Source: a virus
Lineage: Duplodnaviria; Heunggongvirae; Uroviricota; Caudoviricetes
DNA: 64,000 nt
Reading direction: 5' to 3' (one strand)
Virus record (IMG/VR): IMGVR_UViG_2595698548_000001
Coordinates: 194,140 to 258,139 of that record
Shown here: piece by piece, positions 1 through 64,000 of the stretch
Layout of the letters: the number at the start of each line of letters is the position of its first letter
Position numbering within the stretch: the first letter of the stretch is position 1
Position numbers and translations under genes: made by a program
Notes under the pieces: model-generated
Seen by the model: only the letters and a program-made list of their open reading frames with translations
Databases searched by the model: none
What the model was told of the DNA's origin: nothing

Positions 1-2018
1 GTGTCGTTCTGAAAGCGCCAATCACCCTGCTGGCTGGAGAGACTACGCGCTTCAACTGCTTGCTGGTAACGAATCGCTGCGACCTGACCACGATCAACGT
101 CACCTTTGGCGACTACTCGTCCATCCCGATGACGCCGTTCGTGTATCAGCTCCAGTCGCCCGGCCTGTCAAACTTCAACGCTGTCACCGTCCTCGATGGT
201 CAGATCAACGATGACGGTTCGACTTCGCCTGTGCTCGCCATGCGTTATGGTGGCGGCAGCTTCCAGTGGGCGTTCAGTAACCACACGCGCATCTTCTTCG
301 GGAAGCCCACTGCTGCAACCAGCACCAGCGTGACCATCGATGGTCTCGATCTGGATGAGAACGAAGTGGTCATCGGCCACATCGTCAACGGCAACGGCCT
401 GGGTCAAACTCGTCGCTGGCGTGTGCAGAACGGTCGTCTTGTCGAGGCAGACAATCGTCCGATCAACGGCCTGGATTCCAACTCGACTATCGCTGTTTGG
501 CAGCGTAGCGCTGGTGGCGGACAAGGCGGCGGCGCTTGCAGCTACCCGCCTTCGATGAATGGCGTGCCTGCTGACTGGGTTCTCGTTCGCGGTCATGGTG
601 CTTGCCCGCAGTGGGCTCCGCCTCGCTCTGGTGCTGGTAACACAGCCACGTTGTACTCGCCGCCAAGTCGTCTGACGATGAACACGGTGAGCTATACTGG
701 CGACGGCACCACCGCACGCTACCCGCTGGGTGCTCTTGAGCTGGAGAACGTCAACTACGTCCATCCAGTGCTCGGCGGTGTGAGTCAGCACCGTAGCTCG
801 TTCGACATGGCGGCCAACGAAATCGAGTTCGTGGAAAAGATCCCGATGGGTCTGCCTATCGAACTGCGCACGTACAACCGCATCCCGTCGAATGGTTCGC
901 GCCTGATCATCAAGACGGACTTCTTCGTCGGCGATGGTGTGACGCAGCGGTTCAAGATCAGCCAGCCGATTGAGAACGCCAACTACGTCAAGCCGTATCT
1001 GCGTGGTATTTTCCAGTTCATCACCACGTACACCTACGATGCTGCAACGCAAGAAGTGGTGTTCATCGGTCCTGTGCCTGCTGGCGTGGACGTGGAGCTG
1101 CGTTCATTCCGCTCCGAAGACTTCGAGGGGTCGAGTACCCAGATCAGCACCTACACGTACACCACGCGTGAGGACACACTGTTCCTGGAGTTGCCTATCT
1201 CTCCGCAGTCGGTTGAGTACGTCGAAATCAGCCAGAGTGGTGCGCACATTCACGCGAACCAGTACAGCCTGGTGGACAACAAGATCATCTTTGCAGGCAC
1301 CATTCGCAAAGACCTGGCGCTTGAAGTCACGGTGTACGACAACAAGATCAGCCAGGGCAGCGCCAACACCAACCTCAAAGGCGTGGTCGTCGATGCTGTG
1401 CTCTCCGGCCGTAGCTTGAAGTTGCTGCGCCACGGTGACAAGCCCATCAGCTTGCCGATTCCAGCAATCTCGCTGGAAGCTGGTCCAGGTATGCGTATCA
1501 GCGGACAACATCCGTTCTATCGGATCGAGTCCACAATCGCAAACCAGATGACAGACGCCAACGCCAACTTCAAGCACTCCGACATCCGGACGCAGAAGGA
1601 CTCTTCGGAGATTCAGTTCACTCATCGGGTGAATCTGAGCACCGACGTCATGGTATCTGTCCACGCCGACTTCTCTGCGCAGCTCGGCCCTGGCTTCGTG
1701 TCCGTCGAGGGCTTGGAGATTATGGAGTACGTGGTTGGTTTCCGTACTTCCAAGTCGCGTGAACCTGAGTACGGCCGGCAGATTGCAGGCACGGGTACTG
1801 CTGGTTTCAGCTCCTTGGCGGGAGACAAGAACGAGCGCGCCTACTCCAACGCTTCGTTGACCCAGGTGTATGACGTGATCGTTGCCAACCACGCTGCCGG
1901 TTACATCGACATCGTGGTGAAGATGCGAGTGAAGAACGCAAACGTGAGCCAGTATGGCTCGCTGCTGTCGTTGACCGTAAACATTGTCGGTACTCCGAAA
2001 ATCGCAGCCAGCGAGTAA
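1..2018 (+). CDS. virion structural (fibre/Ig-like repeat) protein, 5' partial
   Basis: The listed ORF 60..2018 starts at TTG, but the frame has no stop back to nt 3, so the N-terminus lies upstream of the window. It has three tandem ~90-aa repeats (..NVNYVHPVLGG.., ..NANYVKPYLRG.., ..SVEYVEISQSG..). Confidence 0.6.
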   Translation, partial: VVLKAPITLLAGETTRFNCLLVTNRCDLTTINVTFGDYSSIPMTPFVYQLQSPGLSNFNAVTVLDGQINDDGSTSPVLAMRYGGGSFQWAFSNHTRIFFGKPTAATSTSVTIDGLDLDENEVVIGHIVNGNGLGQTRRWRVQNGRLVEADNRPINGLDSNSTIAVWQRSAGGGQGGGACSYPPSMNGVPADWVLVRGHGACPQWAPPRSGAGNTATLYSPPSRLTMNTVSYTGDGTTARYPLGALELENVNYVHPVLGGVSQHRSSFDMAANEIEFVEKIPMGLPIELRTYNRIPSNGSRLIIKTDFFVGDGVTQRFKISQPIENANYVKPYLRGIFQFITTYTYDAATQEVVFIGPVPAGVDVELRSFRSEDFEGSSTQISTYTYTTREDTLFLELPISPQSVEYVEISQSGAHIHANQYSLVDNKIIFAGTIRKDLALEVTVYDNKISQGSANTNLKGVVVDAVLSGRSLKLLRHGDKPISLPIPAISLEAGPGMRISGQHPFYRIESTIANQMTDANANFKHSDIRTQKDSSEIQFTHRVNLSTDVMVSVHADFSAQLGPGFVSVEGLEIMEYVVGFRTSKSREPEYGRQIAGTGTAGFSSLAGDKNERAYSNASLTQVYDVIVANHAAGYIDIVVKMRVKNANVSQYGSLLSLTVNIVGTPKIAASE

Positions 2019-2021
2019 GTC

Positions 2022-2513
2022 ATGAACACTACGAACATGGAAAAACTCATCTGCTATGTCAATCTTGACGGCAGTTACGGACGTGCAACTCGGTTACCCG
2101 AAGGAGCTCAGGAAGTAGGAGAAGAAGTCCTGCAGCTCCTTGAGGAGAACCCTGACCTGATCGAAGTTCGCGTTGAGGGTGGTCTTATCCACGTCATCCC
2201 TTCGCTTATTTCCTACAAAGCGGAAGCCTGCGCTACTGTGCGTCGGGCGATCAACAAGCAAGTCCCTGGGGACGAACGCTTGAATCGCCTGATGCGTTCT
2301 ACCGTGCTCGGCATTGGCTGTTTCGATGTCGAGTCCGGTTTGCTCCTTGATGAAAAGGAGACGCGAGGCAATTTCCAAACCCTTGTGCAGTTGGACAACG
2401 ACTTGCGCTACTTGGAGGCGAAATACGTCTCCAAGATCAACCAAGCGCCTGACGTGACCACTGTGGATCATCACCTGGACGTATTCCAGAGAACTCTGCA
2501 AGGTACTGTATGA
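2022..2513 (+). CDS. hypothetical acidic protein (possible fibre chaperone)
   Basis: ATG at 2022 lies 4 nt after the upstream stop. Its 3' end overlaps the next gene by ATGA. Confidence 0.5.
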   Translation: MNTTNMEKLICYVNLDGSYGRATRLPEGAQEVGEEVLQLLEENPDLIEVRVEGGLIHVIPSLISYKAEACATVRRAINKQVPGDERLNRLMRSTVLGIGCFDVESGLLLDEKETRGNFQTLVQLDNDLRYLEAKYVSKINQAPDVTTVDHHLDVFQRTLQGTV

Positions 2514-3889
2514 GCGTAAACGGTGTGTCCGACTCTCCTCTTTTGGAGAAAGCAGTCAACGGAGATCAGACAAGAGTGCCGATAGGCGCACCGGTGATTA
2601 CAAACAACAAGAGCCAGATGTCGAAAAGCATCCAGCTCCTGACACCCGGTGCTGATCTCGTTACGCCTGAACTCACCCAGTTCGAGGCGTTCGGCGTGGA
2701 AGGCAAGGAGGCCTTCCGCAATGATAAAACCAAGGGCGTCGAGTTTCGTGACCGTACGTCCCCGAATGACAAGCTGATCGCGGAGTGGGCCTACGATCCT
2801 GTAGAGGGTTGTCTGGTACTGGTTCGCGTCAACAAGAAAGAAGAACGCATCTACGGGTTCCTGCGCCAAGAGTCGCTCGGTGTTGGTCCCACTGGTCCTC
2901 GCGGTAACCCTGGCAAAGACGGCCAAGACGGACGCGATGGGCGTGACGGTGCTGACGGTGATCCTGGCTGCCCTGGCGATCCAGGTCCTCCCGGCGATGA
3001 GGGTTATCCTGGTGCTGAAGGTAATCCAGGCCTCATCGGTATTCAAGGTCCAGAGGGCTGTGAAGGTGCATCCGGCGATCGGGGTCTTGTAGGACCACAA
3101 GGTCGCCCAGGCTTCGAGGGTTCTCGTGGTCTGACGGGCCCCTCTTGCGCAGATGATCGGTTCGGCAACAAGGGCCCGCAAGGTATTGCGTTTGGCAAGG
3201 GTGTCTTGTTCGGCGCTGCGCAGCTTTCAAACCCGGAAGCTGCCATTGTTGGCTTGGACGATGACGGCATCGACGCTGTTGCTCCTCCTGGCGGTTGGGA
3301 CGGTTCTTCGACTCCACCTCCAACTTCGCAGCCGACAAACCCACCGCCACCGCCGACTGCCTCTGCTGGCATTTCTCTGTGTACGAATCACGGTAACGTC
3401 AAGAATAGTTGTGGCAATACCGTTAACGCGTGGTACTCGACATGGGCAAACTACGCGGCGCCCGGCGGTGCCAAGGGCCTGTCCACTCTGCCTATCGCTC
3501 GGCAGAACACGGCGTTCTGGCCGAACAGCATCGTCATGTGCGGCACGCTGCGTAAGAATGCGAGCTACACCTTTGAGCTGTCCACGCCAAACGGTGTCGC
3601 ATCTTCTCTGTTCCTGAACTGCGCTATCGTCCTGCAGACAGATTACGTCGGCGGTACTTCCCGCAAGACCATGACCCTGACAGCAGATTCGTCGATTCGT
3701 CTGCGCTTCCTGAACAACGCCCCACGAATCCCGACGTGGTGCTCGTTGAAGATTTATGACGGTGCTACTGGTGCGTTGCTCTACAAGACAGGACAGAATG
3801 CACAGAATGCGGGCCTTTCTGGCGCAAACGCTTCCTACGTTATCGATCCTAACTGGAGAGGTAACGCTGCTGTTCAACAATACAACTAA
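2510..3889 (+). CDS. collagen-like tail fibre protein
   Basis: About 90 residues of uninterrupted G-X-Y triplets (GPTGPRGNPGKDGQDGRDG...). A Pro-rich linker (PPPTSQPTNPPPPP) is followed by a Cys-containing C-terminal domain. Confidence 0.8.
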   Translation: MSVNGVSDSPLLEKAVNGDQTRVPIGAPVITNNKSQMSKSIQLLTPGADLVTPELTQFEAFGVEGKEAFRNDKTKGVEFRDRTSPNDKLIAEWAYDPVEGCLVLVRVNKKEERIYGFLRQESLGVGPTGPRGNPGKDGQDGRDGRDGADGDPGCPGDPGPPGDEGYPGAEGNPGLIGIQGPEGCEGASGDRGLVGPQGRPGFEGSRGLTGPSCADDRFGNKGPQGIAFGKGVLFGAAQLSNPEAAIVGLDDDGIDAVAPPGGWDGSSTPPPTSQPTNPPPPPTASAGISLCTNHGNVKNSCGNTVNAWYSTWANYAAPGGAKGLSTLPIARQNTAFWPNSIVMCGTLRKNASYTFELSTPNGVASSLFLNCAIVLQTDYVGGTSRKTMTLTADSSIRLRFLNNAPRIPTWCSLKIYDGATGALLYKTGQNAQNAGLSGANASYVIDPNWRGNAAVQQYN

Positions 3890-3898
3890 GGTCGTCCC

Positions 3899-4588
3899 AT
3901 GATTGGTTTGACTCGTATTCCCACGGGCATGATCTTCGCCCCAGGCGAGGCCTCACAGACTGAGGTAGTAGTCGAAGACGATCACCTAAAAGCGGCGGAG
4001 CCTGTTGAGTCTGACATCAGTGAAATCGAGAGCGGGTTCTACGACTGGCAACTCGGCATCCTGACACTCGCCATGTACAACGGAACCGTCATCAAGATCA
4101 GCGGTTTCGCCACTGCCGGTAACATCCCTGCGGGCCCTACAGGTCCGCAAGGTCTGCCTGGTAAAGATGGTAAAGATGGACGTGATGGCAAAGACGGTGC
4201 CAAGGGTCCAGAGGGTTGCCAAGGCCCACAGGGTCCACAGGGTGCTCAAGGTGCTACAGGTCCTGATGGTCGTGATGGGCAGATGGGCCAACAAGGTCCC
4301 CGCGGCTGTCCTGGCCCAAAAGGCCCTCCTGGCGAACGTGGACCAACTGGTCCTATGGGTCCATTGGGTCCGACCGGTCCTAGAGGAGAACAAGGTGCGC
4401 AAGGTGCTCCCGGCGCTCCTGGTCCTGCGGGCACAGTGAACATCATCGTCTCTACTACTGATCCTGGTGCAGTTGGCGCCGGTTGGCTGTGGGTTAATCC
4501 AGGTGCGACAGGTGCCCCGAGCGGTGGTTCTGGTGGCGGCGGTTCTACTACGCCTACTGACCCTCCGATTGGGACGCCATGGCCTTAA
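3899..4588 (+). CDS. collagen-like fibre protein (M-x-GLTR-I/V-P N-terminal family)
   Basis: N-terminus MIGLTRIPTGMI..., about 100 aa of G-X-Y repeats, short C-terminal ..WLWVNPG.. tail. RBS AAGG upstream. Confidence 0.8.
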   Translation: MIGLTRIPTGMIFAPGEASQTEVVVEDDHLKAAEPVESDISEIESGFYDWQLGILTLAMYNGTVIKISGFATAGNIPAGPTGPQGLPGKDGKDGRDGKDGAKGPEGCQGPQGPQGAQGATGPDGRDGQMGQQGPRGCPGPKGPPGERGPTGPMGPLGPTGPRGEQGAQGAPGAPGPAGTVNIIVSTTDPGAVGAGWLWVNPGATGAPSGGSGGGGSTTPTDPPIGTPWP

Positions 4589-4602
4589 GGTAAGGTGAAC
4601 AC

Positions 4603-5124
4603 ATGACAGGCTTGACAAGAGTTCCTCTGAAAATGATCGGTGCCTCAGGGCAGCCCGGCGATGACGTTCGTTTCGACGGACGCGATGTCGCTGTGGTGCC
4701 CAGCACCGAGGACACGAACGACTACGGGCTCACCAGCGGTACGTATGACTCCATCGCTGGACGCCTGACCCTGGTGCTGCGCAACGGCGCCCGCCTCGAA
4801 CTCGACGGGTTCATCACCACTGGCGATATCGGCGTAGGCCCCGCTGGTCCGACAGGCCCCGCAGGCCGCGATGGTCGCGATGGCTTGAACGGCGTAGACG
4901 GCGAGAAGGGCGCCACTGGTTGCCAAGGCCCGGCCGGTCCTCCTGGTCGTCAAGGTCCTCGCGGTGAGCAAGGCATCCCAGGCCCCACGGGCCCCACAGG
5001 CGCTACCGGCCCAACAGGCCCGGCCGGGGAAGACGGCGTTCCGCAAATCTGGATTCAAACAGAAGACCCGGTCATCAAATCCGCAGATCACATAGTCCCC
5101 GGTGCATTGTGGGTGAAGCCGTAA
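4603..5124 (+). CDS. collagen-like fibre protein (same N-terminal family)
   Basis: N-terminus [12 protein letters not shown]..., G-X-Y repeat block, C-terminal ..ALWVKP. RBS AAGGTAAGGTGA upstream. Confidence 0.8.
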
Positions 5125-5136
5125 TGGAGTGACAAC

Positions 5137-8100
5137 ATGAGTCGTCTACGCATTCGAGACGCTAAGAATGTCAAATGGATTGACATTTGCCAGAGCGAAT
5201 GGCGTGTGCGGAACCCAGCCAACACGGGCTGGATTCGTATTACTCCGGCGCAGGGCATTAAAGCTCGACACGGTAGCGAGTATTACTGGCTCGACATTGA
5301 CTGTCTTGCAGAAGAAGGGACCGAAGATTGCGGCCAAGACGAATACGGCGGCACACCTGACGGTAAGGGTGAGAACGGCACCGGTCCGGGCAAACCCAGC
5401 ACTGGAGGCGGAGACGGCTCCGGTGGAGGTGGCGATGGCGGCGGTGGAGACGGAGGCGGTAACGGCGGAGACAATGGCTCTAACAACGGCGGCTCTGGCG
5501 ATGGCGGCGGTATCGATAACGGTCCGGATAGTCCGAGCTTCAACGATGGCGACTCCGGCTCCGGTAACGGCGGTAGCGGCTGGCAAGAAGATGCTCCGTA
5601 CCCACCTGGCTTCGACCTGCCTGACTCTGATGGGGACGGTGCCGGCGACAAGGGCGATTGCATCTACCGCCCGGGTTTGAACACCTGTGAGACCAAGCAA
5701 CCTATCGTTGTGCGTCCTGACATGGACTGCGGTACGAAGCGTCCCGGATCGTGGGACTGCCCGTTCGAGTGCCCGGATTCTGTTTCTGGCTCTGGCGCTG
5801 GTATTTCCGAGTTCTACATCAACATGGGCACCGCCTCGGGTAACATCAAGTTCCCGTGGATTGCCTCCGCTGGCGCTAGCTTCGATATTTACTATCGCGG
5901 CAAGCGGGTCGCAACAACCAGCGGCCAGCGTAAAGGCACTGGCGCCTTGACCTTCGTGTTCAACCCGGTGAACAACGACCCGATGCTGTTTGTCCGCGTG
6001 CGCTCCACGTACAAGACCAACACTTGGACGTTGCAGATCAAGTGCGTTGGCGATGACGACGATGACGGCACCATCAACAACCCGCGTCCGTGCCACGGCA
6101 CCTTCGAAGTCAAGAAAGAAGGCGGGCAAGGCACCTACGAGTTCTACCATAACCTTGGGCCGACTGCTGGTCTGACGGACATCCACTATCAAATGTGGAA
6201 TCAGCCAGACAAGATGGAAGTGTTCAACCATGCGGGCGTGTTGATTGCATCGACTGGTGGTTACGTTGCAGGCGAAGCTCACCTGAAATTTCAGCACACG
6301 CCTGGCGGGTCGAACATGGTGCGCGTGCGCATTACTGCGCGTGACCCAGGTACGTCTTGGATTTACCTGATCACCTGCCCAGGTGAAGACGGTAGCGAAG
6401 ATAACCCGCGTGAGTGTTCCGACACCTCAGCAGTTAAGTCTGGCGGTGCAGGCGTCACAGATACCTTCATCGACATGGGTTCGACTGCTGGTAAAGTTGG
6501 CATCCGCTACCAGATGTGGCAGATTCCGGACAAACTGGACGTCTATCAAGAGGGTACGCTCGTTGCGACAACCGGAGGTCCTGTTACGGGAGACCACTGG
6601 CTGTACTTCGACTACGATCCGAGTCGCGGTCAGAAGATTCAGGTGCGCGTCACTGGCTCGGGCGCCACGTCGTGGTCGTTCCTGCATACGTGCCCCGGGG
6701 ATGAAGACCCGAATATCAGTGTCAACTCGCCAAGCGTGCGTGAGGGTGCTGCAGGTGAGTCTCCGCAACTGTGCTGGACCATCACAATGGACAAGCCTCA
6801 GTCGCAACCAGTGACAGTGGACTACGCAACTGGCGGCGGCAACGCAAACCCGGTCGCTGCACAAGGTCGCATCTTGGCTTCCGACCAGTTCAACAATCCG
6901 TTCATCGCCGTTGTTGATCAAGCAAACTTCGGCAAAGTTGCGTTCGATGGGGGCTTCCCCAAGTTCTACAACTCGACCTACGTTGCACCGCAGCCGCCTC
7001 CGACGGGCGCACAGGTGTTCAACACATGGTGGCGTACTGCCGGTGCTGAGTTCTACACCAGCCCGAGCGGAATTCCTAGTGGTAGTGAAGCAAACGCATG
7101 GGCGTACAGTGCTGGGTCGGGCAACATCTCGTCCACAGTGAACTCCGCGAACATCATTTCCTTCATTTCGCCCACGGCATACGATAGCTATACCTTCGAG
7201 GCTACGCTGTCTTCTTCTGCTGCGGACGACGACATGATCGGCTTGGTTGCCGCATACGCTCGCGTCGGTAGTGACAACTACCAGATCATCGCTTCTCGCC
7301 AACGCGGCGGGTTGAACGCCTTCGGTAGCAACTGGTCGCTGGCTCTGGTGAAAAACAACTCTGTCGTGAAAGTGCTGGCGTCGAACGCTGTTGGCGGGAC
7401 GGGAAACTGGAACGGAACACGCACCCGCGTTCGTGTGCAGCGCGATTGTAACCAGATCAACGTCTGGTGCTCGGCTTACGGTAGCGAGACAATCTCGGAA
7501 AGCACCTTGCTGCAGGCTGACCTGACCAGTGAAGATTTGGCAGTGTTCGGCGGTGCTGCTACTCGCTGGGGCTTCACTGCCCAGTCGCAAGAGAACGCCA
7601 CGTTCAGCAGCATCTTCGTGTCTGGTATTGGCTTGCCGCCTGCGTTTACCTACCTGAAGAACATCGCCCTGTGGTCGCGTAAACCCGGCAACAGCAAAGC
7701 GTTGATTTTGTGCGACTCGGCTACGGTTAACCAGTACAACCTGGGCACTGCCGGAATGGCCTTCGGTGTTGGTATGCCGGAGACCCTGCGTTCTGTAGGC
7801 TTCGATGTCACTATGAGGTACCTGCCGGATATGGGGAACAAGATCACTGCCGCGGACTTGGCAGACTACGGCTTCTTGGTCGTGCTGTCTACAGATCACA
7901 CCGGGGTCAACCACGCGACCGGCACCAGTGCAGCCGTCGTGGCGAACTGGGTGAAGAATGGCGGCGGTTTGTTTATCGTCACTGACCACGACGTGTTTCA
8001 AGCTACTGCGAATGCTTTGGCTGCTCCGTACAACATCGAGTTCTACGCTTCCGTCGATCGGAGCCCGGTGAGTGTTGGTCAGATCATCGCGTCGCATGGT

Positions 8101-8790
8101 GATCACCCGGCTTGGGAAGGGTTGAGTTGTAAGTCGATCCCAGCTGGCGGTAGTGAAGGTGCCATTCGCATCAAGCAAGTGCGCAGTGATTACAGCCCGA
8201 TTTCAGGTACTGTTACCTTCGCGCCTGGTGAAACGTCCAAGGAAGTGTGTGCGCCGATCATCGGCAACGACACGCAGGATGGTGACCGTACCATCAACAT
8301 GAACATCAGCAATGCGTCCAAGGGAAACATCACAGTGCCCACAGGTACTGGGACGATCATCGACGACGATAGTGCGCTGTGCCGGCAAAATCCGCAGGGC
8401 GTAGTGTATGAAAGAGCTGGTGGTGGAGATGGTGCTTACCTGATGCACGTTCAGCCTGATTACAACTGTGCGGCAGGCAACACGAAGTACCTGATGATGG
8501 CGAACTTGACGTTCCCGTACACGGGCCCGTACGTTATCACCATGACGTCCGACGATGACTTCGAGCTGTACATCGACTGTAAGAAGGTTGCGTCTGGTCC
8601 GATCGGTACTCGGCAGTACACCGTGAACATCAACGCAGGTACACGCAACGTCATCCTTCGATACTTGAACGTGCCAAACTGTACGCCTGGTTACGCTGGC
8701 TTTACCGCCCGCTACAACAACCTGATGGTGTACTCGACGCGCGCTGCTGATTGGAAGGGTCAAGCCAATAGCATTGGAGAAATCGAGTAA
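5137..8790 (+). CDS. giant multidomain adhesin-like fibre protein (Calx-beta x2, PA14-like, GATase1/ThuA-like, 3 Cys-bounded beta repeats)
   Basis: RBS GGAGTGA. Domain order: ~56-aa N-terminal domain, Gly/Asp low-complexity linker, three ~100-aa repeats bounded by Cys (..HYQMWNQPDKMEVFN.. / ..RYQMWQIPDKLDVYQ..), a Calx-beta-like motif (VTVDYATGGGNA), a GATase1/ThuA-like segment (..GGGLFIVTDHD..), a second Calx-beta-like segment (..TGTGTIIDDD), and a PA14-like C-terminus (..YTGPYVITMTSDDDFELYIDCKKV..). Confidence 0.8.
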   Translation: MSRLRIRDAKNVKWIDICQSEWRVRNPANTGWIRITPAQGIKARHGSEYYWLDIDCLAEEGTEDCGQDEYGGTPDGKGENGTGPGKPSTGGGDGSGGGGDGGGGDGGGNGGDNGSNNGGSGDGGGIDNGPDSPSFNDGDSGSGNGGSGWQEDAPYPPGFDLPDSDGDGAGDKGDCIYRPGLNTCETKQPIVVRPDMDCGTKRPGSWDCPFECPDSVSGSGAGISEFYINMGTASGNIKFPWIASAGASFDIYYRGKRVATTSGQRKGTGALTFVFNPVNNDPMLFVRVRSTYKTNTWTLQIKCVGDDDDDGTINNPRPCHGTFEVKKEGGQGTYEFYHNLGPTAGLTDIHYQMWNQPDKMEVFNHAGVLIASTGGYVAGEAHLKFQHTPGGSNMVRVRITARDPGTSWIYLITCPGEDGSEDNPRECSDTSAVKSGGAGVTDTFIDMGSTAGKVGIRYQMWQIPDKLDVYQEGTLVATTGGPVTGDHWLYFDYDPSRGQKIQVRVTGSGATSWSFLHTCPGDEDPNISVNSPSVREGAAGESPQLCWTITMDKPQSQPVTVDYATGGGNANPVAAQGRILASDQFNNPFIAVVDQANFGKVAFDGGFPKFYNSTYVAPQPPPTGAQVFNTWWRTAGAEFYTSPSGIPSGSEANAWAYSAGSGNISSTVNSANIISFISPTAYDSYTFEATLSSSAADDDMIGLVAAYARVGSDNYQIIASRQRGGLNAFGSNWSLALVKNNSVVKVLASNAVGGTGNWNGTRTRVRVQRDCNQINVWCSAYGSETISESTLLQADLTSEDLAVFGGAATRWGFTAQSQENATFSSIFVSGIGLPPAFTYLKNIALWSRKPGNSKALILCDSATVNQYNLGTAGMAFGVGMPETLRSVGFDVTMRYLPDMGNKITAADLADYGFLVVLSTDHTGVNHATGTSAAVVANWVKNGGGLFIVTDHDVFQATANALAAPYNIEFYASVDRSPVSVGQIIASHGDHPAWEGLSCKSIPAGGSEGAIRIKQVRSDYSPISGTVTFAPGETSKEVCAPIIGNDTQDGDRTINMNISNASKGNITVPTGTGTIIDDDSALCRQNPQGVVYERAGGGDGAYLMHVQPDYNCAAGNTKYLMMANLTFPYTGPYVITMTSDDDFELYIDCKKVASGPIGTRQYTVNINAGTRNVILRYLNVPNCTPGYAGFTARYNNLMVYSTRAADWKGQANSIGEIE

Positions 8791-8960
8791 TGGCTGTCAG
8801 ACTGCGAGTTCGTCAATCGACTAGCAGTCCGTGGATCGAGAACTTCGATAAGCTCGGGTGGAAGCTAAGGAATAGCTCCAATTCTGGATGGATTCAGATG
8901 CACCCGGGCAACACGAAAGTCCGCTCTTCGGACAACACACGCTGGCTCAATGTGAAGTGA
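8790..8960 (+). CDS. unannotated small protein (56 aa), paralog of the N-terminal domain of the 5137..8790 protein
   Basis: ATG overlaps the TAA of the upstream gene (TAATGG). Translation [56 protein letters not shown] aligns with MSRLRIRDAKNVKWIDICQSEWRVRNPANTGWIRITPAQGIKARHGSEYYWLDIDC. It falls below the 60-aa cutoff of the ORF track. Confidence 0.5.
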
Positions 8961-8967
8961 GGAAACT

Positions 8968-9774
8968 ATGAGTGGATTGACAAGAATCCCGCTCCCGATG
9001 ATCGATCCTGGCGCTGGCGTCGCTAACGACGAGGTGAAATTCAACGGAGAGCGCCTCGAATTGCAAAACCCGGACGACGATACCGATGTCCAGGTCACGG
9101 AAGGTGTGTACGACCCAGAGACAGGCACGTTGACTCTGCGCAAAGCAGACAACTCTGTGCTCAACATTCGCGGCTTCTTGACCAAGGCGAGTGTCGGTGT
9201 AGGCCCCACTGGCCCAACAGGTCCTCAGGGTAAGCCTGGTATCAACGGGCGCAACGGCAAAGATGGTCGCGTAGGTGATCAAGGCTGCGTGGGGCCCAAA
9301 GGTGATCCAGGCCCAGCAGGCCCGACGGGCCCAGCAGGTCCGGGTGGCGGTATCGGTGCTCAGGGCGCTACTGGCCCAACTGGTCCAACTGGTCCGACAG
9401 GCCCTGCTGGACTTGACGGTAAGGCACCAACGTTCGGCGTAGGCGAAGTGGATGCTTACGAGTTCTACGAGAATCACAGCCTTAAATGTTGGGGCCGATT
9501 CACGTCGGAAGATGCGGCAGTTTTCCAGCGCGTCGTATTCCCGGAAGCCTTCGAGCGAGACAAGCCACGGGTCATGCTTCTGCAATTCATCGACCCGAAG
9601 AGCAACGTCAAGAACGCCGTGCGCATCGACCGTATCAACAAAGGCAACGCCGAGTTGAGTGTGGATGCTTCCATGTTGGAGCAAGAATCCGATGGTGAAG
9701 GCGGCACGCGACCTGTAGCTGCTACCGGTTGGGACTTCTACTGGTTCGTCATCGGCAGCGACGCCGACGCATAA
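8968..9774 (+). CDS. collagen-like fibre protein (M-x-GLTR-I/V-P family) with globular C-terminal domain
   Basis: N-terminus [12 protein letters not shown]..., G-X-Y block, about 110-aa C-terminal domain. RBS GTGAGGAAA. Confidence 0.8.
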
Positions 9775-9784
9775 GGAGAAAGCT

Positions 9785-10237
9785 ATGGCTTTACCAGCGG
9801 CATACTACCAACTTGTCTATGATGAGAAGACAGGTGACGTGCTGTCGTTCTGGAACCCAATGAGGGGCGAGTGTCCTGACTCGCCTTACATTGAAGTTTC
9901 CCTGGAGGACCACGCTCGCGTACAGCCTGCACCGTTCAAGTTCCGCGTCATCGATAAGCGCCTGGTTGAAGTGAGCGATATACCAAAAGATGAACGTCCG
10001 AAGCGTCCAGCTGTCTCCGAAGCGATCATCGCGGGTCTTGTAATCGACGGCGTGTGCTACGCGCTCGACCCGAAAGCTCTGGCTGTGTTGACGCTCGATC
10101 TGTCCAGAGGCTCCAAGACCTGCAGGGCAATCGCCCACACTCCGACAGGAAACCAACTGGTAACCCTGCCAAAGGAAGATGCCAAGAACGTAGCCTCGAT
10201 GATAGCCGACCACTTGGTGGCTCTACATTGTGGATAA
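9785..10237 (+). CDS. hypothetical protein
   Basis: RBS AAGGAGA 6 nt upstream of the ATG. Confidence 0.6.
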   Translation: MALPAAYYQLVYDEKTGDVLSFWNPMRGECPDSPYIEVSLEDHARVQPAPFKFRVIDKRLVEVSDIPKDERPKRPAVSEAIIAGLVIDGVCYALDPKALAVLTLDLSRGSKTCRAIAHTPTGNQLVTLPKEDAKNVASMIADHLVALHCG

Positions 10238-10268
10238 TTTACTCGCAGTGTACATCGAGGTGTGAACC

Positions 10269-11090
10269 ATGTCTCTTCCTACTAGCAGGCTTATCCAGGC
10301 CGCCGTGGATCGCGGCCTGACTGTGGCCACGCCCGTTCTTCTCACCATGGACGGGCCGGAACACATTCGCGTAAACGTCATCATCAGCCACGCGGAGCCC
10401 GTCTCTGTCGTGGCTCCTTTGGACTTGCTGTGGATTAACCCTGACACAGGCACTCCGCTGCGCCGTGTCAGTCGTGCCCAGTCGCAAGACTTCGTGCATA
10501 CCTGGGAAGTCGCGGACGAGACATCGTTCTGGTTGGCTCAATCCTGGGATGAACCACGACCGAACGACCAAGACTTTCAGGAGCTCAACCGAAACATCGG
10601 CAACACGCACGGGCTGATCCTGGCCGATATCGGCGCGCTCGGTGTTGAAGGTGGAGACCTGACAGGACCATTGCGTCCACGAGTCTTGGAAGTCGGAGAC
10701 GACTACGCACCTACGGAAGCGGTACCTCGCTCGTTCGTCGAAAAGCTGACCATGGCGGCGCAAAGCCTAGCAGCTTCGGTTAGCCAACAGCTCACCAGCC
10801 TGCGTAACCAAGTTACGTCTGTGCGAAACCGCGTGACGGTAGTCGAAGACGAGTTGGAAAACATCCAGCTCGGTGACGGCACGCCACGATACAAACATGA
10901 CCAAGTGGAACCCTCACTTGAGTGGATCATCGTTCACAACCTACACGTACCGGACGTCACAGTTCGTGCCGTGCGGGAAGATGGGACGCTGATGATTCCA
11001 GCCACGGAAACAATGATCGATGAAGATACGCTGCGCCTGACGTTTGCCGAAGCTCGCCAGGGACGCGCCGTGATTCTCGGCATAAGGTGA
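10269..11090 (+). CDS. tail/fibre-associated protein with C-terminal W-x-I-x-H-N-L beta-domain
   Basis: RBS GAGGTG. The C-terminal ~65 aa (..SLEWIIVHNLHVPDVTVRAV..RAVILG) share a motif with the 13617, 15316 and 15912 proteins. Confidence 0.6.
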   Translation: MSLPTSRLIQAAVDRGLTVATPVLLTMDGPEHIRVNVIISHAEPVSVVAPLDLLWINPDTGTPLRRVSRAQSQDFVHTWEVADETSFWLAQSWDEPRPNDQDFQELNRNIGNTHGLILADIGALGVEGGDLTGPLRPRVLEVGDDYAPTEAVPRSFVEKLTMAAQSLAASVSQQLTSLRNQVTSVRNRVTVVEDELENIQLGDGTPRYKHDQVEPSLEWIIVHNLHVPDVTVRAVREDGTLMIPATETMIDEDTLRLTFAEARQGRAVILGIR

Positions 11091-11095
11091 CGAAC

Positions 11096-11956
11096 ATGAG
11101 AAGGCTTTTGGCGATAGGCTCGCTAATTTACTGCGTAATGGCAAATGCCCAAAGCCTTTTGGTTGTGCAGTCGGCAACGGTCAATGACCTGTACGGCAAC
11201 ACGATCATCGCAAAGATTCTTGAAGACCAAAACGGCAGTGTCGACCACATTGCCGTCTTCAACGCTCGGCAGTTCACGCATGATCGCTCGGCACACTCGC
11301 GGGAAATCCTGTCAAAGGTTTTGCGCACGTATGTCGAGCACTCAAAGCCGAGCGCCCTTCTGTTTCTCGGAGAGCCAATCGTGGACGTCGGGATTCCAAC
11401 TCAGTACAGCTCTGTGCTGATAGGTTCCACGTCATTTAACACAACGGCCCTCAAGGCAGCTTCCATCTACAACAAGCACTGGTCACCTGTTTACGTCATA
11501 AGCGACAACTCCGTGTTGGCGAACCTTCGCTTGCAGGAGCTGCGCCGACAACTCGATGGCATCGAGCTGGACGTGACTACGGTGTCAACGGTTATCGAGT
11601 ATCGGCAAGCGTTGCTTGACCTGCAAGATCAACCAAAAGGCACCCTGGTGCTGAACGCCTTTAGCTTGTTGGATGAGTGGCAAGACTCTGTGGGATTCGC
11701 CGAAATCGAAAACCTTCTGGTTAAGACAAATCGGCGTCACGTGGATGTAGGTATTTGTCGAAACGGGTTTAAGACGACTCTGGCTATCGGGCCGACGCCT
11801 GCAGAGGCGGCAGCTCTGGCTACTGCGCCATACTCCCAAGCATCAAACTCCCACATCAGCTCGTGTGCAAACCTGTCCCGTGTCGTACCAAAGTGGCTGG
11901 GGTTATACCGCGCAACGATGGGCAAATACGACATAGTGGAAGGCGGCAACCAATGA
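11096..11956 (+). CDS. secreted (signal-peptide) protein of unknown function
   Basis: ATG at 11096 follows RBS AAGGTGA; the track's start at 11087 is a GTG. The N-terminus MRRLLAIGSLIYCVMANAQS is a typical Sec signal. Local GC is lower than in the flanking genes. Confidence 0.6.
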   Translation: MRRLLAIGSLIYCVMANAQSLLVVQSATVNDLYGNTIIAKILEDQNGSVDHIAVFNARQFTHDRSAHSREILSKVLRTYVEHSKPSALLFLGEPIVDVGIPTQYSSVLIGSTSFNTTALKAASIYNKHWSPVYVISDNSVLANLRLQELRRQLDGIELDVTTVSTVIEYRQALLDLQDQPKGTLVLNAFSLLDEWQDSVGFAEIENLLVKTNRRHVDVGICRNGFKTTLAIGPTPAEAAALATAPYSQASNSHISSCANLSRVVPKWLGLYRATMGKYDIVEGGNQ

Positions 11957-12237
11957 TCCGACCCTCACATTCGACCATATCGCGTATCGTCATTCTTGCC
12001 CTTTTGGCTGCGGTAGCTTTCATCTTCGTGAAGTACAGCTCCCGTAGTGACAACCGCGAAGCAATCGTATACTCCTCCTTGCAGTGCGTTCAAAGCGTCT
12101 GCGTGGAGAACAAGGCTACCGGAGAGATTTGCTCCTACAGGGAGCCGAGAATTTCCGAGATTCTTATTGAGACGGACAAAGACAACGCCAACGTCAGAAA
12201 CATAAGAGTTATACCGAGCGATGACCGATGCCAATGA
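11953..12237 (+). CDS. small membrane-anchored protein with 4-Cys extracytoplasmic domain
   Basis: Internal ATG at 11953 (MIRPSHS..) overlaps the upstream stop. It has one N-terminal transmembrane segment. Confidence 0.45.
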   Translation: MIRPSHSTISRIVILALLAAVAFIFVKYSSRSDNREAIVYSSLQCVQSVCVENKATGEICSYREPRISEILIETDKDNANVRNIRVIPSDDRCQ

Positions 12238-12246
12238 GGCTGCTCA

Positions 12247-12798
12247 ATGGACTCCATAAACACCATTTTCAGTAGCCCGCTGCCTGTCGCAATTTCTGCT
12301 GTGATTGCGGTTGCGTGCCTAGCCGGCTACTGGTTCTTCGTTATCCCGCTGCTGGACGAGGTCAAAACTCTGCGTGAGACCAACTCCTCGATGCAGCAAA
12401 AGATGGGCGACGAATTTGAACTGCAAAAGGCGAACGTCCAACGCTTCATGCAAGAGTTGGCAGCCAGCCTGCAAAGTCAGCAAAACATCACCGAACTTGT
12501 CTCGACCGTAAGTTCCTTGAAGCTGGCGGTTGAACATCAAACAACCGCACTGAGTGGAAGCCTTGAACGCATGTTCGAGGACGTTCAGGAAGCATTAGAA
12601 CGTCTCACCAGTGCCCTAAATCAAACGTCTGAGACCTCGACCCGTAAACACGATGAAATCCGGCGTGAAGTCGAACGCCTGGGTCGATTGCTTGAACAAC
12701 TGACCCGCCAAGTTGCGGACATCAGTGACAAGCAGAGTCAAGTCGCTGGCGTGTTGACAGGTATGTCTATCGCTAAAAACATGAATCGAGGTCTGTAG
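12247..12798 (+). CDS. membrane-anchored coiled-coil protein
   Basis: One N-terminal transmembrane segment (residues ~13-35) followed by about 140 aa of heptad-like sequence. RBS GAGG. Confidence 0.6.
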   Translation: MDSINTIFSSPLPVAISAVIAVACLAGYWFFVIPLLDEVKTLRETNSSMQQKMGDEFELQKANVQRFMQELAASLQSQQNITELVSTVSSLKLAVEHQTTALSGSLERMFEDVQEALERLTSALNQTSETSTRKHDEIRREVERLGRLLEQLTRQVADISDKQSQVAGVLTGMSIAKNMNRGL

Positions 12799-12808
12799 GA
12801 ATACCAAC

Positions 12809-13600
12809 ATGGCCTATGTGCTCAACAACATACGGTTTCGATCTGTCAGTTCAAAGGCGCTGGAGAGGTACTACAACTCCAAGTCGTTCATCCTGAATGT
12901 CCTGATCGACGAACAAAGACAGTTCAGCCAAGTAGCCCGCGAAATCCTGCTGCTGTTTTTCAACAGCTATTCGGACTGGGCTATCAAGGTGGAGAGCCTG
13001 TTGTTGAACCGAAGCGTTTTGGAGGAGACGGACCTCAAGATCATCTTCCAGCGCTTCGGTGAAGTAGTCGAATCCAACAAGAGCATTTTCACCATTCACG
13101 GTGACGTGTTTTTGCCGCAGTTCGTAGACGTTTGGGGTGCTGTGCATAAGCACGTGCCTCTGAACTTCAAGCGCAAGGTTCGGCAAACGGTGGGCCTCTC
13201 TCAGCTTGAGGCCTATCCGCTTATCATCGATGCGTTGGTCGATGCCCTTCAATCCACGCTGTACGAGCTGTACGAAGTGGACTGCCTTCTAGGGTCTAAC
13301 CTGGTGGGCAACAAGATCAGCACCAACGCGTCCATGCAGGACAACCTGATCACGTACATTGACGATGGTGACCTGGAATATTACCGAGCCACTGGGGTCT
13401 TCATCGCCAAAGAGAGAATCACTCACTACTTGGACACGGTAATCCTGCCGGACATCGTTGTCCCTGTGGTCGTGAAAAACTACACGGAAGAAAAAATTGC
13501 GTTGAAAAACGGCTTGGTAGTTGGGGATCAGCCATTCGCACGGCTGCTAACCGACATGTTAGAAAACCCCCGCATTAAAATCGTTGAGATCGCATCCTGA
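12809..13600 (+). CDS. hypothetical cytoplasmic protein
   Basis: ATG at 12809. Its composition is lower in GC than the neighbouring fibre genes. Confidence 0.55.
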   Translation: MAYVLNNIRFRSVSSKALERYYNSKSFILNVLIDEQRQFSQVAREILLLFFNSYSDWAIKVESLLLNRSVLEETDLKIIFQRFGEVVESNKSIFTIHGDVFLPQFVDVWGAVHKHVPLNFKRKVRQTVGLSQLEAYPLIIDALVDALQSTLYELYEVDCLLGSNLVGNKISTNASMQDNLITYIDDGDLEYYRATGVFIAKERITHYLDTVILPDIVVPVVVKNYTEEKIALKNGLVVGDQPFARLLTDMLENPRIKIVEIAS

Positions 13601-13616
13601 TCCTGGAGTAATCAAC

Positions 13617-15299
13617 ATGCTCAAGAATGGCAACATCACGCTGGTTGGCGAGATTCGTGGCCTCAAGCCGCAGCGCCTGGCAGCAGACCCCACTGGTGGT
13701 GACCTCAAGGAAGGTCTGGTCTGGGTCAACACTACCGACAAAGCCCTGAAGTGGTACGACGGCACCCAGACCCTCACCATCGCCACTGGCGGCGCACTGG
13801 ACGAATACCTGTCGCTGGCCGGCGGCACCATGACCGGCCCGCTGGTTCTCGCCGCAGACGCAGCCAACCCGCTCGAAGCTACTCCGCTGCAACAAGTCGA
13901 GTCGCTGGTGGGTGCGAAGCAGGACACCATCACCGGTGCTGCTACTACCATCACCAGCGCCGATCTGACCGTCAGTCGTGCCATCGTCTCCGACGAAAAC
14001 GGCAAGGTCGCAGTATCCGCAGTCACTGCCGTCGAACTCGCCCACCTGAGCGGCGTGACCGACAACGTGCAGACGCAGATCGACCTCAAGCAGGATGATC
14101 TGGGCTACGTTCCGGTGAACAAGGCTGGCGATGCGCTGACCGGTGACCTGAACTTCGGCGGCACCAGCACGCTGAAAAACCTGGCTGCACCTGTCGATCC
14201 GACCGATGCCGTGCGTCTCATCGACATCGACAACCTGAAAGCTGACCTCGACTTCCAGGCTGACGTGCTGGCTGTCCAGCTGGATGACACGCTGGTTCCG
14301 ACCGAAGACCCGCTGCCGGATGCCCAGGTACGCTACATCGTCACTGACGCAGCCAACCTGAACGTCGCGTTCGGTACTATCGCTGGCCTGGAAGATGGCG
14401 ACATCATCCAGAAGTCCGGTGCGGACTTCGTGGTTGCCTATGATGTGTCCGTCAAAGGTCCGGGCGCTCTTGTCTGGGATCGTGGCGTCGGCAAGTTCAT
14501 GAAGTACGACGGCACCAACTGGACCGAACACGGCGGCCTGAGCGGCGTTACCGTATCGGCCGGTCTGCTCAAAGAAGGCAACACCATCAGCGTCAAGTTC
14601 GGTGCCGGTGTCGCCAACCTGCCGACTGGCGAAGTGGGTATCGATGTTCGTCCAGACAAAGGTCTGGAACTCGTCGATCCGACCACTGGTGACGCTTCGA
14701 CTGCCAGTGACGCCGTACTGGGCGTTAAAGTCGGTGCTTCCCTCGATGTCGGTGCCGGTGGCATCATCGTCAAGGCTGCCGGCGTGAACGAAACCCATCT
14801 GGCGACCAGCGTTGCCGGTCAGGGCCTCGAAGGCGGTGAAGGTACTGCGCTGACCGTCAAGCTCGACGGCACCACTCTCGTCAAGTCTGCAAACGGCCTG
14901 GCTCTGGGTGACATCAGCGCTACCTACCTGAAGCTCGACACTGCGTCGACCATCACCGCTCAAGTGGCGGTCCCGGCTCCGACTGCTGACGCCAGCATCG
15001 CCAACAAGCTGTACGCTGACCAAGGCGACCAGGCGAACGCGGATGCAATCGGCGACCTGTCGACCCGCGTCGATGCCAACCAGTTCGTGTTCGATGGCAC
15101 TGCCGGTGTTGCTCAAGACACCTACAGCATCAACCACAACCTGGGCAACAAGTACGCCGTAGTCGCTGTGTACGACGAAAGCGATGCTCAAATCCTGCCG
15201 GACACCGTCACGCTGACCGACGCCAACAACCTGACTGTCACTCTGGCGACTGCGCAGAAAGTGCGCGTCGTGATCAACGGGAAGAAGGCAGCCGCGTAA
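13617..15299 (+). CDS. tail fibre protein
   Basis: ATG at 13617 follows RBS GGAG; the track start at 13584 is a TTG inside the previous gene. The protein is rich in Gly/Ala/Thr/Val beta-repeats. Its C-terminal ..TYSINHNLGNKYAVVAVYD.. domain matches the domain recurring in four other proteins. Codon usage is strongly biased. Confidence 0.75.
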   Translation: MLKNGNITLVGEIRGLKPQRLAADPTGGDLKEGLVWVNTTDKALKWYDGTQTLTIATGGALDEYLSLAGGTMTGPLVLAADAANPLEATPLQQVESLVGAKQDTITGAATTITSADLTVSRAIVSDENGKVAVSAVTAVELAHLSGVTDNVQTQIDLKQDDLGYVPVNKAGDALTGDLNFGGTSTLKNLAAPVDPTDAVRLIDIDNLKADLDFQADVLAVQLDDTLVPTEDPLPDAQVRYIVTDAANLNVAFGTIAGLEDGDIIQKSGADFVVAYDVSVKGPGALVWDRGVGKFMKYDGTNWTEHGGLSGVTVSAGLLKEGNTISVKFGAGVANLPTGEVGIDVRPDKGLELVDPTTGDASTASDAVLGVKVGASLDVGAGGIIVKAAGVNETHLATSVAGQGLEGGEGTALTVKLDGTTLVKSANGLALGDISATYLKLDTASTITAQVAVPAPTADASIANKLYADQGDQANADAIGDLSTRVDANQFVFDGTAGVAQDTYSINHNLGNKYAVVAVYDESDAQILPDTVTLTDANNLTVTLATAQKVRVVINGKKAAA

Positions 15300-15315
15300 A
15301 CCCAAGGGGGCCTAA

Positions 15316-15915
15316 ATGCAAATCAACGGCAGCCTCGATCTGATGGGCAATGTCCTGAAGAACGTAGCCCTGGAGCCCGTTGAATCTTGGCCGCTTGAAC
15401 CAAAGCCGGGTACCTTCATCTTCAAAGGCAAGCGTATCTACATTTGCCTAGAAATCAATGATGGTGTCCCGGTCTGGTTGCCGATGAGCACTGAACTGCA
15501 CACCCACGTACACGACCAATTCATTGCGTCGTCTACGTGGGAAATCGACCATAGCCTGCAAACCGCTGGCTGTATCGTGCAGGTGCTCAGTGGCGATAAC
15601 AAAGCGATTGAGTTCGACGAGGTTGACTTCACCTTCAACCACGCCACAATTCACTTTGCCGAGCCGCAAGCTGGTCGTGCAATTCTCATCATGGGCTCCA
15701 CTGAAGGTCTTCCACGACCAACAGTCGCCTTCGAGCAGACGTTCACTGATCAACAGGTGTGGGTAATCAACCACATGCTGGGCTACCCGCCAATCGTGCG
15801 CTGCTTCGTCGGTAATCTGGAGATTCAACCCTCCAGCTTGGTACATGACGAGAACTTCACCCAGAGTATCGCCTCTTTCAGTAGTCCGATTTCGGGCAGG
15901 GTGCGGTGCGTATGA
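15316..15915 (+). CDS. fibre/baseplate-associated protein with two copies of the W-x-I-x-H-x-L beta-domain
   Basis: RBS AAGGGGG. The repeats are ..STWEIDHSLQTAGCIVQV.. and ..QVWVINHMLGYPPIVRCFV... Confidence 0.6.
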   Translation: MQINGSLDLMGNVLKNVALEPVESWPLEPKPGTFIFKGKRIYICLEINDGVPVWLPMSTELHTHVHDQFIASSTWEIDHSLQTAGCIVQVLSGDNKAIEFDEVDFTFNHATIHFAEPQAGRAILIMGSTEGLPRPTVAFEQTFTDQQVWVINHMLGYPPIVRCFVGNLEIQPSSLVHDENFTQSIASFSSPISGRVRCV

Positions 15916-16124
15916 CGAATCGGCATGAGCACGATCAACCCATTCCTTCTCAGGTTTGGGAAGTTCACCACAACCTCTTCACTCGGGCACCTGTCGTTGA
16001 CGCTTGGGTTGAGATTGAAGGCCAGATGCAAAAGATTCAGCCAATGGCTGTAAAGGTCATCGATCAAAACCAGTGCAACATCGAGTGGTCCGTGCCAAGA
16101 GCCGGTAAAGCAGGAGTCGCCTGA
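15912..16124 (+). CDS. small single-domain protein (W-x-V-x-H-N-L domain)
   Basis: ATG at 15912 overlaps the upstream TGA (ATGA). Motif ..SQVWEVHHNLFTRAPVVDAWV... Confidence 0.5.
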   Translation: MTNRHEHDQPIPSQVWEVHHNLFTRAPVVDAWVEIEGQMQKIQPMAVKVIDQNQCNIEWSVPRAGKAGVA

Positions 16125-16684
16125 TGCTTACTGATGGACTTACTCTGGCCGCTGGCTCTGGGTTGGGCATCAAGATGCTCGACGACGCCCGCCGCGGCCC
16201 AGCTTTTCCCGCAGGTGCAAACGGTGACCTGTGGGAACTCACGCAACAATCTGGAAACGACGGCCCTGGGATTTACGAGTTCTTCAACGGCTCGTGGATT
16301 CTTCGCAATCCTGCGTTCAGTGCGCTGTCGTATGATCTGTCGGGTACCGTCCTCGGACGTCCCGATCCCGGCGCGAAAGTGCTGTACTCCGTAGCAGCTC
16401 GGACGTTCTATATCCAAGCTGCGATGGCAGGCGCAGTGGCTCACGCATTGCAACCGAGCAGCACAGAGCAGGTGTACACCGTGCTCGTTACTCGGGGGCT
16501 GGAAACCATCGCCATAGGTTCGTTTACGTTCTCTCAAGGCGCCGAAGCAGGAGTGTTCACCCCGGCAAGTTCGGAACCCATCCGAATCCAACGTGGTGAC
16601 GTTATTCTGGTCACGGCACCTGATGTAATCGATCAAAACCTGGCGGACATTTCGTTCACCTTGTGTGGATACCTCTCAGTCTAA
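16124..16684 (+). CDS. hypothetical virion-associated protein
   Basis: ATG overlaps the upstream TGA. Confidence 0.55.
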   Translation: MLTDGLTLAAGSGLGIKMLDDARRGPAFPAGANGDLWELTQQSGNDGPGIYEFFNGSWILRNPAFSALSYDLSGTVLGRPDPGAKVLYSVAARTFYIQAAMAGAVAHALQPSSTEQVYTVLVTRGLETIAIGSFTFSQGAEAGVFTPASSEPIRIQRGDVILVTAPDVIDQNLADISFTLCGYLSV

Positions 16685-16696
16685 CGGAGACTTCTT

Positions 16697-17689
16697 ATGG
16701 CTGGTAAAATGATCAAGCGTACCAAACTCGCAGGTCTGGGCGCTGTCGCAACTCAACTGTTCCTCGACCTGAAAGAAGCTGGCCTGACTCAAGTCCTGCC
16801 TGCGACTGGTCAAAACTTCACGCTGGCTTCCGGTGCCGGCAAGTTCGTCATGGACTCCTCGCTGACCGTCAACCCGAAGCACGCTACCCAACCGTGGCGT
16901 ATGCTGGTCGACGTGAGCGGCGCCACTGGCGGTGCTGGTCAAATCAAGATCGCCTTCGCCAACCCGGAGCAGATCAGCAATGCCGGTGCTACCTCGTCCT
17001 TCCCTGGCAGCGTCGATACCAACGGTGCTCGCATCATGGGGCAACTGGGTGCTGCCTGGAACAAAGCATCCAGCTCGGCACTGGGCGATGTGTTCGTCAA
17101 CCGCAGCATCGCCAACCAGACCTTCGACGCCGGTACCACGATCAGCTACGTGCTGACTGCCACCGAACGCGGTATCGCCTTCTTCATCTGGGACGAAGCC
17201 AGCGATGCCTCTCCGAAGTTCTCGTGGTTCCTGGTGCAGAGCGCTGTCAACAAGGACACCGGCGCTCCGCGCGTCGATGAACTGAGCCCGATCTTCTGCG
17301 TCTACTCCTGCGACGCGCAACAGCCGCAGAAGTTCGTGATCAGCGAATCCGACATCTTCCGTCCGACCGTATCCAAGCCGGCCGACGAAGACAGCATCGA
17401 CAGCGCTGCGATCCTGAACTCCAAGCAGCAGGTCGCCATCGCCATCGGCAACAAGTACCTGGTGACCTTCCCGAATCGTCTGAACACGGATCGTTACGCC
17501 TACACCGACGAGCTGGACATGATCGCCTACACCAGCGCCGACGTTATCTCGGAAGACTCCGAAATCCCGGTGCGTCCGTACGGTGAGTCCGTGGATCGCG
17601 TGTACCGCGCGTTCAAGGCCAACGGCGCCAACAACACCGGTATGCGTCTGCTGATGCTCGTAGAAGGCGGCGGCATCGACGCGGTCTAA
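16697..17689 (+). CDS. abundant structural protein (major tail or decoration candidate)
   Basis: RBS ACGGAGA. Codons are strongly optimal (CTG, CGT, GGT, AAA), and the gene is immediately followed by a strong intrinsic terminator. Confidence 0.65.
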   Translation: MAGKMIKRTKLAGLGAVATQLFLDLKEAGLTQVLPATGQNFTLASGAGKFVMDSSLTVNPKHATQPWRMLVDVSGATGGAGQIKIAFANPEQISNAGATSSFPGSVDTNGARIMGQLGAAWNKASSSALGDVFVNRSIANQTFDAGTTISYVLTATERGIAFFIWDEASDASPKFSWFLVQSAVNKDTGAPRVDELSPIFCVYSCDAQQPQKFVISESDIFRPTVSKPADEDSIDSAAILNSKQQVAIAIGNKYLVTFPNRLNTDRYAYTDELDMIAYTSADVISEDSEIPVRPYGESVDRVYRAFKANGANNTGMRLLMLVEGGGIDAV

Positions 17690-17704
17690 GACCGGGTAAC
17701 TCCA

Positions 17705-17741
17705 AAAGGGGCTAAGGTCTAGGACTTTAGTCCCTTTTTCG
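17705..17741 (+). terminator. rho-independent terminator
   Basis: A 15-bp stem, AAAGGGGCTAAGGTC / GACTTTAGTCCCTTT (including G-U pairs), with a 3-nt loop, followed by TTCGTTT. Confidence 0.7.
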
Positions 17742-17757
17742 TTTCTGGAGCCACGAT

Positions 17758-20730
17758 ATGTACATTCCTGTAAGTCTTGCGAATGGTGCAACCTTCGTAG
17801 ATTGCGTGGTCGATGTGAGCGGTACCCTTGTGGCTGCGTGTGCTGTTCGGTACGAAGGCCAAGATTACGCTCCTGGTGTGGAAATTCAGGTAGAGCGTAC
17901 AAAGACTGTACGCTTGAGTACGACCGTATCGGCGTATGCTGAAATCTCCGTGATGCTCGCAGGCAAGCAGCATTACTGGTATGTCGATCTGCCGAAGAGC
18001 CTTCGCTACGTTGCCGCAAACGAGTATAAGTCGGTAACGGGCACAACCTACGGTAGCCTGCTGAACACTCAGACCCAAACGTCCCGCGCTTTTACACCCA
18101 CTGGAACATTCACTGGCGGTGATGCAGTTGCCGCCATCGACTTCGTTAAGAAGGACATCTGGTTCTTCAACACCAGCAATGAAGTCAAGAAACTCACCAT
18201 TGCAACGCAGCCCATTGCTGTGCTGTTCGTTCCGCGCTGGAGCGCCGTCGATGGCGTTACCACAACCTGCTATATCGCCACAGCATCGCAACTGCTTCGT
18301 TTGGACGCCAGCTTCAACGTGGCGGAGACCTTCGAAGTTGAAGCTGGCGTGGTTGCTGCGTCCGGCGACGTTGACGGCAACATCGTTCTCGCGTATGCCG
18401 ACAAGCTGGTTCGCTGGAAGGACAACGCGGTACTTGCCACGATCGTCGCACCCAACCTGAGCGCCGTGCATTCGCTGTTCGTAACGCCTGCCAACGACTA
18501 CGTGGTCGGGTGTGCTGCCGGGCTGACTATCAGCAAGTTCGAGGGCGGTAGCTGGGTTACGACCACGATCAACACTTATACGGGCCGCTACTGGGCCTTT
18601 GACATCAACGATACCTTCCTGTATGCGGTTGATGCAGGTAACCGACTGGTCGCCAAGATTTCTCTTGCCGACTATGCGTACACGCCCGTGTATTTCGACA
18701 AGGTACCACGAGACGTTGTTGTCAACGGTGACGATGTTTACGTGTCTTTCTTGAACGATGCAACGGCCAAGCGCTTCGACAAGGAACTGACCACAAGCCA
18801 AGACGTAACCGCCCTCAAGAGTTTTGGTGCAGCGTTCCTCGGTGCCTATCTGGTGACCGACCTGTACTCGAACGCGGCGGACGTCACGCTTGCAGAGCCT
18901 GCTGTAACAGCAGCCGTGAACCTCGTGGACAATATGCCACGATCGGAAGAAGTCGAACATCAGTGGACCGTTGACTGGGTACGCCCGGAGTTCGTTCGTC
19001 TGGGTACTACCGATGTCGTGATGCGCGTCAACGGCACGCCGTTCACGTCAGGTTATCTGCGGTCCGGTGACCTGGTCACGTTCACGATTCCCGCGACCAG
19101 TGAATGGTACTTCGATCGGAACGTGTCGCTCATCGGGCGCCGTGCTGTTACGTTCCGCTTCCGCACTGTACCTAAGTTGTACCCGGATACGGTGACCTTG
19201 CCACAGGTCCTCGAGGCCTTCCTGAAGGTAGAGTATTTGGAGAGCTTTGTCGTCGCTGGTATGACGTACGGGTTCACTACTACTGTGAGCACAGGCTCTC
19301 CAGAGCTCCTGTTCTCTGTCAATGGCGGTGCTTTCGGGACCACAGGTACCATCAAGAACGACGACGTTGTGGACGTGTCCGTGCGTATCACCTCGTTGAT
19401 TTCGCAACGTACCGCACACGACATCCTCGTGGATGATGCCGAGCAGCACGTGGCGTCTACCTGGACGGTACTCCCGATGACGCTCAACGGCGTCACGAAG
19501 CGCAACACTTCGGAAGTATTGAAGCCTCGCTTCGGTGAGCTGCACGTTCAGTCTGCAATCGAGACGCTCGACCCGTTCACACCCACGCTGTCTCCGTATG
19601 TCACCGTCGGGTACGATTCTGCCCAGTGGGAATTGGCAACTGACCGTGAAGCGTTCACGACTCAGTACGGCTGCACCAAACACAGCCAAGCGACAGTCGG
19701 AATCAGCGACGTGGCTCAATGGCTCATCAACTCCAAAGAGGTCAGCTTCGCCAAAGCCTCGCAGGGCCTGCACGTCCGCTACTCCCACGTCGTCAGTACA
19801 GACGCCGCCTACAGTGTAAATGCAAGTGCAGTGACCTTCCCCGGTGACACCGAAGTTGCATTGGTCGAGGCAGGCACTGTGGTGCATGCAAATGGGGTAT
19901 ACGCCATCGCTGCACAGTTCGCAGGCGCTGAGTTGTCTGCGGTGTACGCCATTGCTGCCCAGCATGCCTTTGCCGAACTCTCGGCAGAGTATTCTCTGGT
20001 GCCTGATGTGGTACGTCTGGAGATTGAGGCTGACTATGCGCGCGTCCCTGGCTATACTCGCATTGGTGTTGATGCTGATTGGGTTAGACCTTTGGGTGCT
20101 GAGCGCTACCTGACGTCAGCCGTCTACCAAGTGTTTGAATCTGGCGAGCGCGCTCCAGTGCAAGCCGCTTACGAGCTTGGTGTCAAAGGCAAGCGTGCAG
20201 TGTTCGAGGCCCAGCCTTCGCTGTCGTGGCGTTATCCGATGTCGGAAATCGAAACCCAGATGCTGCGTCGTGTGTCCAACGGCACCTACGTCATCGCTGG
20301 GCAGTACGATGTGCGCGAAGCAACAAACGTGCTGGAGTTTTCCGCGTCTGTGGTGTTGCGTCCGTCGGTTGAACTCTACGGCATGCACACTGTCTTCGAG
20401 CGACGTTCCAGCAACACTCGCTTTGAAGTGCAGCAGAATGTCGAGCGCCGCACCAGCAACACCATGTTGGTCGATCGCCCGGTTGTGGAGTTTATCCACT
20501 CTCAGCGCATCGGATACGCGCTTTCGGAAGACGCCAGTGCATTCTTCACGTCGCAAGAAGACGCGGAAGCCTATGCAGCGAGCATCAACCTGAGCGCCGG
20601 TGTTGTGTACAAGCAGATCAACGGAAAGTGGGTGTTCACGCTGACGCCGACCTCTTCCTCCGCTTCGTGTCCGCTTGGTGAACTGCCACCTGCGGCTTCG
20701 CGGCGCTTCGGTTACGTTGGAGGTGGTTAA
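17758..20730 (+). CDS. large structural protein (990 aa), baseplate/fibre candidate
   Basis: RBS TGGAG. It contains an internal 14-aa tandem duplication (VYAIAAQFAGAELSA / VYAIAAQHAFAELSA) at about 19900-19990. Confidence 0.7.
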   Translation: MYIPVSLANGATFVDCVVDVSGTLVAACAVRYEGQDYAPGVEIQVERTKTVRLSTTVSAYAEISVMLAGKQHYWYVDLPKSLRYVAANEYKSVTGTTYGSLLNTQTQTSRAFTPTGTFTGGDAVAAIDFVKKDIWFFNTSNEVKKLTIATQPIAVLFVPRWSAVDGVTTTCYIATASQLLRLDASFNVAETFEVEAGVVAASGDVDGNIVLAYADKLVRWKDNAVLATIVAPNLSAVHSLFVTPANDYVVGCAAGLTISKFEGGSWVTTTINTYTGRYWAFDINDTFLYAVDAGNRLVAKISLADYAYTPVYFDKVPRDVVVNGDDVYVSFLNDATAKRFDKELTTSQDVTALKSFGAAFLGAYLVTDLYSNAADVTLAEPAVTAAVNLVDNMPRSEEVEHQWTVDWVRPEFVRLGTTDVVMRVNGTPFTSGYLRSGDLVTFTIPATSEWYFDRNVSLIGRRAVTFRFRTVPKLYPDTVTLPQVLEAFLKVEYLESFVVAGMTYGFTTTVSTGSPELLFSVNGGAFGTTGTIKNDDVVDVSVRITSLISQRTAHDILVDDAEQHVASTWTVLPMTLNGVTKRNTSEVLKPRFGELHVQSAIETLDPFTPTLSPYVTVGYDSAQWELATDREAFTTQYGCTKHSQATVGISDVAQWLINSKEVSFAKASQGLHVRYSHVVSTDAAYSVNASAVTFPGDTEVALVEAGTVVHANGVYAIAAQFAGAELSAVYAIAAQHAFAELSAEYSLVPDVVRLEIEADYARVPGYTRIGVDADWVRPLGAERYLTSAVYQVFESGERAPVQAAYELGVKGKRAVFEAQPSLSWRYPMSEIETQMLRRVSNGTYVIAGQYDVREATNVLEFSASVVLRPSVELYGMHTVFERRSSNTRFEVQQNVERRTSNTMLVDRPVVEFIHSQRIGYALSEDASAFFTSQEDAEAYAASINLSAGVVYKQINGKWVFTLTPTSSSASCPLGELPPAASRRFGYVGGG

Positions 20731-21257
20731 TGCTTAGTTCCGAGGTGTTTCGTTTTGCCAAGCCCGGAATCGCCGTGCTGACAGGTGTGGTCAAGGCCGC
20801 ATCTGTCGGTGTGACGAATACCCCGTTCGTTGACTCGATTGCTATGGTGCCTAAAAACCGTGCCTTGTTCGATGTCATCGCTGCTGATGGCCGCGTGCTC
20901 AACCGTGCAGAAGGGTTCGAGCCTGACTACTGGTTCGATAATGGCAACCTTGTTGTGCGTCAAGCAGGTAGCTATACACTGCGCGAGTACGACAAGATCG
21001 GTCCTTTCGAGGATGCCGTTGTCAAGCCAGGTAGAAACTTCGTGCTGTCCGATGGCGGCGCCTTTCGTGTAGGCGTACCGTTCTGGCCGCAGGTGCTGTC
21101 TCAGCCTGAGAATGGCGTAGCGCGAGTTTCCAATGACGGAAAGAGCCTGGCGTATGTCTCGCAGGGTTTCCGAGGTCAAGCCTCGTTTGCGTATCGCATG
21201 GTCAACGCTTACGGTCAAGTGAGTGAGCCTGCGTGCGCGTACATCACAGCAATATAA
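20730..21257 (+). CDS. hypothetical structural protein
   Basis: RBS GGAGGTGG. The ATG overlaps the upstream TAA. Confidence 0.6.
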   Translation: MLSSEVFRFAKPGIAVLTGVVKAASVGVTNTPFVDSIAMVPKNRALFDVIAADGRVLNRAEGFEPDYWFDNGNLVVRQAGSYTLREYDKIGPFEDAVVKPGRNFVLSDGGAFRVGVPFWPQVLSQPENGVARVSNDGKSLAYVSQGFRGQASFAYRMVNAYGQVSEPACAYITAI

Positions 21258-21265
21258 ACGCAACA

Positions 21266-21299
21266 GGCTGTGGAGCTGAGGCTCTACGGCCTTTTTGCG
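21266..21299 (+). terminator. rho-independent terminator
   Basis: An 11-bp stem, GGCTGTGGAGC / GCTCTACGGCC (two G-U pairs), with loop TGAG, followed by TTTTTGCG. Confidence 0.65.
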
Positions 21300-21330
21300 T
21301 ATCTATGCCAACATTTTTACGGGGAATCAT

Positions 21331-23094
21331 ATGAAACTCGTTCCGTTGCGGCGCAAAGGAATTCCGGCGCGCAGCGCAGTCGCAGGCTTTCGCGACGGCA
21401 AAGCGTACTACGGAGATTACGAGGTAACCCGCGTGGCTGAAAACAACTACGCAGCCCAACAAGATTTTCGCTGGCGAGTCCGCGACAATCTGCTGTTGGA
21501 GTCTGAGAGTTCCTCCTGCTTTCAGCGTATCGCTGGTCGTCCTGACATCATTGATTACGCACCTATCGGCACCCTCCGTGGAGTGCGCAACATGCTGTTC
21601 ACTTCGCAGCTTGGGGTTACCGCTGGAAAGAAGTTCTATTTCAGTAAGGGCTTTCTGGTAAGCGAGGACAACAAGATTCGACTGAACGCTGTCCATGTGT
21701 CTGGAAGCACTACCACGCAGTTCTCGGACCTGACGTATAACCATGGGGAGTTCCTGTTCGAGACAGTCGATTACTTCTGCATGCGGTTAATCAGAGGTCC
21801 ACGCGAGTTCTCCAACAACGCAAACTCTACCTATCTTGTCATGGTGTCTAAGCGCCCGTTCGATTTGGCGAACGTGTACGTTGCAAGTGGCGTTGTGGAT
21901 TTTGTCTACTTGGGTAAAAATCGCGCCACGTCTGCGGATGGTCGGCACACTCTGTTGATGTTGGCTTCAGGTCTTGCTACGGAATCCGGCAACGCTGTCC
22001 TACATTCAACAACGCTGACCAAAATCGCCGAAGCTACCGTGATCAGCTTGGAGAACGAGAATGCCCCATCCGTCGCTGCCTCATGGAAGTACCTGATCAC
22101 TGGACGTACTATCGGCGGTGGGCGCGTAGGTTCGACACTAGACTTGACCAAGTTTACACCGACCTTCGTGCGAGACATGGTTGAGTACGACAACGATGGC
22201 TTCATCAAGCGGATTGCCTACGTTGGACACGTACCAGAGCTCGGTGCCGAGCAGTGGAACTATACGGGATCGTCGCAGCCCGTGACTTTTCAAGAGACAC
22301 TTGGCGTCAACCACTTAGAGTTCTCCACTCGAGGCGATGACTCCGCACCGTACATCACTGTGGCGTATCAGCCAATACCTCTGTCTGCTGCGATGTTGGC
22401 AGCGACACCGTCAATCATAGCTACCGACAGTACGCATCAGTTCGTGACGTTGGCGACATTAGCGGCTTGGAAGCACGGCTCTAAGTTTTACGTGGCTGCA
22501 TACGGTTCTATGGGTATGGCAAAATACCTACGCCGCTACGCAGCACAGGCTCCAGTATATCCGCTGACTGTGTTCTCTTACGATGTGGATGCCGCGAACG
22601 TGCTGTCCAACAGACAAGTCCACGAGTTCCCGGTCGATGGTGGCGTACAAGCGCAATTGGGTACGTACCTGGTTTCGGCAGATGGTGGTTACGTTTGGTT
22701 CCCTAGCCACAGTAACGGTAGCGTTGTGTGTCTTGACGTAACTGGCGCAACCCCGCAACTGCACGCTGCCTCGATCGGAGGAACGTACTTCCAATTCATG
22801 GGAGTTCACGGCGATCAATTTATGGGCCTACAGGACAACGTGCCGTACATGATGCGCCCAACCCCAGACGCGACGTTCACGATGACATTCGACAAGACGG
22901 AGTACCTAAGAGGAGAATCTGGTGTTCTGTCAGTTTCGGCATCCAGTGATTGCATCGTGAAGGTGCGTCTTTTCGGCTGCGTGACCCAGCAACGTGAAAC
23001 GGAATTGGATGTTGTCTTGACCGCGGACACACCAGAACTCATAAGCGTGCTGGTGAACTCTGACCCGATCGCACAAATCATTGAAGTGGAGTGA
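21331..23094 (+). CDS. structural paralog 1 of a triplicated ~600-aa family (baseplate / receptor-binding candidate)
   Basis: ATG at 21331 follows GGGGAA. It shares an N-terminal ..LGVTAGKKFYF.. motif, a mid ..DFVYLGKN.. motif and a C-terminal Ig-like ..YLRGESGVLSVS...VKVRLFGC.. domain with the next two genes. Confidence 0.7.
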   Translation: MKLVPLRRKGIPARSAVAGFRDGKAYYGDYEVTRVAENNYAAQQDFRWRVRDNLLLESESSSCFQRIAGRPDIIDYAPIGTLRGVRNMLFTSQLGVTAGKKFYFSKGFLVSEDNKIRLNAVHVSGSTTTQFSDLTYNHGEFLFETVDYFCMRLIRGPREFSNNANSTYLVMVSKRPFDLANVYVASGVVDFVYLGKNRATSADGRHTLLMLASGLATESGNAVLHSTTLTKIAEATVISLENENAPSVAASWKYLITGRTIGGGRVGSTLDLTKFTPTFVRDMVEYDNDGFIKRIAYVGHVPELGAEQWNYTGSSQPVTFQETLGVNHLEFSTRGDDSAPYITVAYQPIPLSAAMLAATPSIIATDSTHQFVTLATLAAWKHGSKFYVAAYGSMGMAKYLRRYAAQAPVYPLTVFSYDVDAANVLSNRQVHEFPVDGGVQAQLGTYLVSADGGYVWFPSHSNGSVVCLDVTGATPQLHAASIGGTYFQFMGVHGDQFMGLQDNVPYMMRPTPDATFTMTFDKTEYLRGESGVLSVSASSDCIVKVRLFGCVTQQRETELDVVLTADTPELISVLVNSDPIAQIIEVE

Positions 23095-23098
23095 TCAA

Positions 23099-24982
23099 AT
23101 GCGCGTGGCTAAAATAGCAAGACGCCAAAAGAGCCCGGTGAGCCCACAGTTCGGCGAGCACTTCGGGAAAATTTTCAGTGATGATCTGTACGAAGACGGA
23201 CTACCCAGGCCGCGCTTCCCGTACATGCGCAATGCTCCAGCGCAAACCTGGGTGGGCATGGTCCCAAATCAAGTGGTGTCTACCCAGCAGTGCTCGTTCA
23301 CGCCAGGCACTGGCCTTGGGACTATTGGTGTGTCTGTGGCAAGTCTTCCCCACATTAACGGACACAACAGCGAGTGGTTCTGGTCAACCAAGGGCATCAC
23401 TGCAGGGAACCGCTACCGTTCGTACAACGGACGTATGTACGATCAGAACGGGGAGATTTACTTCTCCCCATACAACATCGGTCAGACGTTCTATGACGGT
23501 GATACCGTTGTTGCCGGTTGGGGACTGGAGATCGTATACGAGACTGCTCAGGTCTTCTTGATCAAGTTGATTGCCCGTCCAAGCACGACCTCCTATCAGG
23601 GCGTTTTCGATGGTGGTGGTTACGGCACGTGCGCTCTTGCCATGCTGTTCAAGTCCAACAAGAGCGTGCAAAACGAACTGCTCGGAAACTTCGACATCCA
23701 CTATCTTGGACGCACGCCAGATAGTGCCCTGGGCGCGAACGACGGAAAGACAACCTTTTTGGTGCAGTCGCATCTGTTGCGCTCACACTCGTATCAAACT
23801 GGCATAGTGGATGACTTGGGTACAAGCACAGGACACGGTGCAAAATTCCACTTGTTGCAGTTGGACGAGTCCGTGAATATCCAGTCGCACCCTGCTTGGA
23901 AGTTCTCGCTTCTGGCAAGAGTCGGCTCTGGCATTCAAGGTTTCATTGCACCAAAGCAGAAATTGCTCATTGCCTTCGACAAGTCGACCTGCCGGTACGA
24001 CGAAGACGACCGCATCGTCGGCTTTTCTTTCGCTGGTGCTGATACTGCTAAAGTTGCCGAATCGTGGCCGTTGTTGTCAGCGGCTATGCAATTCGGATTG
24101 GACGACAATCTGTCCGTGTTCAACGTGGACTTTACCGGACCTTCGACCTTTGGTGTGGTAGCGTCTCCGAAGTTGCCTCTGCCTGCCCAGTGGCTTTCCG
24201 CCCAATGGTTGCTGAACAGTGGCACATCCAACAACTTCGTACTGTCGCTCGCTAATGGTAAGTCGTGGTCGTATGTCCATGACGGCCTGAAGTATCTGGC
24301 TGTATTCCTGAATGCTACTGGCTTCGATGAATATCGGTACAGCGACACGACCAGCTTTGCCAACGTGCGTACTCCGCCAGCACTGCCTCCTTTGCTCTTT
24401 CGTGCGCCGATCAACGACCAGGGAGTCGTGTCTGGACCGTGGAGTGTGACGGAGTATCCTGTGCATTTTGGCATTGGTTTGCGCGAACGTGCGATGCTGC
24501 TGACTGAATCCAGGAAGCGTCTGGTCATGGCTCACGAACAAGTGCGCTACGCCTTTCGCCAACTGAACACGCCGACAGTCGATCCGCAAAACGTCATCGT
24601 TACGATTGACGCTGCGACAGGCGAGCATGAAATACACAGGCTGCCAGAGGGCGATCAGTTCGAGATCGGTATCGTGTCCTTCGGCGTCAGTGGCGAGGAT
24701 GTTTACGTTCTCACCCGAGATTTCTGCCAATACGTGCTGCGTCCAAATGGCATCCTCCCGACGCTGTCGCTGGACAAAGAGACATACCAGCGTGGAGATA
24801 CCGCGACGCTGACCATCACCGTCCCGGAGTCGTGTCGTGTTAAGCTGGAGCTGTTCGGATGCAGGTACGAGGGTAACCGCAATATCGATGTCTTGGTCGC
24901 CGCAAGCGAGCAACTACAATTAGACGTGGTAGGCTGCGTTGAAGTGCATGTTACCTACTGCGAACCGGAGGTGCAAGAATGA
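23099..24982 (+). CDS. structural paralog 2
   Basis: ATG at 23099 follows GGAG. Motifs ..KGITAGNRYRS.., ..DIHYLGRT.. and C-terminal ..YQRGDTATLTITV...VKLELFGC... Confidence 0.7.
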   Translation: MRVAKIARRQKSPVSPQFGEHFGKIFSDDLYEDGLPRPRFPYMRNAPAQTWVGMVPNQVVSTQQCSFTPGTGLGTIGVSVASLPHINGHNSEWFWSTKGITAGNRYRSYNGRMYDQNGEIYFSPYNIGQTFYDGDTVVAGWGLEIVYETAQVFLIKLIARPSTTSYQGVFDGGGYGTCALAMLFKSNKSVQNELLGNFDIHYLGRTPDSALGANDGKTTFLVQSHLLRSHSYQTGIVDDLGTSTGHGAKFHLLQLDESVNIQSHPAWKFSLLARVGSGIQGFIAPKQKLLIAFDKSTCRYDEDDRIVGFSFAGADTAKVAESWPLLSAAMQFGLDDNLSVFNVDFTGPSTFGVVASPKLPLPAQWLSAQWLLNSGTSNNFVLSLANGKSWSYVHDGLKYLAVFLNATGFDEYRYSDTTSFANVRTPPALPPLLFRAPINDQGVVSGPWSVTEYPVHFGIGLRERAMLLTESRKRLVMAHEQVRYAFRQLNTPTVDPQNVIVTIDAATGEHEIHRLPEGDQFEIGIVSFGVSGEDVYVLTRDFCQYVLRPNGILPTLSLDKETYQRGDTATLTITVPESCRVKLELFGCRYEGNRNIDVLVAASEQLQLDVVGCVEVHVTYCEPEVQE

Positions 24983-26766
24983 AGATAGTCCAGATGCCCG
25001 AGGACTTGAATCGCAGGAGCGAATACTTCGGGCTATATCGTGGAGAGCTGTATTCTGGCGACGTGGCCGTATCAGGTAATCCGGTTCCGAAAGCGTCTCG
25101 ATATTACCCGTCGAAGTCAAAACAGTTTGATGCCATCAAGATGGTGTCTTCCGGCTCCGGGTACCCGCAAGGAATGTTTATCGACGTTCCGGGTTCTTTG
25201 ATGGCGGTACAGGGGACGGCCAACTTTGTTGCTGTCGCAAACCCATCGCAGCTACGCGGCGCACAAAATCAACCGTTTGAGTCCAAGCTCGGCGCCACGG
25301 CTGGAAAGACTCTGTTCCAGCACGGCCACAACATCATCGTCAATCAGGACTACGAACAGGAATTCAGTATTTCAGGCACTGCACTGAACACGGCAAACGC
25401 CAACTCCGAGGGAGTGTCCGCCTTCTTCACCAACGGTCGTATCGTAGGTGAGACGAATACGCACCTGTTCGTGCACCAATTCCGCTTCGAGGATGGCGGC
25501 AACGATGAGTCCGCATTCTACGCACTGCACAAGGTGACTGGTGTTTTGATCCGGGTGCTGCGCGGGCGCTTTGACCTAGAGTATCTCGGAGAGGATTCCA
25601 ACTCCAATCCGCTGTTCTGGGTCAACGCACAGCAGCTAACTGATGCTCCTGCGAGCTTCTCTTTCGTAGGCACAGGAACGGGCGCCGGGTGCGCACAATA
25701 CCTGATGCGCGGAGTTCCTACTCCAACAGGGGTGGGGAACTTCGTGCAGGTGTACGTCGAGCGCATGGGCAATGGCGTCGCAAGCGGTGCTTCTGGACGG
25801 ACCAACTGCGTTACCTTGTGCTCGACTGACGCACCGATCGTCGAGTATGACGGCAACGGTAAAGTCGCGGCGTTCACCTTGCTCAATACAGACGACACTC
25901 GCCTTACGTGCGGCTCCAGCACCTTCCCGGGTTTGCGTGGCGGGTACTACGTCAACTGGTGTCGATATACGCTCAGTGCGGGCGTGCTGACTCGACAGAT
26001 TCTCCAACGTATCGACATCACCGAATACGAAGGAGCCGTGTTCAACAACCAAGACCCGTCGTACGGCAAGTCCTCCTCGCTGATTCAGTGCGTCTACTTC
26101 GTTGAGGACAATCAGCTATGCGCAGTCTTTGGTAACGGAGGTGCCCTGACATATCTTCCTTCGGACAACAGATTTCAGGCCGCCATTCTACCTACGCTGT
26201 TACTGCGTGCGTCCGTAGGAGAGCAGAACCAGCTCGGTGAGTTAGAGTGGCAGCGACTCGATCTAGCGGTGACGCCCAACTACGTCTTCAACTTCGGAAT
26301 GCTGGACAAGAAAGCCAAGAAGCTGTGGCAGGTTAGTTCTATGTCCTTCCGCAGGGACTTTCTTGAAGTGCGTTGCCTGAGTTTGTCGGATGTCCTGTGC
26401 GCCGACTACGGATATGTCTCGGGCAAGTCTTTCGCCATGGGTGCTGTGGATGGACGCCTCCTAGCAGCCGTGCAAGTCGAAGGCAACATGGTCAGGAAGT
26501 ATCAGTTCGTCTCCGAAGCGGTTGGAGCTAACGTCACTCTGGCTTTCAACCAAGCTGAGTACCAAGTCGGAGATACTGCGACGCTTACCGTGAACTCAGA
26601 CGTTGAGTTGCTGGTCACAGTGGAGCTCGACGGCGGTACGTTCTCGGATACCACAGACTCCAAAGAGTTTCAGGTGTTCGGCGAACTTCAACTGCCCGTG
26701 ACGGTCAAAGCTGCGCTCTCCGCCTCCGTGTCCAACATTCGTTTGCCTGAAGAGGTGCCAGAATGA
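24979..26766 (+). CDS. structural paralog 3
   Basis: RBS CGGAGGTG and ATGA overlap. Motifs ..LGATAGKTLFQ.., ..DLEYLGED.. and C-terminal ..YQVGDTATLTVNS... Confidence 0.7.
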   Translation: MKIVQMPEDLNRRSEYFGLYRGELYSGDVAVSGNPVPKASRYYPSKSKQFDAIKMVSSGSGYPQGMFIDVPGSLMAVQGTANFVAVANPSQLRGAQNQPFESKLGATAGKTLFQHGHNIIVNQDYEQEFSISGTALNTANANSEGVSAFFTNGRIVGETNTHLFVHQFRFEDGGNDESAFYALHKVTGVLIRVLRGRFDLEYLGEDSNSNPLFWVNAQQLTDAPASFSFVGTGTGAGCAQYLMRGVPTPTGVGNFVQVYVERMGNGVASGASGRTNCVTLCSTDAPIVEYDGNGKVAAFTLLNTDDTRLTCGSSTFPGLRGGYYVNWCRYTLSAGVLTRQILQRIDITEYEGAVFNNQDPSYGKSSSLIQCVYFVEDNQLCAVFGNGGALTYLPSDNRFQAAILPTLLLRASVGEQNQLGELEWQRLDLAVTPNYVFNFGMLDKKAKKLWQVSSMSFRRDFLEVRCLSLSDVLCADYGYVSGKSFAMGAVDGRLLAAVQVEGNMVRKYQFVSEAVGANVTLAFNQAEYQVGDTATLTVNSDVELLVTVELDGGTFSDTTDSKEFQVFGELQLPVTVKAALSASVSNIRLPEEVPE

Positions 26767-27158
26767 GCTTGACATCAATCTTTCGGCTCGCGCCTGTACG
26801 TGCAGCCGTCATAGGACCTAGCTTGTTGGGTGCCAAAACGGAGTACCGCAATCCTGGCATCAGCCTGCGCGTACTCGACGCCGACGCCGAAAAGGGTTCG
26901 TATGTCGGCGGTTTTCCTGCGGTAAAGTTGAGCTCCGTGCGTGATCGCTTTGCTATCTCCATGGGGAGCGTCACGGCGCCCGTCGGGGAGAAGCAACATT
27001 CTGCGTTGGCTCCAATATACGCATCGGCATCCGCCCGCGTCACCGATCAGCCGAGTGTTCAAGAAGGGCTGATCACGCATGTTCGCGTAACTACGGCAAG
27101 CGCTCGCATTGCCGCACCTGCTCACTCCACAGTTTCTATCGAGGTCGAATATGCGTAA
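26763..27158 (+). CDS. hypothetical small structural protein
   Basis: RBS GAGGTG and ATGA overlap. Confidence 0.5.
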   Translation: MSLTSIFRLAPVRAAVIGPSLLGAKTEYRNPGISLRVLDADAEKGSYVGGFPAVKLSSVRDRFAISMGSVTAPVGEKQHSALAPIYASASARVTDQPSVQEGLITHVRVTTASARIAAPAHSTVSIEVEYA

Positions 27159-29058
27159 GCTCCTTCCAAAGCCGATTAAAACCCTGCGCGACGGGTATGT
27201 CGTATTGTTCAACGGCAAAATGATCGCGGACAGCGAACTGTACACTGAGTCCGGACAAAAACTCAGCGATGCCAACTATCCGATGCCGAAGCTGACTACC
27301 ACAGGAACTGTCGTCATTAGCGAGCTGTCCTACAAGGAACCTTCCGGAGATTCTCGCAATTCGTATGTGCAGACCACGTTCGTTGCAGACAACGGGCGTG
27401 TGGCCGAAGCCTGTAAACAACTTAACGACACGGGTACGAACTGGCGCGAGTTTCTGAGCGGCGAGGATCGCCACTGTTTCTATGTCTTCGGCATGGACAG
27501 TCCATTTCCTGCTGTATACACTGATACCAAAGGCAGCCAAGCTGGACGTATTAACGCACGCCACCAATCTTGTGCCCTCGATGTAACGGCCGAGACAACT
27601 TCGCGCGTGCTTGAGCCAAATCAGGTCATCAACTACGGAACCTCGACCAGTGCGCAATCTCCAAGTACCCCAGGTGCGTCCTACCTTGGTATGAGTCGCA
27701 TCTTAGATGAATCCGACACTCGGTACCTGAGTCTAGTGGTGCAATTGAACGGTACTATGTCGGCATACGGTTCCTCGACATATTGCCCGACGTTGCAGAC
27801 AGTACGCAAGGATTACTCCGTGCGCGACGCTGGGTATAACGCGACTACGGCTCCGTGTATTCCACTGTGGCACGATACTACGGACAAAGTGTTCTTTGCT
27901 TGGGAATTGTCGAATAGCCCGACAGCGTACGGGTTGGCAGGTGCAATTATTCGACCAATCGCTCTCCACTATAGTTCCGACATGGTGGCGACTCGCGTAC
28001 AAGCTGGCTACACCGTGACATTGGACAGCTTCGTTAGCTCAACCATATCTGGATTCACCTCCAACAAGCCGTGGCGCACGCTACCAATCATTCGCGCTCT
28101 CAAGAAGGCCGATGGTCTCCTGACCGCGTTCATTCCGAATGTTCAGGGTATTGCTGGAACTGTTCAGACAAACCTCGTGGGCAGTGTTTCTCTGGACCGT
28201 GTCGAGTATAACTACGTCACGAAGACCTTTGGTTCCCGTATCCAGATGAACGTCGTTGATCCAGATACTGGCTTGACGCCCACCTGGGGCGAGAACATGG
28301 TTGTCGTCCGCGACTCCAACTGGGCGAACGCGAAGATGAACACTGGGGATAACTACCCTGCGCACTTCCAGTTCTCCTTCATGCACGAGGTAGATAACGA
28401 GACCTACGTCGTCATCCTTGTGACGGGCAACGGCATTCCCAGCCGCAACCGCAACAACAACAATTTCCAGTATCCGACGAATACCGTGCAGTACACGTTG
28501 CGCTTGGATAAGGCAGACAAGACGAAAGCCTATCTGGTTGCCCGTGAAAATCTGGATGGCTTCTTTGGCACGCAGCGTTCGCTCTACTCGTTCGCGGGTA
28601 CTCAAGATCACAGCAGCCTGTATTGCATTTGCGACAATGACGTGGTGCGCCTCGTGTTCGATCAGACGCAATTGAAGTACGTCCTGTCCGACACTGTGAT
28701 CGACGTGGATGCTGTTAGCCTGCTGGTCAAGGACAACGGCGACGTGTGGTTGATGGATCAGATGCAGCGCGTGTACCAGATGCGCCAAAGCAACGCTGAT
28801 CTGGTGCGCCTGCGCTTCGGCCAGGTGAATGACCGCTTCGTCGAGGCTCCGTATGACGTCCAGCTATTCGTCAGTGCGGCTAATTTCATGGGAGAGCTTG
28901 GTGCTAAACCCATTGAGCTGGTAATCGACGGACCTGCCGTGTTCAAAGCGAACAACGGCAAGAAACTCAACATCACCACGTCCGCAGCAGATGAGCTGGC
29001 TTTGCTCATCACTGTCACCGGATACGGTGAGATTTACGTGACACCCAGAGGATTGTGA
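27151..29058 (+). CDS. large structural protein (fibre/baseplate), possibly a distant member of the paralog family
   Basis: ATG at 27151 follows GAGGT. The track start at 27109 lies inside the previous gene. Confidence 0.65.
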   Translation: MRKLLPKPIKTLRDGYVVLFNGKMIADSELYTESGQKLSDANYPMPKLTTTGTVVISELSYKEPSGDSRNSYVQTTFVADNGRVAEACKQLNDTGTNWREFLSGEDRHCFYVFGMDSPFPAVYTDTKGSQAGRINARHQSCALDVTAETTSRVLEPNQVINYGTSTSAQSPSTPGASYLGMSRILDESDTRYLSLVVQLNGTMSAYGSSTYCPTLQTVRKDYSVRDAGYNATTAPCIPLWHDTTDKVFFAWELSNSPTAYGLAGAIIRPIALHYSSDMVATRVQAGYTVTLDSFVSSTISGFTSNKPWRTLPIIRALKKADGLLTAFIPNVQGIAGTVQTNLVGSVSLDRVEYNYVTKTFGSRIQMNVVDPDTGLTPTWGENMVVVRDSNWANAKMNTGDNYPAHFQFSFMHEVDNETYVVILVTGNGIPSRNRNNNNFQYPTNTVQYTLRLDKADKTKAYLVARENLDGFFGTQRSLYSFAGTQDHSSLYCICDNDVVRLVFDQTQLKYVLSDTVIDVDAVSLLVKDNGDVWLMDQMQRVYQMRQSNADLVRLRFGQVNDRFVEAPYDVQLFVSAANFMGELGAKPIELVIDGPAVFKANNGKKLNITTSAADELALLITVTGYGEIYVTPRGL

Positions 29059-29065
29059 TTCAAAG

Positions 29066-29081
29066 GGCACAAGGACGTGCC
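29066..29081 (+). promoter_or_regulatory. conserved post-stop stem-loop, copy 1 (GGCAC-AAGGAC-GTGCC)
   Basis: It starts 7 nt after the TGA of the 27151 gene. The same element recurs after the next two giant genes. Confidence 0.5.
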
Positions 29082-29099
29082 TACAACTGAGACCCAACC

Positions 29100-29771
29100 A
29101 TGTTCAAAATACCAAGCATTTCGCCTTGGCCAGGTGACCGACCGGTAGAAAGCGAGTACACGATTCTCAACGCGCAGGAGGGCGTCAACGGCATCTACCG
29201 AGTCTCAGGACCTGACGGTGAGGAGTTTGATGCCTACTGCGACATGACAACCGACGGCGGCCATTGGATTCTCATTGCCAGATGGGCCGCGTCTCCGAAC
29301 AAGACGATTACATGGGGACAGGTTATCGTCAAAGACGCCTCACTGAACACTACGACCAATAGCGCTACTCTGTACCCTGTGATCCCCACAGGTGTCCGCA
29401 ACGTGGCCAAGGAAGTGTTGTTCAAAAGTGCGGCTTCTGGCTGGGTTAGCCGATACGGCCAGTGGTTGAAATTCACCACTACGGATGATCCTGCCCTTGT
29501 CATCACTTCGACTGGCATTGATGCAATGCGTGGTAGTGATCGTGCGATTGTGAAGATGCACGGTGAGAGTGCAGGCTGGGGAGGGAACACGTCGATGACC
29601 AACAACTTCTCGCTCTGGACACAATGGGGTAACGGCGGCCCATGTGGTGGTGCCGGCGTCTGCGGTTCTCAGAAGATTTGCCCAGTAATTAGAGCCAACT
29701 ACAACTACAGTTGCCATTTCGATTTCTCCTCCGTGAAGCAACTGTTTATCAGAAGTCGTATTCCTGAATAA
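29100..29771 (+). CDS. fibrinogen-related domain (FReD)-like fibre/lectin protein
   Basis: The segment ..NGIYRVSGPDGEEFDAYCDMTTDGGHWILIARW.. closely matches the FReD A-subdomain consensus (..GIY.l.P.......vYCDM.t.GGGWTviQrR). The N-terminus MFKIPSISPWPG resembles those of the next two genes. Confidence 0.65.
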   Translation: MFKIPSISPWPGDRPVESEYTILNAQEGVNGIYRVSGPDGEEFDAYCDMTTDGGHWILIARWAASPNKTITWGQVIVKDASLNTTTNSATLYPVIPTGVRNVAKEVLFKSAASGWVSRYGQWLKFTTTDDPALVITSTGIDAMRGSDRAIVKMHGESAGWGGNTSMTNNFSLWTQWGNGGPCGGAGVCGSQKICPVIRANYNYSCHFDFSSVKQLFIRSRIPE

Positions 29772-29781
29772 AGAGGCAATC

Positions 29782-32700
29782 ATGCTTAGCCTGATTCCAA
29801 GACTAGCTCCATGGCCGCTAGTACGCGGAGACCTACGGAGTTATCCGACCCTACTAAGCAAGACTGCGTTTTCCGCAGTGCCGACAACTGGCCTGTCTGG
29901 CAGCATAGTCCAGCTAAGTCACTTGACGTACAAGCCCGAGACTGGCAAGCTATTCGTTCCACTGCTGCACAGTGATCGGACTGGACGGCTGGCTGTTTAT
30001 GACGTAGCCGGGAACTCGCTCACGCAAGCAGTGTCTTTTGCCGCAATGGGAGGCACAGGAGTGCTTCGTCCAGGCGCCCACCACACACTGAGCAGAACTG
30101 CCAGCGGGGCAGCATCCGGTAAAGTACCTGCAGTGGTCACATGGGGCACAACATCGACACCCTCTGGTATCGGTGTAGGTCTTTTCAACGAGACAGCCTC
30201 CGCCATCGAAGGGTTTACGACGTCCGCCGCGAGCATCGTCAGCAACCAGTCAAACTTGAACTTGCAAGCGTCAATCATCATGAATGCCGCTGGTGACGTA
30301 GGGCTTGTGCAGTACATCGACGGACCAGACAGCACTCGCTATCTGAAATACAGGAAGGTCGTATACGATCAAGCCCAGGGCAAGCTAGTCGTCGGCACTG
30401 GCGCCCAAGAATTTGTAGGTCAGCAGCAGCCTGCAGTCGCCCGATACTACAAGGATTCCTTGTTTGTTGTGTGCGGGCTTGCCAGCTCAGGCAAAGCATT
30501 TGCGCAACTGCTCGATGTGTCTGGTGATGCTCCAGTACTGGTAGACTCCGCACCTGCGCTTAAGGCGAGTTCTCTAGCCTGGGGAAAAGCATCTATCGAT
30601 GTCGTTGGGGACAATTTGGTCATCACGTATCTGGATGCAACTGGTGACCTTAACGCGGAGCTGTTCGCACTCTCCTCAACTTCCATTACGCGCAAGTCCA
30701 CACAACCGCTGGGAGGCTTCACGACCTCCTCAGGTGTGCGCGATAGTATCGTTCTAGGTGACACTGTATTCGCTCTGATCGTAACTGGCAACTCAGTAGA
30801 CGTGGCGAAAACAACGATCGGTGCGCAAGGCGTAACGCGCTTCACCGTTGACCGTAACGTCATGACGTTGGATGCCACGTATACGCAGGCGTACATGGCA
30901 AAGATCAGCGACACTCGATTGCTGTTCGTCAAAGCTGGCACCACCGGGGCGATGCAATACCAGTTTGTCGATTACGTGTGGCGTGTCGATCTGACTCCGT
31001 CCAAGGTGCTGGCCCAGTATCGGTTCTACGACGGTGAAGCCATCAACGAAGTCGGCGAACGCTTCGCTCTGCTGGGCTCTGGCGCTACAGTCGGCAATGG
31101 CCGCCTAAACACCACAACCAACACGACTTCGCGCATCGAGCAAGACCAGGTCTATTTCGGGCCTGACGATGATCTGACGATAGAGGCGATTGTAAAAGCA
31201 ACGTCTTCCGGCAGTAACGGGTACTCTCCGATCTGCCAGTGGAACGTAGGCGGCTCCAACAATAACTCCTGGGCCATGTCTGTCGTTAGCGGGCTCCTTC
31301 GCTTCTCGTGGTCTTCCAGTGGGTCTGCATCATCAACATACCTAACGTCAAACACGCCCGTCCCAACTGGCATCGAAACACACGTCGCGGTTGTTCGGAA
31401 AAACGGCGTGTTCCGACTGTACGTGGCTGGGCAGCAGCAAAACGAAACTTCGGTCGACGCTACCGCTAACGCATTGAACACCAGACCAGTGTCCACGAGC
31501 TGGTCAGACACGACCGGTTGGTTGAACGGGTCACGAGGCAACATTCGGATCAGCCGCGAAGCGCTGTATGACGGAGATTTCCAACCTCCGACAGAACTGC
31601 CGACGATCACTCGTCCGACATACAGCGAACAAGATCAGGCTGCGTGTGTTTTCCAATTGGATTTGCGCCGCGACAATCTGTTGGACGAGGTTACGGACAA
31701 CCAAGTCACGTTCGTCAACGGTACCGCCCTGACGAATGGACGCATCGTCACGGTAAACAATACGACTTCGCAGTACACCTGCCAGAGCAAGAAGTTCGGT
31801 GAGGGTGATTTCACGGCTGAGCTGATGATCAACCTGCAAGCTGTCAGCGCAACGTACGGTGCTGTGATCATGGGCAACTGGCGTGCAGGCGGTGTAGCCA
31901 GTGACGAGAACCGTTGGTGCATCATCCTGGACAGTAATCGCAACATTGGCTTCAACATGGCCAGATCGGCCGACGCCAACGACTTCGCTTGGATGATGTC
32001 CTCGACGCCTGTTCCATTGAACGTGGACTGCCACATTGTAGCGGAGCGCGTAAATGGAGTCGTGACTCTCTACCTGAACGGCAGCCAGGTGGCGCAATCC
32101 AACGAGACTGATTTCAACTTCCCAATCCGCGGAGGTGAAGCCGGTTGGAAGGTGCACAGTATCAGTTCTCAGGTTGCGTACACCGTGGGAATGCGCTGCT
32201 GGAATCTGCGCATCATGGACAAAGCCTACTACAATGGCGATGTCAAGCGCGAGAATGAATTCCCAGCGCTGTCTGTGAAAGAGTACGTCATAGTCAACGG
32301 CGCCTATCTGCACCCGGACTTCTCCCTGCAGGGTGGCGCTACTCAAACGGAAGTTGGCGTTGATATGACCGCTGGCAAATACATCTTGGGTACAGGATCG
32401 CCCAAGTATGTGTTCTACCGAGGCGATTTCACAGTCGAAGCAACGGTCACACCACGTAGCTTGGTCTACGGTACTGGTGCAGGTTCCGGTTCTGCTATAG
32501 TCCCTCTGTGGGCGTGCCATACCTGGGCTGCTCCTGGGCAGCCAGTGAACTGGGAACTATTCTTGAACTTAGGAACGAACCAGATTGCGTTCGGCACTTC
32601 CCATTCTGACTCTACGCTCAGTCGAACAATGCCTTACACATTCACTCTTGGCCAGCGCATAAACTTCAAGGTGGTGCGCCGCCGCAGTCAGATGTATGCC

Positions 32701-32871
32701 TTTGTGGACGACACGCTCGTAGGTGTGACCGACATGCCCTACAACATCGGATATGACATAACACAGCCTCCGTTCATCGGACGCCGACGTGGTGGCGGTA
32801 GTGGTGAAGTGAATTGGTGGAACGACGTTCTTCTGGAGAAATTCATTATCACCAAGCGCGCCAAGATGTGA
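29782..32871 (+). CDS. giant fibre protein with three LamG/ConA-like lectin repeats
   Basis: N-terminus MLSLIPRLAPWPL. Three ~190-aa repeats (..GDFTAELMINL...ENRWCIILD...VVTLYLNG.. and similar), each ending in ..ALYDGDFQPP / AYYNGDVKRENEFP. Confidence 0.75.
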   Translation: MLSLIPRLAPWPLVRGDLRSYPTLLSKTAFSAVPTTGLSGSIVQLSHLTYKPETGKLFVPLLHSDRTGRLAVYDVAGNSLTQAVSFAAMGGTGVLRPGAHHTLSRTASGAASGKVPAVVTWGTTSTPSGIGVGLFNETASAIEGFTTSAASIVSNQSNLNLQASIIMNAAGDVGLVQYIDGPDSTRYLKYRKVVYDQAQGKLVVGTGAQEFVGQQQPAVARYYKDSLFVVCGLASSGKAFAQLLDVSGDAPVLVDSAPALKASSLAWGKASIDVVGDNLVITYLDATGDLNAELFALSSTSITRKSTQPLGGFTTSSGVRDSIVLGDTVFALIVTGNSVDVAKTTIGAQGVTRFTVDRNVMTLDATYTQAYMAKISDTRLLFVKAGTTGAMQYQFVDYVWRVDLTPSKVLAQYRFYDGEAINEVGERFALLGSGATVGNGRLNTTTNTTSRIEQDQVYFGPDDDLTIEAIVKATSSGSNGYSPICQWNVGGSNNNSWAMSVVSGLLRFSWSSSGSASSTYLTSNTPVPTGIETHVAVVRKNGVFRLYVAGQQQNETSVDATANALNTRPVSTSWSDTTGWLNGSRGNIRISREALYDGDFQPPTELPTITRPTYSEQDQAACVFQLDLRRDNLLDEVTDNQVTFVNGTALTNGRIVTVNNTTSQYTCQSKKFGEGDFTAELMINLQAVSATYGAVIMGNWRAGGVASDENRWCIILDSNRNIGFNMARSADANDFAWMMSSTPVPLNVDCHIVAERVNGVVTLYLNGSQVAQSNETDFNFPIRGGEAGWKVHSISSQVAYTVGMRCWNLRIMDKAYYNGDVKRENEFPALSVKEYVIVNGAYLHPDFSLQGGATQTEVGVDMTAGKYILGTGSPKYVFYRGDFTVEATVTPRSLVYGTGAGSGSAIVPLWACHTWAAPGQPVNWELFLNLGTNQIAFGTSHSDSTLSRTMPYTFTLGQRINFKVVRRRSQMYAFVDDTLVGVTDMPYNIGYDITQPPFIGRRRGGGSGEVNWWNDVLLEKFIITKRAKM

Positions 32872-32878
32872 TCTATAC

Positions 32879-32894
32879 GGCACAGGGACGTGCC
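32879..32894 (+). promoter_or_regulatory. conserved post-stop stem-loop, copy 2 (GGCAC-AGGGAC-GTGCC)
   Basis: It starts 7 nt after the TGA of the 29782 gene. Confidence 0.5.
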
Positions 32895-32925
32895 ATTTCT
32901 ATGTATTCAATTACGGGAGCATCCT

Positions 32926-35900
32926 ATGCTGAGTCTGATTCCGAGACTAGCACCTTGGCCTTTGCCGAGGGCATCCTCAGAGGTAAGTGACCTTTGGGTG
33001 CAATATCGATTTCTTGGCACTGAAGCCATTGATGAAGTTACGGATGCTGTAGCCACGCTCTACGGAACCGCCACTTTGGCTGACGGTAAACTCGTGACTA
33101 ACCCAGCGAGTCCTGCCAACTACGCGGCCATGAACAACATCATCTTCGACGCCAACGAAGATTTCAACATAAGCCTGAACGTGAATATGCCGTTCAGCAA
33201 CAGCCGTCCATACAACACTATTCTTGGTGTGTACACTTCGACCGCAGGTCCACGTGCTTGGGCTCTGGGTCGCATCGGTAACGACACTAACCCGTCGAAG
33301 CTCCACTTCGCCATGGTCTCAGGAGGTGTCAAATACGACTTCTACGGTCCCGTGCTGAACGCCGACACTGATTACCACATCGAAGTGTCGCGCACTCAGA
33401 ACGTGCTGTACATCTTCGTAAACGGCAACTTGGAGCTGGCTACGCCTTTTGCCTTGGGCAACGATCAGGCTTCTTTGCCCAGGATGCGTACCGACGTTAT
33501 CCTCGCCGAGGGCCAGACGGCGACGCTCACGCACCACGGCGGCGGCTATAAGTGGGGCCTTCAGATTTTCAAAGGTAAGGGCGGTCATACGTCCAACTTT
33601 ACGCCCGAAGCACCTGTCGAATACTCGCGCCCGTACTACACGGCAGACGTAGCACAAGACATCAAGCTGCAACTTGGCATGCGCCGCGGTACTAAGGCGT
33701 GCGAAGCCTCTGGTGCCCAGTTAGCCTTGAACGGCACAGCGACCGTAGGTAAGAACGCTCGCTTATCTTTGACGAACGTAACGACCTCTTACGCGAGTAT
33801 CCCGGTTGCCGCATTTGGAGAAGCCGACTTTACCATTGAGTTCATGTGTAACCTGAGCGCTGTGCATTCGACATATGGTAACCATTTCGGGCACATGTTT
33901 AGCTCGGTGAGCGCCAGCGAGGATAACCGCTGGATCGTTTGGGTGTCGCCTTCGGGTCGTCTGGGCTTTTCGATGAGCTTATCCGCGAACGCGAATGACA
34001 CTGTAGGCACAGGTTCCGTAGAGGGTGCCTTCAAGTTCAACCGTGACAATCACATTGTTGTCCAGCGTAAGGATGGCGTCATCAAGCTCTACTTGAACAA
34101 ACAAGAAGTGGCACAAATGGCACAAGCTGCACCCATCAGGGGCGGCGCTGGTGTGTTCCGCACACAGTCGCTCAACGGTGCAACCTCGTGTGCCGGCCAG
34201 CTGTGGAACATTCGGATTGCTGACCGGGCACTCTACTCGGAACAGGTCAAGACCAAGCCAACATTCCCGCAGTTCACCAAAGAATACGACCCCACGCTGT
34301 TCATGCAGTACACGTTCAGCTACGACGAAGCGATCAACGAAGTTACGGAGACGTTCGCGGCTCTCTCCGGCAACGCGGCCGTATCAAATGGCAGGTTGTC
34401 CACTGGGTCTTCGGCGAGCGACAACATGTCTACGCCTGCCACGTTGATCGAACCGAACGAAGACTTCACGTTGGAGGTGATGTTCAACTGCACCACGCAT
34501 AACGTGAACATGCCGATTCTCGGTATCGTGGGTGGGAGTAACACAGGCGTATCCAAGAACGCATGGTACTTGCACTACGACGTTCCTGCTGCGGCATTTC
34601 GCTTCATGGTGTATGACGGTACTGGCGCCAGTGACATGGTGCAGTTCGCACGCCCCAACATCTTCAATACTGACACGCACATCGCAATAGCCCGTAAAGG
34701 CGGTGTGATGACGCTGTTCATCGCGGGTCAGCCAGTTGCCAGCACACCAAGCATCAAAGGTAACGTGCCGACTTCTGTGCAGATGGGCACCACGTTCTCC
34801 TCAACGTACATGAACGGGACGCGAACAAACTTCCGTCTGGTGCGCGGACGCGCGCTGTACGATTCCGCGTTCGAGCCTCCGGTAACGCTGCCTGTTGTAG
34901 GTCGTCCGACGTACACCCAGCAAGAAGCCGCTGCGACCAAAGCGCAGATCGATCTGCGCCGAGACAGTGCGCGAAACGATGCCAACGGACGCTCCGTTCA
35001 AGTTTATAGCTCGGCACGTCACGTTAGGGGCCGCATTCTTCATGCTGCCGCAACGTCGTCGTTCTACTACGCACCATGCGAGCCATTCGGAGCTGGTGAT
35101 TTCACCATAGAGCTGGACTTTAACCTGACATCGATCAACGGCACGTACGGAGGTGCACTGGCCGGACAGTGGGTGCGAGGCAACGTAGCCTCAGAAGATA
35201 ACTGCTGGCTGATCTATGTAGGACCAACCAGACTCATCCAGTTCGCCTGGGCCCGCAGTGCCGCAGCGAACGATTTCGACTTCATCGCGTCTGCGGCAGG
35301 CGTGTTTGATTTCAGCGCTGACTACCGTTTGGTTGTGGAGCGTATCGGGACCACGCTGACGATCTACCTGAACAATGTCCAGGTTGCACAGGGTACGTGC
35401 GCGATCCCGTTGAGAACAAACGCTCCCCATTACGTGCGCAGTAACAGCTCGGCAAACCTATATGCGTTCGGCGGTTCTGTGTGGAATCTGCGCATTTCGG
35501 ATCGTGCAGTGTACAACGGCAATGTAACGCGAGTCCCACTGTTCCCGAAAATGCCGAAAGCCGCCGAGTACACGGACCAGAGTCTGTTGAACGACATTGT
35601 TGTGCAGTGCGATATGAACGAAGGGAACGCACGCAACGCCAAGACAGGTGAAGTCATTACGTTCTCAGGTACGGGTGCGGCTATTCGTGAGCGCTTGGTG
35701 ACGACACTTGCCAACACTTCGCGCTGGTATATCCCGTGCGGTCCGTTCAGTGCTGGCGATTTCACAATCGAGTTCGATTTGAACCTGCTGAGTTCCACTG
35801 GGGCTTCGTCTCGTCCGATCTTCGGTCAGTTCAGAGGTGACGTAGGACCAAACTCGTGGGTTTTCTACACCACGTCATCTGGTAACTTGGCGTTCCAGTG

Positions 35901-36621
35901 TTTGGGTGTAGATGCGTCATCGCTGAGTATCGACTCTCTCAATGGGCCTATCGAGAAGCGCACGCTGACAGCAGGTAAAGAACATCACGTGGTTGTCGAG
36001 CGCAAGGCTGGCGTTGTGACCATGTACATCGATGGTGTTGTCATCGGCAGCGGAGCTTTCACTGCACAGCTTGTGGACATGTCGGCGTATCCGTACATCA
36101 CGAACCTGTACGATCTGTCCACGGCGAAGTATTGTGCCAGTGAGATTGGCAACGTGCGTATTGCCAAGCGTGCCCTGTACAATGGTGTGATCACCAAAGC
36201 AAGGCTGCCGCTCGTCCCGAACCAGAAGCCTTCGTTGACTGCGAACATCGGTTCGGCGATTGGTACTCTGTCTGGTGCGTGCCAGAACTTGTATTACGGT
36301 GGCGTGCAAAGCTCGTTGGGTGCATTCAGCCATACGCTGTTCCGTGACATCCGCGATCCGCAGAACGTCAAGACTGTTCGCCTTGTTGCGCTCGCTCTCG
36401 ACAGGACGTACACCGTGCTGGCGTGGCGAGAAGTGGATATGCCGCCGACCGCGGATATGCCGCAGTTCACCAACTCGTTGAAGATCGGGAACGCCGCACC
36501 TCTGCTGATCTCCAATTCGTCCGGCGCTAGTGTTGCAAATGGCGTCACGGGGCGGTATTGGTCTGGCAACCCGTTTGGTCCGTTGACACACGGAACTGCC
36601 ATTCCATTCGAGTTTGTGTAG
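32926..36621 (+). CDS. giant fibre protein with five LamG/ConA-like lectin repeats
   Basis: ATG at 32926 follows GGGAG. The N-terminus MLSLIPRLAPWPLPRAS is near-identical to that of the 29782 gene. Five repeats of the form ..[EG]DFT[IL]E..N....DN.W.......G.L.F......A........H.V..R..GV..LY.N... Confidence 0.75.
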   Translation: MLSLIPRLAPWPLPRASSEVSDLWVQYRFLGTEAIDEVTDAVATLYGTATLADGKLVTNPASPANYAAMNNIIFDANEDFNISLNVNMPFSNSRPYNTILGVYTSTAGPRAWALGRIGNDTNPSKLHFAMVSGGVKYDFYGPVLNADTDYHIEVSRTQNVLYIFVNGNLELATPFALGNDQASLPRMRTDVILAEGQTATLTHHGGGYKWGLQIFKGKGGHTSNFTPEAPVEYSRPYYTADVAQDIKLQLGMRRGTKACEASGAQLALNGTATVGKNARLSLTNVTTSYASIPVAAFGEADFTIEFMCNLSAVHSTYGNHFGHMFSSVSASEDNRWIVWVSPSGRLGFSMSLSANANDTVGTGSVEGAFKFNRDNHIVVQRKDGVIKLYLNKQEVAQMAQAAPIRGGAGVFRTQSLNGATSCAGQLWNIRIADRALYSEQVKTKPTFPQFTKEYDPTLFMQYTFSYDEAINEVTETFAALSGNAAVSNGRLSTGSSASDNMSTPATLIEPNEDFTLEVMFNCTTHNVNMPILGIVGGSNTGVSKNAWYLHYDVPAAAFRFMVYDGTGASDMVQFARPNIFNTDTHIAIARKGGVMTLFIAGQPVASTPSIKGNVPTSVQMGTTFSSTYMNGTRTNFRLVRGRALYDSAFEPPVTLPVVGRPTYTQQEAAATKAQIDLRRDSARNDANGRSVQVYSSARHVRGRILHAAATSSFYYAPCEPFGAGDFTIELDFNLTSINGTYGGALAGQWVRGNVASEDNCWLIYVGPTRLIQFAWARSAAANDFDFIASAAGVFDFSADYRLVVERIGTTLTIYLNNVQVAQGTCAIPLRTNAPHYVRSNSSANLYAFGGSVWNLRISDRAVYNGNVTRVPLFPKMPKAAEYTDQSLLNDIVVQCDMNEGNARNAKTGEVITFSGTGAAIRERLVTTLANTSRWYIPCGPFSAGDFTIEFDLNLLSSTGASSRPIFGQFRGDVGPNSWVFYTTSSGNLAFQCLGVDASSLSIDSLNGPIEKRTLTAGKEHHVVVERKAGVVTMYIDGVVIGSGAFTAQLVDMSAYPYITNLYDLSTAKYCASEIGNVRIAKRALYNGVITKARLPLVPNQKPSLTANIGSAIGTLSGACQNLYYGGVQSSLGAFSHTLFRDIRDPQNVKTVRLVALALDRTYTVLAWREVDMPPTADMPQFTNSLKIGNAAPLLISNSSGASVANGVTGRYWSGNPFGPLTHGTAIPFEFV

Positions 36622-36625
36622 GACA

Positions 36626-36645
36626 ACAGCACAAGGACGTGCTGT
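36626..36645 (+). promoter_or_regulatory. conserved post-stop stem-loop, copy 3 (ACAGCAC-AAGGAC-GTGCTGT)
   Basis: It starts 4 nt after the TAG of the 32926 gene. The closing pair is A-T where copies 1 and 2 have G-C, a compensatory change. Confidence 0.5.
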
Positions 36646-36686
36646 ACGGCAGCGTAATTTACACGCATCAAAGAGGAGAATCCACA

Positions 36687-37379
36687 ATGCGTCAACTCCA
36701 AGTGTTTATGACTGCCGAGGCGCGTACCAAGGCAGAACAATTCTCCTACCAGAATATGGTAGGCGGGGAAATGCAATCGTTCGTGCATATGTTGCAGAAG
36801 CTGCACGAAACCGAAGTGCTCGACGGACATGGCACAGAGGCTACAAAGACTCTGCCGCGCCTCATGGAGATTTTCGAGCGCGCCCAAATTCAACCAGAAG
36901 ATACTGCCGCTACCGCAGCAGGCAAACTCTGGGAACTCTACAGCAATCGACAAGCGATGATCGAGGAGCGCGTTGCGTGCACCTTGCGCGACATCTTCCA
37001 CAAGGCTGATCTGTCTCAGGTCACCTGCGTCGATCTGCCGAACACACAGAAGTTTCCGATCCAGGCGACGTTGCAAATGCGTCCGGGCTGGCAATTCTGT
37101 GTGGCTTATGATGCCCTGGGCGAGCTGAACTGTGGCGTCGGACAGTGGGTCGCGTTTAACTTGATGACCTCTCCGCATACCTGCAGCCGTGAAGTGCTGT
37201 TTGCTGTAAGTACACCCTACGGTCAGCTGGACTACAGCAAGGTCCACCAGCTCGCCCGTAACTTCATCGAGGTGCTGCACAATGAAAATCGAGTTCAAGG
37301 TGATTCCGCCGGGACCACTGCACCAGCAGAAGTCCAACCTACCCAAGGGCAAACGCAACCGCTCCGGTGGAAAGACTAA
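36687..37379 (+). CDS. hypothetical protein (fibre-assembly candidate by position)
   Basis: ATG at 36687 follows RBS AAGAGGAGAA. The track start at 36558 lies inside the upstream gene. Confidence 0.55.
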   Translation: MRQLQVFMTAEARTKAEQFSYQNMVGGEMQSFVHMLQKLHETEVLDGHGTEATKTLPRLMEIFERAQIQPEDTAATAAGKLWELYSNRQAMIEERVACTLRDIFHKADLSQVTCVDLPNTQKFPIQATLQMRPGWQFCVAYDALGELNCGVGQWVAFNLMTSPHTCSREVLFAVSTPYGQLDYSKVHQLARNFIEVLHNENRVQGDSAGTTAPAEVQPTQGQTQPLRWKD

Positions 37380-37488
37380 AGTCTCTGCTAAGCTGGATGC
37401 GGTCAAGGCGCAGAAGCACTTGGCTGAAATGTTGAAGCGGGCCGCCAAACGTGCAGCTCACGACAACTACAAAGAACTGGATCACTAA
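37282..37488 (+). CDS. possible small basic protein (overlapping ORF)
   Basis: A 68-aa Lys/Arg-rich ORF that overlaps the 3' end of the 36687 gene by 98 nt; GAGGT lies upstream. It could be a frame artefact. Confidence 0.3.
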   Translation: MKIEFKVIPPGPLHQQKSNLPKGKRNRSGGKTKVSAKLDAVKAQKHLAEMLKRAAKRAAHDNYKELDH

Positions 37489-37498
37489 GGAGACTACC

Positions 37499-37795
37499 AT
37501 GGGTGTCAGGGAAGTGTTGAAGAAGCTCGGCCAAATCCTGCTTGGTGCGATCCCTCTGTTGCTCGGCGTAGCGGCTGCTGTCGTTCTGCGGCGAACTCCA
37601 GATGATCCTGCAAAGCAACCAGCGCCGAAAGCTCCTGATATGGACAAGGCGGACGAAAACGTCGAGAAGCTGGAAGAAGCGCAGAAAGAACTTGATCAGC
37701 AACATCAGAAGATCGAGGACGTACTGACGCCAAAGCCAGAACCAAAGCCTTCCAAATCGCTGCAGGATGCGGTCGACAAGTGGAACAACGGCTAG
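37499..37795 (+). CDS. single-TM protein with charged C-terminal tail (holin/antiholin-like)
   Basis: ATG at 37499 follows AAGGAG. One transmembrane segment (LGQILLGAIPLLLGVAAAVVL) then a Lys/Glu-rich tail. It sits at the head of the lysis cluster. Confidence 0.45.
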   Translation: MGVREVLKKLGQILLGAIPLLLGVAAAVVLRRTPDDPAKQPAPKAPDMDKADENVEKLEEAQKELDQQHQKIEDVLTPKPEPKPSKSLQDAVDKWNNG

Positions 37796-37852
37796 TTTAG
37801 GGAGGCACTAGCACAATTGCCATGGAGGCACGACGAATATGGGAGTACCAAC

Positions 37853-38233
37853 ATGTTTATGGATGCAGTGAAAGAACTGCTCGGGGTGGAACCGCACCTG
37901 GCGCTGACGTACTTCATGTGCGTTGTCATTGGTGTAGCCCTGAACTGGGCAAAACGCTGCCGAGAGTTGAACATTAGCCTGATGCAGTATTGGACCGCGA
38001 ACCCGATTCGCTCTCAGACTGCCATTATCGGCACTGTGTCCGCTTTCCTGTTCACGATTATCACGGACCCGGAAAGTGGCAAACTCGCGTACATGGCAAT
38101 CGGATTTGCCTGCGATAACCTGCTCAACAAAGCACCTGTAGGCGGTACCGCTGCCGACATCATCGCTCGCCAAGACGCGGCGATCTTGGTACAAGAGCAA
38201 AAACTGAAGGAACTTCAACAAGGTAACGCATGA
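37853..38233 (+). CDS. holin candidate (2-3 TM)
   Basis: ATG at 37853 follows GGGAG. Predicted transmembrane segments ALTYFMCVVIGVALNWA, TAIIGTVSAFLFTIIT and AYMAIGFAC.., with a charged C-terminus. It overlaps the next gene by ATGA. Confidence 0.55.
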   Translation: MFMDAVKELLGVEPHLALTYFMCVVIGVALNWAKRCRELNISLMQYWTANPIRSQTAIIGTVSAFLFTIITDPESGKLAYMAIGFACDNLLNKAPVGGTAADIIARQDAAILVQEQKLKELQQGNA

Positions 38234-38700
38234 TGAAATTGATCGCGCTGTTTCTCTCGCTGGCTGTGTTGACCGGCTGCCAATCGAATCGCATCACAGT
38301 CGAACCCAGTGACCGCTATGCTGATCTGCGGCCAACTGAGGCTGTTCAGGCAACTGCGGCACCGCTGCCTGAATCTCCGAAGTTTCGTATTGTCGAGGCT
38401 AACGGTGAGCAAGTTGCTGCCCTGAACAAGGAGGGTGTCGATAAGCTGACCGCTCTCCGTGACGCTTCGCGGCAGAACGCGGAAGCGCTGGAACTGCTCC
38501 TGACAGCACACAACGGCCTGGTGCAGCAGCGCAACTTGATGCTGGAGAACTTGCGGCTTGAGGAACAGCGCGGCAATTTCTACGCTGAGCAGTACGCCAT
38601 TTCGGAGAACGCTCGGCGTGAACAGTACGATGAGTTCCAAACGGAGCTTCTTATCCACAAGGCCATGATGGTTATCATGGGGATTGCGTTGGTGCTCTGA
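38230..38700 (+). CDS. unimolecular spanin (u-spanin)-like lipoprotein
   Basis: N-terminus MMKLIALFLSLAVLTGC has a lipobox (LTG|C). A coiled-coil middle region is followed by a C-terminal hydrophobic anchor (MMVIMGIALVL). Confidence 0.55.
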   Translation: MMKLIALFLSLAVLTGCQSNRITVEPSDRYADLRPTEAVQATAAPLPESPKFRIVEANGEQVAALNKEGVDKLTALRDASRQNAEALELLLTAHNGLVQQRNLMLENLRLEEQRGNFYAEQYAISENARREQYDEFQTELLIHKAMMVIMGIALVL

Positions 38701-39167
38701 TGGACGAGACTATCTGGATTAGCGAAAACTTCACCCTGTACGATGTGCAGTTCAATGAGATTGCGCACCGTCAGGGTATTGCCAATACGATCACCGATGA
38801 CGCGCTGATCGAGAATGCCAGAAAACTGGCCGACCTCGTCCTGGAGCCAATACTGGCAGACTTCGGTCCTGTGTTTGTTACATCGTGGTATCGGTGTGAG
38901 AATCTGGAGCGCGAGTATCAGCGCAACACGTTTGCCCGTTGGTGCATCAAGAATCGCAAGCCCATTCGGGAAGATGTATGGCAGGAGTTTCTGGCGGACA
39001 AACAAGACCACACCAAAGCGCAGTGCGTAACCCTGCGCGCCAGAGACAACGACGCCCTGTTCGATTTCATCGGGAAGCTGCCTACGTTCGACGTGCTGGT
39101 GCACAAGACCCACTGGGTGAGCGTGTCGATAGGCGACTCCAATCAACGACGAATCATCCACGAGTGA
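38700..39167 (+). CDS. endolysin candidate, peptidase M15 (DUF882/L-Ala-D-Glu peptidase)-like
   Basis: The N-terminal ..SENFTLYDVQF...GIANTITDDALIENARKLADLVLEPILADFGPVFVTSWYR.. matches the Peptidase_M15_3 signature (NFTL.E...GI.N.P....NL..L...VLEP.R..FG.PI.ITSGYR). The downstream H/D zinc ligands are not clearly conserved. Confidence 0.55.
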   Translation: MDETIWISENFTLYDVQFNEIAHRQGIANTITDDALIENARKLADLVLEPILADFGPVFVTSWYRCENLEREYQRNTFARWCIKNRKPIREDVWQEFLADKQDHTKAQCVTLRARDNDALFDFIGKLPTFDVLVHKTHWVSVSIGDSNQRRIIHE

Positions 39168-39171
39168 CGCC

Positions 39172-39492
39172 ATGCAGCCTGCAAACTACGCGCCGGTATA
39201 CGCTTGCGTTTACGCCCAGTTGGCAGAAGTAACCCGCCAGCATGGGTATGCCTTGTCAATTCACGGCAGCTTGGCTGCTGATTTCGACCTGGTGTGTATC
39301 CCTTGGGTGCCAAAGGTGAGTGAACCCCAAGTCGTTGTTGACCACATCACCAGCACGTTCGCAATCGAACAGGTGACAGGCTTCGAGCGGAAGGAGCACG
39401 GCCGTATCGCAACGACCATCAGCTTCTCATTCGGTGAATGTCGGCTGGACCTGTCATTCATGCCAATTGTCAAAGGAGAGCAGCCAGCATGA
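39172..39492 (+). CDS. hypothetical protein
   Basis: ATG 4 nt after the upstream stop. Confidence 0.5.
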   Translation: MQPANYAPVYACVYAQLAEVTRQHGYALSIHGSLAADFDLVCIPWVPKVSEPQVVVDHITSTFAIEQVTGFERKEHGRIATTISFSFGECRLDLSFMPIVKGEQPA

Positions 39493-40055
39493 TGCTCGCA
39501 ATCGCCATGGGCTTGCCAAGTCGCTACGCGATTGGTCAGGAAGTTTACTTCCACCCAAACATGTTCAAGATCACGCCGATGAATCTGCGCCTTGCGTTCA
39601 TAGGCCGCATCGAAAAAGTCCAGTTCAGCGACTCCAAGGTGACGTATGATCTGGCGCTCCTGGTAGAAGAAGCCGATGCAGATGGTCACATTGAGCAGCG
39701 CTTCTACGACGCGATCACCGTCAAGGATGTGGACAGCACGTTCGTGTCCACGTATCAGGACATCTGCACGGAGCACGCCCGTACTCTGCGCCTGCAGACC
39801 GAAGAGGAAATTCGCCAGAATCCAGAATTGGGCAGCAAAGGCTACACCATGAAGGAGAAACTGGCTAGACTGAAAGATCGGCGGCAGGGTGCTTGCTCTG
39901 TCGAAGAAGCTCAGCAGGTAGCCTCCGACATCAAAGAGGGCAGCGGTACGTTGCTCACAGAACAAGAGGTAAGGGAGCGCGCTGCGGTTCGCTTCTACGA
40001 CGGCCTCGAAACCCTTCGCATTCGATATAAGGAAGAGACTGATGGCTGTGCGTAA
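39489..40055 (+). CDS. hypothetical protein
   Basis: ATG at 39489 (ATGA overlap). The track start at 39438 is upstream and in frame. Confidence 0.5.
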   Translation: MMLAIAMGLPSRYAIGQEVYFHPNMFKITPMNLRLAFIGRIEKVQFSDSKVTYDLALLVEEADADGHIEQRFYDAITVKDVDSTFVSTYQDICTEHARTLRLQTEEEIRQNPELGSKGYTMKEKLARLKDRRQGACSVEEAQQVASDIKEGSGTLLTEQEVRERAAVRFYDGLETLRIRYKEETDGCA

Positions 40056-40767
40056 GCAAAGCGGCTGCGTGGTGTTTCGCTACGACCGCAACTTCGACTA
40101 CGAAATCCTACTGGTGAAGTCCAGTGACGGTAAGGATTGGGTGTTCCCCAAGGGCGGCGTCGAGAAGCACTTGACGCCCAAGCAATCGGCAGCCAAAGAG
40201 GTGTATGAGGAAGCTGGTGTTGCTGGCCGCATCCTATCGACTCTCGGCAAGTACGAGTACCAGAAGCAAGGTAAAGATCAAAAAGTCACGATGTATGCGA
40301 TGATGTATGAGCGCGACACCGATGACTGGCCGGAGAAGCATCTGCGCAAGCGGAAGTGGTTCAAGATCAAAGACGCCAAGAAGAAGCTTCCGAAACTGCT
40401 CAAGCCTTTCTTGGATGAGTTGAAGCAAGCCAACATGTTGGCGCTCAGCTCCAGCAATGTCATGGATCAAGTTGGCCAGCACCTGCGAGAGTTGCCGGTG
40501 TTGGTCGACCACGCTGGTGAAGTCGAAGTGTCGCCTGATGAGTCTGTCCAAGTGGTTCTCGCTAACGGTGAGGATCGACTGACCATGCGCATTGAGGACT
40601 GGGGCCAGCACCCTCTTTCGCAGAAGATGACCATTCACTACGACTATGAGCACGAAGGACGTGAAGGCAAGCACTTCAAGCACACGTCGCTGCAAGGCGT
40701 AGCTGGTGATGTGGCAAGGATTGCAGGTCGTTTCCTCAGTGGACACCTAGCGATGCCCAAAGGGTGA
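40042..40767 (+). CDS. NUDIX hydrolase with C-terminal extension
   Basis: Nudix box GGVEKHLTPKQSAAKEVYEEAGV, the G-x5-E-x7-R/K-E-U-x-E-E-x-G-U pattern. Confidence 0.8.
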   Translation: MAVRKQSGCVVFRYDRNFDYEILLVKSSDGKDWVFPKGGVEKHLTPKQSAAKEVYEEAGVAGRILSTLGKYEYQKQGKDQKVTMYAMMYERDTDDWPEKHLRKRKWFKIKDAKKKLPKLLKPFLDELKQANMLALSSSNVMDQVGQHLRELPVLVDHAGEVEVSPDESVQVVLANGEDRLTMRIEDWGQHPLSQKMTIHYDYEHEGREGKHFKHTSLQGVAGDVARIAGRFLSGHLAMPKG

Positions 40768-40770
40768 CCT

Positions 40771-40962
40771 ATGTCTGTCATGGGAAGACGCGATTCGCCA
40801 ACTGCTAGTCCGTGTGTTGGCCGTTGCAGCCATTGTGTCGGCGATGCGATATGCAGAGGATGTGGTAGGACACTCGAAGAAGTGCGCGATTGGAACTCCT
40901 ACTCCGATGATGAGAAGATCGAAGTCAAGAAAGCATGTATGCAACGGAAACGGGAGCCCTAG
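40771..40962 (+). CDS. DUF1289-like Cys-rich small protein
   Basis: Motif CVGRCSHCVGDAICRGCGRTLEEVRDW, matching C-x-G-x-C...C-x-G-C-x-R-T-x-E-E-I-x-x-W. Confidence 0.6.
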   Translation: MSVMGRRDSPTASPCVGRCSHCVGDAICRGCGRTLEEVRDWNSYSDDEKIEVKKACMQRKREP

Positions 40963-40981
40963 GGCTCCCGTTGTTGTTTCC
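40951..40981 (+). terminator. intrinsic terminator for the + (late) transcripts
   Basis: Stem CGGGAGCC / GGCTCCCG with loop CTAG (containing the TAG stop), followed by TTGTTGTTTCC. Confidence 0.65.
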
Positions 40982-40986
40982 GCACG

Positions 40987-41011
40987 CAAAAGAAAGGGAG
41001 CCGAAGCTCCC
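40987..41011 (-). terminator. intrinsic terminator for the - (early) transcripts, UUCG tetraloop
   Basis: On the minus strand it reads GGGAGC-UUCG-GCUCCC followed by UUUCUUUUG. It sits at the convergent junction with the previous terminator. Confidence 0.65.
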
Positions 41012-41137
41012 TGTCACCGCTATGGTGCCGACCATCTGGTCTTCCACTCTTTGACCCGAGTCGTGGTATCTCGGAGATAGCGGATCACCTCCTGCTGCAA
41101 GAGCAGAGAGACAACCTCTCTAGCCCGCAACGATAAA

Positions 41138-41410
41138 TTACAGAGTGATCGCCATAGCAACTGACGTGGTGATTCCACGAGAACTCAGGCGAGTCTCGAA
41201 TGCGCGCTTGGACAGCCGTGCTGCCATGAGCATCGTCTTGAACCTGCCATAGTAACTCACGGCGTTCCTTTTCTTGGCTTCTTCCATGGCCTTCTGGACG
41301 AAGTAGATGTACTTGGCGTGATCACGGATCGAATGGATGGCTTCGATCTTCTCCATGAGGTTGGACAACACCCGTCGATCTTCGCCTGTCATGACATGCG
41401 CTTTGTTCAC
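41138..41410 (-). CDS. hypothetical protein
   Basis: Last gene of the minus-strand block. Confidence 0.5.
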   Translation of the reverse strand: MNKAHVMTGEDRRVLSNLMEKIEAIHSIRDHAKYIYFVQKAMEEAKKRNAVSYYGRFKTMLMAARLSKRAFETRLSSRGITTSVAMAITL

Positions 41411-41460
41411 AGCAACTCTCCTAAGCAGTGGTTGCAGGTAAATTAGCGCCCAAATAGAAA

Positions 41461-41490
41461 GACCCCGACAGCATTACCTGGTACGGGGCC
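41461..41490 (-). terminator. possible weak intrinsic terminator
   Basis: On the minus strand: GGCCCCG..(16)..CGGGGUC then UUUCUAUUUGGG. The stem is imperfect. Confidence 0.3.
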
Positions 41491-41498
41491 TGTGTTAC

Positions 41499-41849
41499 TT
41501 ACGCTGCGTAGTGGTCAAACACGGCTTGTTGGAATCCGGCTGTCAGCTCGCGCTTCACAGCACGGCTCAGTTCAGACTCTCCGTGTGCCTGGAGGAGATA
41601 CCAGAACCCTTTGCCCGGCAGGCCTTTATCTTGGCCGCTCTTGCGCACCACGATCGAGGTCAGTCTCGGCACTCGCTCGGCTTCGCACGCATGGAAGATT
41701 TCTCCCAAGATTGGCGAGAGCGTAGCGCCGAGAGCATTGCCGGAACTGGGCAGACCCAGCGCCAATGCAATCTCCTCATAAGTTGTGGTCTTCCCTAGGG
41801 TAGCCTTCGCTTCGAGGAAAAGTTTGACTGCTTTGGTTACGTTTGCCAT
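41499..41849 (-). CDS. MGMT/Ogt DNA-binding-domain-like protein lacking the active-site Cys (ATL-like)
   Basis: ..TTYEEIALALGLPSSGNALGATLSPIL...ERVPRLTSIVVRKSG..GKGFWYLLQAHG resembles the Ogt C-terminal fold (tYgeiA...G.P.a.RAVG.A...NP...iPCHRVV..G.lGGY......K..LL..EG), but the PCHR motif is replaced by VPRLTS. RBS AGGAGAAA. Confidence 0.4.
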   Translation of the reverse strand: MANVTKAVKLFLEAKATLGKTTTYEEIALALGLPSSGNALGATLSPILGEIFHACEAERVPRLTSIVVRKSGQDKGLPGKGFWYLLQAHGESELSRAVKRELTAGFQQAVFDHYAA

Positions 41850-41862
41850 GTGGCTTTCTCCT

Positions 41863-41880
41863 GACCATCGTGTGATGGTC
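41863..41880 (-). promoter_or_regulatory. perfect palindrome GACCATC-GTGT-GATGGTC abutting the RBS of the 41499 gene (operator or 5'UTR hairpin)
   Basis: 7-bp arms with a 4-nt spacer, ending 1 nt upstream of the AGGAGA Shine-Dalgarno. Direct repeats TGCCAGC x2 lie just upstream (41891-41909). Confidence 0.4.
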
Positions 41881-41921
41881 TATAACACTGCCAGCGAAAT
41901 TGCCAGCAGATTCGTTTGCGC

Positions 41922-42548
41922 TTAGCTGGCTGCGTCAGCCAACGTGCGCGGATTCAACGGCTTGCGGTTGTCTTCTACGGACACCAGATGTGCCGCATGT
42001 TGCAGCGAATTGCGGTGCTCGTAGCTGCTCAGGCTGCGGCGGATGTCTTCGAGCATCTGCACCTGGCGCTCCAGTTGATCGAGCATGACTACGGCACACT
42101 GCGGCGTTGGAAGAGTGCTCTCCAACAGGAACATCGGATTCGCCTCCAGTTTGATGCCCTTGGTTTCGATCAGTGCTTTCAGATCGGCGATGCGCTTGTT
42201 CAACGCAGCCGCGCACTGCAACGCAATCTTCTGCGTGGTGCCGATCATGTACTGGAACGGCATGCGCTCGGCTTCGAGCAGCGCTGCCAGTTCTTCCCAG
42301 GTGCGGGTGCCCAGTTCACTGTCCCGATCTTTCAGCACGTCCATCGTCCACAGAGCAACCACGACCTCACTTTGCTCGGATAGCGTGCGGAAGAACATGC
42401 CGCTTGTGATGATCAGGTAGTTGGTGCCTTGGTGTGACTGGTACGGCCAACCCTGAATGTCCTTCCAGTCTTTGCTGGTCAGTGCTTCGCCCATTTCTCG
42501 GGTCAGCATGTACAGGTAGCCGAACTTCGCTTTATCACGCATTGCCAT
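41922..42548 (-). CDS. hypothetical protein (possible antirepressor/KilA-like, weak)
   Basis: No firm motif. Confidence 0.5.
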   Translation of the reverse strand: MAMRDKAKFGYLYMLTREMGEALTSKDWKDIQGWPYQSHQGTNYLIITSGMFFRTLSEQSEVVVALWTMDVLKDRDSELGTRTWEELAALLEAERMPFQYMIGTTQKIALQCAAALNKRIADLKALIETKGIKLEANPMFLLESTLPTPQCAVVMLDQLERQVQMLEDIRRSLSSYEHRNSLQHAAHLVSVEDNRKPLNPRTLADAAS

Positions 42549-43202
42549 TTACACTACTCCATTCTTGTTGATGGCGAACCCTTCTCGTTCTGCCCATTTG
42601 TCTACAACTTCTTTTGCAGCGTGGTCCCAATTGGTCTTGCGGTCCTGCTTGAAGTCGTTCCAGACTTGCGAGCAGTCGGCCATCTTGGGGATGTTGCCAT
42701 GCAGCGAATTACCATCCTCACGCAACTCATACAACACGTCTTCGGTGACGATACTGCGAGCGCAGTGCCGCTTCGTGCCCGGGTAGCCGTCAATGTACAC
42801 CAAGTCCCAGAAGGCTGAGTTGGGAAACTGCACCCAGATCATATCCCCATCGCAGCGGACTCGCTCCGCCCACGCTAGGGCCGTCACCGAAGACTCGAGG
42901 CGAGTGAACTTCAAGCACTCATCCCACAGATCGGCACGGTGAGTGCGTGTGTAGTCATCGGCCTCAACAGTTGGCACGGGGTGTTCCGTACGGATGCTCA
43001 GATCGCTTCCCCGCCACGCATGTGCCAAATGATTGCGCACGCGCTCGATTTCCTGCAGTGACTTACGGCGACCCGCGGGTTTTGGCGGCGGGATCGGATG
43101 CCACGTTCCGCTGGGTGTTTGACGCAGCGCGTGTTCGTACTCCAGCAGAAGCATCTGGTAGGCTAAGTGCTCCAGATGTTGAATCTCATGCGGTCGGTGC
43201 AT
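42549..43202 (-). CDS. hypothetical protein
   Basis: Contiguous with the downstream gene. Confidence 0.5.
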   Translation of the reverse strand: MHRPHEIQHLEHLAYQMLLLEYEHALRQTPSGTWHPIPPPKPAGRRKSLQEIERVRNHLAHAWRGSDLSIRTEHPVPTVEADDYTRTHRADLWDECLKFTRLESSVTALAWAERVRCDGDMIWVQFPNSAFWDLVYIDGYPGTKRHCARSIVTEDVLYELREDGNSLHGNIPKMADCSQVWNDFKQDRKTNWDHAAKEVVDKWAEREGFAINKNGVV

Positions 43203-43701
43203 CTTCTGCCTCCAGATTGGCGAGCGCAGTGGTGATGTTGCCGTAGATGATCAGAGAACGCGCCAGCCGATACGCATACCGTGCGCGCTCATTCGGATGC
43301 ACGGTGATCTTGCGCGTCTCCTGGAACTGATGCCATTGTGCGCTCAGCTTCCGTGACAGCGTTTCTTCGTCGTTCTGGCCGTCGAAGTTGAACGAGTGCA
43401 GCGCCCGCATTATGGCGAAGTGGGCCTCGCCGTTGTGTTTGTCCCGCAACATGCGCAGCTCGCCGCTTTTCTCATGCGGCATGGTACGGTACAAGCCGAT
43501 TACGGCGTAGCACTGTCGATTGCCTTCAAACCACTGTGCGATAAACACGCCGCGAGTCCTGCTCTTGGACAGGTCAGGTTCGACTAGCCCGCTAAACCCA
43601 GGCCGTGCCGCGATGTCACGCAGCGCCTGAATTTGGTGCTCGGTAAAATTGAGCACGTCGTTGTCGATGAATGTGTTTCCGCTGAGTTGGACGTCGGTCA
43701 T
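43186..43701 (-). CDS. hypothetical protein
   Basis: 17-nt overlap with the next gene. Confidence 0.5.
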   Translation of the reverse strand: MTDVQLSGNTFIDNDVLNFTEHQIQALRDIAARPGFSGLVEPDLSKSRTRGVFIAQWFEGNRQCYAVIGLYRTMPHEKSGELRMLRDKHNGEAHFAIMRALHSFNFDGQNDEETLSRKLSAQWHQFQETRKITVHPNERARYAYRLARSLIIYGNITTALANLEAEDAPTA

Positions 43702-43994
43702 GTTCGTGTGTTCCGTGCGTGAGTTTCCAGATGCGGCAGGCCTAGTTCATCAGCGAGTTCGCGCTCTCTCGGCCACAGCCAGTTCGTATCCAGCATACCC
43801 CAATGCTCAAGTCGGTATTGCACATCTTCTCCGGCGCCGAACGTCGCAATCTTCACCGACAACTTCTTTGCATGGTCTCGAATAACCCGAGTGATCGCTG
43901 GCTTGGGTAACGTAGTGGCCGCCATAAGTTCATTCAGTGTGTGATGCCCTTTTGCCAGTGCCATCAGCACATAGGCAGTGCGTTTCACGTTCAT
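43698..43994 (-). CDS. putative winged-helix DNA-binding protein
   Basis: ..HTLNELMAATTLPKPAITRVIRDHAKKL.. resembles a helix-turn-helix. Confidence 0.4.
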   Translation of the reverse strand: MNVKRTAYVLMALAKGHHTLNELMAATTLPKPAITRVIRDHAKKLSVKIATFGAGEDVQYRLEHWGMLDTNWLWPRERELADELGLPHLETHARNTRT

Positions 43995-43997
43995 GGA

Positions 43998-44522
43998 TCA
44001 CCAGTCAAAATGTTGTGGTCTCTTGTACGTACGGTATCCGCGTCTGCCGTTCTTGGTGTTGCGGTGCGTGTCCAGCTGCGGACCTATGTCGGTAAGCTCA
44101 CCGAGTTTCCACTTGCCGGTGTACAAGCACAAGCACATGCCGATAAACTGCCACTTCGGACCTACGCGGAAATCCTTTTGGTCTTCTTCTGCCTTATCGC
44201 AGGACAGTTTGTCACAGCCTGCGATCTTGTAATACTCGATGCCTTCCGTCTCGTGCAAGTCACCCAAGTGAATTGCAACAAGATCGGTGCACATAAACAT
44301 CGTGCGTCGAAATTCGTTGGCCACGCGGTTTGCGTAGCGTATCGCTCTGACTTCGTTCCCATACCTACTGGACGACTCTATTGCTTTCGAGTACAGCGGA
44401 GGGAACGCACCGCCTGGGCGGCGAGCGTTGTGGAGAGTGCAAATACGCTCAACCAGTTCCCGCGAGCAGCCTGAGAACACAAAGGCACGCTTCGAGGAGT
44501 GGGACACTGCGTACACGGACAT
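43998..44522 (-). CDS. hypothetical Cys-rich protein
   Basis: RBS GGGGAAGAG. Confidence 0.5.
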   Translation of the reverse strand: MSVYAVSHSSKRAFVFSGCSRELVERICTLHNARRPGGAFPPLYSKAIESSSRYGNEVRAIRYANRVANEFRRTMFMCTDLVAIHLGDLHETEGIEYYKIAGCDKLSCDKAEEDQKDFRVGPKWQFIGMCLCLYTGKWKLGELTDIGPQLDTHRNTKNGRRGYRTYKRPQHFDW

Positions 44523-44539
44523 AACTCTTCCCCTATGGA

Positions 44540-44559
44540 AAGCGGCCCGAAGGCCGCTT
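44540..44559 (-). terminator. UUCG-tetraloop hairpin downstream of the SPFH gene (terminator/stabiliser)
   Basis: On the minus strand: AAGCGGCC-UUCG-GGCCGCUU, a perfect 8-bp stem, then UUCC.. and only a short U tract. It lies 17 nt upstream of the next start codon. Confidence 0.45.
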
Positions 44560-44568
44560 GTGGATCGC

Positions 44569-45408
44569 TTACTTGACGCTGATATTCGGCATCGCGCCGG
44601 GTGCCATGATCACGCACGTGGACTTCGCACACGCATCGCTGTACGCCTTGATGGCGTTGACTTGCAGCGACTGTTCGGCGGTGTAGCCCATCTTGTCGGC
44701 GTATTCCTTGTCCGCTTCGGCGCGTGCCTTCTCAGACTTCTTACGCTGGATTTCGGCAGCTTCTTTCGCAACCAGTGTCACAGAACGCTGCTGCTCCGCT
44801 GCCGTTTCGTCCAGCTGATCAACCACCTTGTCGTTCGGTCGCCCGCGGCCCATGTTGAAGTCGGTGATGATGACATTCAGCCCATCGGCCTTGGCACGAT
44901 CATTCAGGGTCTGCAGGAGTGCCTTCTCGATGTCCGCCGCCACAGTTGCATCAGATAGGAGCTGGCTCATGGTGTACGACTTTGCCAGATCGCGGAACGT
45001 GGACTGCCACGGTGCCATCAGGTTGTTGTCGAACCACTTTTCACCCTTGGTCTGAATGAGCTGGCGCGCATCCGTCACTCGCACTTGAATGGACGTCGTG
45101 TAGTCCAGCAAGTAGTTATCCTTCGTGGGCAAGTCCTCGAAGGGCAGTTCGATACGTTCTGGCAAGACGTTCACCGGAATGCCCACTGTGGTGAGCCATT
45201 CGACGCTTCGACTGCCGGACTTGAGCGTGTAGGGACGTACACCCTCAGCACCCCAGAAGTACGGACGATCCACGAGGACAACCTCCTGACCGTTCTCCGC
45301 GATGATCGAGTGCTTGAAGAACACCCAGATGACGACTTGGGCTACCACGAACAGGGCAGCCAGAGCTGCGATCAGCCACACGATAACGTGGCCACGATTG
45401 TTGCGCAT
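44569..45408 (-). CDS. SPFH/band-7 (HflC/stomatin-like) membrane protein
   Basis: N-terminal transmembrane segment (VIVWLIAALAALFVVAQVVIWVFF) then a band-7 core (..LLDYTTSIQVRVTDARQLI..) and a C-terminal coiled-coil (..AAEQQRSVTLVAKEAAEIQRKKSEKARAEADKEYADKM..). RBS AAGGAAA. Confidence 0.8.
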   Translation of the reverse strand: MRNNRGHVIVWLIAALAALFVVAQVVIWVFFKHSIIAENGQEVVLVDRPYFWGAEGVRPYTLKSGSRSVEWLTTVGIPVNVLPERIELPFEDLPTKDNYLLDYTTSIQVRVTDARQLIQTKGEKWFDNNLMAPWQSTFRDLAKSYTMSQLLSDATVAADIEKALLQTLNDRAKADGLNVIITDFNMGRGRPNDKVVDQLDETAAEQQRSVTLVAKEAAEIQRKKSEKARAEADKEYADKMGYTAEQSLQVNAIKAYSDACAKSTCVIMAPGAMPNISVK

Positions 45409-45425
45409 GTTTGTATTTCCTTGTG

Positions 45426-46085
45426 TTATGGGAAGTATTGCTCGACGATTTTCGCCAGGTGGATCAGCTTGTTGTTGCGGTGGGTTTTCTCGGTTTGCTC
45501 AACCTGCAAGCGCAGGTGCTTGATGTTCTTGTCCAGACGCATGGCATACGACCAGGCATCGTTGATCTGCGAACGCTCGCTGGACAGCATGCCTTCTTCG
45601 ATGCGGGCCGTTTCTGGCCCAGGGTGGACGCCGAGGTTGATCAGCGCCTGCCGCAGTTTCGCTTCCATGACTTCGAGTTTGTGCAAGCTGCCCCAGAAGT
45701 AGTCCAGCGGCATCGGCAGAACGGCCTTCAGTTCAGGGTCTTCTTGCAGGCACTCGACGACGAGAGTGTAACTTGGGTCAGTCAGCACCGACAGGGGAGG
45801 GCAGTTTGCCATTGCTTCGGTCTTGTACCGCACCACTCGGAACCCCAGGGTGTCGAGCATGATGTCGGCGTTATCCGCCAGCCAGTTGACATACTTCTCA
45901 TCGCAACCAACGCGAATGAAAACGCAGCTCAGGTCATGCAACCGATAGATGTCCAGATCGGCTGGCGGCTGGGACGACAGGAACTGCTGAAACGCAGGGC
46001 CATTGCGGTTGAAGATTGCGAGCGCCATGGACTCGATGCGCGGAATCTCACGCTCGATATGGACGATCGGGTCGTTTGGGTTCAT
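45426..46085 (-). CDS. hypothetical protein
   Basis: 4-nt overlap with the upstream gene. Confidence 0.5.
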   Translation of the reverse strand: MNPNDPIVHIEREIPRIESMALAIFNRNGPAFQQFLSSQPPADLDIYRLHDLSCVFIRVGCDEKYVNWLADNADIMLDTLGFRVVRYKTEAMANCPPLSVLTDPSYTLVVECLQEDPELKAVLPMPLDYFWGSLHKLEVMEAKLRQALINLGVHPGPETARIEEGMLSSERSQINDAWSYAMRLDKNIKHLRLQVEQTEKTHRNNKLIHLAKIVEQYFP

Positions 46086-46494
46086 AGCAGTTCCTCGATT
46101 GCAGTTTTGATGTCACCACGAATGATCGGTGCCCAGCGTAGATCAGAGAAGCGGCGATTGATGAAGGCCAAGTCGTGATCGGATGCGCCGTGCCAGTACG
46201 CAAAGCCCATGACGTAGACGCGGAACGCCATATCCATACGCATTTCTTGTTGCATACTCTGGCTGCCCAAGCGATGATAGCCGAGCGCGTTGATCCGCAC
46301 ATGGGCGTCATCCGGCATGAATCGCTTGAACGTGCGCGAGTGATACATGATTTGGCGCGGCAGCTCACTCTCGACCAGAAACGGATCGACACCGTCCAGA
46401 TGCGCCCAGTCCTCGCCGGCTGCTGCGCAAGCAGCCAACCAGTGGATGTTGAGGTACGCCTCGAGGTCAGACGCGGTCAGGTCAAGTGGCATGC
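46082..46494 (-). CDS. hypothetical protein (start uncertain; maximal ORF extends to 46867)
   Basis: The 5' 125 codons of the maximal ORF are low-complexity Ser/Thr-rich and overlap the 46551..47234 gene in another frame, so an internal Met start is more likely. Confidence 0.35.
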
Positions 46495-46550
46495 TGCCTG
46501 CGAGAATGAGCACATTCGGCACGGCGTTCGCGCACACTTCAAGCTGTTCG

Positions 46551-47234
46551 TCAAAACCTGTCCGATGAAATTCGCGGAAGCGGAGCCTGAAGTCGTTCTT
46601 GGTCGCGTCTACCCCATCCACTACCTGCATTCGCAAAGCCTGTGCGGCTTCCAGACAGGACGCCTTCGTAGTAGTAGAGGAGTTCTCGGCAGAGGGATTG
46701 CAAGACACGTTCGACATAGTTGAGCCTGCTTGGGTCCATGTTCGTGAGAGTGCGGAGTTTTTCTGCGGTGTCCGGGTCCACACGGTACAGTGGACGTATG
46801 AGAGCCAACACCGTTTCGATGATCCCTGTGATCGGGTGAAACTTGAGCGTGTGATTCCCCTGGACATCGCCGTACACTGTCATATCTACCGTGTGATCGA
46901 CAGTGAATCCGCAGACTTCCGTCAACGAATACACAGCGTCCATGTATTCACGGAACAAGGCCATGTCCCGAGTAAGCAGCTCAAATTCGAGCTTCGGGAG
47001 ATTGGATTTTTGAGTGTACGCAGGTGTTGCAGAGTGCCCTGAGTAAAATAGGTCCGGACTTGGAAACTGAATGTTCACGCTGAACGAACCGCCCAAGCGG
47101 CTACAACGCAGAAACAACGTGAACCACTCCACCATGAGCAACGCAGCCGGCTTGTTGTCCTCGTCGGCCTTGGTTTCAGCCAACTCCTTCAGGACATCTG
47201 CTAGCGCCCTTTCGCCTTGCCCGATTGCTTGCAT
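46551..47234 (-). CDS. hypothetical protein
   Basis: Overlaps the DUF4326 gene upstream by 34 nt. Confidence 0.45.
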   Translation of the reverse strand: MQAIGQGERALADVLKELAETKADEDNKPAALLMVEWFTLFLRCSRLGGSFSVNIQFPSPDLFYSGHSATPAYTQKSNLPKLEFELLTRDMALFREYMDAVYSLTEVCGFTVDHTVDMTVYGDVQGNHTLKFHPITGIIETVLALIRPLYRVDPDTAEKLRTLTNMDPSRLNYVERVLQSLCRELLYYYEGVLSGSRTGFANAGSGWGRRDQERLQAPLPRISSDRF

Positions 47235-47593
47235 TTCATCAGCCTCTTGACCTGTTTGATTACGGAGTCCCCATGGCAGCGCTCATTCGCGTCGCAGAAG
47301 CATACAAGCCGAACGTCATGTCCAGCTTGCAACCACTCCACGATTTTGTTGAGCCTCTCCATGATCGCCTTGTCTTTGTGCTTTACACTAAGCTCCAAGG
47401 CGGTGTCATACAGGTCGCACACTTCGTCGCGGTTGCCGTCTCGACCGAGCACGTAATCGTTACCCAAAGGCGACGGCCTGCCGATGAACTCATCAATCGT
47501 CGGAGCTTTTCGTGGGTCCAAAATAACGACAGGACGGCGGCTGTGATTGATCCGACTCAAGACGCCAAGGGTGTTGGTTTTGCCGAAAAGCAT
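47201..47593 (-). CDS. DUF4326-family protein
   Basis: ..IGRPSPLGNDYVLG..DRDEVCDLY.. resembles the DUF4326 signature (GRPSPWGNPF). Confidence 0.55.
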   Translation of the reverse strand: MLFGKTNTLGVLSRINHSRRPVVILDPRKAPTIDEFIGRPSPLGNDYVLGRDGNRDEVCDLYDTALELSVKHKDKAIMERLNKIVEWLQAGHDVRLVCFCDANERCHGDSVIKQVKRLMKCKQSGKAKGR

Positions 47594-48167
47594 TTGCTAA
47601 CTCCGGATCGTGGACCACAAGCTCCACATTCAATTGGTGGTTGGCGATTGAGGCTTCCGTGTTATTGCGCTCATCGCAGATCACGTCAAAGCCTTTGTTT
47701 TCCGAGAGTACGGAGCGAGGCTTGTCGAAGACGTACACCCACGGCATGGTGCGAGTAGGCGTGTCGTTACTCGTTGCAGTCACGGTGACCACAAGATAAC
47801 CTTGCGCCAACAAGCCTGCATCCCAGTCCACTTCCGCGACGACAGTGAACGGAGAATGCCCTTCGTAGCACACGTCGAGAAAACGCTCTATCAAACGATG
47901 CAGCGTTTCCTTGGCCGCGTCGGCAGCAACCTCTATCGGTGCGTTCTTGAAACTGGAACGCAACAACGCCAGAGTTGCGGAGTTTGCCGTGAACAAGGCG
48001 TTCATGAAGTACGTCGGTGCTTTCGGACTCTTGGCGTCGTGCAGAATCGCACACAGCGAGCGCCACGTCTCAGGCATTTCGTCAATCACCCTCTCCGCGT
48101 ATTGCAGATCGATGAAACGAGCGAGTACGCCACCTGCCTGCGGATCATTACTGAGCACGCCTAGCAT
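47493..48167 (-). CDS. hypothetical protein
   Basis: Its 3' end overlaps the DUF4326 gene by ~100 nt. Confidence 0.45.
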   Translation of the reverse strand: MLGVLSNDPQAGGVLARFIDLQYAERVIDEMPETWRSLCAILHDAKSPKAPTYFMNALFTANSATLALLRSSFKNAPIEVAADAAKETLHRLIERFLDVCYEGHSPFTVVAEVDWDAGLLAQGYLVVTVTATSNDTPTRTMPWVYVFDKPRSVLSENKGFDVICDERNNTEASIANHQLNVELVVHDPELANAFRQNQHPWRLESDQSQPPSCRYFGPTKSSDD

Positions 48168-48469
48168 TGTGCCTTCTCCAGCGGAGTGATGATAACGGTT
48201 CTCTCAGGCTTACCTGCAACGATCTTGGCCCCAGTAAAATCCGGATACTCCGTACGGTGCAGGTCGTCACGCCACTTGCCGCCTTTGGCTATGACGTTGC
48301 GACTGCGCTTGTAGTAGACGCCGCACTTACACGTATGGTCAATCTCGCCGCCGTCACCCGTGTCGTACTCGTCCGACAGGTAGGTGCGATCCTCGATCAA
48401 CGCACCGCACTTGCACTGCAGGACATGGATGTGAAGTTGTGGGTACTTAGCTTCCGCCATTGGCTTCAT
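48161..48469 (-). CDS. zinc-ribbon protein
   Basis: Two C-x-C-G pairs (..LQCKCGAL...HTCKCGVYY..). The start may be at 48484, 48469 or 48460. Confidence 0.5.
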   Translation of the reverse strand: MKPMAEAKYPQLHIHVLQCKCGALIEDRTYLSDEYDTGDGGEIDHTCKCGVYYKRSRNVIAKGGKWRDDLHRTEYPDFTGAKIVAGKPERTVIITPLEKAQC

Positions 48470-48704
48470 CCTCTGCCGTTGCATCGAGCAGTGCAGTCAA
48501 GCCATCGCGCAGCGCTACTAGGCTTTCTCGATCAGTAACCACACCGGCGCGATGGCCTCCTTCGAGTTCTATACCGAAGCCGGTGCCCCAGCTATCGTCC
48601 CATTTGACGACATCGATGTGACCTCCGCCATTGCCTTCTGGATACGCGCCTTTAAGGGCAAGATGGAAACCGGGTCGTTTGCTTTTGCGCTCTCGTGTGC
48701 TCAT
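48447..48704 (-). CDS. hypothetical small protein
   Basis: Internal ATG at 48704 (MSTRERKSKRPGF..) follows GGAAGTGAG and overlaps the upstream stop. Confidence 0.4.
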   Translation of the reverse strand: MSTRERKSKRPGFHLALKGAYPEGNGGGHIDVVKWDDSWGTGFGIELEGGHRAGVVTDRESLVALRDGLTALLDATAEDEANGGS

Positions 48705-48708
48705 CGGC

Positions 48709-49512
48709 TCACTTCCTGTTCCGCTTGCGACTCTTGGCTTGCTGTTTCCGCTTCGCCTTGTTCTTGGCGCGCTGCTTCTCACCAGGCCCTTTCAACGGAG
48801 GGTGGCCGGCGTAGTCCCAACCGTTAGACGTATCGACCACTACACGGCCGTCATCCATCTTAGGCAGAAAACCCAGGCTATCGACGTGTATGACGTACGG
48901 CGTCATGCCACGAGCTTTTCCATGGTCGATGTGGCCCACGGTGCCGACATTTGGATGATTTGCCTGTCGAGCAGTGCGCTCTTCCTCGCCCAGTATGTGA
49001 GTCAGGGCGTTTAGGTAGGGCATGGCATTGCGAACTTTTGCCTCGGCATCCGCTACGCTGCGGTCTTTCGAGGAGTCCCACTCGGTCCATCCGTCACGCG
49101 GCTCTCGGGCAAACATCATAAACTCGTGCCAGTCAAGCTCCACATGCCAGTCTTCGGCAATGTGTGGAAGCAATGCGATGAACGCATACTGGGTGTTGAT
49201 GTCCTTGAAACAAGCGTAGAAATCCAACCCACGCCCTTCGAGTACGGTGCGCGGTGCGGCCTCATCCTCTTCACCGTACGGTGAATTGCGAAAGCCTGGA
49301 ATAGCCGATGACATTGCACTGGGCACCCAGTCGCCGTAGCTGCTCAGGCAGAGAAAGCGAAAGGCTTCCGTTTCGGTAATTGCCTCGGGCAAGTCCAAGC
49401 TTTCCCACGGCGCGAAGTCGTTGTCCTCGTTTGGTGTGAAGCGTGGCGCCAGCGCAGTCAGCAGCTCCTCTTTCAAGGTAACGTGACCGCGAATGTGTGC
49501 GTAATCACCCAT
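48709..49512 (-). CDS. hypothetical protein with Lys/Arg-rich C-terminal tail
   Basis: Basic C-terminus ..KQRAKNKAKRKQQAKSRKRNRK. Confidence 0.5.
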   Translation of the reverse strand: MGDYAHIRGHVTLKEELLTALAPRFTPNEDNDFAPWESLDLPEAITETEAFRFLCLSSYGDWVPSAMSSAIPGFRNSPYGEEDEAAPRTVLEGRGLDFYACFKDINTQYAFIALLPHIAEDWHVELDWHEFMMFAREPRDGWTEWDSSKDRSVADAEAKVRNAMPYLNALTHILGEEERTARQANHPNVGTVGHIDHGKARGMTPYVIHVDSLGFLPKMDDGRVVVDTSNGWDYAGHPPLKGPGEKQRAKNKAKRKQQAKSRKRNRK

Positions 49513-49825
49513 GATCTTTCCTTGTTCGTATGTTGGTTAGCTCTCGGATTAGGTCGTCCTGCATCACAGAGAGCGGGCCGCGCAAAGGCGCCAAATGCTT
49601 TTCTGGTATGGCGCCAATTTCACTTTCGTAGTTCAGCCCAAATCGATCACTTAGAACGAGCCTGCCGCGGACGATCCAGACTCGCTCTCGCTTTTCGTTG
49701 TCCGTGGTGTGTTCACCGTATCGAACTACAGCGTCAGTGGTACAACGCACCAGCGTGACGCCACGCATCAGGTTTTCATCGTGCGCTGCCTTAACGATCA
49801 ACGCTGGATCGCCCACGTTGAACAT
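49505..49825 (-). CDS. hypothetical protein
   Basis: ORF in the early operon. Confidence 0.5.
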   Translation of the reverse strand: MFNVGDPALIVKAAHDENLMRGVTLVRCTTDAVVRYGEHTTDNEKRERVWIVRGRLVLSDRFGLNYESEIGAIPEKHLAPLRGPLSVMQDDLIRELTNIRTRKDHG

Positions 49826-49828
49826 GGC

Positions 49829-50371
49829 TTAGCCCTCGACAGAATCACGCAGGTGCTGCGCCTGTTCACGGTCGCGCATGGCGTCGATTGTTTCCTGCAG
49901 TTCTGCTTCTTTCGCCTTGAGCGTTTCGATTTCTGCAAACTGCGCACGTACCAACCGAGCAGATTCCTGATACAGGTTGGGTAAGATGTCATCGCCGATG
50001 CCAGTGACGTTGCCGACGTTGATCCCGCCCTGCTTGTCGCCTTCTTCGTCGAGTGCATCCAGAATTTCCTGAATCTGGCTCTGACTGAACCCGTTGAGTT
50101 GCAGGTATTGCACTGCGTTGTAGTCGCGCAGGTGATCGATGTCGATGCCGTCGCCTTGGCTCATGCCGTGAAGCATGTCACCAACAACGCCCACGCTCAG
50201 CCACTTGCTGTGATGGAACTCGCTGATCAGGTCATGATACGCTTCACGCAGGCGCGCATTCACAACGGCTTCGGAGTTCTCACGCTTACGCGGCCACATG
50301 CGAGTGACCACCATGACCAGAATTGCGATAACGACAAACTGCCACAGCGGCAGCGAAAGGGTATGCTCCAC
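49829..50371 (-). CDS. single-TM membrane protein with coiled-coil cytoplasmic domain
   Basis: Transmembrane segment LWQFVVIAILVMVVT. Confidence 0.55.
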   Translation of the reverse strand: MEHTLSLPLWQFVVIAILVMVVTRMWPRKRENSEAVVNARLREAYHDLISEFHHSKWLSVGVVGDMLHGMSQGDGIDIDHLRDYNAVQYLQLNGFSQSQIQEILDALDEEGDKQGGINVGNVTGIGDDILPNLYQESARLVRAQFAEIETLKAKEAELQETIDAMRDREQAQHLRDSVEG

Positions 50372-50380
50372 GGCATTCTC

Positions 50381-50584
50381 CTAGTATTGGACGTAGCGTT
50401 CTTTGATGAGTTGCTCGGCTTCGCAGTTGCTGTCCATGTAGACCAGCTCGCTGCACTTCGTTGCACCTGGTGCGTGATCCTGAATGAAGGCTTTACCCAA
50501 AGGCATCTGGACGCTACGGTCACTGTTGTAGAACCGCTCACGCCATTTTTCCCAGTCAATCGCTTTCAAGGTGATCGCACACAT
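50381..50584 (-). CDS. hypothetical small protein
   Basis: 67 aa. Confidence 0.4.
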   Translation of the reverse strand: MCAITLKAIDWEKWRERFYNSDRSVQMPLGKAFIQDHAPGATKCSELVYMDSNCEAEQLIKERYVQY

Positions 50585-50587
50585 TGG

Positions 50588-51085
50588 TTAGTCTCCGTAG
50601 ACAATGGCCGCCAGATCAAACGAGTCCCGCAGTAAGTTGACAAGCACGCCAGTAGACCCGTTGAAAGCGTGGGTGAGCCCGTGCTTCTCCACGTAAATCC
50701 AACCGTTCGCCTCATTGACGCGCAAGTACGCATCGCCAATACGCGCTACACCGCGATTGCTCCACTTGATCGGGAAGCGGTCACAGAACAGCGCGTACAG
50801 CCACGCTCCGCGATCGGTGTGGATGTGCGGAGCAGCGGTGAAGTGGTTGATGAGTTCACCGACCGACGTGATGACGAGCGTGGCAAACATCGCCTTCGGG
50901 AACTGATAACGAATGTACGGCCCATCGCCGTTGTGCTCTTGGTGCAACGTACCCAAGAAGCGCCCATCAGCGTCGTGGATTTCTTCGTCTCGCCGACCGT
51001 AGGATTTAACCTGCCAGCCGGCTTCGATCAGAGCGTTCACGATGTCGATGAACGCTTGGGTCTTGCCTTCGGTCGCTTGTCTCAC
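50588..51085 (-). CDS. hypothetical protein
   Basis: ORF in the early operon. Confidence 0.5.
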   Translation of the reverse strand: MRQATEGKTQAFIDIVNALIEAGWQVKSYGRRDEEIHDADGRFLGTLHQEHNGDGPYIRYQFPKAMFATLVITSVGELINHFTAAPHIHTDRGAWLYALFCDRFPIKWSNRGVARIGDAYLRVNEANGWIYVEKHGLTHAFNGSTGVLVNLLRDSFDLAAIVYGD

Positions 51086-51984
51086 AGGCTACCATCCCAT
51101 GCCAGTTCAGTGTGTGCGAAGCAGCTATAAAACTGCACCTCGCTCTCATGGTAGAACAGAAGGTTTGCCTTGCTCTTGAGCTCCTCGTCACCTTCCATGC
51201 CGATGGAGTTGCGCATGATCCCAGTGTGCAACTGGAAGTTTCTGGGCTCCATGACCAGCAGATACGGAGCTAGAACCTCCAGATCACTCGCACGGATCAG
51301 TGCGCGCCCTTGGCGCTGCTCGTTCGTGTTGTCATCGACCATCTTGAGCAACTGCACGTTGTCGGCCGCACCCGCGTCATCCAGATCACGCAACACACGC
51401 GCATCGTCGAACAAGGCAAACACCTCACTAAACTTCTCGCACGCATACCAACGACCTCCGAATTGCACAGCGTAGGTGCTGTGCCTCATCGCCGTCTTCC
51501 GACGGTCGTTGTGGTAGTTGTTGTAGATGATCTGCGCAAATGGCCGATCCGGAACTTCGCTGAATGCGATGTTGATGGCTGGGCATGCACGGCGGTTGCC
51601 GCTGAACCCAACCATGTCGAAGCGCACGATCTTGGTATGATTCTCGAACAGGAGTTCGGCGGTCTCCAGCTTCTGGATATGCTGACGCATTGCCTGACGT
51701 GCGTGCCGTTGCCGGTGGCGCAGTTCCTGCTCTTTCTTGAAGAACCAAGCCAGTCTCGGACCTGCCTGACTCACAGTCACCGTGACGGACTCTGCGCCCA
51801 TCTGCATGGACACAGCGTAGTTTTGGATGCTGAGCGACACTTGGACGTAGGAGTCCTTGATGTCGATGCCTACTTGAAACTCGCCTTGCTCCTTCACGCT
51901 GAATTGGCGATTCGGGTAGCGTTGCTTGAACTTCGCGGCGAGTGATTCGGCCGAACTCAGCAGGCTAGCGTGTGTGCGTTTCAT
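51082..51984 (-). CDS. hypothetical protein
   Basis: 300 aa. Confidence 0.55.
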   Translation of the reverse strand: MKRTHASLLSSAESLAAKFKQRYPNRQFSVKEQGEFQVGIDIKDSYVQVSLSIQNYAVSMQMGAESVTVTVSQAGPRLAWFFKKEQELRHRQRHARQAMRQHIQKLETAELLFENHTKIVRFDMVGFSGNRRACPAINIAFSEVPDRPFAQIIYNNYHNDRRKTAMRHSTYAVQFGGRWYACEKFSEVFALFDDARVLRDLDDAGAADNVQLLKMVDDNTNEQRQGRALIRASDLEVLAPYLLVMEPRNFQLHTGIMRNSIGMEGDEELKSKANLLFYHESEVQFYSCFAHTELAWDGSL

Positions 51985-51995
51985 GATCTGGTACC

Positions 51996-52355
51996 TCAGG
52001 TTCCCAACGGCGCATGGTCGCGCAGGTGGTGCATGTTGACGTTGGTGCTCGACCAGTTGTTCTGCAGGTGACTGATGAGCAGCGCATCCCGAGCGGGTCG
52101 AGACTTGACGCCGCCGAGCGATTCACTTTCGCCCCAGCAAGTCACCTTGCCTTTATCGTCGATGCTGACGAAGCCTGCCGACAGCACGTTGCCTACGAAG
52201 CAATTGTGGTCGTAGCGACGATAAGCAAGCGACACGGAGTCGTACATGCCTTTGTGGGCGATGATGTTGGCAAACAGGATGGGCACCTCGTGCTTACCGT
52301 TGGCGTCACGGCTTTCAAACTCGACGACGATGTACTTCATTTCCATAGGATGCAC
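51996..52355 (-). CDS. hypothetical protein
   Basis: ORF in the early operon. Confidence 0.5.
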   Translation of the reverse strand: MHPMEMKYIVVEFESRDANGKHEVPILFANIIAHKGMYDSVSLAYRRYDHNCFVGNVLSAGFVSIDDKGKVTCWGESESLGGVKSRPARDALLISHLQNNWSSTNVNMHHLRDHAPLGT

Positions 52356-52594
52356 CCTCCAGTGCGCTTTGCAAGTTCGTATGCTACTTCCATGGCGCGG
52401 TCACGGTCCTGATACGGCATGCCATCGTAGCAAGTCCAGAAGAGAAGACCTTGACCGCGCACTTCCACGTGCCAACCGAAAACGCCGTACGGGTTGTCGT
52501 AGTAGCGCACGCGCACTTGCTGTTCGCCGAAGTTCCAAGACCGCAGGGAAAGCTGCAAGTAGTGCAGCACCATGAACAACCAGTAGACGTTCAT
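52337..52594 (-). CDS. hypothetical small protein
   Basis: ORF in the early operon. Confidence 0.45.
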   Translation of the reverse strand: MNVYWLFMVLHYLQLSLRSWNFGEQQVRVRYYDNPYGVFGWHVEVRGQGLLFWTCYDGMPYQDRDRAMEVAYELAKRTGGCILWK

Positions 52595-52597
52595 AGG

Positions 52598-53014
52598 TTA
52601 CTCCGGGCGTGTCGGGACAGACACTTCGAGAATGTGGGGTCGAATCGGACCTCCACTTTCCATTGGGTAGATGTCCTGCCGAGACTCGAAGCAAATCTCA
52701 GCACACAGCTTACCGTTGCGAACAAGCATACGCCGAAGAATGCCGATACCAAGCTCTTCGTGGAAGACTGCTTCGCCTTCTTCCGGACACCAAGACACCG
52801 TACGCTTCTTGACCTCCTGAGTGTCTACGCCTACGACTCGGCCTTCATCTTCCTCGATGGAACGTGCCAGACGTGCGATGATTTCGGAGTTCATGCTGCG
52901 ATGGTGCGTACGGGCAACGTCCGCGATGCGTTCGCGCATGCCATCCGGCAAACGCACGACAAACTTGTCGGCGCTGCGGCTGTTATACGGCATACGGGAT
53001 TTCTCGTTATTCAT
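52598..53014 (-). CDS. Arc/MetJ-type ribbon-helix-helix regulator with C-terminal extension
   Basis: ..[33 protein letters not shown].. matches the Arc-like DNA-binding motif (RLP..L...L...A....RS.N.EI..RL). RBS AGGATGAG. Confidence 0.7.
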
Positions 53015-53056
53015 AATCTCATCCTAATGGGTGAACGACTTCTGTTTACACAACCA

Positions 53057-53665
53057 TCAGCGCTTGTTCGCTTCGCAGCACGGGCAGCCTTCGTGCGTGT
53101 TCACATTCGGACTTGCAGCGCCCGGGACCGCAGTTGCACGGAACATACGGTTCTCAAACTGCTTGAAGTGAATGTGCTCTTCCTGCTTGGCGAACACCAA
53201 CTCACCCGCGCGCAGACCTTCTCCTGCAACGCGGTCAATCCTTCTGTTCCCGGTAGCAATAACTACCTTGGTTTTGTGCACCTTCTTGTAGCGCGGAATG
53301 ATCGTGCAGCCGCGACGCCCAGCTTCCCAGAAATCCATCGGCTGATCGCGCCCAGCTTTGCCTGCTGCCGTATGCAACTTGGCGTACTTGTCGAGACGCA
53401 TCTGCCCGACGCTACGGCAGTCGCCTTGCTGCATGAGCACGTTGGTGTAGTAGGAACCGAGATACGCCAGACCCCACTTCGTTTCGATGTGATGCTCGCC
53501 ATTGGCGCTGCGCGTATGGATGATCAGCTTGCCGTTGAGCTTGCCGTAGTAGGTGCTCAGGACGTAATGCTTCTCCACGTCACGTCCGTTGTTGAAGTAG
53601 ATGGTCTGGCCGTAACGCAGCTTGAGCTTGCGATGCCAGCTTTCGGTACGCAGAAGGTTTCCCAC
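53057..53665 (-). CDS. hypothetical protein (C-terminal GCPCC motif)
   Basis: ORF in the early operon. Confidence 0.5.
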   Translation of the reverse strand: MGNLLRTESWHRKLKLRYGQTIYFNNGRDVEKHYVLSTYYGKLNGKLIIHTRSANGEHHIETKWGLAYLGSYYTNVLMQQGDCRSVGQMRLDKYAKLHTAAGKAGRDQPMDFWEAGRRGCTIIPRYKKVHKTKVVIATGNRRIDRVAGEGLRAGELVFAKQEEHIHFKQFENRMFRATAVPGAASPNVNTHEGCPCCEANKR

Positions 53666-53666
53666 G

Positions 53667-54500
53667 TTACACCTCCTCGACGTTTGCTTTGGCGCGCAGC
53701 ATGTAGGTGCTCTCCATTTCCTGCGCGAACGCGAACGCGGTCTGGTTCACTTGTTCCCATCCGCTAGGCACTTCAAACAAGCGCTCCTGCGGCAAGCGCA
53801 TGAACAGGCCTAGGGCCAGGTGATCGAAGCGTGCAGGCAGCAACTGGGTACGCTTGCCGTCGATCTTGGCGCTGCCCATCGCACGAAACACACCGAACGC
53901 GGTGGCGAAGAAGTCGTTGACCTCGCTCGGCCCCTGCACTTCGCCTTTGAGCTGTTCGAGCAGTTCCTGAGCTTTGCGCCCAAAGGTCGTGCGCTTGTCG
54001 GGTTGCGCCATGACGACACCGCCGAACTCATCGTAGTTGTCGATGACTGTCCAGTTGCAGAACGTGTGCAACTGCCTGTCTGTCCACGCAGCTTCAACTT
54101 CGTCACGCGCAGGAGCCATGCCGGGTTTGGTGCGGAAGAGCACACCGGCGACAGACAAACCTTCCAGCGGATGCCACGACGTTGCGATGTCCAAGCACTG
54201 GAAGTGCGTGTCAGCAAACGTCTTGAGCTTGTCAGCCAGAAACTCCTTGTGGGTCTTCTGATCCAGATAGAGCTGGTCGAAGTCGAAGTCCTCGGCCTCG
54301 CGAAAGATGAAGTAGTGGTACGCGCTGTTCAGCGGTTCCATGTGGTTGATGATGGTCTCCAGCAGTTGCTTGTCCTGCTTGGATACCATAGATGCGTACT
54401 TGTGCATGTACTTGAGTCCATTGAACGGGCTGTTGGCCATATCGTAGGCCAGTGTTGTCGGATCGTCGATGCTGCCATCGCGTACAGTCTGTTTACGCAT
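53667..54500 (-). CDS. hypothetical protein
   Basis: Start chosen at the internal Met (MRKQTV..), preceded by GGGGG. The maximal ORF extends to 54608, overlapping the next gene. Confidence 0.45.
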   Translation of the reverse strand: MRKQTVRDGSIDDPTTLAYDMANSPFNGLKYMHKYASMVSKQDKQLLETIINHMEPLNSAYHYFIFREAEDFDFDQLYLDQKTHKEFLADKLKTFADTHFQCLDIATSWHPLEGLSVAGVLFRTKPGMAPARDEVEAAWTDRQLHTFCNWTVIDNYDEFGGVVMAQPDKRTTFGRKAQELLEQLKGEVQGPSEVNDFFATAFGVFRAMGSAKIDGKRTQLLPARFDHLALGLFMRLPQERLFEVPSGWEQVNQTAFAFAQEMESTYMLRAKANVEEV

Positions 54501-54798
54501 TTGCGAGAACCCCCATTGCAACGATTGCTTTGCGGAAGAAATCACGCTCGCCTTCGGGGAACGCTTCCCACGTGTCTTGCTCCAACGCAGTGTGACGCGC
54601 CTCGCCATTCAAGCGGTAGAGCGTATAGTGGTAGTCGGCGTGATGTGGGCTATCCACTGTGAACAGCCAGTTGCCTGCCTTGACCGCGTAACCCGCGCCC
54701 TCCCGTACAACTTTGACATCCAGGAGCAGCTCGGTTTGTTTGAGCTCCTTTTCTAGGCGCTTGCGAAAGCGTTCTACCTTAGCATACGGTGTCAGCAT
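54493..54798 (-). CDS. hypothetical small protein
   Basis: 101 aa. Confidence 0.45.
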   Translation of the reverse strand: MLTPYAKVERFRKRLEKELKQTELLLDVKVVREGAGYAVKAGNWLFTVDSPHHADYHYTLYRLNGEARHTALEQDTWEAFPEGERDFFRKAIVAMGVLANA

Positions 54799-55202
54799 TA
54801 TTCAGCTTCCTCGTCGGAGCCCTTGACGGGTTTACGATCCCGCGGCAGCACGAAGGAGCGTTCGCCTTTGCCCAGGCGAGCATCCATTTCGCGCTGATAC
54901 TGGATGTCCCACTTGCCTTCTTCGATATGTTCGCGCAGGTTCGCCCACGTATCGGCACTCGACAGGCCTTGCTCGATTGCAGACTTGTGCATCTGCAGGA
55001 CGTTGAGTTCGTCCTGATTCATGTACTGGTCACTCTCGGTACTGCTTAGGCGATCCATACGTTCCTGAATTTGCGCAGGCAGATCAGTTCGCATGTTGAG
55101 CGCCTTGAGCGCCTTCTTGCTTTGATTGAGTCCGTAGCGTTCGCCCACGCGCAACGCCTGACGAATCACGTTCAAGGTTTCGTTGTCCAGAATGATGGCC
55201 AT
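54798..55202 (-). CDS. hypothetical protein
   Basis: Acidic C-terminus. Confidence 0.5.
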   Translation of the reverse strand: MAIILDNETLNVIRQALRVGERYGLNQSKKALKALNMRTDLPAQIQERMDRLSSTESDQYMNQDELNVLQMHKSAIEQGLSSADTWANLREHIEEGKWDIQYQREMDARLGKGERSFVLPRDRKPVKGSDEEAE

Positions 55203-55207
55203 ACGAT

Positions 55208-55645
55208 CTAACCTCTGCCGATAAATGAAATTGTTGGGAACTTGTACCCGAACAACGCGAGACGGAATTGCACAACAGGGCGGTTGTCTTCAAAGCAGCG
55301 CACTTCTCGGAATCGGAACCAGAACCAGTCCACCCACGCTTTGTACTCAAGCTCGGATACTATGGTGGGTTCCTTCTTGGTGATCTGCGTATCACCTGAG
55401 CGATTTGCTGCTGCGCGCATTATATCGTCCAGAAGGCTGTGATGGCTCTCCATAACGAAACGACCGCGCATCGCTTGGAGCACACCGTTGATGTACAAGC
55501 ACGACCAGCAAAATGCTAGCGCCAACAGAATCAAGATCACTACTGGCGTTGCAGGTATGCCTACTTTGGCAGCCAACGTAGAGGCCACATCCAACGTGGC
55601 CCATACGGAGATTGCGTACAGAAGCACGAATGCTAAGCGGCGCAT
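55208..55645 (-). CDS. membrane protein (2 TM)
   Basis: Hydrophobic segments FVLLYAISVWATL and VVILILLALAFCWSCLYI. Confidence 0.5.
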   Translation of the reverse strand: MRRLAFVLLYAISVWATLDVASTLAAKVGIPATPVVILILLALAFCWSCLYINGVLQAMRGRFVMESHHSLLDDIMRAAANRSGDTQITKKEPTIVSELEYKAWVDWFWFRFREVRCFEDNRPVVQFRLALFGYKFPTISFIGRG

Positions 55646-55648
55646 AGG

Positions 55649-56215
55649 TTAGTTCTCGCTAGCTCGATACAGGTCATAGCGGCCGAGTGGAAACTCCACC
55701 TCGGAGTGTGCAGTGCCCGCAATCTCCATTTGCATACAGTGCGGACAATGATGCTGCCCAATAGGTTCACCCAGCAGAAGCTCAGGATGGCCCTTGCACT
55801 GAAAATCGGAGTCGCGGAAAACTCGCACCAGCACCAGACGCGGCACAGTACGATGCACGTACTTGGGATTGTCCGAGTACAGAATGCGGATAGCTGCACT
55901 GTAGCCAGCCTCCCGTACGCGGTCCCAGATGTTCTGTTTTGCCCACAGCAGAATCTCGGCACGCGCATCGTTCGATGGCTTGGCTTCGCCATAGATCGTC
56001 CACATGTAATCGAAGACTTCCTTGTCAAGCGTCGGATGATCTACCATGCCGAAGTAGAAATCACCCTCACGATATTCGTACGGCACCAGTGAAGCCTTGT
56101 TGGTTGCCAGCGTACAGGACACGCCAGGGAGTTTGGGCGGCAAGTCAAACTCAAGACCGCCCCATTGTTCAGACTTGAGGCTCGGCATGAGGGCAATCTG
56201 GATTTTGTTAGTCAT
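55649..56215 (-). CDS. paralog A of a tandem C-x-x-H-P-E...C-P-x-C protein pair
   Basis: Start at the internal Met (MTNKIQ..). The C-terminal ..VRVFRDSDFQCKGHPELLLGEPIGQHHCPHCMQM.. aligns with paralog B. Confidence 0.55.
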   Translation of the reverse strand: MTNKIQIALMPSLKSEQWGGLEFDLPPKLPGVSCTLATNKASLVPYEYREGDFYFGMVDHPTLDKEVFDYMWTIYGEAKPSNDARAEILLWAKQNIWDRVREAGYSAAIRILYSDNPKYVHRTVPRLVLVRVFRDSDFQCKGHPELLLGEPIGQHHCPHCMQMEIAGTAHSEVEFPLGRYDLYRASEN

Positions 56216-56714
56216 GGTCGGCCTCGATATGTGGCATTCCGCTGATGAGCATGGCGTTGCAGAATGGGCAGCGATACGGACGAGTCGGTTCGCCCAGCTG
56301 GAACTCTGGATGCTCCTTGCACTCGAAGTCTCGGTTGAAGTAGAAGCGCAGCACGACAAACAGATACGGCACGCCTTCCGCTTGCTTCATGTGGCGGATC
56401 GAAGTGTGGTGCCCAGTCGAATCCGCTATGGCTCGAATCGCCATCGCAAACTTGGCAATCTTACCTTCACCTTCGCAGCGTTCGTGTGGACTACCTTGCA
56501 CGCGAAACACCAGATCAGTGACGGGCATGGTCTGCGGTGCAGAGAACACGGCGTAGTGGAGGTTACCGTCGCGGGTCACGCGAATGGGCACCATGTTGTG
56601 GCGACCGCCGCTGACGGAAATCAGGATGTTGTCCGCCTTGGGGAGTTCGATACCTGCGAACAGGCCTTTGGGGTGCGGTTGAGTCAGCATCGGGTAGATA
56701 ACGTCGGTGCTCAT
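56208..56714 (-). CDS. paralog B of the tandem pair
   Basis: ..LRFYFNRDFECKEHPEFQLGEPTRPYRCPFCNAM... Confidence 0.55.
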   Translation of the reverse strand: MSTDVIYPMLTQPHPKGLFAGIELPKADNILISVSGGRHNMVPIRVTRDGNLHYAVFSAPQTMPVTDLVFRVQGSPHERCEGEGKIAKFAMAIRAIADSTGHHTSIRHMKQAEGVPYLFVVLRFYFNRDFECKEHPEFQLGEPTRPYRCPFCNAMLISGMPHIEADHD

Positions 56715-57103
56715 TTCGGAGACTCCTTGTACCAGACCTTGACGAAGGCGTACATGTGATCACTGCATTGGCTAGTCACGTACCATTGTTGGGTTTTGTA
56801 CCCGTGAGCCGCAAACAGCTCGGACACGTCTGCGGCAGCAGCTTGCAGCAACTCCAGATCAGAGTCTGCGAAGCGCAGCGCGATGATGCTAGACGTTGGG
56901 ACCTCAGGGTCTTCATCCGTCACAAAGGCATACAGCTTGTTGCCTTCGACTTTTGCAGGTTCAAGGGATTCAGTTATCCCGTCTACGACCGCAATCGCCA
57001 TGTCAGGGCTGAGTACGGGGAGTTGAATTTCGGAGTCTTCGATCATGACTACGTTCGGACGTACCGACGCGAAGCCTACGATCCATGGGAGTGTACGGCG
57101 CAT
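56711..57103 (-). CDS. hypothetical protein
   Basis: ORF in the early operon. Confidence 0.5.
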   Translation of the reverse strand: MRRTLPWIVGFASVRPNVVMIEDSEIQLPVLSPDMAIAVVDGITESLEPAKVEGNKLYAFVTDEDPEVPTSSIIALRFADSDLELLQAAAADVSELFAAHGYKTQQWYVTSQCSDHMYAFVKVWYKESPK

Positions 57104-57336
57104 TACGATATACCTCTAATGAGAACATTTGGAAAGTCCATCATGGTGTAGTGGGGCTTGCCCTTCACTTCAACATCCACGATAAACGATTTCCGATCTG
57201 GAGAGCGGCGAACGTCGACCAGCTTGAGTCGATCACCCTTTTGCAGAATAGCGACACCCGTAGGCATTCCTTGCAAAACTACAGGACCATCAGTTAGCTC
57301 GACGACATTGCCTTTCAGTTTGGCAAATTCGTCCAC
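57103..57336 (-). CDS. hypothetical small protein
   Basis: 77 aa. Confidence 0.45.
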   Translation of the reverse strand: MDEFAKLKGNVVELTDGPVVLQGMPTGVAILQKGDRLKLVDVRRSPDRKSFIVDVEVKGKPHYTMMDFPNVLIRGIS

Positions 57337-57346
57337 TAGAACTCCC

Positions 57347-57700
57347 TCAATGTCGGATTGGGCCTTCTTGCAAGTAACCCAACCACTCCGCAGTGTGCAG
57401 GACTTCCACGAGAACGACGATGCTCTGTTTCATCTGAGCATCCACCACTTCGTCTTCCCGTGGACCTACGATTCGGCGTACTATTGATTGCTTGAACTGC
57501 ACGTCCAGCACACGCCCTATGGTATCGCTGCTGCGTGGACTCAGGTGTTCCGAGGCGTCATCCACCGAGAGTTGGTACAGTGCGCCCTTCTCAGGAATCA
57601 CCAGCAGATTCGGATGCACCAGTACACGCTCCAACTGACGCCCGTCTGCCCAGACTTCGTAGTTGACCTTGTTGTCGATAAATGCGGCTACTTTTCCCAT
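57347..57700 (-). CDS. hypothetical protein
   Basis: ORF in the early operon. Confidence 0.5.
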   Translation of the reverse strand: MGKVAAFIDNKVNYEVWADGRQLERVLVHPNLLVIPEKGALYQLSVDDASEHLSPRSSDTIGRVLDVQFKQSIVRRIVGPREDEVVDAQMKQSIVVLVEVLHTAEWLGYLQEGPIRH

Positions 57701-57735
57701 GATACTTCTCCAAACTCATCTATTGGTGTTGCGAA

Positions 57736-58257
57736 TTACGCGAAGGCTTCGGCGAACGCCACCAAGTTCGCGGTGTTGGTAACGTACAGCTTGTTGTTCT
57801 CGACCAGACGTAGGCGAATCTCGTAGAGTTCTGGCACTTGACTCAGGCAGCGCAGGGACACCAGAGTGAAGGCGCCGAACTTGTTGCCGTAGAGAGTCGG
57901 CGGCGCAGGTTCGATAGGAGCATCTTGGTCAACCTCGTCCAGAGCAACTAGACCTTCCAGCATGAAGTTGCCACGCAGTTCGCAGTCTGCGATTAGCCCT
58001 TCGAGCATTGCGCGCAGGACGATTCGGACGTTCGGGATGTTTGGCAGCACAAACGTCTTCAAGTGCGGATCACTGGTCATGAAGTAGATGGCGCTCACTG
58101 GAACGTCAACGCCATCCATGTGATCTTCTACCATTGCGATCTGCCGTCCGCACGCATCGGCAATCTCCAGCACAGTACCCACAGGAAGTTGCTCAGGTAC
58201 GGCACGCCCTGCGAACACTGGCGTGAACGGCAGGGTCTTCGTTAGGATAACGCGCAT
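57736..58257 (-). CDS. hypothetical protein
   Basis: 173 aa. Confidence 0.5.
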   Translation of the reverse strand: MRVILTKTLPFTPVFAGRAVPEQLPVGTVLEIADACGRQIAMVEDHMDGVDVPVSAIYFMTSDPHLKTFVLPNIPNVRIVLRAMLEGLIADCELRGNFMLEGLVALDEVDQDAPIEPAPPTLYGNKFGAFTLVSLRCLSQVPELYEIRLRLVENNKLYVTNTANLVAFAEAFA

Positions 58258-58258
58258 A

Positions 58259-58771
58259 TCACTTCTCCTTGATTTTGAGTTTCGTCACCTCTGTTGCAAA
58301 CTGCTCCAGCTCGGCATCCCAGTACAGGCGTTCAACCTTGCCCTTGTCGTAGTACCCGTACAGGTCACCTTTCACGCACGCGGCGAACAGCTTGTACAGT
58401 GCCAGATCAAACGTGCTCGCGTCGATGCTGATATGCCGAGTAGTGGTCACCAGTCGAGTGCGTATCACCTTGCGGTCTTCAAACACGGGAACGCTGATCC
58501 GTGTAGCTTCGCCAAAGCGGAAGCCGACTACGCGAAAGCGCGCACTGGTCGAATCCCACATGACGCCGAAGGTTGCCTTGGTTTTCAGCTTCTCAGCAAT
58601 CTCGGCAGCACTCGGAACAACCAACGCGTGGTCACCAAACTCTTTTGCGGATAGGCGAGACGCAACTTTGCCTCGCCAGATGTTGAAGCCGCCATCGCAC
58701 TCGTTGCAGCGGACAAGCATACCCTCTCGAAACTTCTTAGTGTCCGCGATAATCAACGCCACATCGTTCAT
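58259..58771 (-). CDS. hypothetical protein
   Basis: 170 aa with an N-terminal C-x-x-C (..RCNECDGG..). Confidence 0.5.
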   Translation of the reverse strand: MNDVALIIADTKKFREGMLVRCNECDGGFNIWRGKVASRLSAKEFGDHALVVPSAAEIAEKLKTKATFGVMWDSTSARFRVVGFRFGEATRISVPVFEDRKVIRTRLVTTTRHISIDASTFDLALYKLFAACVKGDLYGYYDKGKVERLYWDAELEQFATEVTKLKIKEK

Positions 58772-59283
58772 TGCCGCGTTGCTCCGATTCGGCAGTGCAT
58801 CGCGTGCAGCTCCTCGCTAGAAATAGGAGGTTGCGTGTACGAGCTGCACTTGGTGTAGAACGCAAACACCACGTCAACCGATGGACTGCGCAGGTCGCGC
58901 TTGTCGATCACGGTGTCCATGTACTTGCCGCTGCCCAGATCACCAAACTCGGCAATGTAGATGATGCGCTGCACGTGGTCGCCGTTCGCAACTTCTTGCA
59001 GGAGATTCGGGTCGAACCCGGAGTGAATGATCACGACTTCGGACCAAGGCGTCTCCGGAAACATACCGAACAGGCTGTGGCTCAGGTGCCCGTCAACCGA
59101 TTTCAGTCGGCGCAGCACTGCCTCGTACATTTTCTCCTGACGAGGATCGGAGAGCAACAAACAGGCGTTACTCTCTTTCAAGGTAGCAGCCAAAAAGGCC
59201 ACTACCTGATCTTCATACGAGGAGCGGCTCAGGCTCATGCGAATGGAGTCAAACGGTTTCTTGAGGGCATCCAGCAGATTCAT
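58768..59283 (-). CDS. hypothetical protein
   Basis: 171 aa. Confidence 0.5.
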   Translation of the reverse strand: MNLLDALKKPFDSIRMSLSRSSYEDQVVAFLAATLKESNACLLLSDPRQEKMYEAVLRRLKSVDGHLSHSLFGMFPETPWSEVVIIHSGFDPNLLQEVANGDHVQRIIYIAEFGDLGSGKYMDTVIDKRDLRSPSVDVVFAFYTKCSSYTQPPISSEELHAMHCRIGATRQ

Positions 59284-59854
59284 TGGCTGTGCTCCGTGGC
59301 TTGTGGTGATCGGGTGCCCAGATTTCTTGGGCGTCCATGTGGGCTTTCACTTCCTCGAACGTGAAGAAGCGATGCTCCGGGTGATTGTCCAGACCAACAT
59401 CGAGTCGCTTGCCGCGAGCTTCGAGGTTACCGTGGCAGTGCCCATGTACATGCCATGTGCCGTAGTGACTGCGGTTCCAAATCTCCCACGGGAAGTGGCA
59501 CATGTAGATCAACTGCCCGTTGACCTTAGCTCGGTACGTGTCCCCGATAAACTGCACACGGCTCAGGCCCGCACGTCGCACTTTGCTCCAGAGGAAGTCC
59601 TCGTCGTGATTGCCGAGCACAAACACCTTCTGGCCGTTGAGCGCCTCGATCAGATCAATCAGGCGCTGCTCTTCGGTGTGCCGCAGGAACGAGAAGTCGC
59701 CAGCGTGGTACACCGTGTCGCCCGGACGTACGGTGCTGTTCCACAGGTCCAGCAAGCGCTCCGTGTTCTCCGAGTTCTCCCAAGGCCTGGCGTTAAAGGT
59801 GCAGACCTTGTCGTGGTAGAAGTGCAGATCGCTGGTGAAGTAGTGCTCAACCAT
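59249..59854 (-). CDS. calcineurin-like metallophosphoesterase
   Basis: All five motifs are present in order: DLHF(YHD) - GDF - GNHD - H(FPW) - GHCHG. Confidence 0.85.
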   Translation of the reverse strand: MVEHYFTSDLHFYHDKVCTFNARPWENSENTERLLDLWNSTVRPGDTVYHAGDFSFLRHTEEQRLIDLIEALNGQKVFVLGNHDEDFLWSKVRRAGLSRVQFIGDTYRAKVNGQLIYMCHFPWEIWNRSHYGTWHVHGHCHGNLEARGKRLDVGLDNHPEHRFFTFEEVKAHMDAQEIWAPDHHKPRSTANESAGCPQETV

Positions 59855-60110
59855 GTGTTACTCCTTTCTGTTGACGCAGCTCCCACCACACCAAGAGAGC
59901 GAGTGACGAAAGCAACAACCCAAATAGCCAAGCATAGTACAATACCATACGATGCCAAAATTCCGAGAAGCTCGTCGGCGGTGTGCCCATCATCTGCAAA
60001 AGTGGTGCCGGCACCAACATCCACAGCTTGAGAGTGATGTGGGTGCAGTCAACGCATTGTTTGAGAAACGTGACGTACAGCGACCAGATGAGTTCTAGCT
60101 TGGCTTTCAT
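59847..60110 (-). CDS. small membrane protein
   Basis: Two hydrophobic segments. Confidence 0.4.
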   Translation of the reverse strand: MKAKLELIWSLYVTFLKQCVDCTHITLKLWMLVPAPLLQMMGTPPTSFSEFWHRMVLYYAWLFGLLLSSLALLVWWELRQQKGVTHG

Positions 60111-60928
60111 CAGTGCAGTACCTCAGGAGTCCAGCCAGGCACATTCAGACGAACCAGAGTGCGGTGGCAGTCAAAGTTGATCGGCAGCGATTCGTGCAGC
60201 ATAGTCACGTTGCCTGCGTACACGGTGTTTGCAGCGAGCATGTGCTCACGCATGTGGCTGAGGTCGATGTGACTGACATCACCGCCATCGCCGATGTCCC
60301 CTTCCCATTCGCCTTCGAGTGCGCGACAGGCTTGCACGTTCGACGCCAGAATGATGCCTTCCAGCGGGAACCCTTGGGCATCAGTGATCCAGTCGGGCTT
60401 GGTTTCCCAGCCGGCAGTTGCGTGACGACCGGGCGTCGGCTGATGGCGTGGTGTGCTCGGGCGTGGAATATGCCCCTGCTGACGGTGACCCGCCACAACA
60501 GGTACATGATATGGTTCAGGCTTGTGCCCAAGAGCGGAGATACGATGGCCGTGTCGACCGCCTGCGCTACGGTGCACACCGTGATGCCCGTTCGCGTATT
60601 GCGAATACAGCGCCAGCAGATCAGCCGGCAAACGGTCAGGATCGACAGCGTAGCCCACGCCAGACTTGCTCAGCTCCGGAATCCAGAAGCCATCCAGGTG
60701 CATACGCGGGCGCCGATGGGTCGTGCCTGCTTTGACAACACCTTCGTCGACCATGATGTACACAGGCCCATTTGTCTCTACGCCGTCGAGCATGGCGTCA
60801 ACCGTGGACTGCCAACGAGCCAGATCGCTCGGCAGGCCGTCGTCTTTGAAGAAGGCGCGCATGTGATGGCGTTCGCCCATGAACTCTGGGAAGGTGACGT
60901 TGCCGCGTTGCTGCACAATGCTTTGCAT
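60110..60928 (-). CDS. His-rich hypothetical protein
   Basis: Start at 60928 (MQSIVQQ..), preceded by GAGGT; an alternative ATG lies at 60940. It is the first gene after the AT-rich promoter region. Confidence 0.5.
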   Translation of the reverse strand: MQSIVQQRGNVTFPEFMGERHHMRAFFKDDGLPSDLARWQSTVDAMLDGVETNGPVYIMVDEGVVKAGTTHRRPRMHLDGFWIPELSKSGVGYAVDPDRLPADLLALYSQYANGHHGVHRSAGGRHGHRISALGHKPEPYHVPVVAGHRQQGHIPRPSTPRHQPTPGRHATAGWETKPDWITDAQGFPLEGIILASNVQACRALEGEWEGDIGDGGDVSHIDLSHMREHMLAANTVYAGNVTMLHESLPINFDCHRTLVRLNVPGWTPEVLH

Positions 60929-60950
60929 ATCTAACCTCATCTATATGTAG

Positions 60951-61033
60951 AACCAATAGCACCAGAATGCTGCGTGCTAGTCGCACTGCCATTATCTCAT
61001 AACTGCAAACAGTAGTCTATAGTGCTATTGGTT
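60951..61033 (-). promoter_or_regulatory. AT-rich early promoter region bracketed by a perfect 12-bp inverted repeat (AACCAATAGCAC ..59 nt.. GTGCTATTGGTT)
   Basis: GC drops to ~40% here versus ~60% in the flanks. Read on the minus strand, the spacer contains TAGACT-17-GATAAT, a sigma70-like -35/-10 pair, upstream of the 60110 gene. Confidence 0.45.
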
Positions 61034-61060
61034 AAATGTTTAGCTCAGGTTGTTTCGTGG

Positions 61061-61582
61061 CTATACGATTTCCGGAATCAAATGCGCCGGAACGTGCTTG
61101 TACAGACGGTCGATCGGAACTTCGATTGCCAGACTAGGCAAGTCAGACAACTCAGGACCAACAACCTGTCCTTTGAACTTCGGAACTACCCAGGCCGTAG
61201 GTGCACGGTTCATATCGCTCGACACGGCGACAACATACACGACAGACATGGGAGGCAGCTTGCCAGAGACACCGTACTTCTCCTCCTGCGTCAGGTAGGC
61301 GAAGCAGCCATCATTGATACCGCTGGTCACGAGGCGATTTAGCTTGCCGTGCTTGCGCTTGCTCATTACTGCCTTGATGAGGCTGCGCTTGTCCAGCCAT
61401 TGCTGCGCCGTGAGCAGGATAGCCAGCGACACGAATGACGCAACGATGAATTGCAGGCCGAGCACTTGGTCGCTGAACAGCTTGTACAACGGCACTAGCG
61501 AATTGCTACGAATGCAGATCAGGACGTATGCCGCCAATATGGCGATCACCAGATTGGGCAAAGCGCGAGATTGAGTAGCCAT
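61061..61582 (-). CDS. membrane protein (2 TM)
   Basis: Start at the internal Met (MATQS..), preceded by AAGGAAA. Hydrophobic segments LVIAILAAYVLICI and LQFIVASFVSLAILL. Confidence 0.5.
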   Translation of the reverse strand: MATQSRALPNLVIAILAAYVLICIRSNSLVPLYKLFSDQVLGLQFIVASFVSLAILLTAQQWLDKRSLIKAVMSKRKHGKLNRLVTSGINDGCFAYLTQEEKYGVSGKLPPMSVVYVVAVSSDMNRAPTAWVVPKFKGQVVGPELSDLPSLAIEVPIDRLYKHVPAHLIPEIV

Positions 61583-62505
61583 CAGAAGTTTCCTTGTTCG
61601 ACTTTTATTTTGTGTGGGCGGAAGTCGCCCTGCATGGAGTGCAGCTTCTCGGTGAGAAGGTTGCGCTTGTACCAAGCACGCCCGTACGCCGCGGCGAACA
61701 GAGTGCTCATACCCGTACGACGAGGCGCACAACGCACCACGTATACCGGGTTATTGCTGTGCAGCATGTCCATTATTTTGCGCTGGTGTGGATACAGGTT
61801 GTCGATGGGCGGCGGCACGTTCGGCTTCTTAGGTAACTCCGCGATCGCCGCCATCATATCGGCGATAATCTGCTCGGAGTTGATCGGCTCTTCGGAGCCC
61901 CGCCAATTCTTCATCTGATTTAGGTCCACAGACATTTCCGTGTCGTACATGGGCAAGTTGACGATCTTTGCGATGTACGGGTCGCGCATCCAATGTGCGT
62001 ACAGCTTGCGCGCCTGCAGCTCTCGATGAGTGGCCGTCAATCGGTCTTGAACGTCCCGCACGGAATGTTGCGTCCAAAATCCTTCCACAGCCTTTTCAGC
62101 CATGAGTTCGTGCATGAGGTCCAACGTCATCGTGGATTTACCGCCGGCAGCCGCACGTCGCACGCTCTCCGAGTCGAAGAACGAACGGCACGTCGGTGAA
62201 ATGTGCAGCATGGCGCCAGCTCTCGGCGCTGTCTTGAACTCCCACTGGAAAGTTTCACCATCTTGAGACGTGAAGTAACCGTCCGCCTGTTCTGGTATAG
62301 CCCAGAGGTTGCCGTTGCCTGCACCGAACGGATACGTGACACTGACTTTAAGGTTGTCATAGAACGAGTCATGCACCGGGCCGAAGTTGTCGAGCGCTAC
62401 GACTTCGCTAGTGCCGCGAATCATTTGATAGGCACCGGCTTCGCGTTCTTTCTTGCTGCGCTCCTTGTCGAGCTCCTTACGGCTTCTATACCCGTGTGTC
62501 TTCAT
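61582..62505 (-). CDS. hypothetical protein
   Basis: Start probably at MKTHGYRS; the maximal ORF extends to 62538. Confidence 0.5.
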   Translation of the reverse strand: MKTHGYRSRKELDKERSKKEREAGAYQMIRGTSEVVALDNFGPVHDSFYDNLKVSVTYPFGAGNGNLWAIPEQADGYFTSQDGETFQWEFKTAPRAGAMLHISPTCRSFFDSESVRRAAAGGKSTMTLDLMHELMAEKAVEGFWTQHSVRDVQDRLTATHRELQARKLYAHWMRDPYIAKIVNLPMYDTEMSVDLNQMKNWRGSEEPINSEQIIADMMAAIAELPKKPNVPPPIDNLYPHQRKIMDMLHSNNPVYVVRCAPRRTGMSTLFAAAYGRAWYKRNLLTEKLHSMQGDFRPHKIKVEQGNF

Positions 62506-63079
62506 CTTCTTTCTCCATGCGCGAGTAGCGGTCCACAACTGGTGAATCGTCGGCGTTGAGGATACCGTTGATGTCTGTGGCGGTCGGGCGCACTGGCTTC
62601 ATCGCCATGCGGAATGCGCGAGCGCTCTGAGGTAGCGTTTCTTCCAGCAGTTGCCGACCATTGGGCGCTGTCCAGAAGAAACATTCAGCGTCTTTATCGA
62701 TGCAGAACATCATGCTCTTCGGACGTGCAGGACTCACAGGTACAGCCAGCTTCGGCACGTCTCCGGATGACCAGCTCATCAGCTCGTCAACCAGATTATC
62801 TTCATGGTGTGCGCGAACCAAATAGTGGAGCATCACGCTCTTGGCTCGTTCCTCTTCGCTGGCGTTACGCAGTAGATCACCCACCTGCACTTTGACGCCG
62901 CCCCACACCTTCGTGGTGCGGTCATTGATGAAGCGAAGAAGGGCTTCTGGTACGGCACCATCACTCAGCAGTGGGTGGCCAGAGTGTTCGATGCGCAACG
63001 CTTTGAGCAATGGCTTGATGTGCCCGTCTTGTCTCCAGCTTGGCTTGGGCAAGACAATCGCCGACTGTACAATCTGCAT
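62486..63079 (-). CDS. hypothetical protein
   Basis: 197 aa. Confidence 0.5.
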   Translation of the reverse strand: MQIVQSAIVLPKPSWRQDGHIKPLLKALRIEHSGHPLLSDGAVPEALLRFINDRTTKVWGGVKVQVGDLLRNASEEERAKSVMLHYLVRAHHEDNLVDELMSWSSGDVPKLAVPVSPARPKSMMFCIDKDAECFFWTAPNGRQLLEETLPQSARAFRMAMKPVRPTATDINGILNADDSPVVDRYSRMEKEDEDTRV

Positions 63080-63106
63080 GTCCGTGTCTCCAATATCATT
63101 TTCGTG

Positions 63107-63658
63107 TTAGGCCTTCTGACCTGTCCAAGGCACCACTGCTTTCTCGGTTAGCAGTTTCTTTGTAGCACCGTGTTGCAAGAGCAAGGCAGTTTGCTCTTCG
63201 GTCAATTTTGGAACGACAACTTTCGTCGGGCGAGGCAGGCCCGACATTGTGCAGCGTGCATCGAGTGCCATGATGTAGGCGGCATGGTAGCCATGCTTCA
63301 AGATGCTCACCGCTTTCTGTTTACGCTTTGGCTTACCGTCCTCGTCGGTGTAGTTGAGGACACCAAGCACGTCTGCGTAGAACCGATTGTTCTTGTACCC
63401 GATCGACGGGAACACACCCGTATCGGCTTTGGAGTTGGCGTGTCGCGCCCTTGGTCTGCGACTGCCGTAATCTTTCTTGGTCAGCCCAAGTTCACGCTCG
63501 CGCCGATTGCGATAACGTATCGCCTCGGACAACGCACGTTCTTTACCCTTGGCTGCTGGGAACCACATCGCCTCTTTTTCAGGAGAGTAGAACCGCACGT
63601 GGCAACCTTTGTCGGTCACCGTAATACGGCGCATATCAATCTCTGTATAGCTGCTCAT
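63107..63658 (-). CDS. hypothetical basic protein (possible AP2-like DNA-binding segment, weak)
   Basis: ..TGVFPSIGYKNNRFYADV...HGYHAAYIMALDA.. loosely resembles an AP2/HNH-associated DNA-binding motif. Confidence 0.45.
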   Translation of the reverse strand: MSSYTEIDMRRITVTDKGCHVRFYSPEKEAMWFPAAKGKERALSEAIRYRNRRERELGLTKKDYGSRRPRARHANSKADTGVFPSIGYKNNRFYADVLGVLNYTDEDGKPKRKQKAVSILKHGYHAAYIMALDARCTMSGLPRPTKVVVPKLTEEQTALLLQHGATKKLLTEKAVVPWTGQKA

Positions 63659-63709
63659 TGTGCTTCTCGCTAGAATGGGCCGAGCGAACCCGACCCATTC
63701 TCTGGTTGC

Positions 63710-63991
63710 TTAGTTTGCCTGTGCGGCAGCGTGGGCCTTGGCTTCGTCCCATGCAAGCGCAAGCGTCTCCTGGCTGGGGAAGCCCTCGCTAAACTTCATG
63801 GTGAACGCCAGCAAGTCCACTTCCTGATTGTCGCGCTCCTTACTGATCTGCGCAACGCAGTTCATGTACAGGCCAAGCACGCCCGGGTTAGGCATCAACC
63901 CGATGATCAGGAAAGCCTTGAGGTCATTTGCGACTTTCAACTGTCGCACCTCGATCTGCTTCTCCATGATCTTCCAGACGTGGGCGCCCAT
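63710..63991 (-). CDS. hypothetical protein (may be 5'-extended beyond window)
   Basis: Only 9 nt remain before the window edge. Confidence 0.4.
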   Translation of the reverse strand: MGAHVWKIMEKQIEVRQLKVANDLKAFLIIGLMPNPGVLGLYMNCVAQISKERDNQEVDLLAFTMKFSEGFPSQETLALAWDEAKAHAAAQAN

Positions 63992-64000
63992 GTTCTCGAC

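Follow-up and report, generated by a model that had tools for sequence, protein, structure and literature searches.

The 64,000-nucleotide stretch of DNA analyzed here (the window) comes from the Pseudomonas jumbo phage PaBG. On its plus strand lie the genes of two collagen-like stalks, gp246 (positions 3899 to 4588; 229 amino acids) and the shorter gp247 (4603 to 5124; 173 amino acids), followed by gp248 (PaBG_00248; 5137 to 8790), a putative tail fiber/adhesin of 1,217 amino acids, the small gene gp249 (PaBG_00249; 8790 to 8960), the 268-amino-acid collagen-like fiber gp250 (8968 to 9774), and gp251 (9785 to 10237), a hypothetical protein of 150 amino acids. The ATG of gp249 at 8790 overlaps the TAA of gp248 (8788 to 8790), and the frame runs over 56 codons to a TGA at 8958 to 8960, in agreement with the start, stop overlap, and translation given in the original prediction. 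The prediction was mistaken in regarding this open reading frame as unannotated: it is a CDS in GenBank KF147891.1 (PaBG_00249, QKE11220.1) and in RefSeq (YP_009829456.1), labeled “hypothetical protein” in both. PaBG was reannotated in 2020 (PMC7412058), and the gp249 entry probably dates from that reannotation, because its QKE accession belongs to a later series than the AGS accessions of its neighbors. A Shine-Dalgarno-like motif for gp249 can be read from the sequence as GGAG at 8776 to 8779 (plus strand), 10 nucleotides 5′ of the ATG and within the end of gp248. In most relatives, GAGG, GGAG, or AGGAG likewise occurs a few to approximately 10 nucleotides 5′ of the small-gene ATG, regardless of the spacing from the upstream stop, and the match is only weak in a few of them. 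A promoter/terminator scan for operon signals gave nothing exceeding shuffled expectation. The sole PaBG proteome was obtained from 14 Coomassie-stained bands of a 10% gel, which would not show a protein as small as gp249 (6.4 kDa), and gp248 to gp250 are absent from its list (PMC7412058). A literature search for proteomics of fHe-Yen9-02 or Y3 found no usable publication, and fENko-Kae01 was rejected as a source since this phage is unrelated.

Fourteen clusters homologous to gp249 were found, at 73 to 86% identity; 13 of them are 56 amino acids long, and the other was called from an upstream start, with a 19-residue N-terminal extension. Within this alignment, pN is 0.12 to 0.21 versus a pS of 0.70 to 0.95, with synonymous sites saturated, and the variable columns are distributed 27/12/48 over the three codon positions. 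gp249 is under strong purifying selection. It is also the most conserved protein of the fiber module, with 79 to 82% identity versus 25 to 78% for gp245 to gp251. Beyond PaBG-like metagenomic phages, the small gene is found in phage NCTB (83 amino acids) and Dickeya phage JA29 (66 amino acids), where it sits at the same place as gp249. The original prediction had named conservation in related genomes as a check, and the small frame is indeed kept intact in relatives, with low pN, which marks the gene as real. gp249 is thus a genuine gene of the late structural module, and its product is presumably present in the virion.

By alignment, gp249 consists of three tandem β-hairpin repeats of approximately 18 amino acids each (approximately 55 amino acids as a whole), a domain that it shares with residues 1 to 56 of gp248 (5137 to 5304, plus strand). 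Over 53 aligned residues, gp249 is 34% identical to gp248 residues 3 to 54, with 58% positives, in a single BLASTP comparison (E = 2e-9). A hidden Markov model built from free-standing small homologs only scored the gp248 N terminus at 30.7 bits (E = 1e-8), with 11.7 bits for the best shuffled control (n = 1,140). The similarity to the giant that the original prediction had noticed is therefore real, although the alignment is not strictly position by position, as had been claimed, and needs single-residue gaps. Similarly, gp249 had been described as a duplicate of the giant’s N-terminal domain; it is a free-standing homologous copy but an ancient paralog rather than a recent duplicate, with a signature of its own (NF..GGW, NTKVRS). 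A cysteine pair (C18 and C56 in gp248) is complete in 43 of 49 N-terminal fused copies and in none of the 37 genuine free-standing ones, gp249 included. By these residues, gp249 is assigned to a separate small-protein subgroup. gp248 itself matches phrog_26008 (E = 6e-212) and is ordered into the hairpin domain, a Gly/Ser/Asp-rich linker, repeated β domains, and Calx-β-like and PA14-like regions; its relatives range from 753 to 1,414 amino acids, with a variable C terminus and conserved N-terminal 56 amino acids. Apart from those in gp248 and gp249, no copy of the domain was found in the 64-kb window or, by tblastn, elsewhere in the PaBG genome, and a scan of genome contigs with close patterns revealed no bacterial copy.

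The repeats take the form x-[KR]-V-R-[ND]-x-x-N-[TS]-x-W-[IL]-x-V and are recognizable in gp249 as [KR]-x-R … N … W-[IL]. They align with one another at the profile level (hhalign P = 5e-4 to 7e-5), and R8, W15, R45, and W52 are conserved in at least 90% of the domains. AlphaFold2 predicted the gp249 structure with a pLDDT of 94.3 from a 76-sequence alignment; an earlier run with 15 sequences (pLDDT 67) was discarded. The matches of this model in BFVD are family members only, namely, a 55-amino-acid protein and the N terminus of a 673-amino-acid Dickeya JA11 protein (TM score of 0.70 each). Scans of gp249 against Pfam (E ≤ 1) and NCBIfam (E ≤ 0.1) gave no match, nor did its domain match any PDB fold, and the only PDB sequence matches of the family profile were to a hairpin of designed symmetric β-trefoils, with E = 3.6e-4 when summed and no single stretch significant. 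Among phage protein families, phrog_29040 is matched weakly by gp249 and by the small protein of NCTB (E = 0.007 and 0.0035, respectively) and at E = 1e-23 by JA29_094; the function of this family is uncatalogued. A profile search of 1.84 billion representative proteins retrieved about 80 clusters with the domain. It starts at residue 1 to 25 of proteins of 200 to 1,600 amino acids in approximately 48 of them, stands free in approximately 20, and is internal or C terminal in a few. Calx-β, legume-lectin, SASA-esterase, Ig, and PT-HINT domains also occur in the carrier proteins. The Lu11/HRDY3 subfamily lies outside any recognizable fiber module: Lu11_0326 is found among small hypothetical genes, and in HRDY3 the domain is C terminal in a protein similar to the central part of gp248. 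We define here a triple β-hairpin domain family that comprises the N termini of gp248/phrog_26008 proteins and the small proteins of the phrog_29040 type. That the domain behaves like an attachment module is supported by its conserved N-terminal position on proteins whose remainder is swapped and, in one protein, by its fusion just after the tip of a collagen stalk (see below).

The constant neighbor of the small gene is the fiber downstream of it. In gp250, collagen repeats lie between an N-terminal domain (LTRIPLPMI) and a globular C-terminal domain that is conserved (WGRF...FP..F...WDFYWFVIG). Its Shine-Dalgarno motif, GAGGA at 8959 to 8963 (plus strand), overlaps the gp249 TGA, and 7 nucleotides separate this stop from the gp250 ATG, an arrangement that suggests translational coupling of the two genes. 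AAGTGAG at this junction is common to all relatives displayed, and about half of them have the GAGGA in full. A collagen-like fiber gene adjoins the small gene in all of the approximately 18 lineages examined, at distances from a 4-nucleotide overlap to a 29-nucleotide gap; in one of these, a fusion has joined the small domain to the protein encoded upstream (P0059), and it still lies beside the fiber gene. When IMG/VR loci were retrieved by the fiber C-terminal domain alone, the small open reading frame was directly upstream in five of five. Whether it follows the adhesin gene in relatives, another question posed with the original prediction, has a mixed answer: it does in PaBG, but the genes that precede it are different ones in NCTB, Dickeya JA29, and several metagenomic lineages, and the gene immediately downstream of it is always that of a gp250-type fiber. 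In gene order, gp249 thus belongs with the gp250-type fiber downstream and not with the giant, and this constant neighbor makes it look more like a fiber partner or adaptor subunit than like a protein that regulates the giant. A fusion of the small domain to a gp250-type fiber was never found. We rejected the idea that gp249 is a split-off N terminus of gp250, since gp250 has a complete N-terminal domain of its own, with homologs in gp246 and gp247, and a hairpin-then-collagen fusion is absent among the 80 clusters. Programmed frameshifting or readthrough from gp248 into gp249, a possibility prompted by the HRDY3 fusion, was likewise discarded: a slippery site is absent, and the relatives differ in relative frame (+2, 0, and +1, computed by hand) and in gap (−1 to about 200 nucleotides), with an extra in-frame stop in L014. 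Downstream of the fiber, gp251 has a counterpart in all relatives (131 to 162 amino acids); it has no Pfam, PHROG, or NCBIfam match and is possibly a fiber assembly factor.

Collagen repeats (PF01391) are detected in gp246, gp247, and gp250 with E values of 2e-16, 9e-15, and 3.6e-9, respectively, and scores that all exceed the 27.2-bit cutoff, and gp249 has no Gly-X-Y repeats. The gp247 stalk consists of an N-terminal domain (LTRVPLKMI), the collagen repeats, and, at its extreme C terminus, a tip motif of the pattern ..T.DP....G.xWVxP. gp246 is the second tip-bearing stalk; its motif, TTDPGAVGAGWLWVNP, is followed by a 28-amino-acid Gly/Pro-rich tail. In the metagenomic protein P0087, a full gp247-type stalk including the tip motif is followed approximately 12 residues later by the hairpin domain, after which comes a distal domain; the entire gp247 aligns to P0087 residues 2 to 188 (E = 3e-25), and no small gene lies within 8 kb of the fusion on the contig. 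The same order is found as separate genes in PaBG (with a gap of 12 nucleotides), NCTB, and JA29, where the stalk gene adjoins the gene of the hairpin protein. The P0087 fusion suggests that the domain serves to attach distal modules to the tips of stalks. A collagen-like stalk tip, and not the baseplate, is its likely docking partner, and gp247 would be the partner of one such domain. Tip-bearing stalks and hairpin proteins occur at 2:2 in PaBG and in five of five PaBG-like loci scanned, and the same ratio was obtained for NCTB by sequence inspection. With this count as the sole basis, we propose that gp246 pairs with gp249.

The explanation that we favor, with a probability of roughly 0.5, is that gp249 acts in trans as a joint or adaptor subunit for the gp250-type fiber and is docked on a gp246-type stalk. 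In gp248 and many other variable proteins of the receptor-binding type, the hairpin domain at the N terminus would hold the distal module on a short collagen-like stalk, a trimer, at its C-terminal tip. As a single copy of the domain, gp249 would supply this joint in trans: probably cotranslated with gp250, it would dock, through binding surfaces that we infer, on the second tip-bearing (gp246-type) stalk and link or terminate that stalk in association with the gp250 fiber. Several observations speak against this explanation: no fusion joins the small domain to the fiber that it accompanies, the Lu11/HRDY3 subfamily is located away from recognizable fiber modules, and the P0087 contig lacks a small gene within 8 kb of the fusion. 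It is tempting to speculate, although we consider it unlikely, that the end of a collagen triple helix is capped, in a PAAR-like manner, by a monomeric plug in which the three hairpins are arranged with pseudo-threefold symmetry, and that this resolves the mismatch between a trimeric stalk and monomeric cargo; gp249 would then be a cargo-less universal joint through which gp250 is mounted on gp246, either end to end or as a branch. If true, this would be a new way in which “hairy” jumbo phages construct segmented or branched collagen-like fibers, based on a fold without a solved relative.

Alternatively, in a form of the cap or competitor idea of the original prediction, which had placed the docking sites on the baseplate, a cargo-less gp249 might fill docking sites of the giant’s type, either sealing empty tips or limiting the number of giants, without any link to gp250. 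This idea is somewhat unlikely and has several points in its favor: gp249 is the domain alone and shares it, with its conserved core residues, with the giant’s N terminus, there is one giant for two tip-bearing stalks, and the lack of gp249-fiber fusions fits a stoichiometry that differs from that of the fiber chains. However, a cap or competitor leaves unexplained both the fixed adjacency to a gp250-type fiber, which holds even without a hairpin-bearing giant upstream and extends to a shared ribosome-binding region in PaBG, and the conservation of gp249, which exceeds that of all its structural neighbors. Moreover, the loss of the cysteine pair and the NF..GGW and NTKVRS signature suggest a specialized role unlike that of the giant’s domain. 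The coupling upstream of the fiber gene, tight in all lineages, could also reflect an assembly factor that transiently binds nascent gp250 or stalk chains, registers or trimerizes the helix, and is absent from mature particles. The very small size of gp249 would suit such a factor, as would its absence from the virion proteins detected, in what is a very shallow proteome. Yet phage fiber chaperone genes usually lie downstream of their fiber, a place that is taken here by gp251, whereas gp249 lies upstream of gp250 and matches neither the Caudo_TAP/Tfa profiles nor any other chaperone family of Pfam or NCBIfam. Since large structural-type proteins, in addition, carry the domain permanently and it even stands midchain in P0087, we regard a nonvirion factor as distinctly unlikely.

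More doubtful still is a reading of the Trp/Arg/Asn-rich hairpin triplet as a miniature lectin, which would bind a ligand such as a glycan and let gp249 decorate the fiber or the host surface. Tandem hairpins of approximately 18 to 20 amino acids with a conserved aromatic residue do recall β-trefoil (QxW)3 lectins and choline-binding/cell wall-binding repeats, the weak PDB matches of the family profile are hairpins of designed symmetric β-trefoils, and the carriers are of carbohydrate-active or adhesin types. Against this, most fused copies begin at residue 1 to 25, as is usual for attachment and not for receptor-binding domains, the position right after the stalk tip in P0087 favors a joint, and neither a Pfam lectin or CW_binding match (E ≤ 1) nor a PDB fold match was obtained. 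A β-trefoil lectin would also comprise about 120 to 150 amino acids, with 12 strands in three four-strand units and a structural match, none of which applies to gp249. Finally, a chance frame or decaying N-terminal remnant, left when recombination replaced the adhesin gene, would account for a short frame that overlaps the upstream stop in a module with exchanged C-terminal parts but is effectively refuted by the retention of length and frame despite saturated synonymous change and low pN, by conservation across the PaBG-like, NCTB, and Dickeya lineages, and by the confident folded model and the gene’s own ribosome-binding motif.

Modular anchors of phage receptor-binding proteins are known from the N termini of T7-like tail fibers, the head-binding domains of P22-type tailspikes, and the branched tailspikes of CBA120, G7C, and RaK2-like phages. 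Like these, the hairpin domain is a short conserved N-terminal module with exchanged distal parts, which it would fasten to another fiber component. In contrast to them, it has no Pfam, NCBIfam, or PDB match and is unrelated in sequence and predicted fold, its presumed partner is the C-terminal tip of a collagen-like stalk, and a conserved gene of its own encodes nothing but the anchor. The role proposed for gp249 also resembles that of T4 gp35, the hinge protein that joins the two trimeric half-fibers of the long tail fiber: both would be small separate joint subunits encoded in a fiber gene cluster, although gp35 is much larger and the role of gp249 is deduced from gene order and one fusion protein. 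PAAR-repeat proteins, which cap the trimeric gp5/VgrG spike either bare or extended with effector domains, provide a further parallel, as the gp249 domain is small, built from repeats, and either free-standing or the attachment end of large variable proteins, and its threefold repetition could match a trimeric partner. However, gp249 matches neither the PAAR motif nor Pfam PAAR_motif at E ≤ 1, and a strict cap with one copy per trimer is made less likely by P0087, in which three domains are expected for each trimer. Both phrog_29040 (small proteins of the Dickeya JA type) and phrog_26008 (JA29_096/gp248 type) are catalogued with unknown function; their paralogy, their repeat architecture, and their linkage to fibers are absent from the libraries searched.

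The “hairy” jumbo phages PaBG, Lu11, NCTB, and those of Dickeya recognize their hosts with several collagen-like fibers and giant adhesins. While the gp249 gene was already present in the databases, without a function, what is new is a small, previously undescribed connector domain, which labels the end by which many exchangeable adhesins are attached. The obligate pairing of the best-conserved protein of the fiber module with one fiber provides a concrete, testable model of assembly. Furthermore, the domain offers a sequence handle for receptor-binding proteins in related metagenomic phages and is a candidate docking module for swapping receptor-binding proteins.

The open reading frame at 8790..8960 (+) lies in a segment (window bases 4000-12000) that matches Pseudomonas phage PaBG (KF147891.1 / NC_022096.1), a jumbo myovirus of 258 kb, at 100% identity. 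The 5137..8790 (+) gene for the 1217-aa giant adhesin gp248 ends in a TAA that overlaps the ATG of this frame, whose translation is the 56-residue product of the original prediction. Described there as unannotated, the gene is already present in GenBank and RefSeq as a "hypothetical protein" (PaBG_00249 / O152_gp237, here gp249); it has an accession of the later QKE series, with older neighbors carrying AGS accessions, which fits the 2020 re-annotation of PaBG (PMC7412058). BLASTP aligned residues 4-55 of gp249 to residues 3-54 of gp248 (34% identity, 58% positives, E=2e-9), so that the proposed similarity to the giant's N terminus stands, albeit with two one-residue gaps instead of a strict position-by-position match. 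An HMM built from 37 free-standing homologues, with gp248 left out, scored the gp248 N terminus at 30.7 bits (E=1e-8), compared with 11.7 bits for the best of 1140 shuffled controls. The homology is genuine. No third copy of the domain was found in the 64-kb window, nor did tblastn, within its sensitivity, reveal a further one in the rest of the PaBG genome.

A database of 5.8 billion proteins holds 14 gp249-like clusters (73-86% identity), 13 of them exactly 56 aa long and one with an upstream start called, from PaBG-like metagenomic contigs of at most 245 kb. On these contigs the small gene keeps its position, after a giant of 753-1414 aa and before a collagen-like fibre of 264-269 aa. Between PaBG gp249 and five relatives, differences per site amount to 0.12-0.21 (non-synonymous) and 0.70-0.95 (synonymous, saturated), and the variable columns are distributed 27/12/48 over codon positions 1/2/3. 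With 79-82% identity to relatives, gp249 is the best-conserved protein of the fibre module (25-78% for gp245, gp246, gp247, gp248, gp250, and gp251); in the farthest relative compared, it retains 78.6% identity versus 25-59% for the other module proteins. A Shine-Dalgarno-like motif precedes the small-gene ATG in PaBG and most relatives, regardless of the spacing to the upstream stop. Small genes are likewise present in Dickeya phage JA29 (JA29_094, 66 aa, a member of phrog_29040) and in phage NCTB (LT598654.1), where the annotation of BN7874_129 covers 38 aa (8109-8225) and the conserved ORF comprises 83 aa from 7974 (7974-8225). Rather than being interrupted in related genomes, the ORF is kept intact in PaBG-like relatives, NCTB, and JA29, and gp249 can be regarded with high confidence as a functional gene for a free-standing triple-hairpin connector domain.

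A profile of this domain, combining the small proteins and the gp248 N terminus, matched only 80 clusters among 1.84 billion representative proteins (E<=1e-3). The domain sits at the extreme N terminus of 200-1600-aa proteins in about 48 of these clusters, stands alone in proteins of 54-85 aa in about 20, and is internal or C-terminal in a few. The family alignment reveals three tandem units of ~18 residues each, with the consensus sequences rLrVRd..Ns.WIDnF, GWkVRNaaNTGWIrM, and NTKVRsaDNT.WL.V, in this order; the repeats are near-perfect in some members (e.g., MSDAKVRNAADGAWITLTTANTKIRNAANTGWIPASAENFKVRNATNTGWLSF), and profile-profile comparison of the three units gave P=5e-4 to 7e-5. AlphaFold2 modeled gp249 with a mean pLDDT of 94.3 (at least 90 at 52 of 56 residues) from a 76-sequence alignment and of only 67 from a 15-sequence alignment, and the predicted structure arranges short strands as three hairpins. 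Carrier proteins contain Calx-beta, legume-lectin, SASA-type esterase, Ig, and PT-HINT domains and are therefore of the adhesin or receptor-binding type; regions resembling Calx-beta and PA14 are present in gp248 as well. The corresponding PHROGs entries, phrog_29040 and the N terminus of phrog_26008, are both of "unknown function," and, for the search terms used, a survey of jumbo-phage domains (PMC7824862) makes no mention of the domain. A Cys pair matching gp248 C18 and C56 in position occurs in 43 of 49 fused N-terminal copies and in none of the 37 genuine free-standing copies, which carry a signature of their own (NF..GGW, NTKVRS, and an end directly after the last strand). Thus, gp249 represents an old, separate paralogue lineage, and the duplication of the giant's N-terminal domain holds as homology but not as a recent event.

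A divergent subfamily from phages Lu11 and HRDY3 features GGWCVY in repeat 2; it comprises the free-standing Lu11_0326 (L004, 5977-6153), which adjoins a 74-aa predicted membrane protein, and HRDY3 XDJ14936.1 (L005, 4312-5517), a 401-aa "virion structural protein" with the domain at its C terminus and a body like the middle of gp248. Another free-standing member, the 55-aa BFVD entry A0A8S5UGA3 (Myoviridae sp. ctshb19; 41% identity to gp249), bears the UniProt name "Pectinacetylesterase"; this label was almost certainly transferred in error, perhaps from a domain-carrying esterase.

Among PaBG-like giants, the first 56 residues share 54-77% identity, and the remainder is swapped or strongly diverged (39-55%; lengths 753-1414 aa). 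Such a conserved N terminus with an exchanged rest reads as the usual attachment-module pattern. Residues 2-188 of P0087, a 647-aa metagenomic protein, align to the whole of the collagen-like stalk gp247 (E=3e-25), across N-domain, collagen repeats, and C-terminal tip motif (P0087 tip ..YTDPGAVGAGVMWVNP); this stalk tip is followed by ~12 residues, a hairpin domain (201-254), and a distal region. This stalk-plus-hairpin layout therefore makes P0087 a "Rosetta-stone" fusion of the gp247 and gp248 gene pair. The pair lies side by side in PaBG, 12 nt apart, and so does its equivalent in JA29 (JA29_097, then JA29_096). In NCTB, the stalk gene BN7874_133 precedes the giant BN7874_132 ("large intein domain protein," 793-4920), which is annotated from 1006; an ATG at 793, 9 nt past the stalk stop, restores the complete N-terminal hairpin domain, and the annotated starts of BN7874_129 and BN7874_132 are probable errors. 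We infer that the hairpin domain is a joint seated on the C-terminal tip of the collagen-like stalk.

Directly after its hairpin domain, gp248 has a long Gly/Ser/Asp/Asn-rich low-complexity linker (residues ~60-175; 5310-5660), encoded by the most GC-rich and GC-skewed part of the gene. The giant's C terminus is modular (window 8500-8790 versus L006, L007, L009, L010, and L013): it ends in ...WKGQANSIGEIE in PaBG, L008, and L012, and an extra Cys-containing module ending in ...GGTWD....C..P. is present in L006, L009, L010, and L013. In L007, ~200 nt after the stop still encode remnants of this module, through either a frameshift or an assembly error. In some PaBG-like relatives, the gp246-type and gp247-type stalk genes are separated by a gene for an HNH_3-type endonuclease of 273-296 aa (L006 4361-5209; L007 4652-5515; L009 4627-5517; L017 1317-2138). 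It is absent from this site in PaBG, L008, L010, and L012 and looks like a mobile homing endonuclease inside the fibre module. Long antisense ORFs opposite gp248 and gp257 (6427-8178 (-), 583 aa; 5146-6297 (-), 383 aa; 13575-15305 (-), 576 aa) are typical of GC-rich coding DNA and not supported as genes. The RefSeq names "HNH endonuclease" (CDS 10269-11090; hypothetical in GenBank) and "ABC transporter" (CDS 12809-13600; membrane protein in GenBank) look doubtful.

That a small ORF follows the adhesin gene in relatives is true of PaBG-like loci but not a general rule, since the gene on its 5' side encodes a hairpin-bearing giant in some cases and, in others, a Calx-beta giant lacking the domain or a 159-181-aa protein. 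In every lineage examined (PaBG, six PaBG-like clusters, L017, L018, L022, L023, L024, NCTB, JA29, and L028), the small gene or domain lies directly 5' of a collagen-like fibre gene of the gp250 type, with a spacing that ranges between a 4-nt overlap and a 29-nt gap; in L028 it is fused to the C terminus of the upstream 290-aa protein P0059, still before the fibre gene. The reverse test, with the fibre C-terminal domain alone as IMG/VR query, returned a small ORF directly upstream in 5/5 loci, four of them new. The constant neighbor of the small gene is the downstream fibre gene, not the giant. Overlap of the gp250 ribosome-binding site GAGGA (8959-8963) with the gp249 stop codon suggests translational coupling; the junction AAGTGAG occurs in all relatives printed, the full GAGGA in only about half. 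No promoter- or terminator-like signals above chance were found in the region. Fibres of the gp250 type combine collagen repeats with an N-domain (LT[RK]xP..MI) and with a conserved globular domain at the C terminus, whose last residues are WDF[YF]W.x[IL]G. This ~110-aa domain (gp250 residues 154-268; gene 8968-9774), common to the homologues as WGR[FY]...FP..F...WDF[YF]W..[IL]G, has no Pfam or NCBIfam match and is probably a receptor-binding tip; presumably, it resembles tail-fibre tip domains ending in W.AIG.

With a probability of roughly one half, we propose that gp249 serves the gp250 fibre as an adaptor subunit or as a joint supplied in trans. The contact would be of the same kind as that of the giant's N terminus on the stalk tip, and the docking site, in the simplest case, would be gp246, the second stalk with a tip motif. 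Tip-bearing stalks (gp246-type and gp247-type) and hairpin proteins (giant and small) number two each in PaBG and all PaBG-like relatives examined, as they do, by inspection, in NCTB; fusion of the small domain to the fibre was seen in none of the 80 clusters. Two observations count against the proposal for gp249: the contig encoding P0087 lacks a small gene within 8 kb, and the Lu11/HRDY3 subfamily sits outside a recognizable fibre module. The original idea of a cap or competitor, transferred from the baseplate to the same stalk tips as a cargo-less unit, appears unlikely, and a non-virion assembly factor for the fibre somewhat more so. The published structural proteome of PaBG, with 14 Coomassie bands from a 10% gel, does not have gp248-250 among them (PMC7412058). 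It is improbable that gp249 acts as a free-standing, ligand-binding mini-lectin. A remnant or chance ORF is barely credible, given a reading frame kept in 14 clusters, NCTB, and JA29 and, between PaBG and five relatives, low non-synonymous and saturated synonymous change.

Functionally, the hairpin domain is akin to the conserved anchor modules at the N termini of exchangeable receptor-binding proteins of phages, and gp249, if the joint model holds, to gp35, the hinge of the T4 fibre. A parallel for a repeat-built attachment domain found with or without cargo is provided by PAAR caps. The hairpin domain shares no sequence relationship and no detectable fold with any of these. Annotation of the gp249 gene was already known, and its mechanism is one that we infer; what appears to be new, and can be tested directly, is the domain with its repeat architecture, the fusion evidence for the stalk tip, and the obligate pairing of the small gene with a single fibre. 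The PaBG-type system would then be one of modular fibre attachment through a domain not previously described, one conserved form of which is, unusually, a subunit made of the domain alone.

What the first reader, a model, noticed from the sequence alone, without database searches (positions are those of the whole stretch)
11096..13600. Lower-GC four-gene cassette (secreted protein, 4-Cys membrane-anchored protein, TM coiled-coil protein, cytoplasmic protein) inserted inside the tail-fibre module
Between tail gene 10269..11090 and fibre gene 13617..15299 lie four genes whose products are, respectively, Sec-signal-bearing, signal-anchored with a 4-Cys ectodomain, N-terminally membrane-anchored with a ~140-aa coiled coil, and cytoplasmic. 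Virion proteins do not normally carry cleavable signal peptides. Several 60-nt samples here run ~45-52% GC against 60-67% in neighbouring fibre genes. This looks like a moron or accessory island. Candidate roles are superinfection exclusion, envelope remodelling, or an uncharacterised membrane system co-transcribed with late genes. It may equally be a periplasm-acting tail accessory.
Basis: partly seen in the sequence, partly recalled or inferred. Interest (0 to 1): 0.6.

Follow-up and report, generated by a model that had tools for sequence, protein, structure and literature searches.

The report
Conserved envelope-spanning four-gene phage module
Four adjacent late genes of the giant Pseudomonas phage PaBG are a conserved module kept at the same spot in its whole phage family, not a foreign insert. 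They appear to build a complex across the host's inner membrane, including a secreted nutrient-sensor-like protein, whose function is unknown and may be sensing or control of lysis.

Summary
The window is the last 64 kb of Pseudomonas jumbo phage PaBG; the finding covers PaBG_00253–00256. There are four tightly packed + strand genes: a Sec-signal protein, a signal-anchored 4-Cys protein, a TM plus heptad-periodic helical protein, and a soluble protein. Together they form the lowest-GC 2.5 kb of the window (0.517 vs 0.556).

The "inserted moron" reading fails on three counts:
- GC3 and codon usage are ordinary.
- No promoter or terminator flanks the cassette.
- The same four genes, in the same order, lie just upstream of the gp257-like virion gene in Lu11, HRDY3, Erwinia Y3 and Yoloswag, Dickeya JA29 and metagenomic relatives. 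In the three enterobacterial phages the gp252-like gene is also upstream. The GC dip recurs in Lu11 and Y3.

New findings:
- gp256, labelled "ABC transporter", is a confidently modelled helical-bundle plus α/β protein with no known structural relative.
- The gp255–gp256 pair alone extends to Vibrio and Ralstonia jumbo phages.

Best reading: a phage-specific complex spanning the inner membrane, with a periplasmic input (gp253 and gp254) and a cytoplasmic core (gp255 and gp256). It probably senses an envelope cue and regulates a late step such as lysis timing. The function is inferred, not shown.

The parts
11096..11956 (+). gp253 (PaBG_00253, 286 aa): secreted protein with a type-I periplasmic-binding-protein fold. 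The signal peptide is about aa 1–18 (nt 11096–11149, cleavage ANA|QS). Two Cys (C221, C257) are invariant.
11953..12237 (+). gp254 (PaBG_00254, 94 aa): bitopic membrane protein, predicted N-in/C-out, with a roughly 65-aa periplasmic domain carrying four invariant Cys (C45, C50, C60, C93). Its start overlaps the gp253 stop by 4 nt.
   Evidence: Hydropathy and charge bias: K/R in the N-flank of 5 of 6 homologues and no D/E there. Alignment invariants. ATGA overlap. Homologues are present but unannotated in Lu11, HRDY3 and Y3.
12247..12798 (+). gp255 (PaBG_00255, 183 aa): N-terminal membrane anchor followed by about 145 aa of heptad-periodic helix, ending in the conserved motif SDKQSQVxGxxLGM. 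Topology is probably N-out/C-in but is not established.
   Evidence: phrog_28931 matches full length at 4.8e-104. Other family hits are coiled-coil noise. The 3.5-residue periodicity gives z 4.0 in PaBG, 5.0 in Y3 and 6.5 in RsoM2USA. N-flanks contain no K/R in 7 of 8 homologues. Alignment.
12809..13600 (+). gp256 (PaBG_00256, 263 aa): soluble, probably cytoplasmic, two-domain protein with a six-helix bundle (aa 8–161) and a small α/β domain (aa 180–262). It is the most conserved member and marks the family. The RefSeq label 'ABC transporter' is unsupported.
10269..11090 (+). Upstream flank: gp252, a fibre-like late protein that shares a C-terminal domain with gp257 and gp258. It is mislabelled 'HNH endonuclease' in RefSeq. 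It is the conserved upstream neighbour in Y3, JA29 and Yoloswag.
   Evidence: PHROG cross-hits. No HNH Pfam hit. Synteny.
13617..15299 (+). Downstream flank: gp257, a virion tail or fibre protein and the conserved downstream neighbour of the cassette in every genome examined.
   Evidence: PaBG virion MS band 6 (PMC7412058 Table 1). The Lu11_0250 homologue matches at 6e-23. Synteny.
17704..17738 (+). First strong intrinsic-terminator-like hairpin downstream (16-bp stem followed by a T-rich tail). It is the probable end of the late transcription unit that contains the cassette.

Best explanation
**Anatomy (well supported).** gp253–gp256 form a conserved, phage-specific late-gene module whose products sit on both sides of the host inner membrane.
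- gp253 is exported and folds as a type-I periplasmic binding protein, i.e. a ligand- or partner-binding clamp.
- gp254 is anchored N-in and displays a small, probably disulfide-bonded 4-Cys domain in the periplasm.
- gp255 is a second single-pass anchor carrying a long heptad-periodic helical domain, most likely on the cytoplasmic side.
- gp256 is a soluble helical-bundle plus α/β protein of an otherwise unknown family.

**Mechanism (inferred).** gp255 and gp256 form an ancient cytoplasm-facing core that also exists alone in Vibrio and Ralstonia jumbo phages. In the PaBG/Lu11/Y3 lineage this core gained a periplasmic input made of gp253 docked on gp254. The complex would report a periplasmic cue, either a small molecule or the state of the envelope, across the membrane. 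That signal would tune a late event at the envelope. The most plausible target is the timing of holin-dependent lysis, by analogy with T4 T–RI–RIII and phiKZ gp142–gp143.

**What it is not.** It is neither a horizontally acquired moron nor an ABC transporter.
For: **Shown here.**
- Identity and coordinates.
- Signal peptide and PBP fold of gp253.
- TM segments and charge bias.
- Four invariant Cys in gp254.
- Heptad periodicity in gp255.
- Confident but orphan fold of gp256.
- Four-gene synteny in six phage lineages plus metagenomes.
- Two-gene core in Vibrio SRILMA, Ralstonia RsoM2USA and related contigs.
- Normal GC3 and codon usage. The GC dip travels with the cassette.
- No flanking promoter or terminator, and tight or overlapping gene junctions.
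- Phage-only distribution.

**Supporting the lysis-control inference.**
- In Lu11 and HRDY3 the cassette lies about 1.2 kb upstream of the lysis cassette, which comprises a TM protein, a 3-TMD holin-like protein, a u-spanin-like protein and an M15 endolysin. The gap holds the gp257-like gene and a 57-aa ORF.
- In Vibrio-type genomes the core pair is about 3 kb from a GH19 endolysin.
- Holins regulated by soluble periplasmic and cytoplasmic partners are established for T4 and phiKZ (PMC12894885).
- SBP-to-membrane-transducer signalling (LuxP–LuxQ, TorT–TorS, ChvE–VirA, MBP–Tar) is established knowledge.
Against: - There is no experimental or homology evidence for function, and no recognisable output domain.
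- Physical interaction among the four proteins is untested.
- The topology of gp255 rests on a weak charge bias. If its helical domain is periplasmic, the model changes.
- PaBG already has a complete canonical lysis set 24 kb downstream. In PaBG, Y3, JA29 and Yoloswag no lysis gene is annotated within the roughly 4–6 kb examined downstream of the cassette; in PaBG the lysis set is 24 kb away.
- In RsoM2USA-type genomes the nearby peptidoglycan hydrolase is a PAAR-associated tail lysin, not an endolysin. The 'near lysis genes' pattern is therefore ambiguous.
- The core pair works without any periplasmic partner in some phages.
- The gp253 model is only moderately confident (pLDDT 76.7), and no ligand-binding residues could be mapped.
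Confidence: 0.4

Rival explanations
1. **Superinfection exclusion or receptor masking.** Secreted gp253, tethered by gp254, binds a host envelope component used for adsorption or DNA entry. This would block later-arriving phages or stop progeny from being lost on cell debris, as T5 Llp, T4 Imm/Sp or Cor do.
For: - The cassette has periplasmic and membrane components and lies among receptor-binding fibre genes, as llp lies next to pb5 and cor lies near tail genes (established knowledge).
- By pairwise BLAST, only the C-terminal half of gp253 aligns with Lu11 (37% identity over aa 127–278). This is compatible with a host-facing, faster-evolving N-lobe.
Against: - The cassette is embedded in a late structural operon with no promoter of its own, whereas exclusion genes act early.
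- It is conserved across phages of Pseudomonas aeruginosa, P. putida, Erwinia and Dickeya, which have different fibres.
- Exclusion needs no cytoplasmic partner, yet the strictly conserved core is the gp255–gp256 pair.
- No PADLOC or PHROG exclusion family matched.
Confidence: 0.18
2. **Morphogenetic factor.** The complex is a membrane-anchored platform or chaperone for assembly of the tail fibres or baseplate encoded around it, and is not itself part of the virion.
For: - Synteny is fixed between gp252-like and gp257-like fibre genes in Y3, JA29 and Yoloswag, as in PaBG.
- The genes are co-transcribed with late genes.
- In RsoM2USA-type genomes the core pair is 1–4 kb from PAAR and tail-lysin genes.
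- Coiled-coil fibre chaperones such as T4 gp57A are established knowledge.
Against: - Tail assembly is cytoplasmic, so an exported PBP-fold protein and a periplasmic 4-Cys domain have no obvious role in it.
- In Vibrio phages the pair sits among small non-structural genes.
- No similarity to known assembly chaperones was found.
Confidence: 0.15
3. **Nutrient-uptake auxiliary gene.** gp253 is a solute-binding protein that feeds a host ABC importer, as cyanophage PstS does, to boost uptake of an amino acid or similar solute during infection.
For: - The closest structural matches are amino-acid-binding SBPs of the PF04392 type.
- gp253 has an export signal.
- A weak profile link to PF04392 exists.
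Against: - There is no detectable sequence similarity to any cellular SBP. gp253 has no Pfam hit, the profile finds no PDB sequence, and only 64 mostly unannotated representatives exist among 1.84 billion proteins.
- No permease or ATPase gene is adjacent.
- gp253 is co-conserved with three phage-specific partners.
- Its late timing gives little time for uptake to matter.
Confidence: 0.07
4. **Horizontally acquired moron or accessory island specific to PaBG**.
For: The cassette is the lowest-GC 2.5-kb stretch of the window. Three of its four genes are among the four lowest-GC genes of 79.
Against: - GC3 and the CAI-like index fall within the normal range.
- The cassette is conserved in order and position across six lineages at 22–41% identity.
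- The dip recurs in genomes of different GC.
- No promoter or terminator of its own.
- No cellular homologues.
Confidence: 0.03
5. **Alternative lysis effectors.** gp255 is an i-spanin-like or class-III holin-like protein, with gp254 or gp253 as its periplasmic partner.
For: - gp255 has the gross i-spanin or T-holin layout: an N-terminal TMD plus a long helical C-terminal domain.
- T4 gene t lies at the end of the fibre gene cluster (established knowledge).
- The cassette is close to the lysis genes in Lu11 and HRDY3.
Against: - No lipobox-bearing o-spanin partner is present. The Cys13 in the gp253 signal peptide is not conserved.
- PaBG and Lu11 already encode a 3-TMD holin-like protein, a u-spanin-like lipoprotein with a C-terminal TMD, and an endolysin.
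- The charge bias favours a cytoplasmic location for the helical domain.
- No holin or spanin family hit.
Confidence: 0.07

Closest known systems
PF04392-type ABC substrate-binding proteins (C. difficile CD0873, PDB 6hni; S. pneumoniae L-Trp-binding protein, PDB 3lft), within the wider type-I periplasmic binding protein / LacI ligand-domain fold
   Different: - gp253 itself has no sequence-level family membership.
- No ABC permease or ATPase gene is present.
- It is encoded only in jumbo-phage genomes and is co-conserved with two bitopic proteins and a cytoplasmic protein.
- Its ligand, if any, is unknown.
SBP-dependent transmembrane sensors (LuxP–LuxQ, TorT–TorS, ChvE–VirA, MBP–Tar)
   Same: The logic is the same: a soluble periplasmic binding protein docks on the periplasmic part of a membrane protein, which relays to a helical cytoplasmic part. 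This is established knowledge; the resemblance to the cassette is inferred.
   Different: - There is no kinase, HAMP, MCP or other recognisable signalling domain.
- The membrane component is split into two single-pass proteins.
- The output protein gp256 has no known relatives.
Phage lysis-timing systems: T4 holin T with periplasmic RI and cytoplasmic RIII; phiKZ class-III holin gp142 with cytoplasmic regulator gp143 (PMC12894885)
   Same: - The compartment layout matches: a soluble periplasmic protein, single-pass membrane protein(s) and a soluble cytoplasmic protein.
- Expression is late.
- T4 gene t also sits at the end of the tail-fibre cluster.
- In Lu11 and HRDY3 the cassette is about 1.2 kb upstream of the lysis genes.
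   Different: - No sequence or fold similarity to T, RI, RIII, gp142 or gp143 was detected.
- A separate 3-TMD holin candidate exists.
- No functional data are available.
Cyanophage PstS (phage-encoded phosphate-binding protein, an auxiliary metabolic gene)
   Same: It is a phage-encoded, exported solute-binding-fold protein (established knowledge).
   Different: PstS is a recent, clearly host-derived type-II SBP that uses the host PstCAB transporter. gp253 is a type-I fold with no detectable cellular homologues and has dedicated phage partners.
Envelope-acting exclusion proteins encoded near tail genes (T5 Llp, T4 Imm/Sp, Cor)
   Same: They have signal peptides or membrane anchors, and Llp and Cor are encoded near receptor-binding genes (established knowledge).
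   Different: Those are single small proteins, early or lysogenic genes, and sporadic and receptor-specific. The cassette is a four-gene, late, family-wide module with a cytoplasmic component.

Membership tests
ABC transporter substrate-binding protein (Pfam PF04392 ABC_sub_bind / type-I PBP), tested for gp253 | Two-lobed α/β periplasmic-binding-protein fold | tested here: met
ABC transporter substrate-binding protein (Pfam PF04392 ABC_sub_bind / type-I PBP), tested for gp253 | Export signal (Sec signal peptide or lipoprotein signal) | tested here: met
   The N-terminus MRRLLAIGSLIYCVMANA|QS is conserved in the family. Conserved signal-like N-termini also appear in the extended ORFs of Y3, Yoloswag and JA29. 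No SignalP run was possible.
ABC transporter substrate-binding protein (Pfam PF04392 ABC_sub_bind / type-I PBP), tested for gp253 | Sequence match to the family model above its curated threshold | tested here: not met
   gp253 has no Pfam hit at E ≤ 0.1. Its profile finds no PDB sequence at E ≤ 10. The only link is transitive: remote homologue P0165 scores 28.7 bits against a 25.9-bit cutoff for PF04392, and hhalign of A2 against P0165 gives 93% probability.
ABC transporter substrate-binding protein (Pfam PF04392 ABC_sub_bind / type-I PBP), tested for gp253 | Cognate ABC permease and ATPase genes in the same operon | tested here: not met
   The neighbours are gp254 (94-aa single-pass), gp255 (single-pass plus helical domain) and gp256 (helical bundle). 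None matches an ABC_tran or permease family.
ABC transporter substrate-binding protein (Pfam PF04392 ABC_sub_bind / type-I PBP), tested for gp253 | Binds a small-molecule ligand in the inter-lobe cleft | not testable with these tools
ABC transporter (RefSeq and PHROG label on gp256) | Nucleotide-binding domain (Walker A/B, ABC signature) or a multi-pass permease domain | tested here: not met
   No Pfam or NCBIfam hit. No TM segment. The confident model is a six-helix bundle plus a small α/β domain, with only generic bundle matches in PDB.
Moron / horizontally acquired accessory island | Sporadic presence among related phages | tested here: not met
   The cassette is present in the same order, directly upstream of the gp257-like gene, in Lu11, HRDY3, Y3, Yoloswag, JA29 and metagenomic contigs.
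Moron / horizontally acquired accessory island | Own promoter and terminator, transcribed independently of neighbours | tested here: not met
   No consensus promoter or terminator flanks the cassette. The first strong terminator is at 17704–17738. Junctions are −4 to 16 nt. The scan covers only σ70-type promoters, and phage late promoters are unknown.
Moron / horizontally acquired accessory island | Atypical composition or codon usage relative to the genome | tested here: inconclusive
   Total GC is the lowest of the window. However, GC3 and the CAI-like index are ordinary, and the dip recurs in Lu11 and Y3. This points to amino-acid composition rather than foreign origin.
Two-component spanin (Rz/Rz1-type) | i-spanin: N-terminal TMD with a periplasmic coiled-coil domain | tested here: inconclusive
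   gp255 has a TMD plus a heptad-periodic helix. The charge bias suggests the helix is cytoplasmic, and topology has not been tested experimentally.
Two-component spanin (Rz/Rz1-type) | o-spanin: small outer-membrane lipoprotein with a lipobox, embedded in or adjacent to the i-spanin gene | tested here: not met
   No lipobox is present in gp253, gp254 or gp256. Cys13 of gp253 is not conserved. PaBG has a separate u-spanin-like gene with the lipobox LTGC at 38230–38700.
T4-type lysis-inhibition system (holin T, RI, RIII) | Sequence or fold homology to T, RI or RIII | tested here: not met
T4-type lysis-inhibition system (holin T, RI, RIII) | Delays holin triggering in response to a periplasmic signal | not testable with these tools
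   This requires lysis-curve experiments with knockouts or co-expression with the PaBG holin candidate.
Anti-phage defence or superinfection-exclusion families (PADLOC) | Match to a known defence or exclusion protein model | tested here: not met
   No hits for gp253, gp254 or gp256. gp255 gives only weak coiled-coil noise, with E ≥ 7e-4 to JetC, LmuB and similar.

The most novel reading that the evidence does not exclude
The cassette is a previously unrecognised class of phage-encoded signalling device that spans the inner membrane. A dedicated, highly diverged periplasmic binding protein (gp253) captures a small-molecule or envelope-damage cue. It passes the signal through two single-pass proteins to an orphan-fold cytoplasmic effector (gp256). 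This would let a strictly lytic jumbo phage adjust lysis timing or another late decision to conditions outside the cell. If so, it would be a solute-binding-protein-coupled sensor that is viral in origin and has no cellular counterpart.
Probability: 0.2. Interest if true: 0.8.

Novelty: new variant of a known kind. Interest (0 to 1): 0.5.

Why it matters
Lytic phages are rarely credited with sensing the environment outside the infected cell, apart from T4 lysis inhibition and a few quorum-sensing cases. Here a whole family of jumbo phages, infecting Pseudomonas, Erwinia and Dickeya, keeps an exported binding-protein fold wired to membrane and cytoplasmic partners that have no cellular relatives.

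If the module senses something, it offers a tractable four-gene system for asking how giant phages time lysis or read envelope status. It would also give a function to an orphan protein family (gp256) that marks several jumbo-phage lineages.

Practically, the work corrects several database annotations:
- 'ABC transporter' on gp256 and 'HNH endonuclease' on gp252 are unsupported.
- The 94-aa gene is missing from three genomes.
- The start codons of the binding-protein gene are truncated in three genomes.

It also shows that a local GC dip alone is a poor indicator of a moron.

Tried and rejected
- **Family scans.** Pfam, NCBIfam, PADLOC and PHROG scans of all four proteins gave only PHROG families of unknown function, misleading names ('ABC transporter', 'HNH endonuclease') and coiled-coil noise for gp255.
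- **PDB sequence searches.** Profile searches found nothing for gp253 and only noise for gp256.
- **Virion proteomics.** PaBG has only a 14-band MALDI proteome. The Y3 paper is not held. Other searches found none.
- **A corrected assumption.** I first assumed Lu11_0250 was a gp261 homologue. Direct comparison rejected this and showed it is gp257-like.
- **Lysis-cassette hypothesis.** The idea that the cassette is PaBG's own lysis cassette was rejected, because a complete holin-like, u-spanin-like and endolysin set lies at 37853–39167.
- **Proximity to peptidoglycan hydrolases.** This was examined as a functional clue and found ambiguous: the neighbour is an endolysin in Lu11-type and Vibrio-type genomes, a PAAR-linked tail lysin in RsoM2USA-type genomes, and 24 kb away in PaBG.
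- **Technical limit.** Most loci were not synced to the Python sandbox, so comparisons used the built-in tools.


Full report
**Source and coordinates.** Window bases 9000–16000 are 100% identical to Pseudomonas jumbo phage PaBG (KF147891 / NC_022096, 258,139 bp, Baikalvirus). Window position equals record position minus 194,139. The finding corresponds to PaBG_00253–00256, all annotated as hypothetical. The exceptions are 00256, labelled 'putative membrane protein' in GenBank and 'ABC transporter' in RefSeq, and the upstream gp252, labelled 'HNH endonuclease' in RefSeq. The downstream gene gp257 is one of only 14 proteins identified in the published PaBG virion proteome, together with gp261 and gp263. 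None of gp253–256 is listed, but that gel-band MALDI analysis detects only abundant proteins (PMC7412058 Table 1).

**Checking the gene products.** The four ORFs are real and tightly packed on the + strand. Junctions are 5 nt, a 4-nt ATGA overlap, 9 nt, 10 nt and 16 nt, each with a Shine-Dalgarno-like purine run.
- gp253 begins MRRLLAIGSLIYCVMANA|QS, a classic n-h-c signal peptide. It is conserved in every full-length homologue.
- gp254 has one strong TM segment. K/R residues lie on its N-terminal side in 5 of 6 homologues. Four Cys (C45, C50, C60, C93) are invariant in the 5 aligned homologues and present in all 7 sequences read. This argues for an N-in/C-out protein with a disulfide-bonded periplasmic domain.
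- gp255 has an N-terminal hydrophobic anchor whose N-flank lacks K/R in 7 of 8 homologues. About 145 residues follow, with hydrophobicity peaking at a period of 3.5. The signal gives z = 4.0 in PaBG, 5.0 in Y3 and 6.5 in RsoM2USA, and is weaker in Lu11.
- gp256 has no hydrophobic segment.

**Checking the GC dip.** The cassette is the lowest-GC 2.5-kb stretch of the window: 0.517 against 0.556 ± 0.014, with 0.1% of sliding windows as low. Three of its genes rank 1st, 3rd and 4th lowest of 79 genes. The quoted contrast is inflated, however, because gp257 and gp261 are the two highest-GC3, highest-CAI genes in the window.

**Is it an inserted moron? No, on four lines of evidence.**
1. Third-position GC is 0.631, 0.621, 0.582 and 0.701 for the four genes, against 0.652 ± 0.061 for all genes. 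The deficit lies in codon positions 1 and 2 (gp256 GC2 = 0.29), which reflects amino-acid composition.
2. No σ70-like promoter or intrinsic terminator flanks the cassette. The first strong terminator on the + strand is at 17704–17738, after gp261.
3. The same four genes, in the same order, occur in many relatives:
   - P. putida phage Lu11 and Pseudomonas phage HRDY3.
   - Erwinia phage Y3 and Erwinia phage Yoloswag.
   - Dickeya phage JA29.
   - Metagenomic contigs of 45–189 kb.
   - tblastn also finds the SBP-like gene in 32 phage records (25 Erwinia, 5 Pseudomonas, 2 Dickeya AD1).
   - In Y3, JA29 and Yoloswag the flanks match PaBG: ILEI-domain protein, small ORF, two fibre genes, gp252-like gene, cassette, gp257-like virion protein.
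   - In Lu11 and HRDY3 the downstream neighbour is also gp257-like.
4. The 3–4-point GC dip follows the cassette in Lu11 (0.474 against about 0.50) and in Y3 (0.444 against about 0.475). It therefore belongs to the encoded proteins, not to a foreign origin.

Identities to PaBG are 22–41%, so the arrangement is old. The proteomics half could not be tested.

At the sequence level gp253 is an orphan:
- It has no Pfam hit.
- Its profile finds no PDB sequence.
- An exhaustive profile search of 1.84 billion representatives finds only 64 proteins.

**Modularity.** tblastn with gp256 finds 43 phage records. Besides the PaBG/Lu11/Erwinia/Dickeya clade, they include Vibrio phages of about 190–195 kb, Ralstonia RsoM2USA, a Yersinia phage and a Salmonella phage. 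In the Vibrio and Ralstonia genomes, and in related metagenomic contigs, only a TM plus helical protein accompanies the gp256 homologue. It sits upstream in Vibrio and downstream in RsoM2USA-type genomes. No SBP-like or 4-Cys gene is present. The gp255–gp256 pair is thus the ancient core, and gp253–gp254 is a periplasmic addition specific to the PaBG/Lu11/Y3 lineage. Because gp256 is soluble and always travels with gp255, I infer that the helical domain of gp255 is cytoplasmic. The charge bias agrees but is weak.

**Mechanism.** Shown or directly read from sequence: the export of gp253 and its PBP fold, the two single-pass anchors, the conserved Cys pattern, the orphan soluble partner, the late-operon context and the family-wide conservation. 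The rest is inferred. I propose that gp253 docks on the gp254 ectodomain, that the two TM helices pair, and that the state of the periplasmic side is relayed to gp255 and gp256. A PBP clamp coupled to a membrane transducer is the logic of LuxP–LuxQ, TorT–TorS, ChvE–VirA and MBP–Tar (established knowledge).

I think lysis timing is the most likely output, for these reasons:
- A strictly lytic phage has few reasons to conserve periplasmic proteins other than lysis, its regulation, or exclusion.
- T4 (T, RI, RIII) and phiKZ (gp142, gp143) show that holins are tuned by soluble partners on either side of the membrane (PMC12894885).
- T4 gene t lies at the end of the fibre cluster (established knowledge).
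- In Lu11 and HRDY3 the cassette is about 1.2 kb upstream of the lysis cassette; the gap holds the gp257-like gene and a 57-aa ORF.
- In Vibrio-type genomes the core pair is about 3 kb from a GH19 endolysin.

The evidence against is real:
- PaBG has a complete lysis set 24 kb away, comprising a 3-TMD holin-like protein, a u-spanin-like protein and an M15 endolysin.
- In RsoM2USA-type genomes the nearby hydrolase is a PAAR-linked tail lysin.
- There is no homology to any known lysis regulator.

I give the anatomical description about 0.85 confidence and the sensing/regulatory mechanism about 0.3–0.4. Within that, lysis timing specifically gets about 0.2–0.25.

**Rivals.**
- Superinfection exclusion or receptor masking (0.18) fits the periplasmic parts and the position near fibre genes. 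It fits poorly with late expression, conservation across hosts, and the cytoplasmic core.
- A membrane-anchored fibre or baseplate assembly factor (0.15) fits the synteny but not the exported PBP.
- A PstS-like uptake gene (0.07) fits the fold, but not the absence of cellular homologues or the dedicated partners.
- A moron (0.03) is contradicted by synteny.
- A spanin or holin role (0.07) is made unnecessary by the canonical set and lacks a lipoprotein partner.

**Novelty.** The genes are deposited but uncharacterised. No paper in the searchable library discusses them. An exported, sequence-orphan PBP-fold protein wired to two single-pass proteins and an orphan-fold cytoplasmic protein, conserved across a jumbo-phage family, is not a described system. 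Without functional data I rate it a new variant of known kinds (SBP-coupled membrane signalling; phage envelope and lysis regulators) rather than categorically new. Interest is moderate at 0.5. The moron story is wrong, but what replaces it is a clean, testable four-gene unknown.

Noticed in passing
window 37451-39167: PaBG's canonical lysis cassette has four parts: a 98–114-aa TM protein (37451–37795), a 126-aa holin-like protein with about three TMDs (37853–38233), a 156-aa protein (38230–38700) and an M15 endolysin (38700–39167). The 156-aa protein has the lipobox LTGC and a C-terminal TMD, the layout of a unimolecular spanin, and is labelled only 'lipoprotein'.
   Followed up: partly
L003 (Lu11) 11018-12553: Lu11 has the homologous lysis set immediately after its gp257-like gene (holin-like 38% identity, u-spanin-like 30%). 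The annotated Lu11_0254 starts at 11818 and truncates the u-spanin-like ORF 11635–12081, which begins MRTLILLALLFLPAC with a lipobox.
   Followed up: partly
L003 8205-8489; L004 8228-8515; L006 5202-5486: The 94–95-aa 4-Cys membrane protein (gp254 homologue) is present but not annotated in the Lu11, HRDY3 and Erwinia Y3 records. Each record shows an apparent intergenic gap at that spot.
   Followed up: yes
L006 4113-5138; L011 2297-3193; L012 2145-3155: The SBP-like gene is annotated with truncated starts in Y3, JA29 and Yoloswag. The extended ORFs overlap the 3' end of the upstream gene by about 130–150 nt in another frame. They carry a conserved signal-peptide-like segment (…FGACLW…YA| or …RA|).
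   Followed up: partly
window 10269-11090, 13617-15299, 15316-15915: gp252, gp257 and gp258 share a roughly 60-aa C-terminal domain (reciprocal weak hits among phrog_24148, phrog_16122 and phrog_21918). They look like paralogous fibre-like proteins. The RefSeq 'HNH endonuclease' name for gp252 is a PHROG label with no Pfam HNH match.
   Followed up: partly
L013, L015, L016 (metagenomic contigs) and L008 (RsoM2USA) around 1300-12500: In RsoM2USA-type jumbo phages the gp256-like and TM-helical pair sits in a conserved block: PD-(D/E)XK nuclease, a small ORF, and an approximately 456–515-aa ORF (RimK-like ATP-grasp in L013/L016; no Pfam hit in L015; replaced by a 244-aa acidic protein in RsoM2USA), the pair, and a protein of about 215 aa. 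This block lies 1–4 kb from a PAAR protein and an M23 plus GH108/GH19 tail lysin on the opposite strand.
   Followed up: no
window 17704-17738: The + strand carries a strong intrinsic-terminator-like hairpin (16-bp stem) just after gp261. It is the only convincing terminator in 8500–18000 and probably marks the end of a long late transcription unit.
   Followed up: no
window ~44569-45408 (record 238708-239547, minus strand): PaBG encodes a protein annotated as an HflK-like FtsH-protease regulator (SPFH family). This is another inner-membrane-associated phage product, seen only in the annotation table.
   Followed up: no
L007 (Vibrio phage SRILMA) 3490-10180: The gp255/gp256-like pair is embedded in a long run of small (about 90–120 aa) ORFs. 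Several of them end in similar C-terminal motifs (…YPEMFI, …YPEEFI, …EYLI), which suggests a paralogous family of unknown function.
   Followed up: no

Follow-up and report, generated by a model that had tools for sequence, protein, structure and literature searches.

Stop-proximal ANGGAN-loop hairpins in the late fibre cluster of phage PaBG as candidate sites of host RsmA/RsmN

Genes and hairpins of the late fibre cluster

The window, by which we mean the whole 64-kb stretch of DNA of the Pseudomonas jumbo phage PaBG that was analysed, contains three small hairpins that are confined to one hypervariable late (fibre) cluster, where they lie about 3.7 kb apart within an operon (Table 1). Among the surrounding genes, gp215 has been reported as a virion protein, gp214 is conserved in PaBG relatives, and gp217 has a weak ribosome-binding site without GGA. 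The genome paper of PaBG makes no mention of hairpins, terminators or regulation of these genes. A first-pass annotation of the sequence had placed the hairpins behind three consecutive giant fibre genes, a description that does not hold, as gp218 has no known function and the 223-residue gp217, with no hairpin after it, intervenes.

Table 1. Features around the three hairpins, in window coordinates
Feature	Position	Strand	Remarks
gp218, 635 aa	27151..29058	+	No known function; stop precedes copy 1
Hairpin copy 1, (G)GGCAC-AAGGAC-GTGCC(T)	29065..29082	+	Core 29066-29081, loop 29071-29076
gp217, 223 aa	29100..29771	+	Weak fibrinogen-C match; N-terminus MFKIPSISPWP; first cistron after copy 1
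gp216, 1029 aa	29782..32871	+	Laminin_G_3 lectin-like adhesin/fibre; stop precedes copy 2
Hairpin copy 2, GGCAC-AGGGAC-GTGCC	32879..32894	+	Loop 32884-32889
GGGAG Shine-Dalgarno of gp215	32915..32919	+	Second GGA, 30 nt from copy 2 loop GGA
gp215, 1231 aa	32926..36621	+	Laminin_G_3 x4, gp216 paralogue; between copies 2 and 3
Hairpin copy 3, ACAGCAC-AAGGAC-GTGCTGT	36626..36645	+	Loop 36633-36638
GTAATTTA, promoter-like motif	36654..36661	+	Between copy 3 and gp214
GAGGAG Shine-Dalgarno of gp214	36673..36678	+	Second GGA, 40 nt from copy 3 loop GGA
gp214, 230 aa	36687..37379	+	No family match; cistron after copy 3, then lysis genes

Copy 1 follows the gp218 stop (TGA, 29056-29058) after 7 nt and precedes the gp217 ATG by 18 nt, copy 2 follows the gp216 stop (TGA, 32869-32871) after 7 nt and precedes the gp215 ATG by 31 nt, and copy 3 follows the gp215 stop (TAG, 36619-36621) after 4 nt and precedes the gp214 ATG by 41 nt; the sequences and coordinates given in the first-pass annotation are exact, and so is its distance of 4-7 nt from the stop. 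Each copy has an ANGGAN hexaloop directly on the stem, with a closing C-G pair and an A-U pair beneath it, and the minimum-free-energy folds place the GGA in the apical loop in all three, as they do in the 16 aligned hairpins described below. Folded in isolation, the hairpins reach -8.6 to -10.7 kcal/mol (z = -2.5 to -3.4). Their flanking sequences do not resemble one another, so simple duplication of a segment is not their origin.

The element is rare in its genome. Within the 258,139 bp of PaBG, the 14-mer GCAC-ARGGAC-GTGC has exactly three occurrences, always on the coding strand, and the relaxed pattern RGCAC-N6-GTGCY has three matches in the window against 0.57 expected, which is above the level of chance. 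A covariance model finds only the three copies in the PaBG genome at E<0.01; its next-best match (17 bits) is an ordinary, canonical terminator that is bidirectional.

Stop-codon read-through, which the 7-nt spacing had suggested, was rejected: the gp216 stop alone shares its frame with the following gene, and the read-through frames of the other two stops close after 29 and 11 codons. An intrinsic terminator was likewise rejected, in agreement with the first-pass annotation, as no T-run follows copies 1 and 3 and the canonical terminators of PaBG look different; a permissive terminator scan just accepts copy 2, but it gives such matches as often in shuffled sequences. Sites of RNase III need a duplex of some 20 bp or more. 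The stems here have 5-7 bp, and folds of 60-84 nt show no longer helix, so that the RNase III processing role suggested earlier is not supported; nor is the one suggested for RNase E. The motif GTAATTTA is also present between hairpin and gene at the homologues of copy 3, and it may mark the start of a separate gp214 transcript without the hairpin. Transcripts from this motif would lack the hairpin site, a point that counts against the involvement of RsmA/RsmN discussed below.

Conservation, covariation and distribution

The relatives of PaBG are metagenomic contigs, obtained via a large protein database and contig look-ups only. The GenBank phage collection contains no close PaBG relative, searches of IMG/VR for homologues of gp218 and gp217 found none, and a metagenome scan that used homologues of gp214 yielded a single short contig. 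The relatives keep the hairpin at the corresponding junctions (in L006 together with a gp218 homologue of 84% identity) on stems that are wholly different, including GAGAGC/GCTCTC, AGGAC/GTCCT, GGCTC/GAGCC, and TCAC/GTGA. The hairpin is restricted to spacers of about 35 nt or more, with none where genes abut. It lies 4-13 nt from the stop as against 11-69 nt from the next start, which bears out the earlier claim that the stop and not the start is its anchor. That the distance to the upstream stop is kept more tightly than that to the downstream start, the hairpin being 41-69 nt from the ATG in several long spacers, is at the same time a point against control of the following gene by a bound host protein.

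The aligned set consists of 16 hairpins from PaBG and about nine related phages. All 16 share A1, G4, and A5 of the loop and a closing C-G pair, and G3 is present in 15, the exception being the loop AATGAC. Positions N2 (mostly a purine, also C or T, as in ACGGAC and ATGGAA) and X6 are variable, with X6 never a G, and the penultimate stem pair is A-U in 13 hairpins and C-G, G-C, or U-A in one each. The stem alignment has 93.8% of its cells paired and double changes at four of five pairs, with none of 500 shuffles as good, pairing statistics that are somewhat inflated by the loop-anchored scan used to locate the relatives' hairpins. In relative L019 the fifth pair of the copy 3 homologue is reversed from A-T to T-A. 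Since the covariation is genuine, the element is, on this comparative evidence, a selected strand-specific RNA hairpin, and the compensatory changes at four of five stem pairs confirm the earlier view that it is not a relic of duplication. The G-C to A-T change in copy 3, from which that view had started, is indeed a swap that preserves pairing; it concerns the outermost (fifth) pair and not the loop-closing one, which is the invariant C-G.

Beyond these relatives, exact copies of the 16-mers have a wide distribution in IMG/VR, where GGCACARGGAYGTGCC is found at at least 119 loci. In these scans, with the stem fixed and ORF calls crude, 36 of 70 contexts have GGCACARGGAYGTGCC 4-12 nt past the end of an ORF, compared with 1 of 32 for a control with the same stem and a scrambled loop, both among the matches listed. 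In unrelated phage contigs the 16-mer typically stands 7-9 nt after a stop, just before the next ribosome-binding site, and IMG/VR copies are usually 11-23 nt ahead of the next ATG, again among the matches listed. It recurs in lambdoid, T7-like and other phage types, also beside non-fibre genes. The T7-like phages of P. putida, an independent lineage, keep C-ATGGAA-G on a different stem at one junction.

A generic 3' hairpin with an incidental loop, acting as an exonuclease block, a weak factor-dependent terminator or attenuator, or an insulator against run-on, is a distinctly unlikely explanation of this pattern. The tight position, 4-13 nt after the stop, would suit it, as would certain IMG/VR copies that form the tip of canonical U-tract terminators and the lambdoid phage TL-2011b (E. 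coli), where the hairpin is followed by TTTAAATAATT. A purely structural element would, however, be conserved in the opposite way from what is seen, since here the loop and closing pair are kept and the stems replaced, and the scrambled-loop control has almost none of the stop-proximal placement. In addition, copies 1 and 3 lack a U-tract, PaBG has ordinary U-tract terminators elsewhere, and the stems of certain relatives, only 3-4 bp long with -3.6 to -5 kcal/mol, are too weak to withstand exonucleases. These short stems also weaken the 3' stability element that had been among the roles put forward. In the L017/L021 lineage the same post-stop position is occupied by a hairpin with an unrelated loop, GGGCC-GCTTGTATAG-GGCCC, which speaks for the generic explanation and counts against loop recognition by RsmA/RsmN; some function at this place may therefore need a hairpin alone.

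At the DNA level, the copies could be regarded as direct repeats of 14-16 bp that serve as crossover points for adding, deleting, or swapping genes of the fibre cassette. The gene content between hairpins does vary among relatives, and the homology of PaBG and L006 (76%) ends exactly at the 3' end of hairpin 1, after which a different gene follows. Two other rearrangements, however, used other junctions, namely the L008/L009 indel, at a microhomology (GTGCCTGC) situated 22 nt beyond hairpin 2, and the L019 deletion, which falls within the gp217 and gp215 coding sequences. Stem divergence destroys the homology that recombination needs while the loop is retained, the PaBG annotation lists neither an integrase nor an invertase nor a reverse transcriptase, and the element flanks non-fibre genes in other phages. 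We consider shuffling very improbable as the function of the hairpins, and the recombination boundary proposed earlier would be at most a by-product.

Other DNA-level classes were also rejected. A palindromic operator for a dimeric DNA-binding protein would keep its half-sites and leave the centre free, the opposite of the conserved centre and replaced arms seen here, where moreover all copies lie on one strand. Integron attC sites are imperfect palindromes of 57-141 nt with conserved core sites and a cognate recombinase; the present element has 16-20 nt, and the annotation of the whole record contains neither an integrase nor an invertase, which led us to reject attC and other site-specific recombination sites. 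A DGR target-recognition hairpin, which would stand behind a variable region and go with a reverse transcriptase and a template/variable repeat pair, was discounted (no reverse transcriptase annotated; C-terminus of gp215, ...PFEFV, conserved among relatives), as was an N4-type single-stranded-DNA promoter.

The CsrA/RsmA recognition code and the proposed ligand

The invariant part of the hairpin is, as far as sequence and predicted fold can tell, the published high-affinity code of CsrA/RsmA/RsmE. For RsmE this code is an "ANGGAX hexa-loop directly on top of a stem", in which N and X vary and are looped out, Thr5 contacts the closing C-G pair, and A1 is contacted as well (PMC4005645). The SELEX consensus, RUACARGGAUGU, has conserved ACA, GGA, and GU with 6-nt loops and AC/GU pairing, and its ligands mostly have stems of 3-4 bp (PMC7652899), a shortness shared by certain PaBG relatives. 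The PaBG core CACAAGGACGUG agrees with this consensus at 10 of 12 positions, the ANGGAX hexaloop is placed on the stem in all three PaBG copies and in 15 of the 16 aligned hairpins, and the C-G closing pair that the code requires is present in 16 of 16. The loop, which the first-pass annotation had noted as Shine-Dalgarno-like, is the key feature of the element. In P. aeruginosa, CLIP-seq has given "ANGGA in apical loops" as the RsmA/N motif. The CLIP-seq peaks are enriched at start codons and not at stop codons, an observation that goes against stop-proximal docking.

A scan of 4227 Rfam families found RsmV, an RsmA sponge of P. aeruginosa, as the sole family matching copies 1 and 2, with 10.7-13.6 bits against a gathering score of 100; no family exceeded its gathering score for the hairpins, and matches to "freshwater-2" and mir-3116 were at chance level. 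An Rsm sponge sRNA (RsmV/Y/Z, clan CL00106) was rejected as the identity of the element, for one RsmV hairpin aligns, far below gathering, and the copies are separate sites kilobases apart (3.7 kb). No description of a stop-proximal C-ANGGAN-G hairpin was found in Rfam or the searchable literature, and literature searches on CsrA-type sites in phage mRNAs and on the sequence itself gave nothing relevant.

The same loop could mimic a Shine-Dalgarno (SD) sequence, its AAGGA pairing with the 3' end of 16S rRNA and retaining 30S subunits or post-termination ribosomes at a standby, re-initiation, or decoy site in spacers whose length prevents direct translational coupling. The mostly purine N2 and the restriction to spacers of about 35 nt or longer, never abutting genes, agree with this possibility, and in IMG/VR copies with X=G the GGAGG of the loop acts as the SD of the gene, whose ATG comes 0-5 nt past the stem. 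Within the PaBG-type hairpins, on the other hand, X6 is never G in 16, though G would lengthen the pairing with the anti-SD, and N2 = C or T (ACGGAC, ATGGAA) leaves just three pairable bases. The invariant closing C-G and A1 are irrelevant to such pairing, yet they are contacted by RsmE (PMC4005645), and each of the downstream genes carries an SD of its own closer to the ATG. SD mimicry is, on balance, unlikely.

It is quite improbable that the loop is read by an RNA-binding protein of the phage itself, in the manner of a late translational repressor like T4 RegA. Confinement of the element to a single hypervariable late cluster would fit this, as would the majority of PaBG genes having no known function. 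Opposed to it are the recurrence of the 16-mer in lambdoid, T7-like, and other phages without an obvious common protein, its presence in a bacterial leader known to bind CsrA, and the lack of a candidate protein in PaBG. A tblastn search of PaBG with approximate RsmA/CsrA queries returned noise (best E 0.4), and PaBG is absent from the list of csrA+ phages. As PaBG has no recognisable CsrA and its host P. aeruginosa carries RsmA and RsmN, the likeliest ligand would be the host RsmA or RsmN dimer. The "binding site for a late regulator" of the first-pass annotation comes closest among its four roles, with the difference that the evidence favours host CsrA/RsmA over a phage protein.

That the hairpins are docking sites at which host RsmA/RsmN tunes translation of the next cistron has, in our judgement, about an even chance of being correct. 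One face of the dimer would be tethered to the hairpin on the late fibre-cluster mRNA, and the other would reach the GGA-bearing SD of the next cistron, 10-52 nt off, so as to lower or gate de novo initiation there. The sequences show that the element exists, is confined to this cluster, is conserved with covariation, agrees with the recognition code and is widely distributed, whereas RsmA/RsmN binding and the sense and target of any regulation are inferred, the mechanism by analogy with the glgC and hag leaders. The loop GGA and the SD GGA are 10-52 nt apart at the junctions of PaBG and its relatives, and a second GGA is found at the SD at 10 of 14 tabulated junctions, copies 2 and 3 included and copy 1 not, although GGA is common at such sites anyway. 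The lack of a second GGA ahead of gp217 at copy 1 is an observation against such bridging. At 4-13 nt (mode 7-9 nt) from the upstream stop, the stem would begin near the leading edge of a ribosome whose A site is occupied by the stop codon. This would bring the hairpin as near to the upstream gene as possible while escaping unwinding by terminating ribosomes. The output of gp217/gp216, gp215, and gp214 might in this way be tied to free RsmA, through the Gac/Rsm state or through titration by late mRNA.

CsrA/RsmA is a master lifestyle switch that acts on motility, biofilm, surface polysaccharides, and secretion. If lytic phages do have a high-affinity operator of this switch within structural operons, host physiology would bear on the stoichiometry of phage proteins and perhaps on the receptor-binding repertoire, and abundant phage mRNA could perturb the CsrA/RsmA regulon of the host. 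More tentatively, and rather doubtfully, phages of many kinds may place an operator of host CsrA/RsmA 7-9 nt behind the stop ahead of selected cistrons. On this reading, the cistrons selected in PaBG-like jumbo phages would be the exchangeable lectin-type fibre cassettes, and either fibre translation would be gated by the Csr/Gac-Rsm state or the late mRNA would titrate the regulator. Phage and host would then interact at the post-transcriptional level in a widespread way that has gone unrecognised. Because RsmA/N also control O-antigen genes (P. aeruginosa CLIP-seq), PaBG could in this way match the fibre set of its progeny to the surface physiology of the host population. The signature for annotation is a stop codon, 7-9 nt, and a C-ANGGAN-G hairpin. 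The element is small, sharply defined, and mutable, and it occurs in cultured phages (PaBG on PAO1, TL-2011b, T7-like phages of P. putida), so the idea is directly testable.

Comparison with known regulatory hairpins

Phage intercistronic signals that set cistron output or mark modules include the RegA operators of T4 and the PeSL cassettes of T4-type phages. RegA sites are AU-rich, unstructured, and bound by a phage protein, and PeSL combines an early promoter with a stem-loop; unlike the PaBG hairpins, neither has an ANGGAN loop. The known RsmE/RsmA hairpins (the 20-nt RBS of hcnA, RsmZ SL2, RsmV) share with PaBG the ANGGAX hexaloop and the C-G closing pair, with U-A, A-U, or G-C beneath it, and come from the same host genus. 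Between copy 2 and the RsmV hairpin at positions 162-177 of RF04320, GACAC-AGGGAU-GUGUC, there are three differences in 16 positions, of which two are compensatory. Known Rsm hairpins are found in sponge sRNAs with several GGA sites or include the SD itself, whereas those of PaBG are single, on mRNA, and upstream of the SD.

Over 16 nt, copy 1, GGCAC-AAGGAC-GTGCC, has exactly the sequence of the hairpin in the hag (flagellin) leader of the Bacillus subtilis group. The CsrA sites of this leader, as quoted from Yakhnin 2007 in PMC8523840, are BS1 (A51-A55) and BS2 (C75-G82). The AAGGA loop of hag fits BS1 and CAGGGAGG, 24 nt downstream, fits BS2, a mapping inferred from the 24-nt spacing. According to PMC7652899 and PMC8523840, CsrA is tethered there and ribosome binding is blocked. 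The hag hairpin is upstream of the SD as in PaBG, and the hag SD contains a GGA (BS2) 24 nt away. The hag site, however, belongs to the 5' leader of a bacterial mRNA that is monocistronic, in a Gram-positive host. Those of PaBG, a phage with a Gram-negative host, stand between cistrons, 4-7 nt from the preceding stop, and copy 1 lacks the second GGA.

In the E. coli glgC leader the CsrA dimer is tethered to a high-affinity hairpin next to the SD, on its upstream side, and bridges to the SD, over a range of 10-63 nt between the two sites (PMC7652899). The glgC site is in a 5' leader and not in an intercistronic spacer, and stop anchoring is not described there; the 10-52 nt distances of the PaBG type fall within the bridging range of the glgC type.

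Three hairpins in the PaBG fibre cluster

The window (record 194140-258139) is the end of the genome of PaBG (NC_022096.1), a jumbo myovirus of 258,139 bp whose host is P. aeruginosa PAO1. The sequences and coordinates of three hairpins past the stops of gp218, gp216 and gp215 (copies 1, 2 and 3) were exact in the first-pass annotation, which had placed them behind three consecutive giant fibre genes. That description does not hold: gp217 (223 aa, without a 3' hairpin) separates copy 1 from gp216, and gp218 has no assigned function. The adhesins gp216 and gp215 are lectin-like paralogues (Laminin_G_3), gp215 being counted among the virion proteins in the PaBG paper, and the lysis genes come after gp214, which is conserved but has no assigned function. 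In copy 3 the exchange of G-C for A-T is real and affects the outermost common pair of five rather than the one that closes the loop.

The suggested pattern RGCAC-N6-GTGCY occurs three times in the window versus 0.57 expected, and a check for random recurrence located the 14-mer GCACARGGACGTGC only at copies 1-3 in the whole genome assembled from the record. A covariance-model search of PaBG returned E<0.01 for these copies only, the next match being an ordinary U-tract terminator. Their flanks do not align, in agreement with the earlier view that they are not simple duplications, and the isolated hairpins fold at -8.6 to -10.7 kcal/mol (z -2.5 to -3.4). As had been noted, they do not belong to the terminator class; nor are they RNase III processing sites, as had been proposed. 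They belong neither to attC sites nor to DGR hairpins.

Hairpins of the form C-ANGGAN-G with at least 4 pairs (N, loop position 2; the last position, 6, is also written X) number 11 in the PaBG genome, and the eight besides copies 1-3 all lie inside annotated coding sequence; the element is confined to the hypervariable fibre cluster. Two stable intragenic hairpins, in gp241 and gp066, may be chance or internal regulator sites. The gp216 TGA is in frame with the gp215 ATG, with 18 codons and no stop between, and read-through would fuse the two adhesins; this is probably coincidence, because the other two junctions lack such a frame and disallow a read-through fusion.

Hairpins and associated features (unprefixed coordinates are window positions in rows naming PaBG and contig positions in the other rows; Lnnn are retrieved contigs)
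Source	Feature	Coordinates	Context
PaBG copy 1	GGCAC-AAGGAC-GTGCC	29066-29081	7 nt past gp218 TGA
PaBG copy 2	GGCAC-AGGGAC-GTGCC	32879-32894	7 nt past gp216 TGA
PaBG copy 3	ACAGCAC-AAGGAC-GTGCTGT	36626-36645	4 nt past gp215 TAG
L008, L009, L010	(G)GCAC-AAGGAT/ACGGAC-GTGC(T)		after gp218 homologue
L008, L009, L010	CGCAC-AATGAC-GTGCG or TGCAC-AAGGAT-GTGCG		after fibre gene
L019	GCAC-AAGGAC-GTGC and TGCAC-AGGGAC-GTGCA		
L011, L014	TCAC-AAGGAT/AAGGAA-GTGA and GCC-AAGGAC-GGC		
L015	GAGAGC-AAGGAA-GCTCTC		
L016	(G)AGGAC-AAGGAT-GTCCT(T)		
L018	GGCTC-ATGGAA-GAGCC		
L017, L021	GGGCC-GCTTGTATAG-GGCCC	L017 16052-16122; L021 7927-7997	7 nt past last fibre stop
PaBG	GGAAGGC-AAGGAG-GCCTTCC	2698-2717	7 bp, sense strand, inside gp241
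PaBG	CCAGTAC-ATGGAC-GTACTGG	record 36205-36224 (minus strand)	7 bp, sense strand, inside gp066
PaBG	gp216/gp215 junction	32869-32928	
PaBG, L006-L021	M-L-S-L-I-P-R/K-x-x-P-W-P	29100-29140, 29782-29825, 32926-32970	fibre gene N-termini
L015	vestigial ORFs	2879-2949, 8312-8360	spacers
L019	53-aa ORF	886-1118	
L008, L009	cassette indel	L008 13057-15700; L009 13021-13036	
PaBG, L004	GTAATTTA / TAATTTA(Y)	36654-36661; record 114293 (+), 64915 (-), 61823 (-); L004 40703-40713	
L009, L011, L014, L017, L018, L021	GTAATTTA / TAATTTA(Y)		
L126	GGACAC-AAGGAT-GTGTCC, 8 nt, GGCAC-AAGGAC-GTGCC	8650-8690	
L135	two hairpin copies, GCAWGGATGC units	4730-5031	

Conservation and cassette variation in relatives

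No close relative of PaBG was found among GenBank phages or by IMG/VR protein scans; relatives were found through a large protein database and their contigs then fetched. L007 (98.7% identity to PaBG) keeps all three copies. In L006 the gp218 homologue is 84% identical and is followed by TGA, 7 nt, GGCAC-AGGGAC-GTGCC and a different fibre gene, and DNA homology to PaBG runs precisely up to the hairpin's 3' end and no further. This breakpoint favours the recombination boundary that had been among the proposed roles; however, two other natural rearrangements use different junctions and no recombinase is annotated, and as a primary role we consider it very improbable.

The fifth pair is T-A in L019 versus A-T in PaBG, and distant relatives have the same loop on quite different stems. 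Nine of the ten strict matches in 151 kb of relatives lie on the coding strand of the fibre cluster, directly past a stop. In an ungapped alignment of 16 hairpins 93.8% of cells pair and compensatory double changes occur in four of five pairs (shuffles equally good, 0/500), values somewhat inflated since the distant hairpins were found by a loop-anchored scan; their syntenic stop-proximal position was not a selection criterion. The covariation first noted in copy 3 is thereby borne out. The loop-closing pair is C-G in all 16 and loop A1, G4 and A5 are invariant, with G3 in 15 and positions 2 and 6 variable. A mimic of the Shine-Dalgarno (SD) sequence would account for the purine-rich loop but leaves unexplained why C-G and A1 never vary, why position 2 can be C or T and why position 6 is never G, and is unlikely. 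A palindromic DNA operator is ruled out by the asymmetric conserved loop, the fixed closing pair, the swappable stems and the constant location on the mRNA strand. The element is very probably a functional RNA hairpin. Constancy of the loop and its closing pair while stems are exchanged points to a ligand that would read the loop. The ANGGAN hairpin is not universal in PaBG relatives: the L017/L021 lineage carries an unrelated one with no GGA and no U-tract, and with CTGTAATTTATGCC downstream.

Proteins gp215, gp216 and gp217 have in common an N-terminal motif, M-x-x-x-IP-x-x-x-PWP (MFKIPSISPWP in gp217), which recurs in otherwise dissimilar fibre-cluster proteins and is probably a common baseplate-attachment peptide of exchangeable fibres. 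Fibre-cluster spacers of L015 contain short ORFs coding this motif alone (MLARIPRYALLIGT and MLPLIPRFTAA, each followed by a stop), which look like leftovers of lost fibre cassettes. In L019, an activated-sludge contig, an ORF flanked by hairpins 1 and 3 joins residues 1-29 of gp217 to the C-terminal 24 of gp215; this looks like a natural deletion of ~7 kb removing fibre cassettes, with contig coverage low and a chimeric read possible. L008 has an additional fibre gene and a gp217-like gene that are absent from L009, the junction being an 8-9-nt microhomology (GTGCCTGC) 22 nt 3' of hairpin 2. We also noticed the motif GTAATTTA / TAATTTA(Y) on the coding strand 24-45 nt upstream of several ATGs, often directly past a canonical terminator. 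The motif is conserved in front of gp214 homologues and is perhaps a (late?) promoter element of the phage itself, which the phage sigma factor gp118 might read.

Occurrence in other phages

At least 119 loci in IMG/VR contain GGCACARGGAYGTGCC. Among the matches listed, it lies 4-12 nt (mode 7-8) past the end of a same-strand ORF (at least 70 codons) in 36 of 70 distinct contexts, usually with an SD and ATG next, and the stem variant AGCAC...GTGCT added further post-stop cases. With the loop permuted on an unchanged stem (GGCACRAGAGYGTGCC), the control scan found 37 loci, stop-proximal in only 1 of 32 contexts. In these scans stems are fixed by the pattern, ORF calls are crude and the largest (lambdoid) family is over-represented. 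The control speaks against a generic 3' hairpin, as does a loop conserved while stems change, some of them very weak; the anchoring to the stop and the L017/L021 substitute would fit such a hairpin, which we regard as quite unlikely. Among the matches listed, loops with X=A are post-stop in 16 of 37 contexts and those with X=G in only 4 of 24; in these four, GGAGG of the loop serves as the SD. The two X=Y scans pooled comprise, among the matches listed, 64 distinct upstream genes, with the hairpin 7-9 nt past the stop for 28. Where a downstream ORF was called (33 cases), the hairpin precedes its start by 5-23 nt in 21.

Adjoining genes are diverse (anti-repressor, DNA polymerase, exonuclease, HNH endonuclease, spanin, endolysin, tail fibre). 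The hairpin of E. coli phage TL-2011b is 8 nt past a Bro-N gene, and in a P. putida T7-like phage from IMG/VR it lies between internal virion protein and tail fibre. At the same junction the cultured vB_PpuP-SaviPeeda has TAA, 9 nt and ATTGAC-ATGGAA-GTCAAT, sharing C-ANGGAN-G with its IMG/VR relative on a different stem. Raw counts of AGCACAAGGAYGTGCT are inflated by its many coding matches (L098-L297; e.g. L180, L192, L235, L284, L297) that specify the peptide (K/Q)HKDVL, part of a phage protein which is conserved and seems to resemble the N-terminus of Rha/Bro-type regulators. The clustered ANGGAN hairpins of the viral contigs L126 and L135 resemble Rsm/Csr sponge RNAs, possibly phage- or prophage-encoded.

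Correspondence with Csr/Rsm sites and possible role

The conservation pattern is that of the published CsrA/RsmA/RsmE recognition code. The high-affinity site is an ANGGAX hexaloop directly on the stem, with N and X looped out and free and Thr5 contacting the guanosine of the closing C-G (Duss et al., PMC4005645). The SELEX consensus RUACARGGAUGU, in which ACA, GGA and GU are conserved and AC pairs with GU, came from ligands with 6-nt loops and stems mostly of up to 4 bp (PMC7652899); the PaBG core CACAAGGACGUG fits it at 10 of 12 positions. In P. aeruginosa CLIP-seq, the RsmA and RsmN motif is ANGGA in apical loops. Two independent database comparisons are in accord with this. Among 4227 Rfam families only RsmV, a P. 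aeruginosa sponge of RsmA/RsmF, matched copies 1 and 2, through its hairpin GACAC-AgGGAU-GUGUC and with a score far below gathering; the PaBG hairpins do not belong to the families of Rsm sponge RNAs.

A pattern based on the Bacillus flagellin (hag) leader matched 67 genomes, mostly Bacillaceae and Paenibacillaceae. The B. spizizenii leader reads GGCAC-AAGGAC-GTGCC-N12-CAGGGAGG-N9-ATG AGA ATT AAC CAC, and PaBG copy 1 is identical to its 16-mer. Of the CsrA sites BS1 (A51-A55) and BS2 (C75-G82), as Yakhnin 2007 is quoted in PMC8523840, the loop AAGGA fits the first and CAGGGAGG, 24 nt downstream, the second, with the assignment of coordinates inferred from this spacing. A phage RNA-binding protein as ligand is hard to reconcile with an identical 16-mer in unrelated phages and hag, and seems distinctly improbable. 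No CsrA homologue was found in PaBG by tblastn, and a published list of csrA-positive phages does not include PaBG, which makes RsmA or RsmN of the host the candidate ligand. In every testable feature of hairpin sequence and structure the three copies agree with a high-affinity Csr/Rsm site, and binding is predicted.

We give docking of host Csr/Rsm proteins about an even chance of explaining the PaBG hairpins. Docked on the hairpin, RsmA or RsmN would bridge to the GGA in the following SD, in the manner of glgC and hag, and would thereby lower or gate the initiation of gp215 and gp214. For gp217 the effect is less clear, since it is not preceded by a second GGA. The 7-9 nt spacing would be the closest packing to the upstream stop that avoids opening by the terminating ribosome, an argument from ribosome-footprint geometry. 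Several points speak against simple repression: the hairpin keeps a tighter distance to the stop than to the start, in several long spacers it is 41-69 nt away from the ATG, the promoter-like GTAATTTA intervenes between copy 3 and gp214, and the ANGGAN loop is replaced in L017/L021.

The hairpin is selected, strand-specific, carries the CsrA/Rsm code and is common in other phages. No description of stop-proximal CsrA-type hairpins in phage operons was found in Rfam or in the part of the literature covered, and we regard the element as a putative Csr/Rsm site of a known type in an unusual, apparently general viral context. The loop-to-SD distances of 30 nt (gp215) and 40 nt (gp214), and of 10-52 nt across relatives, fall inside the 10-63 nt range for bridging.
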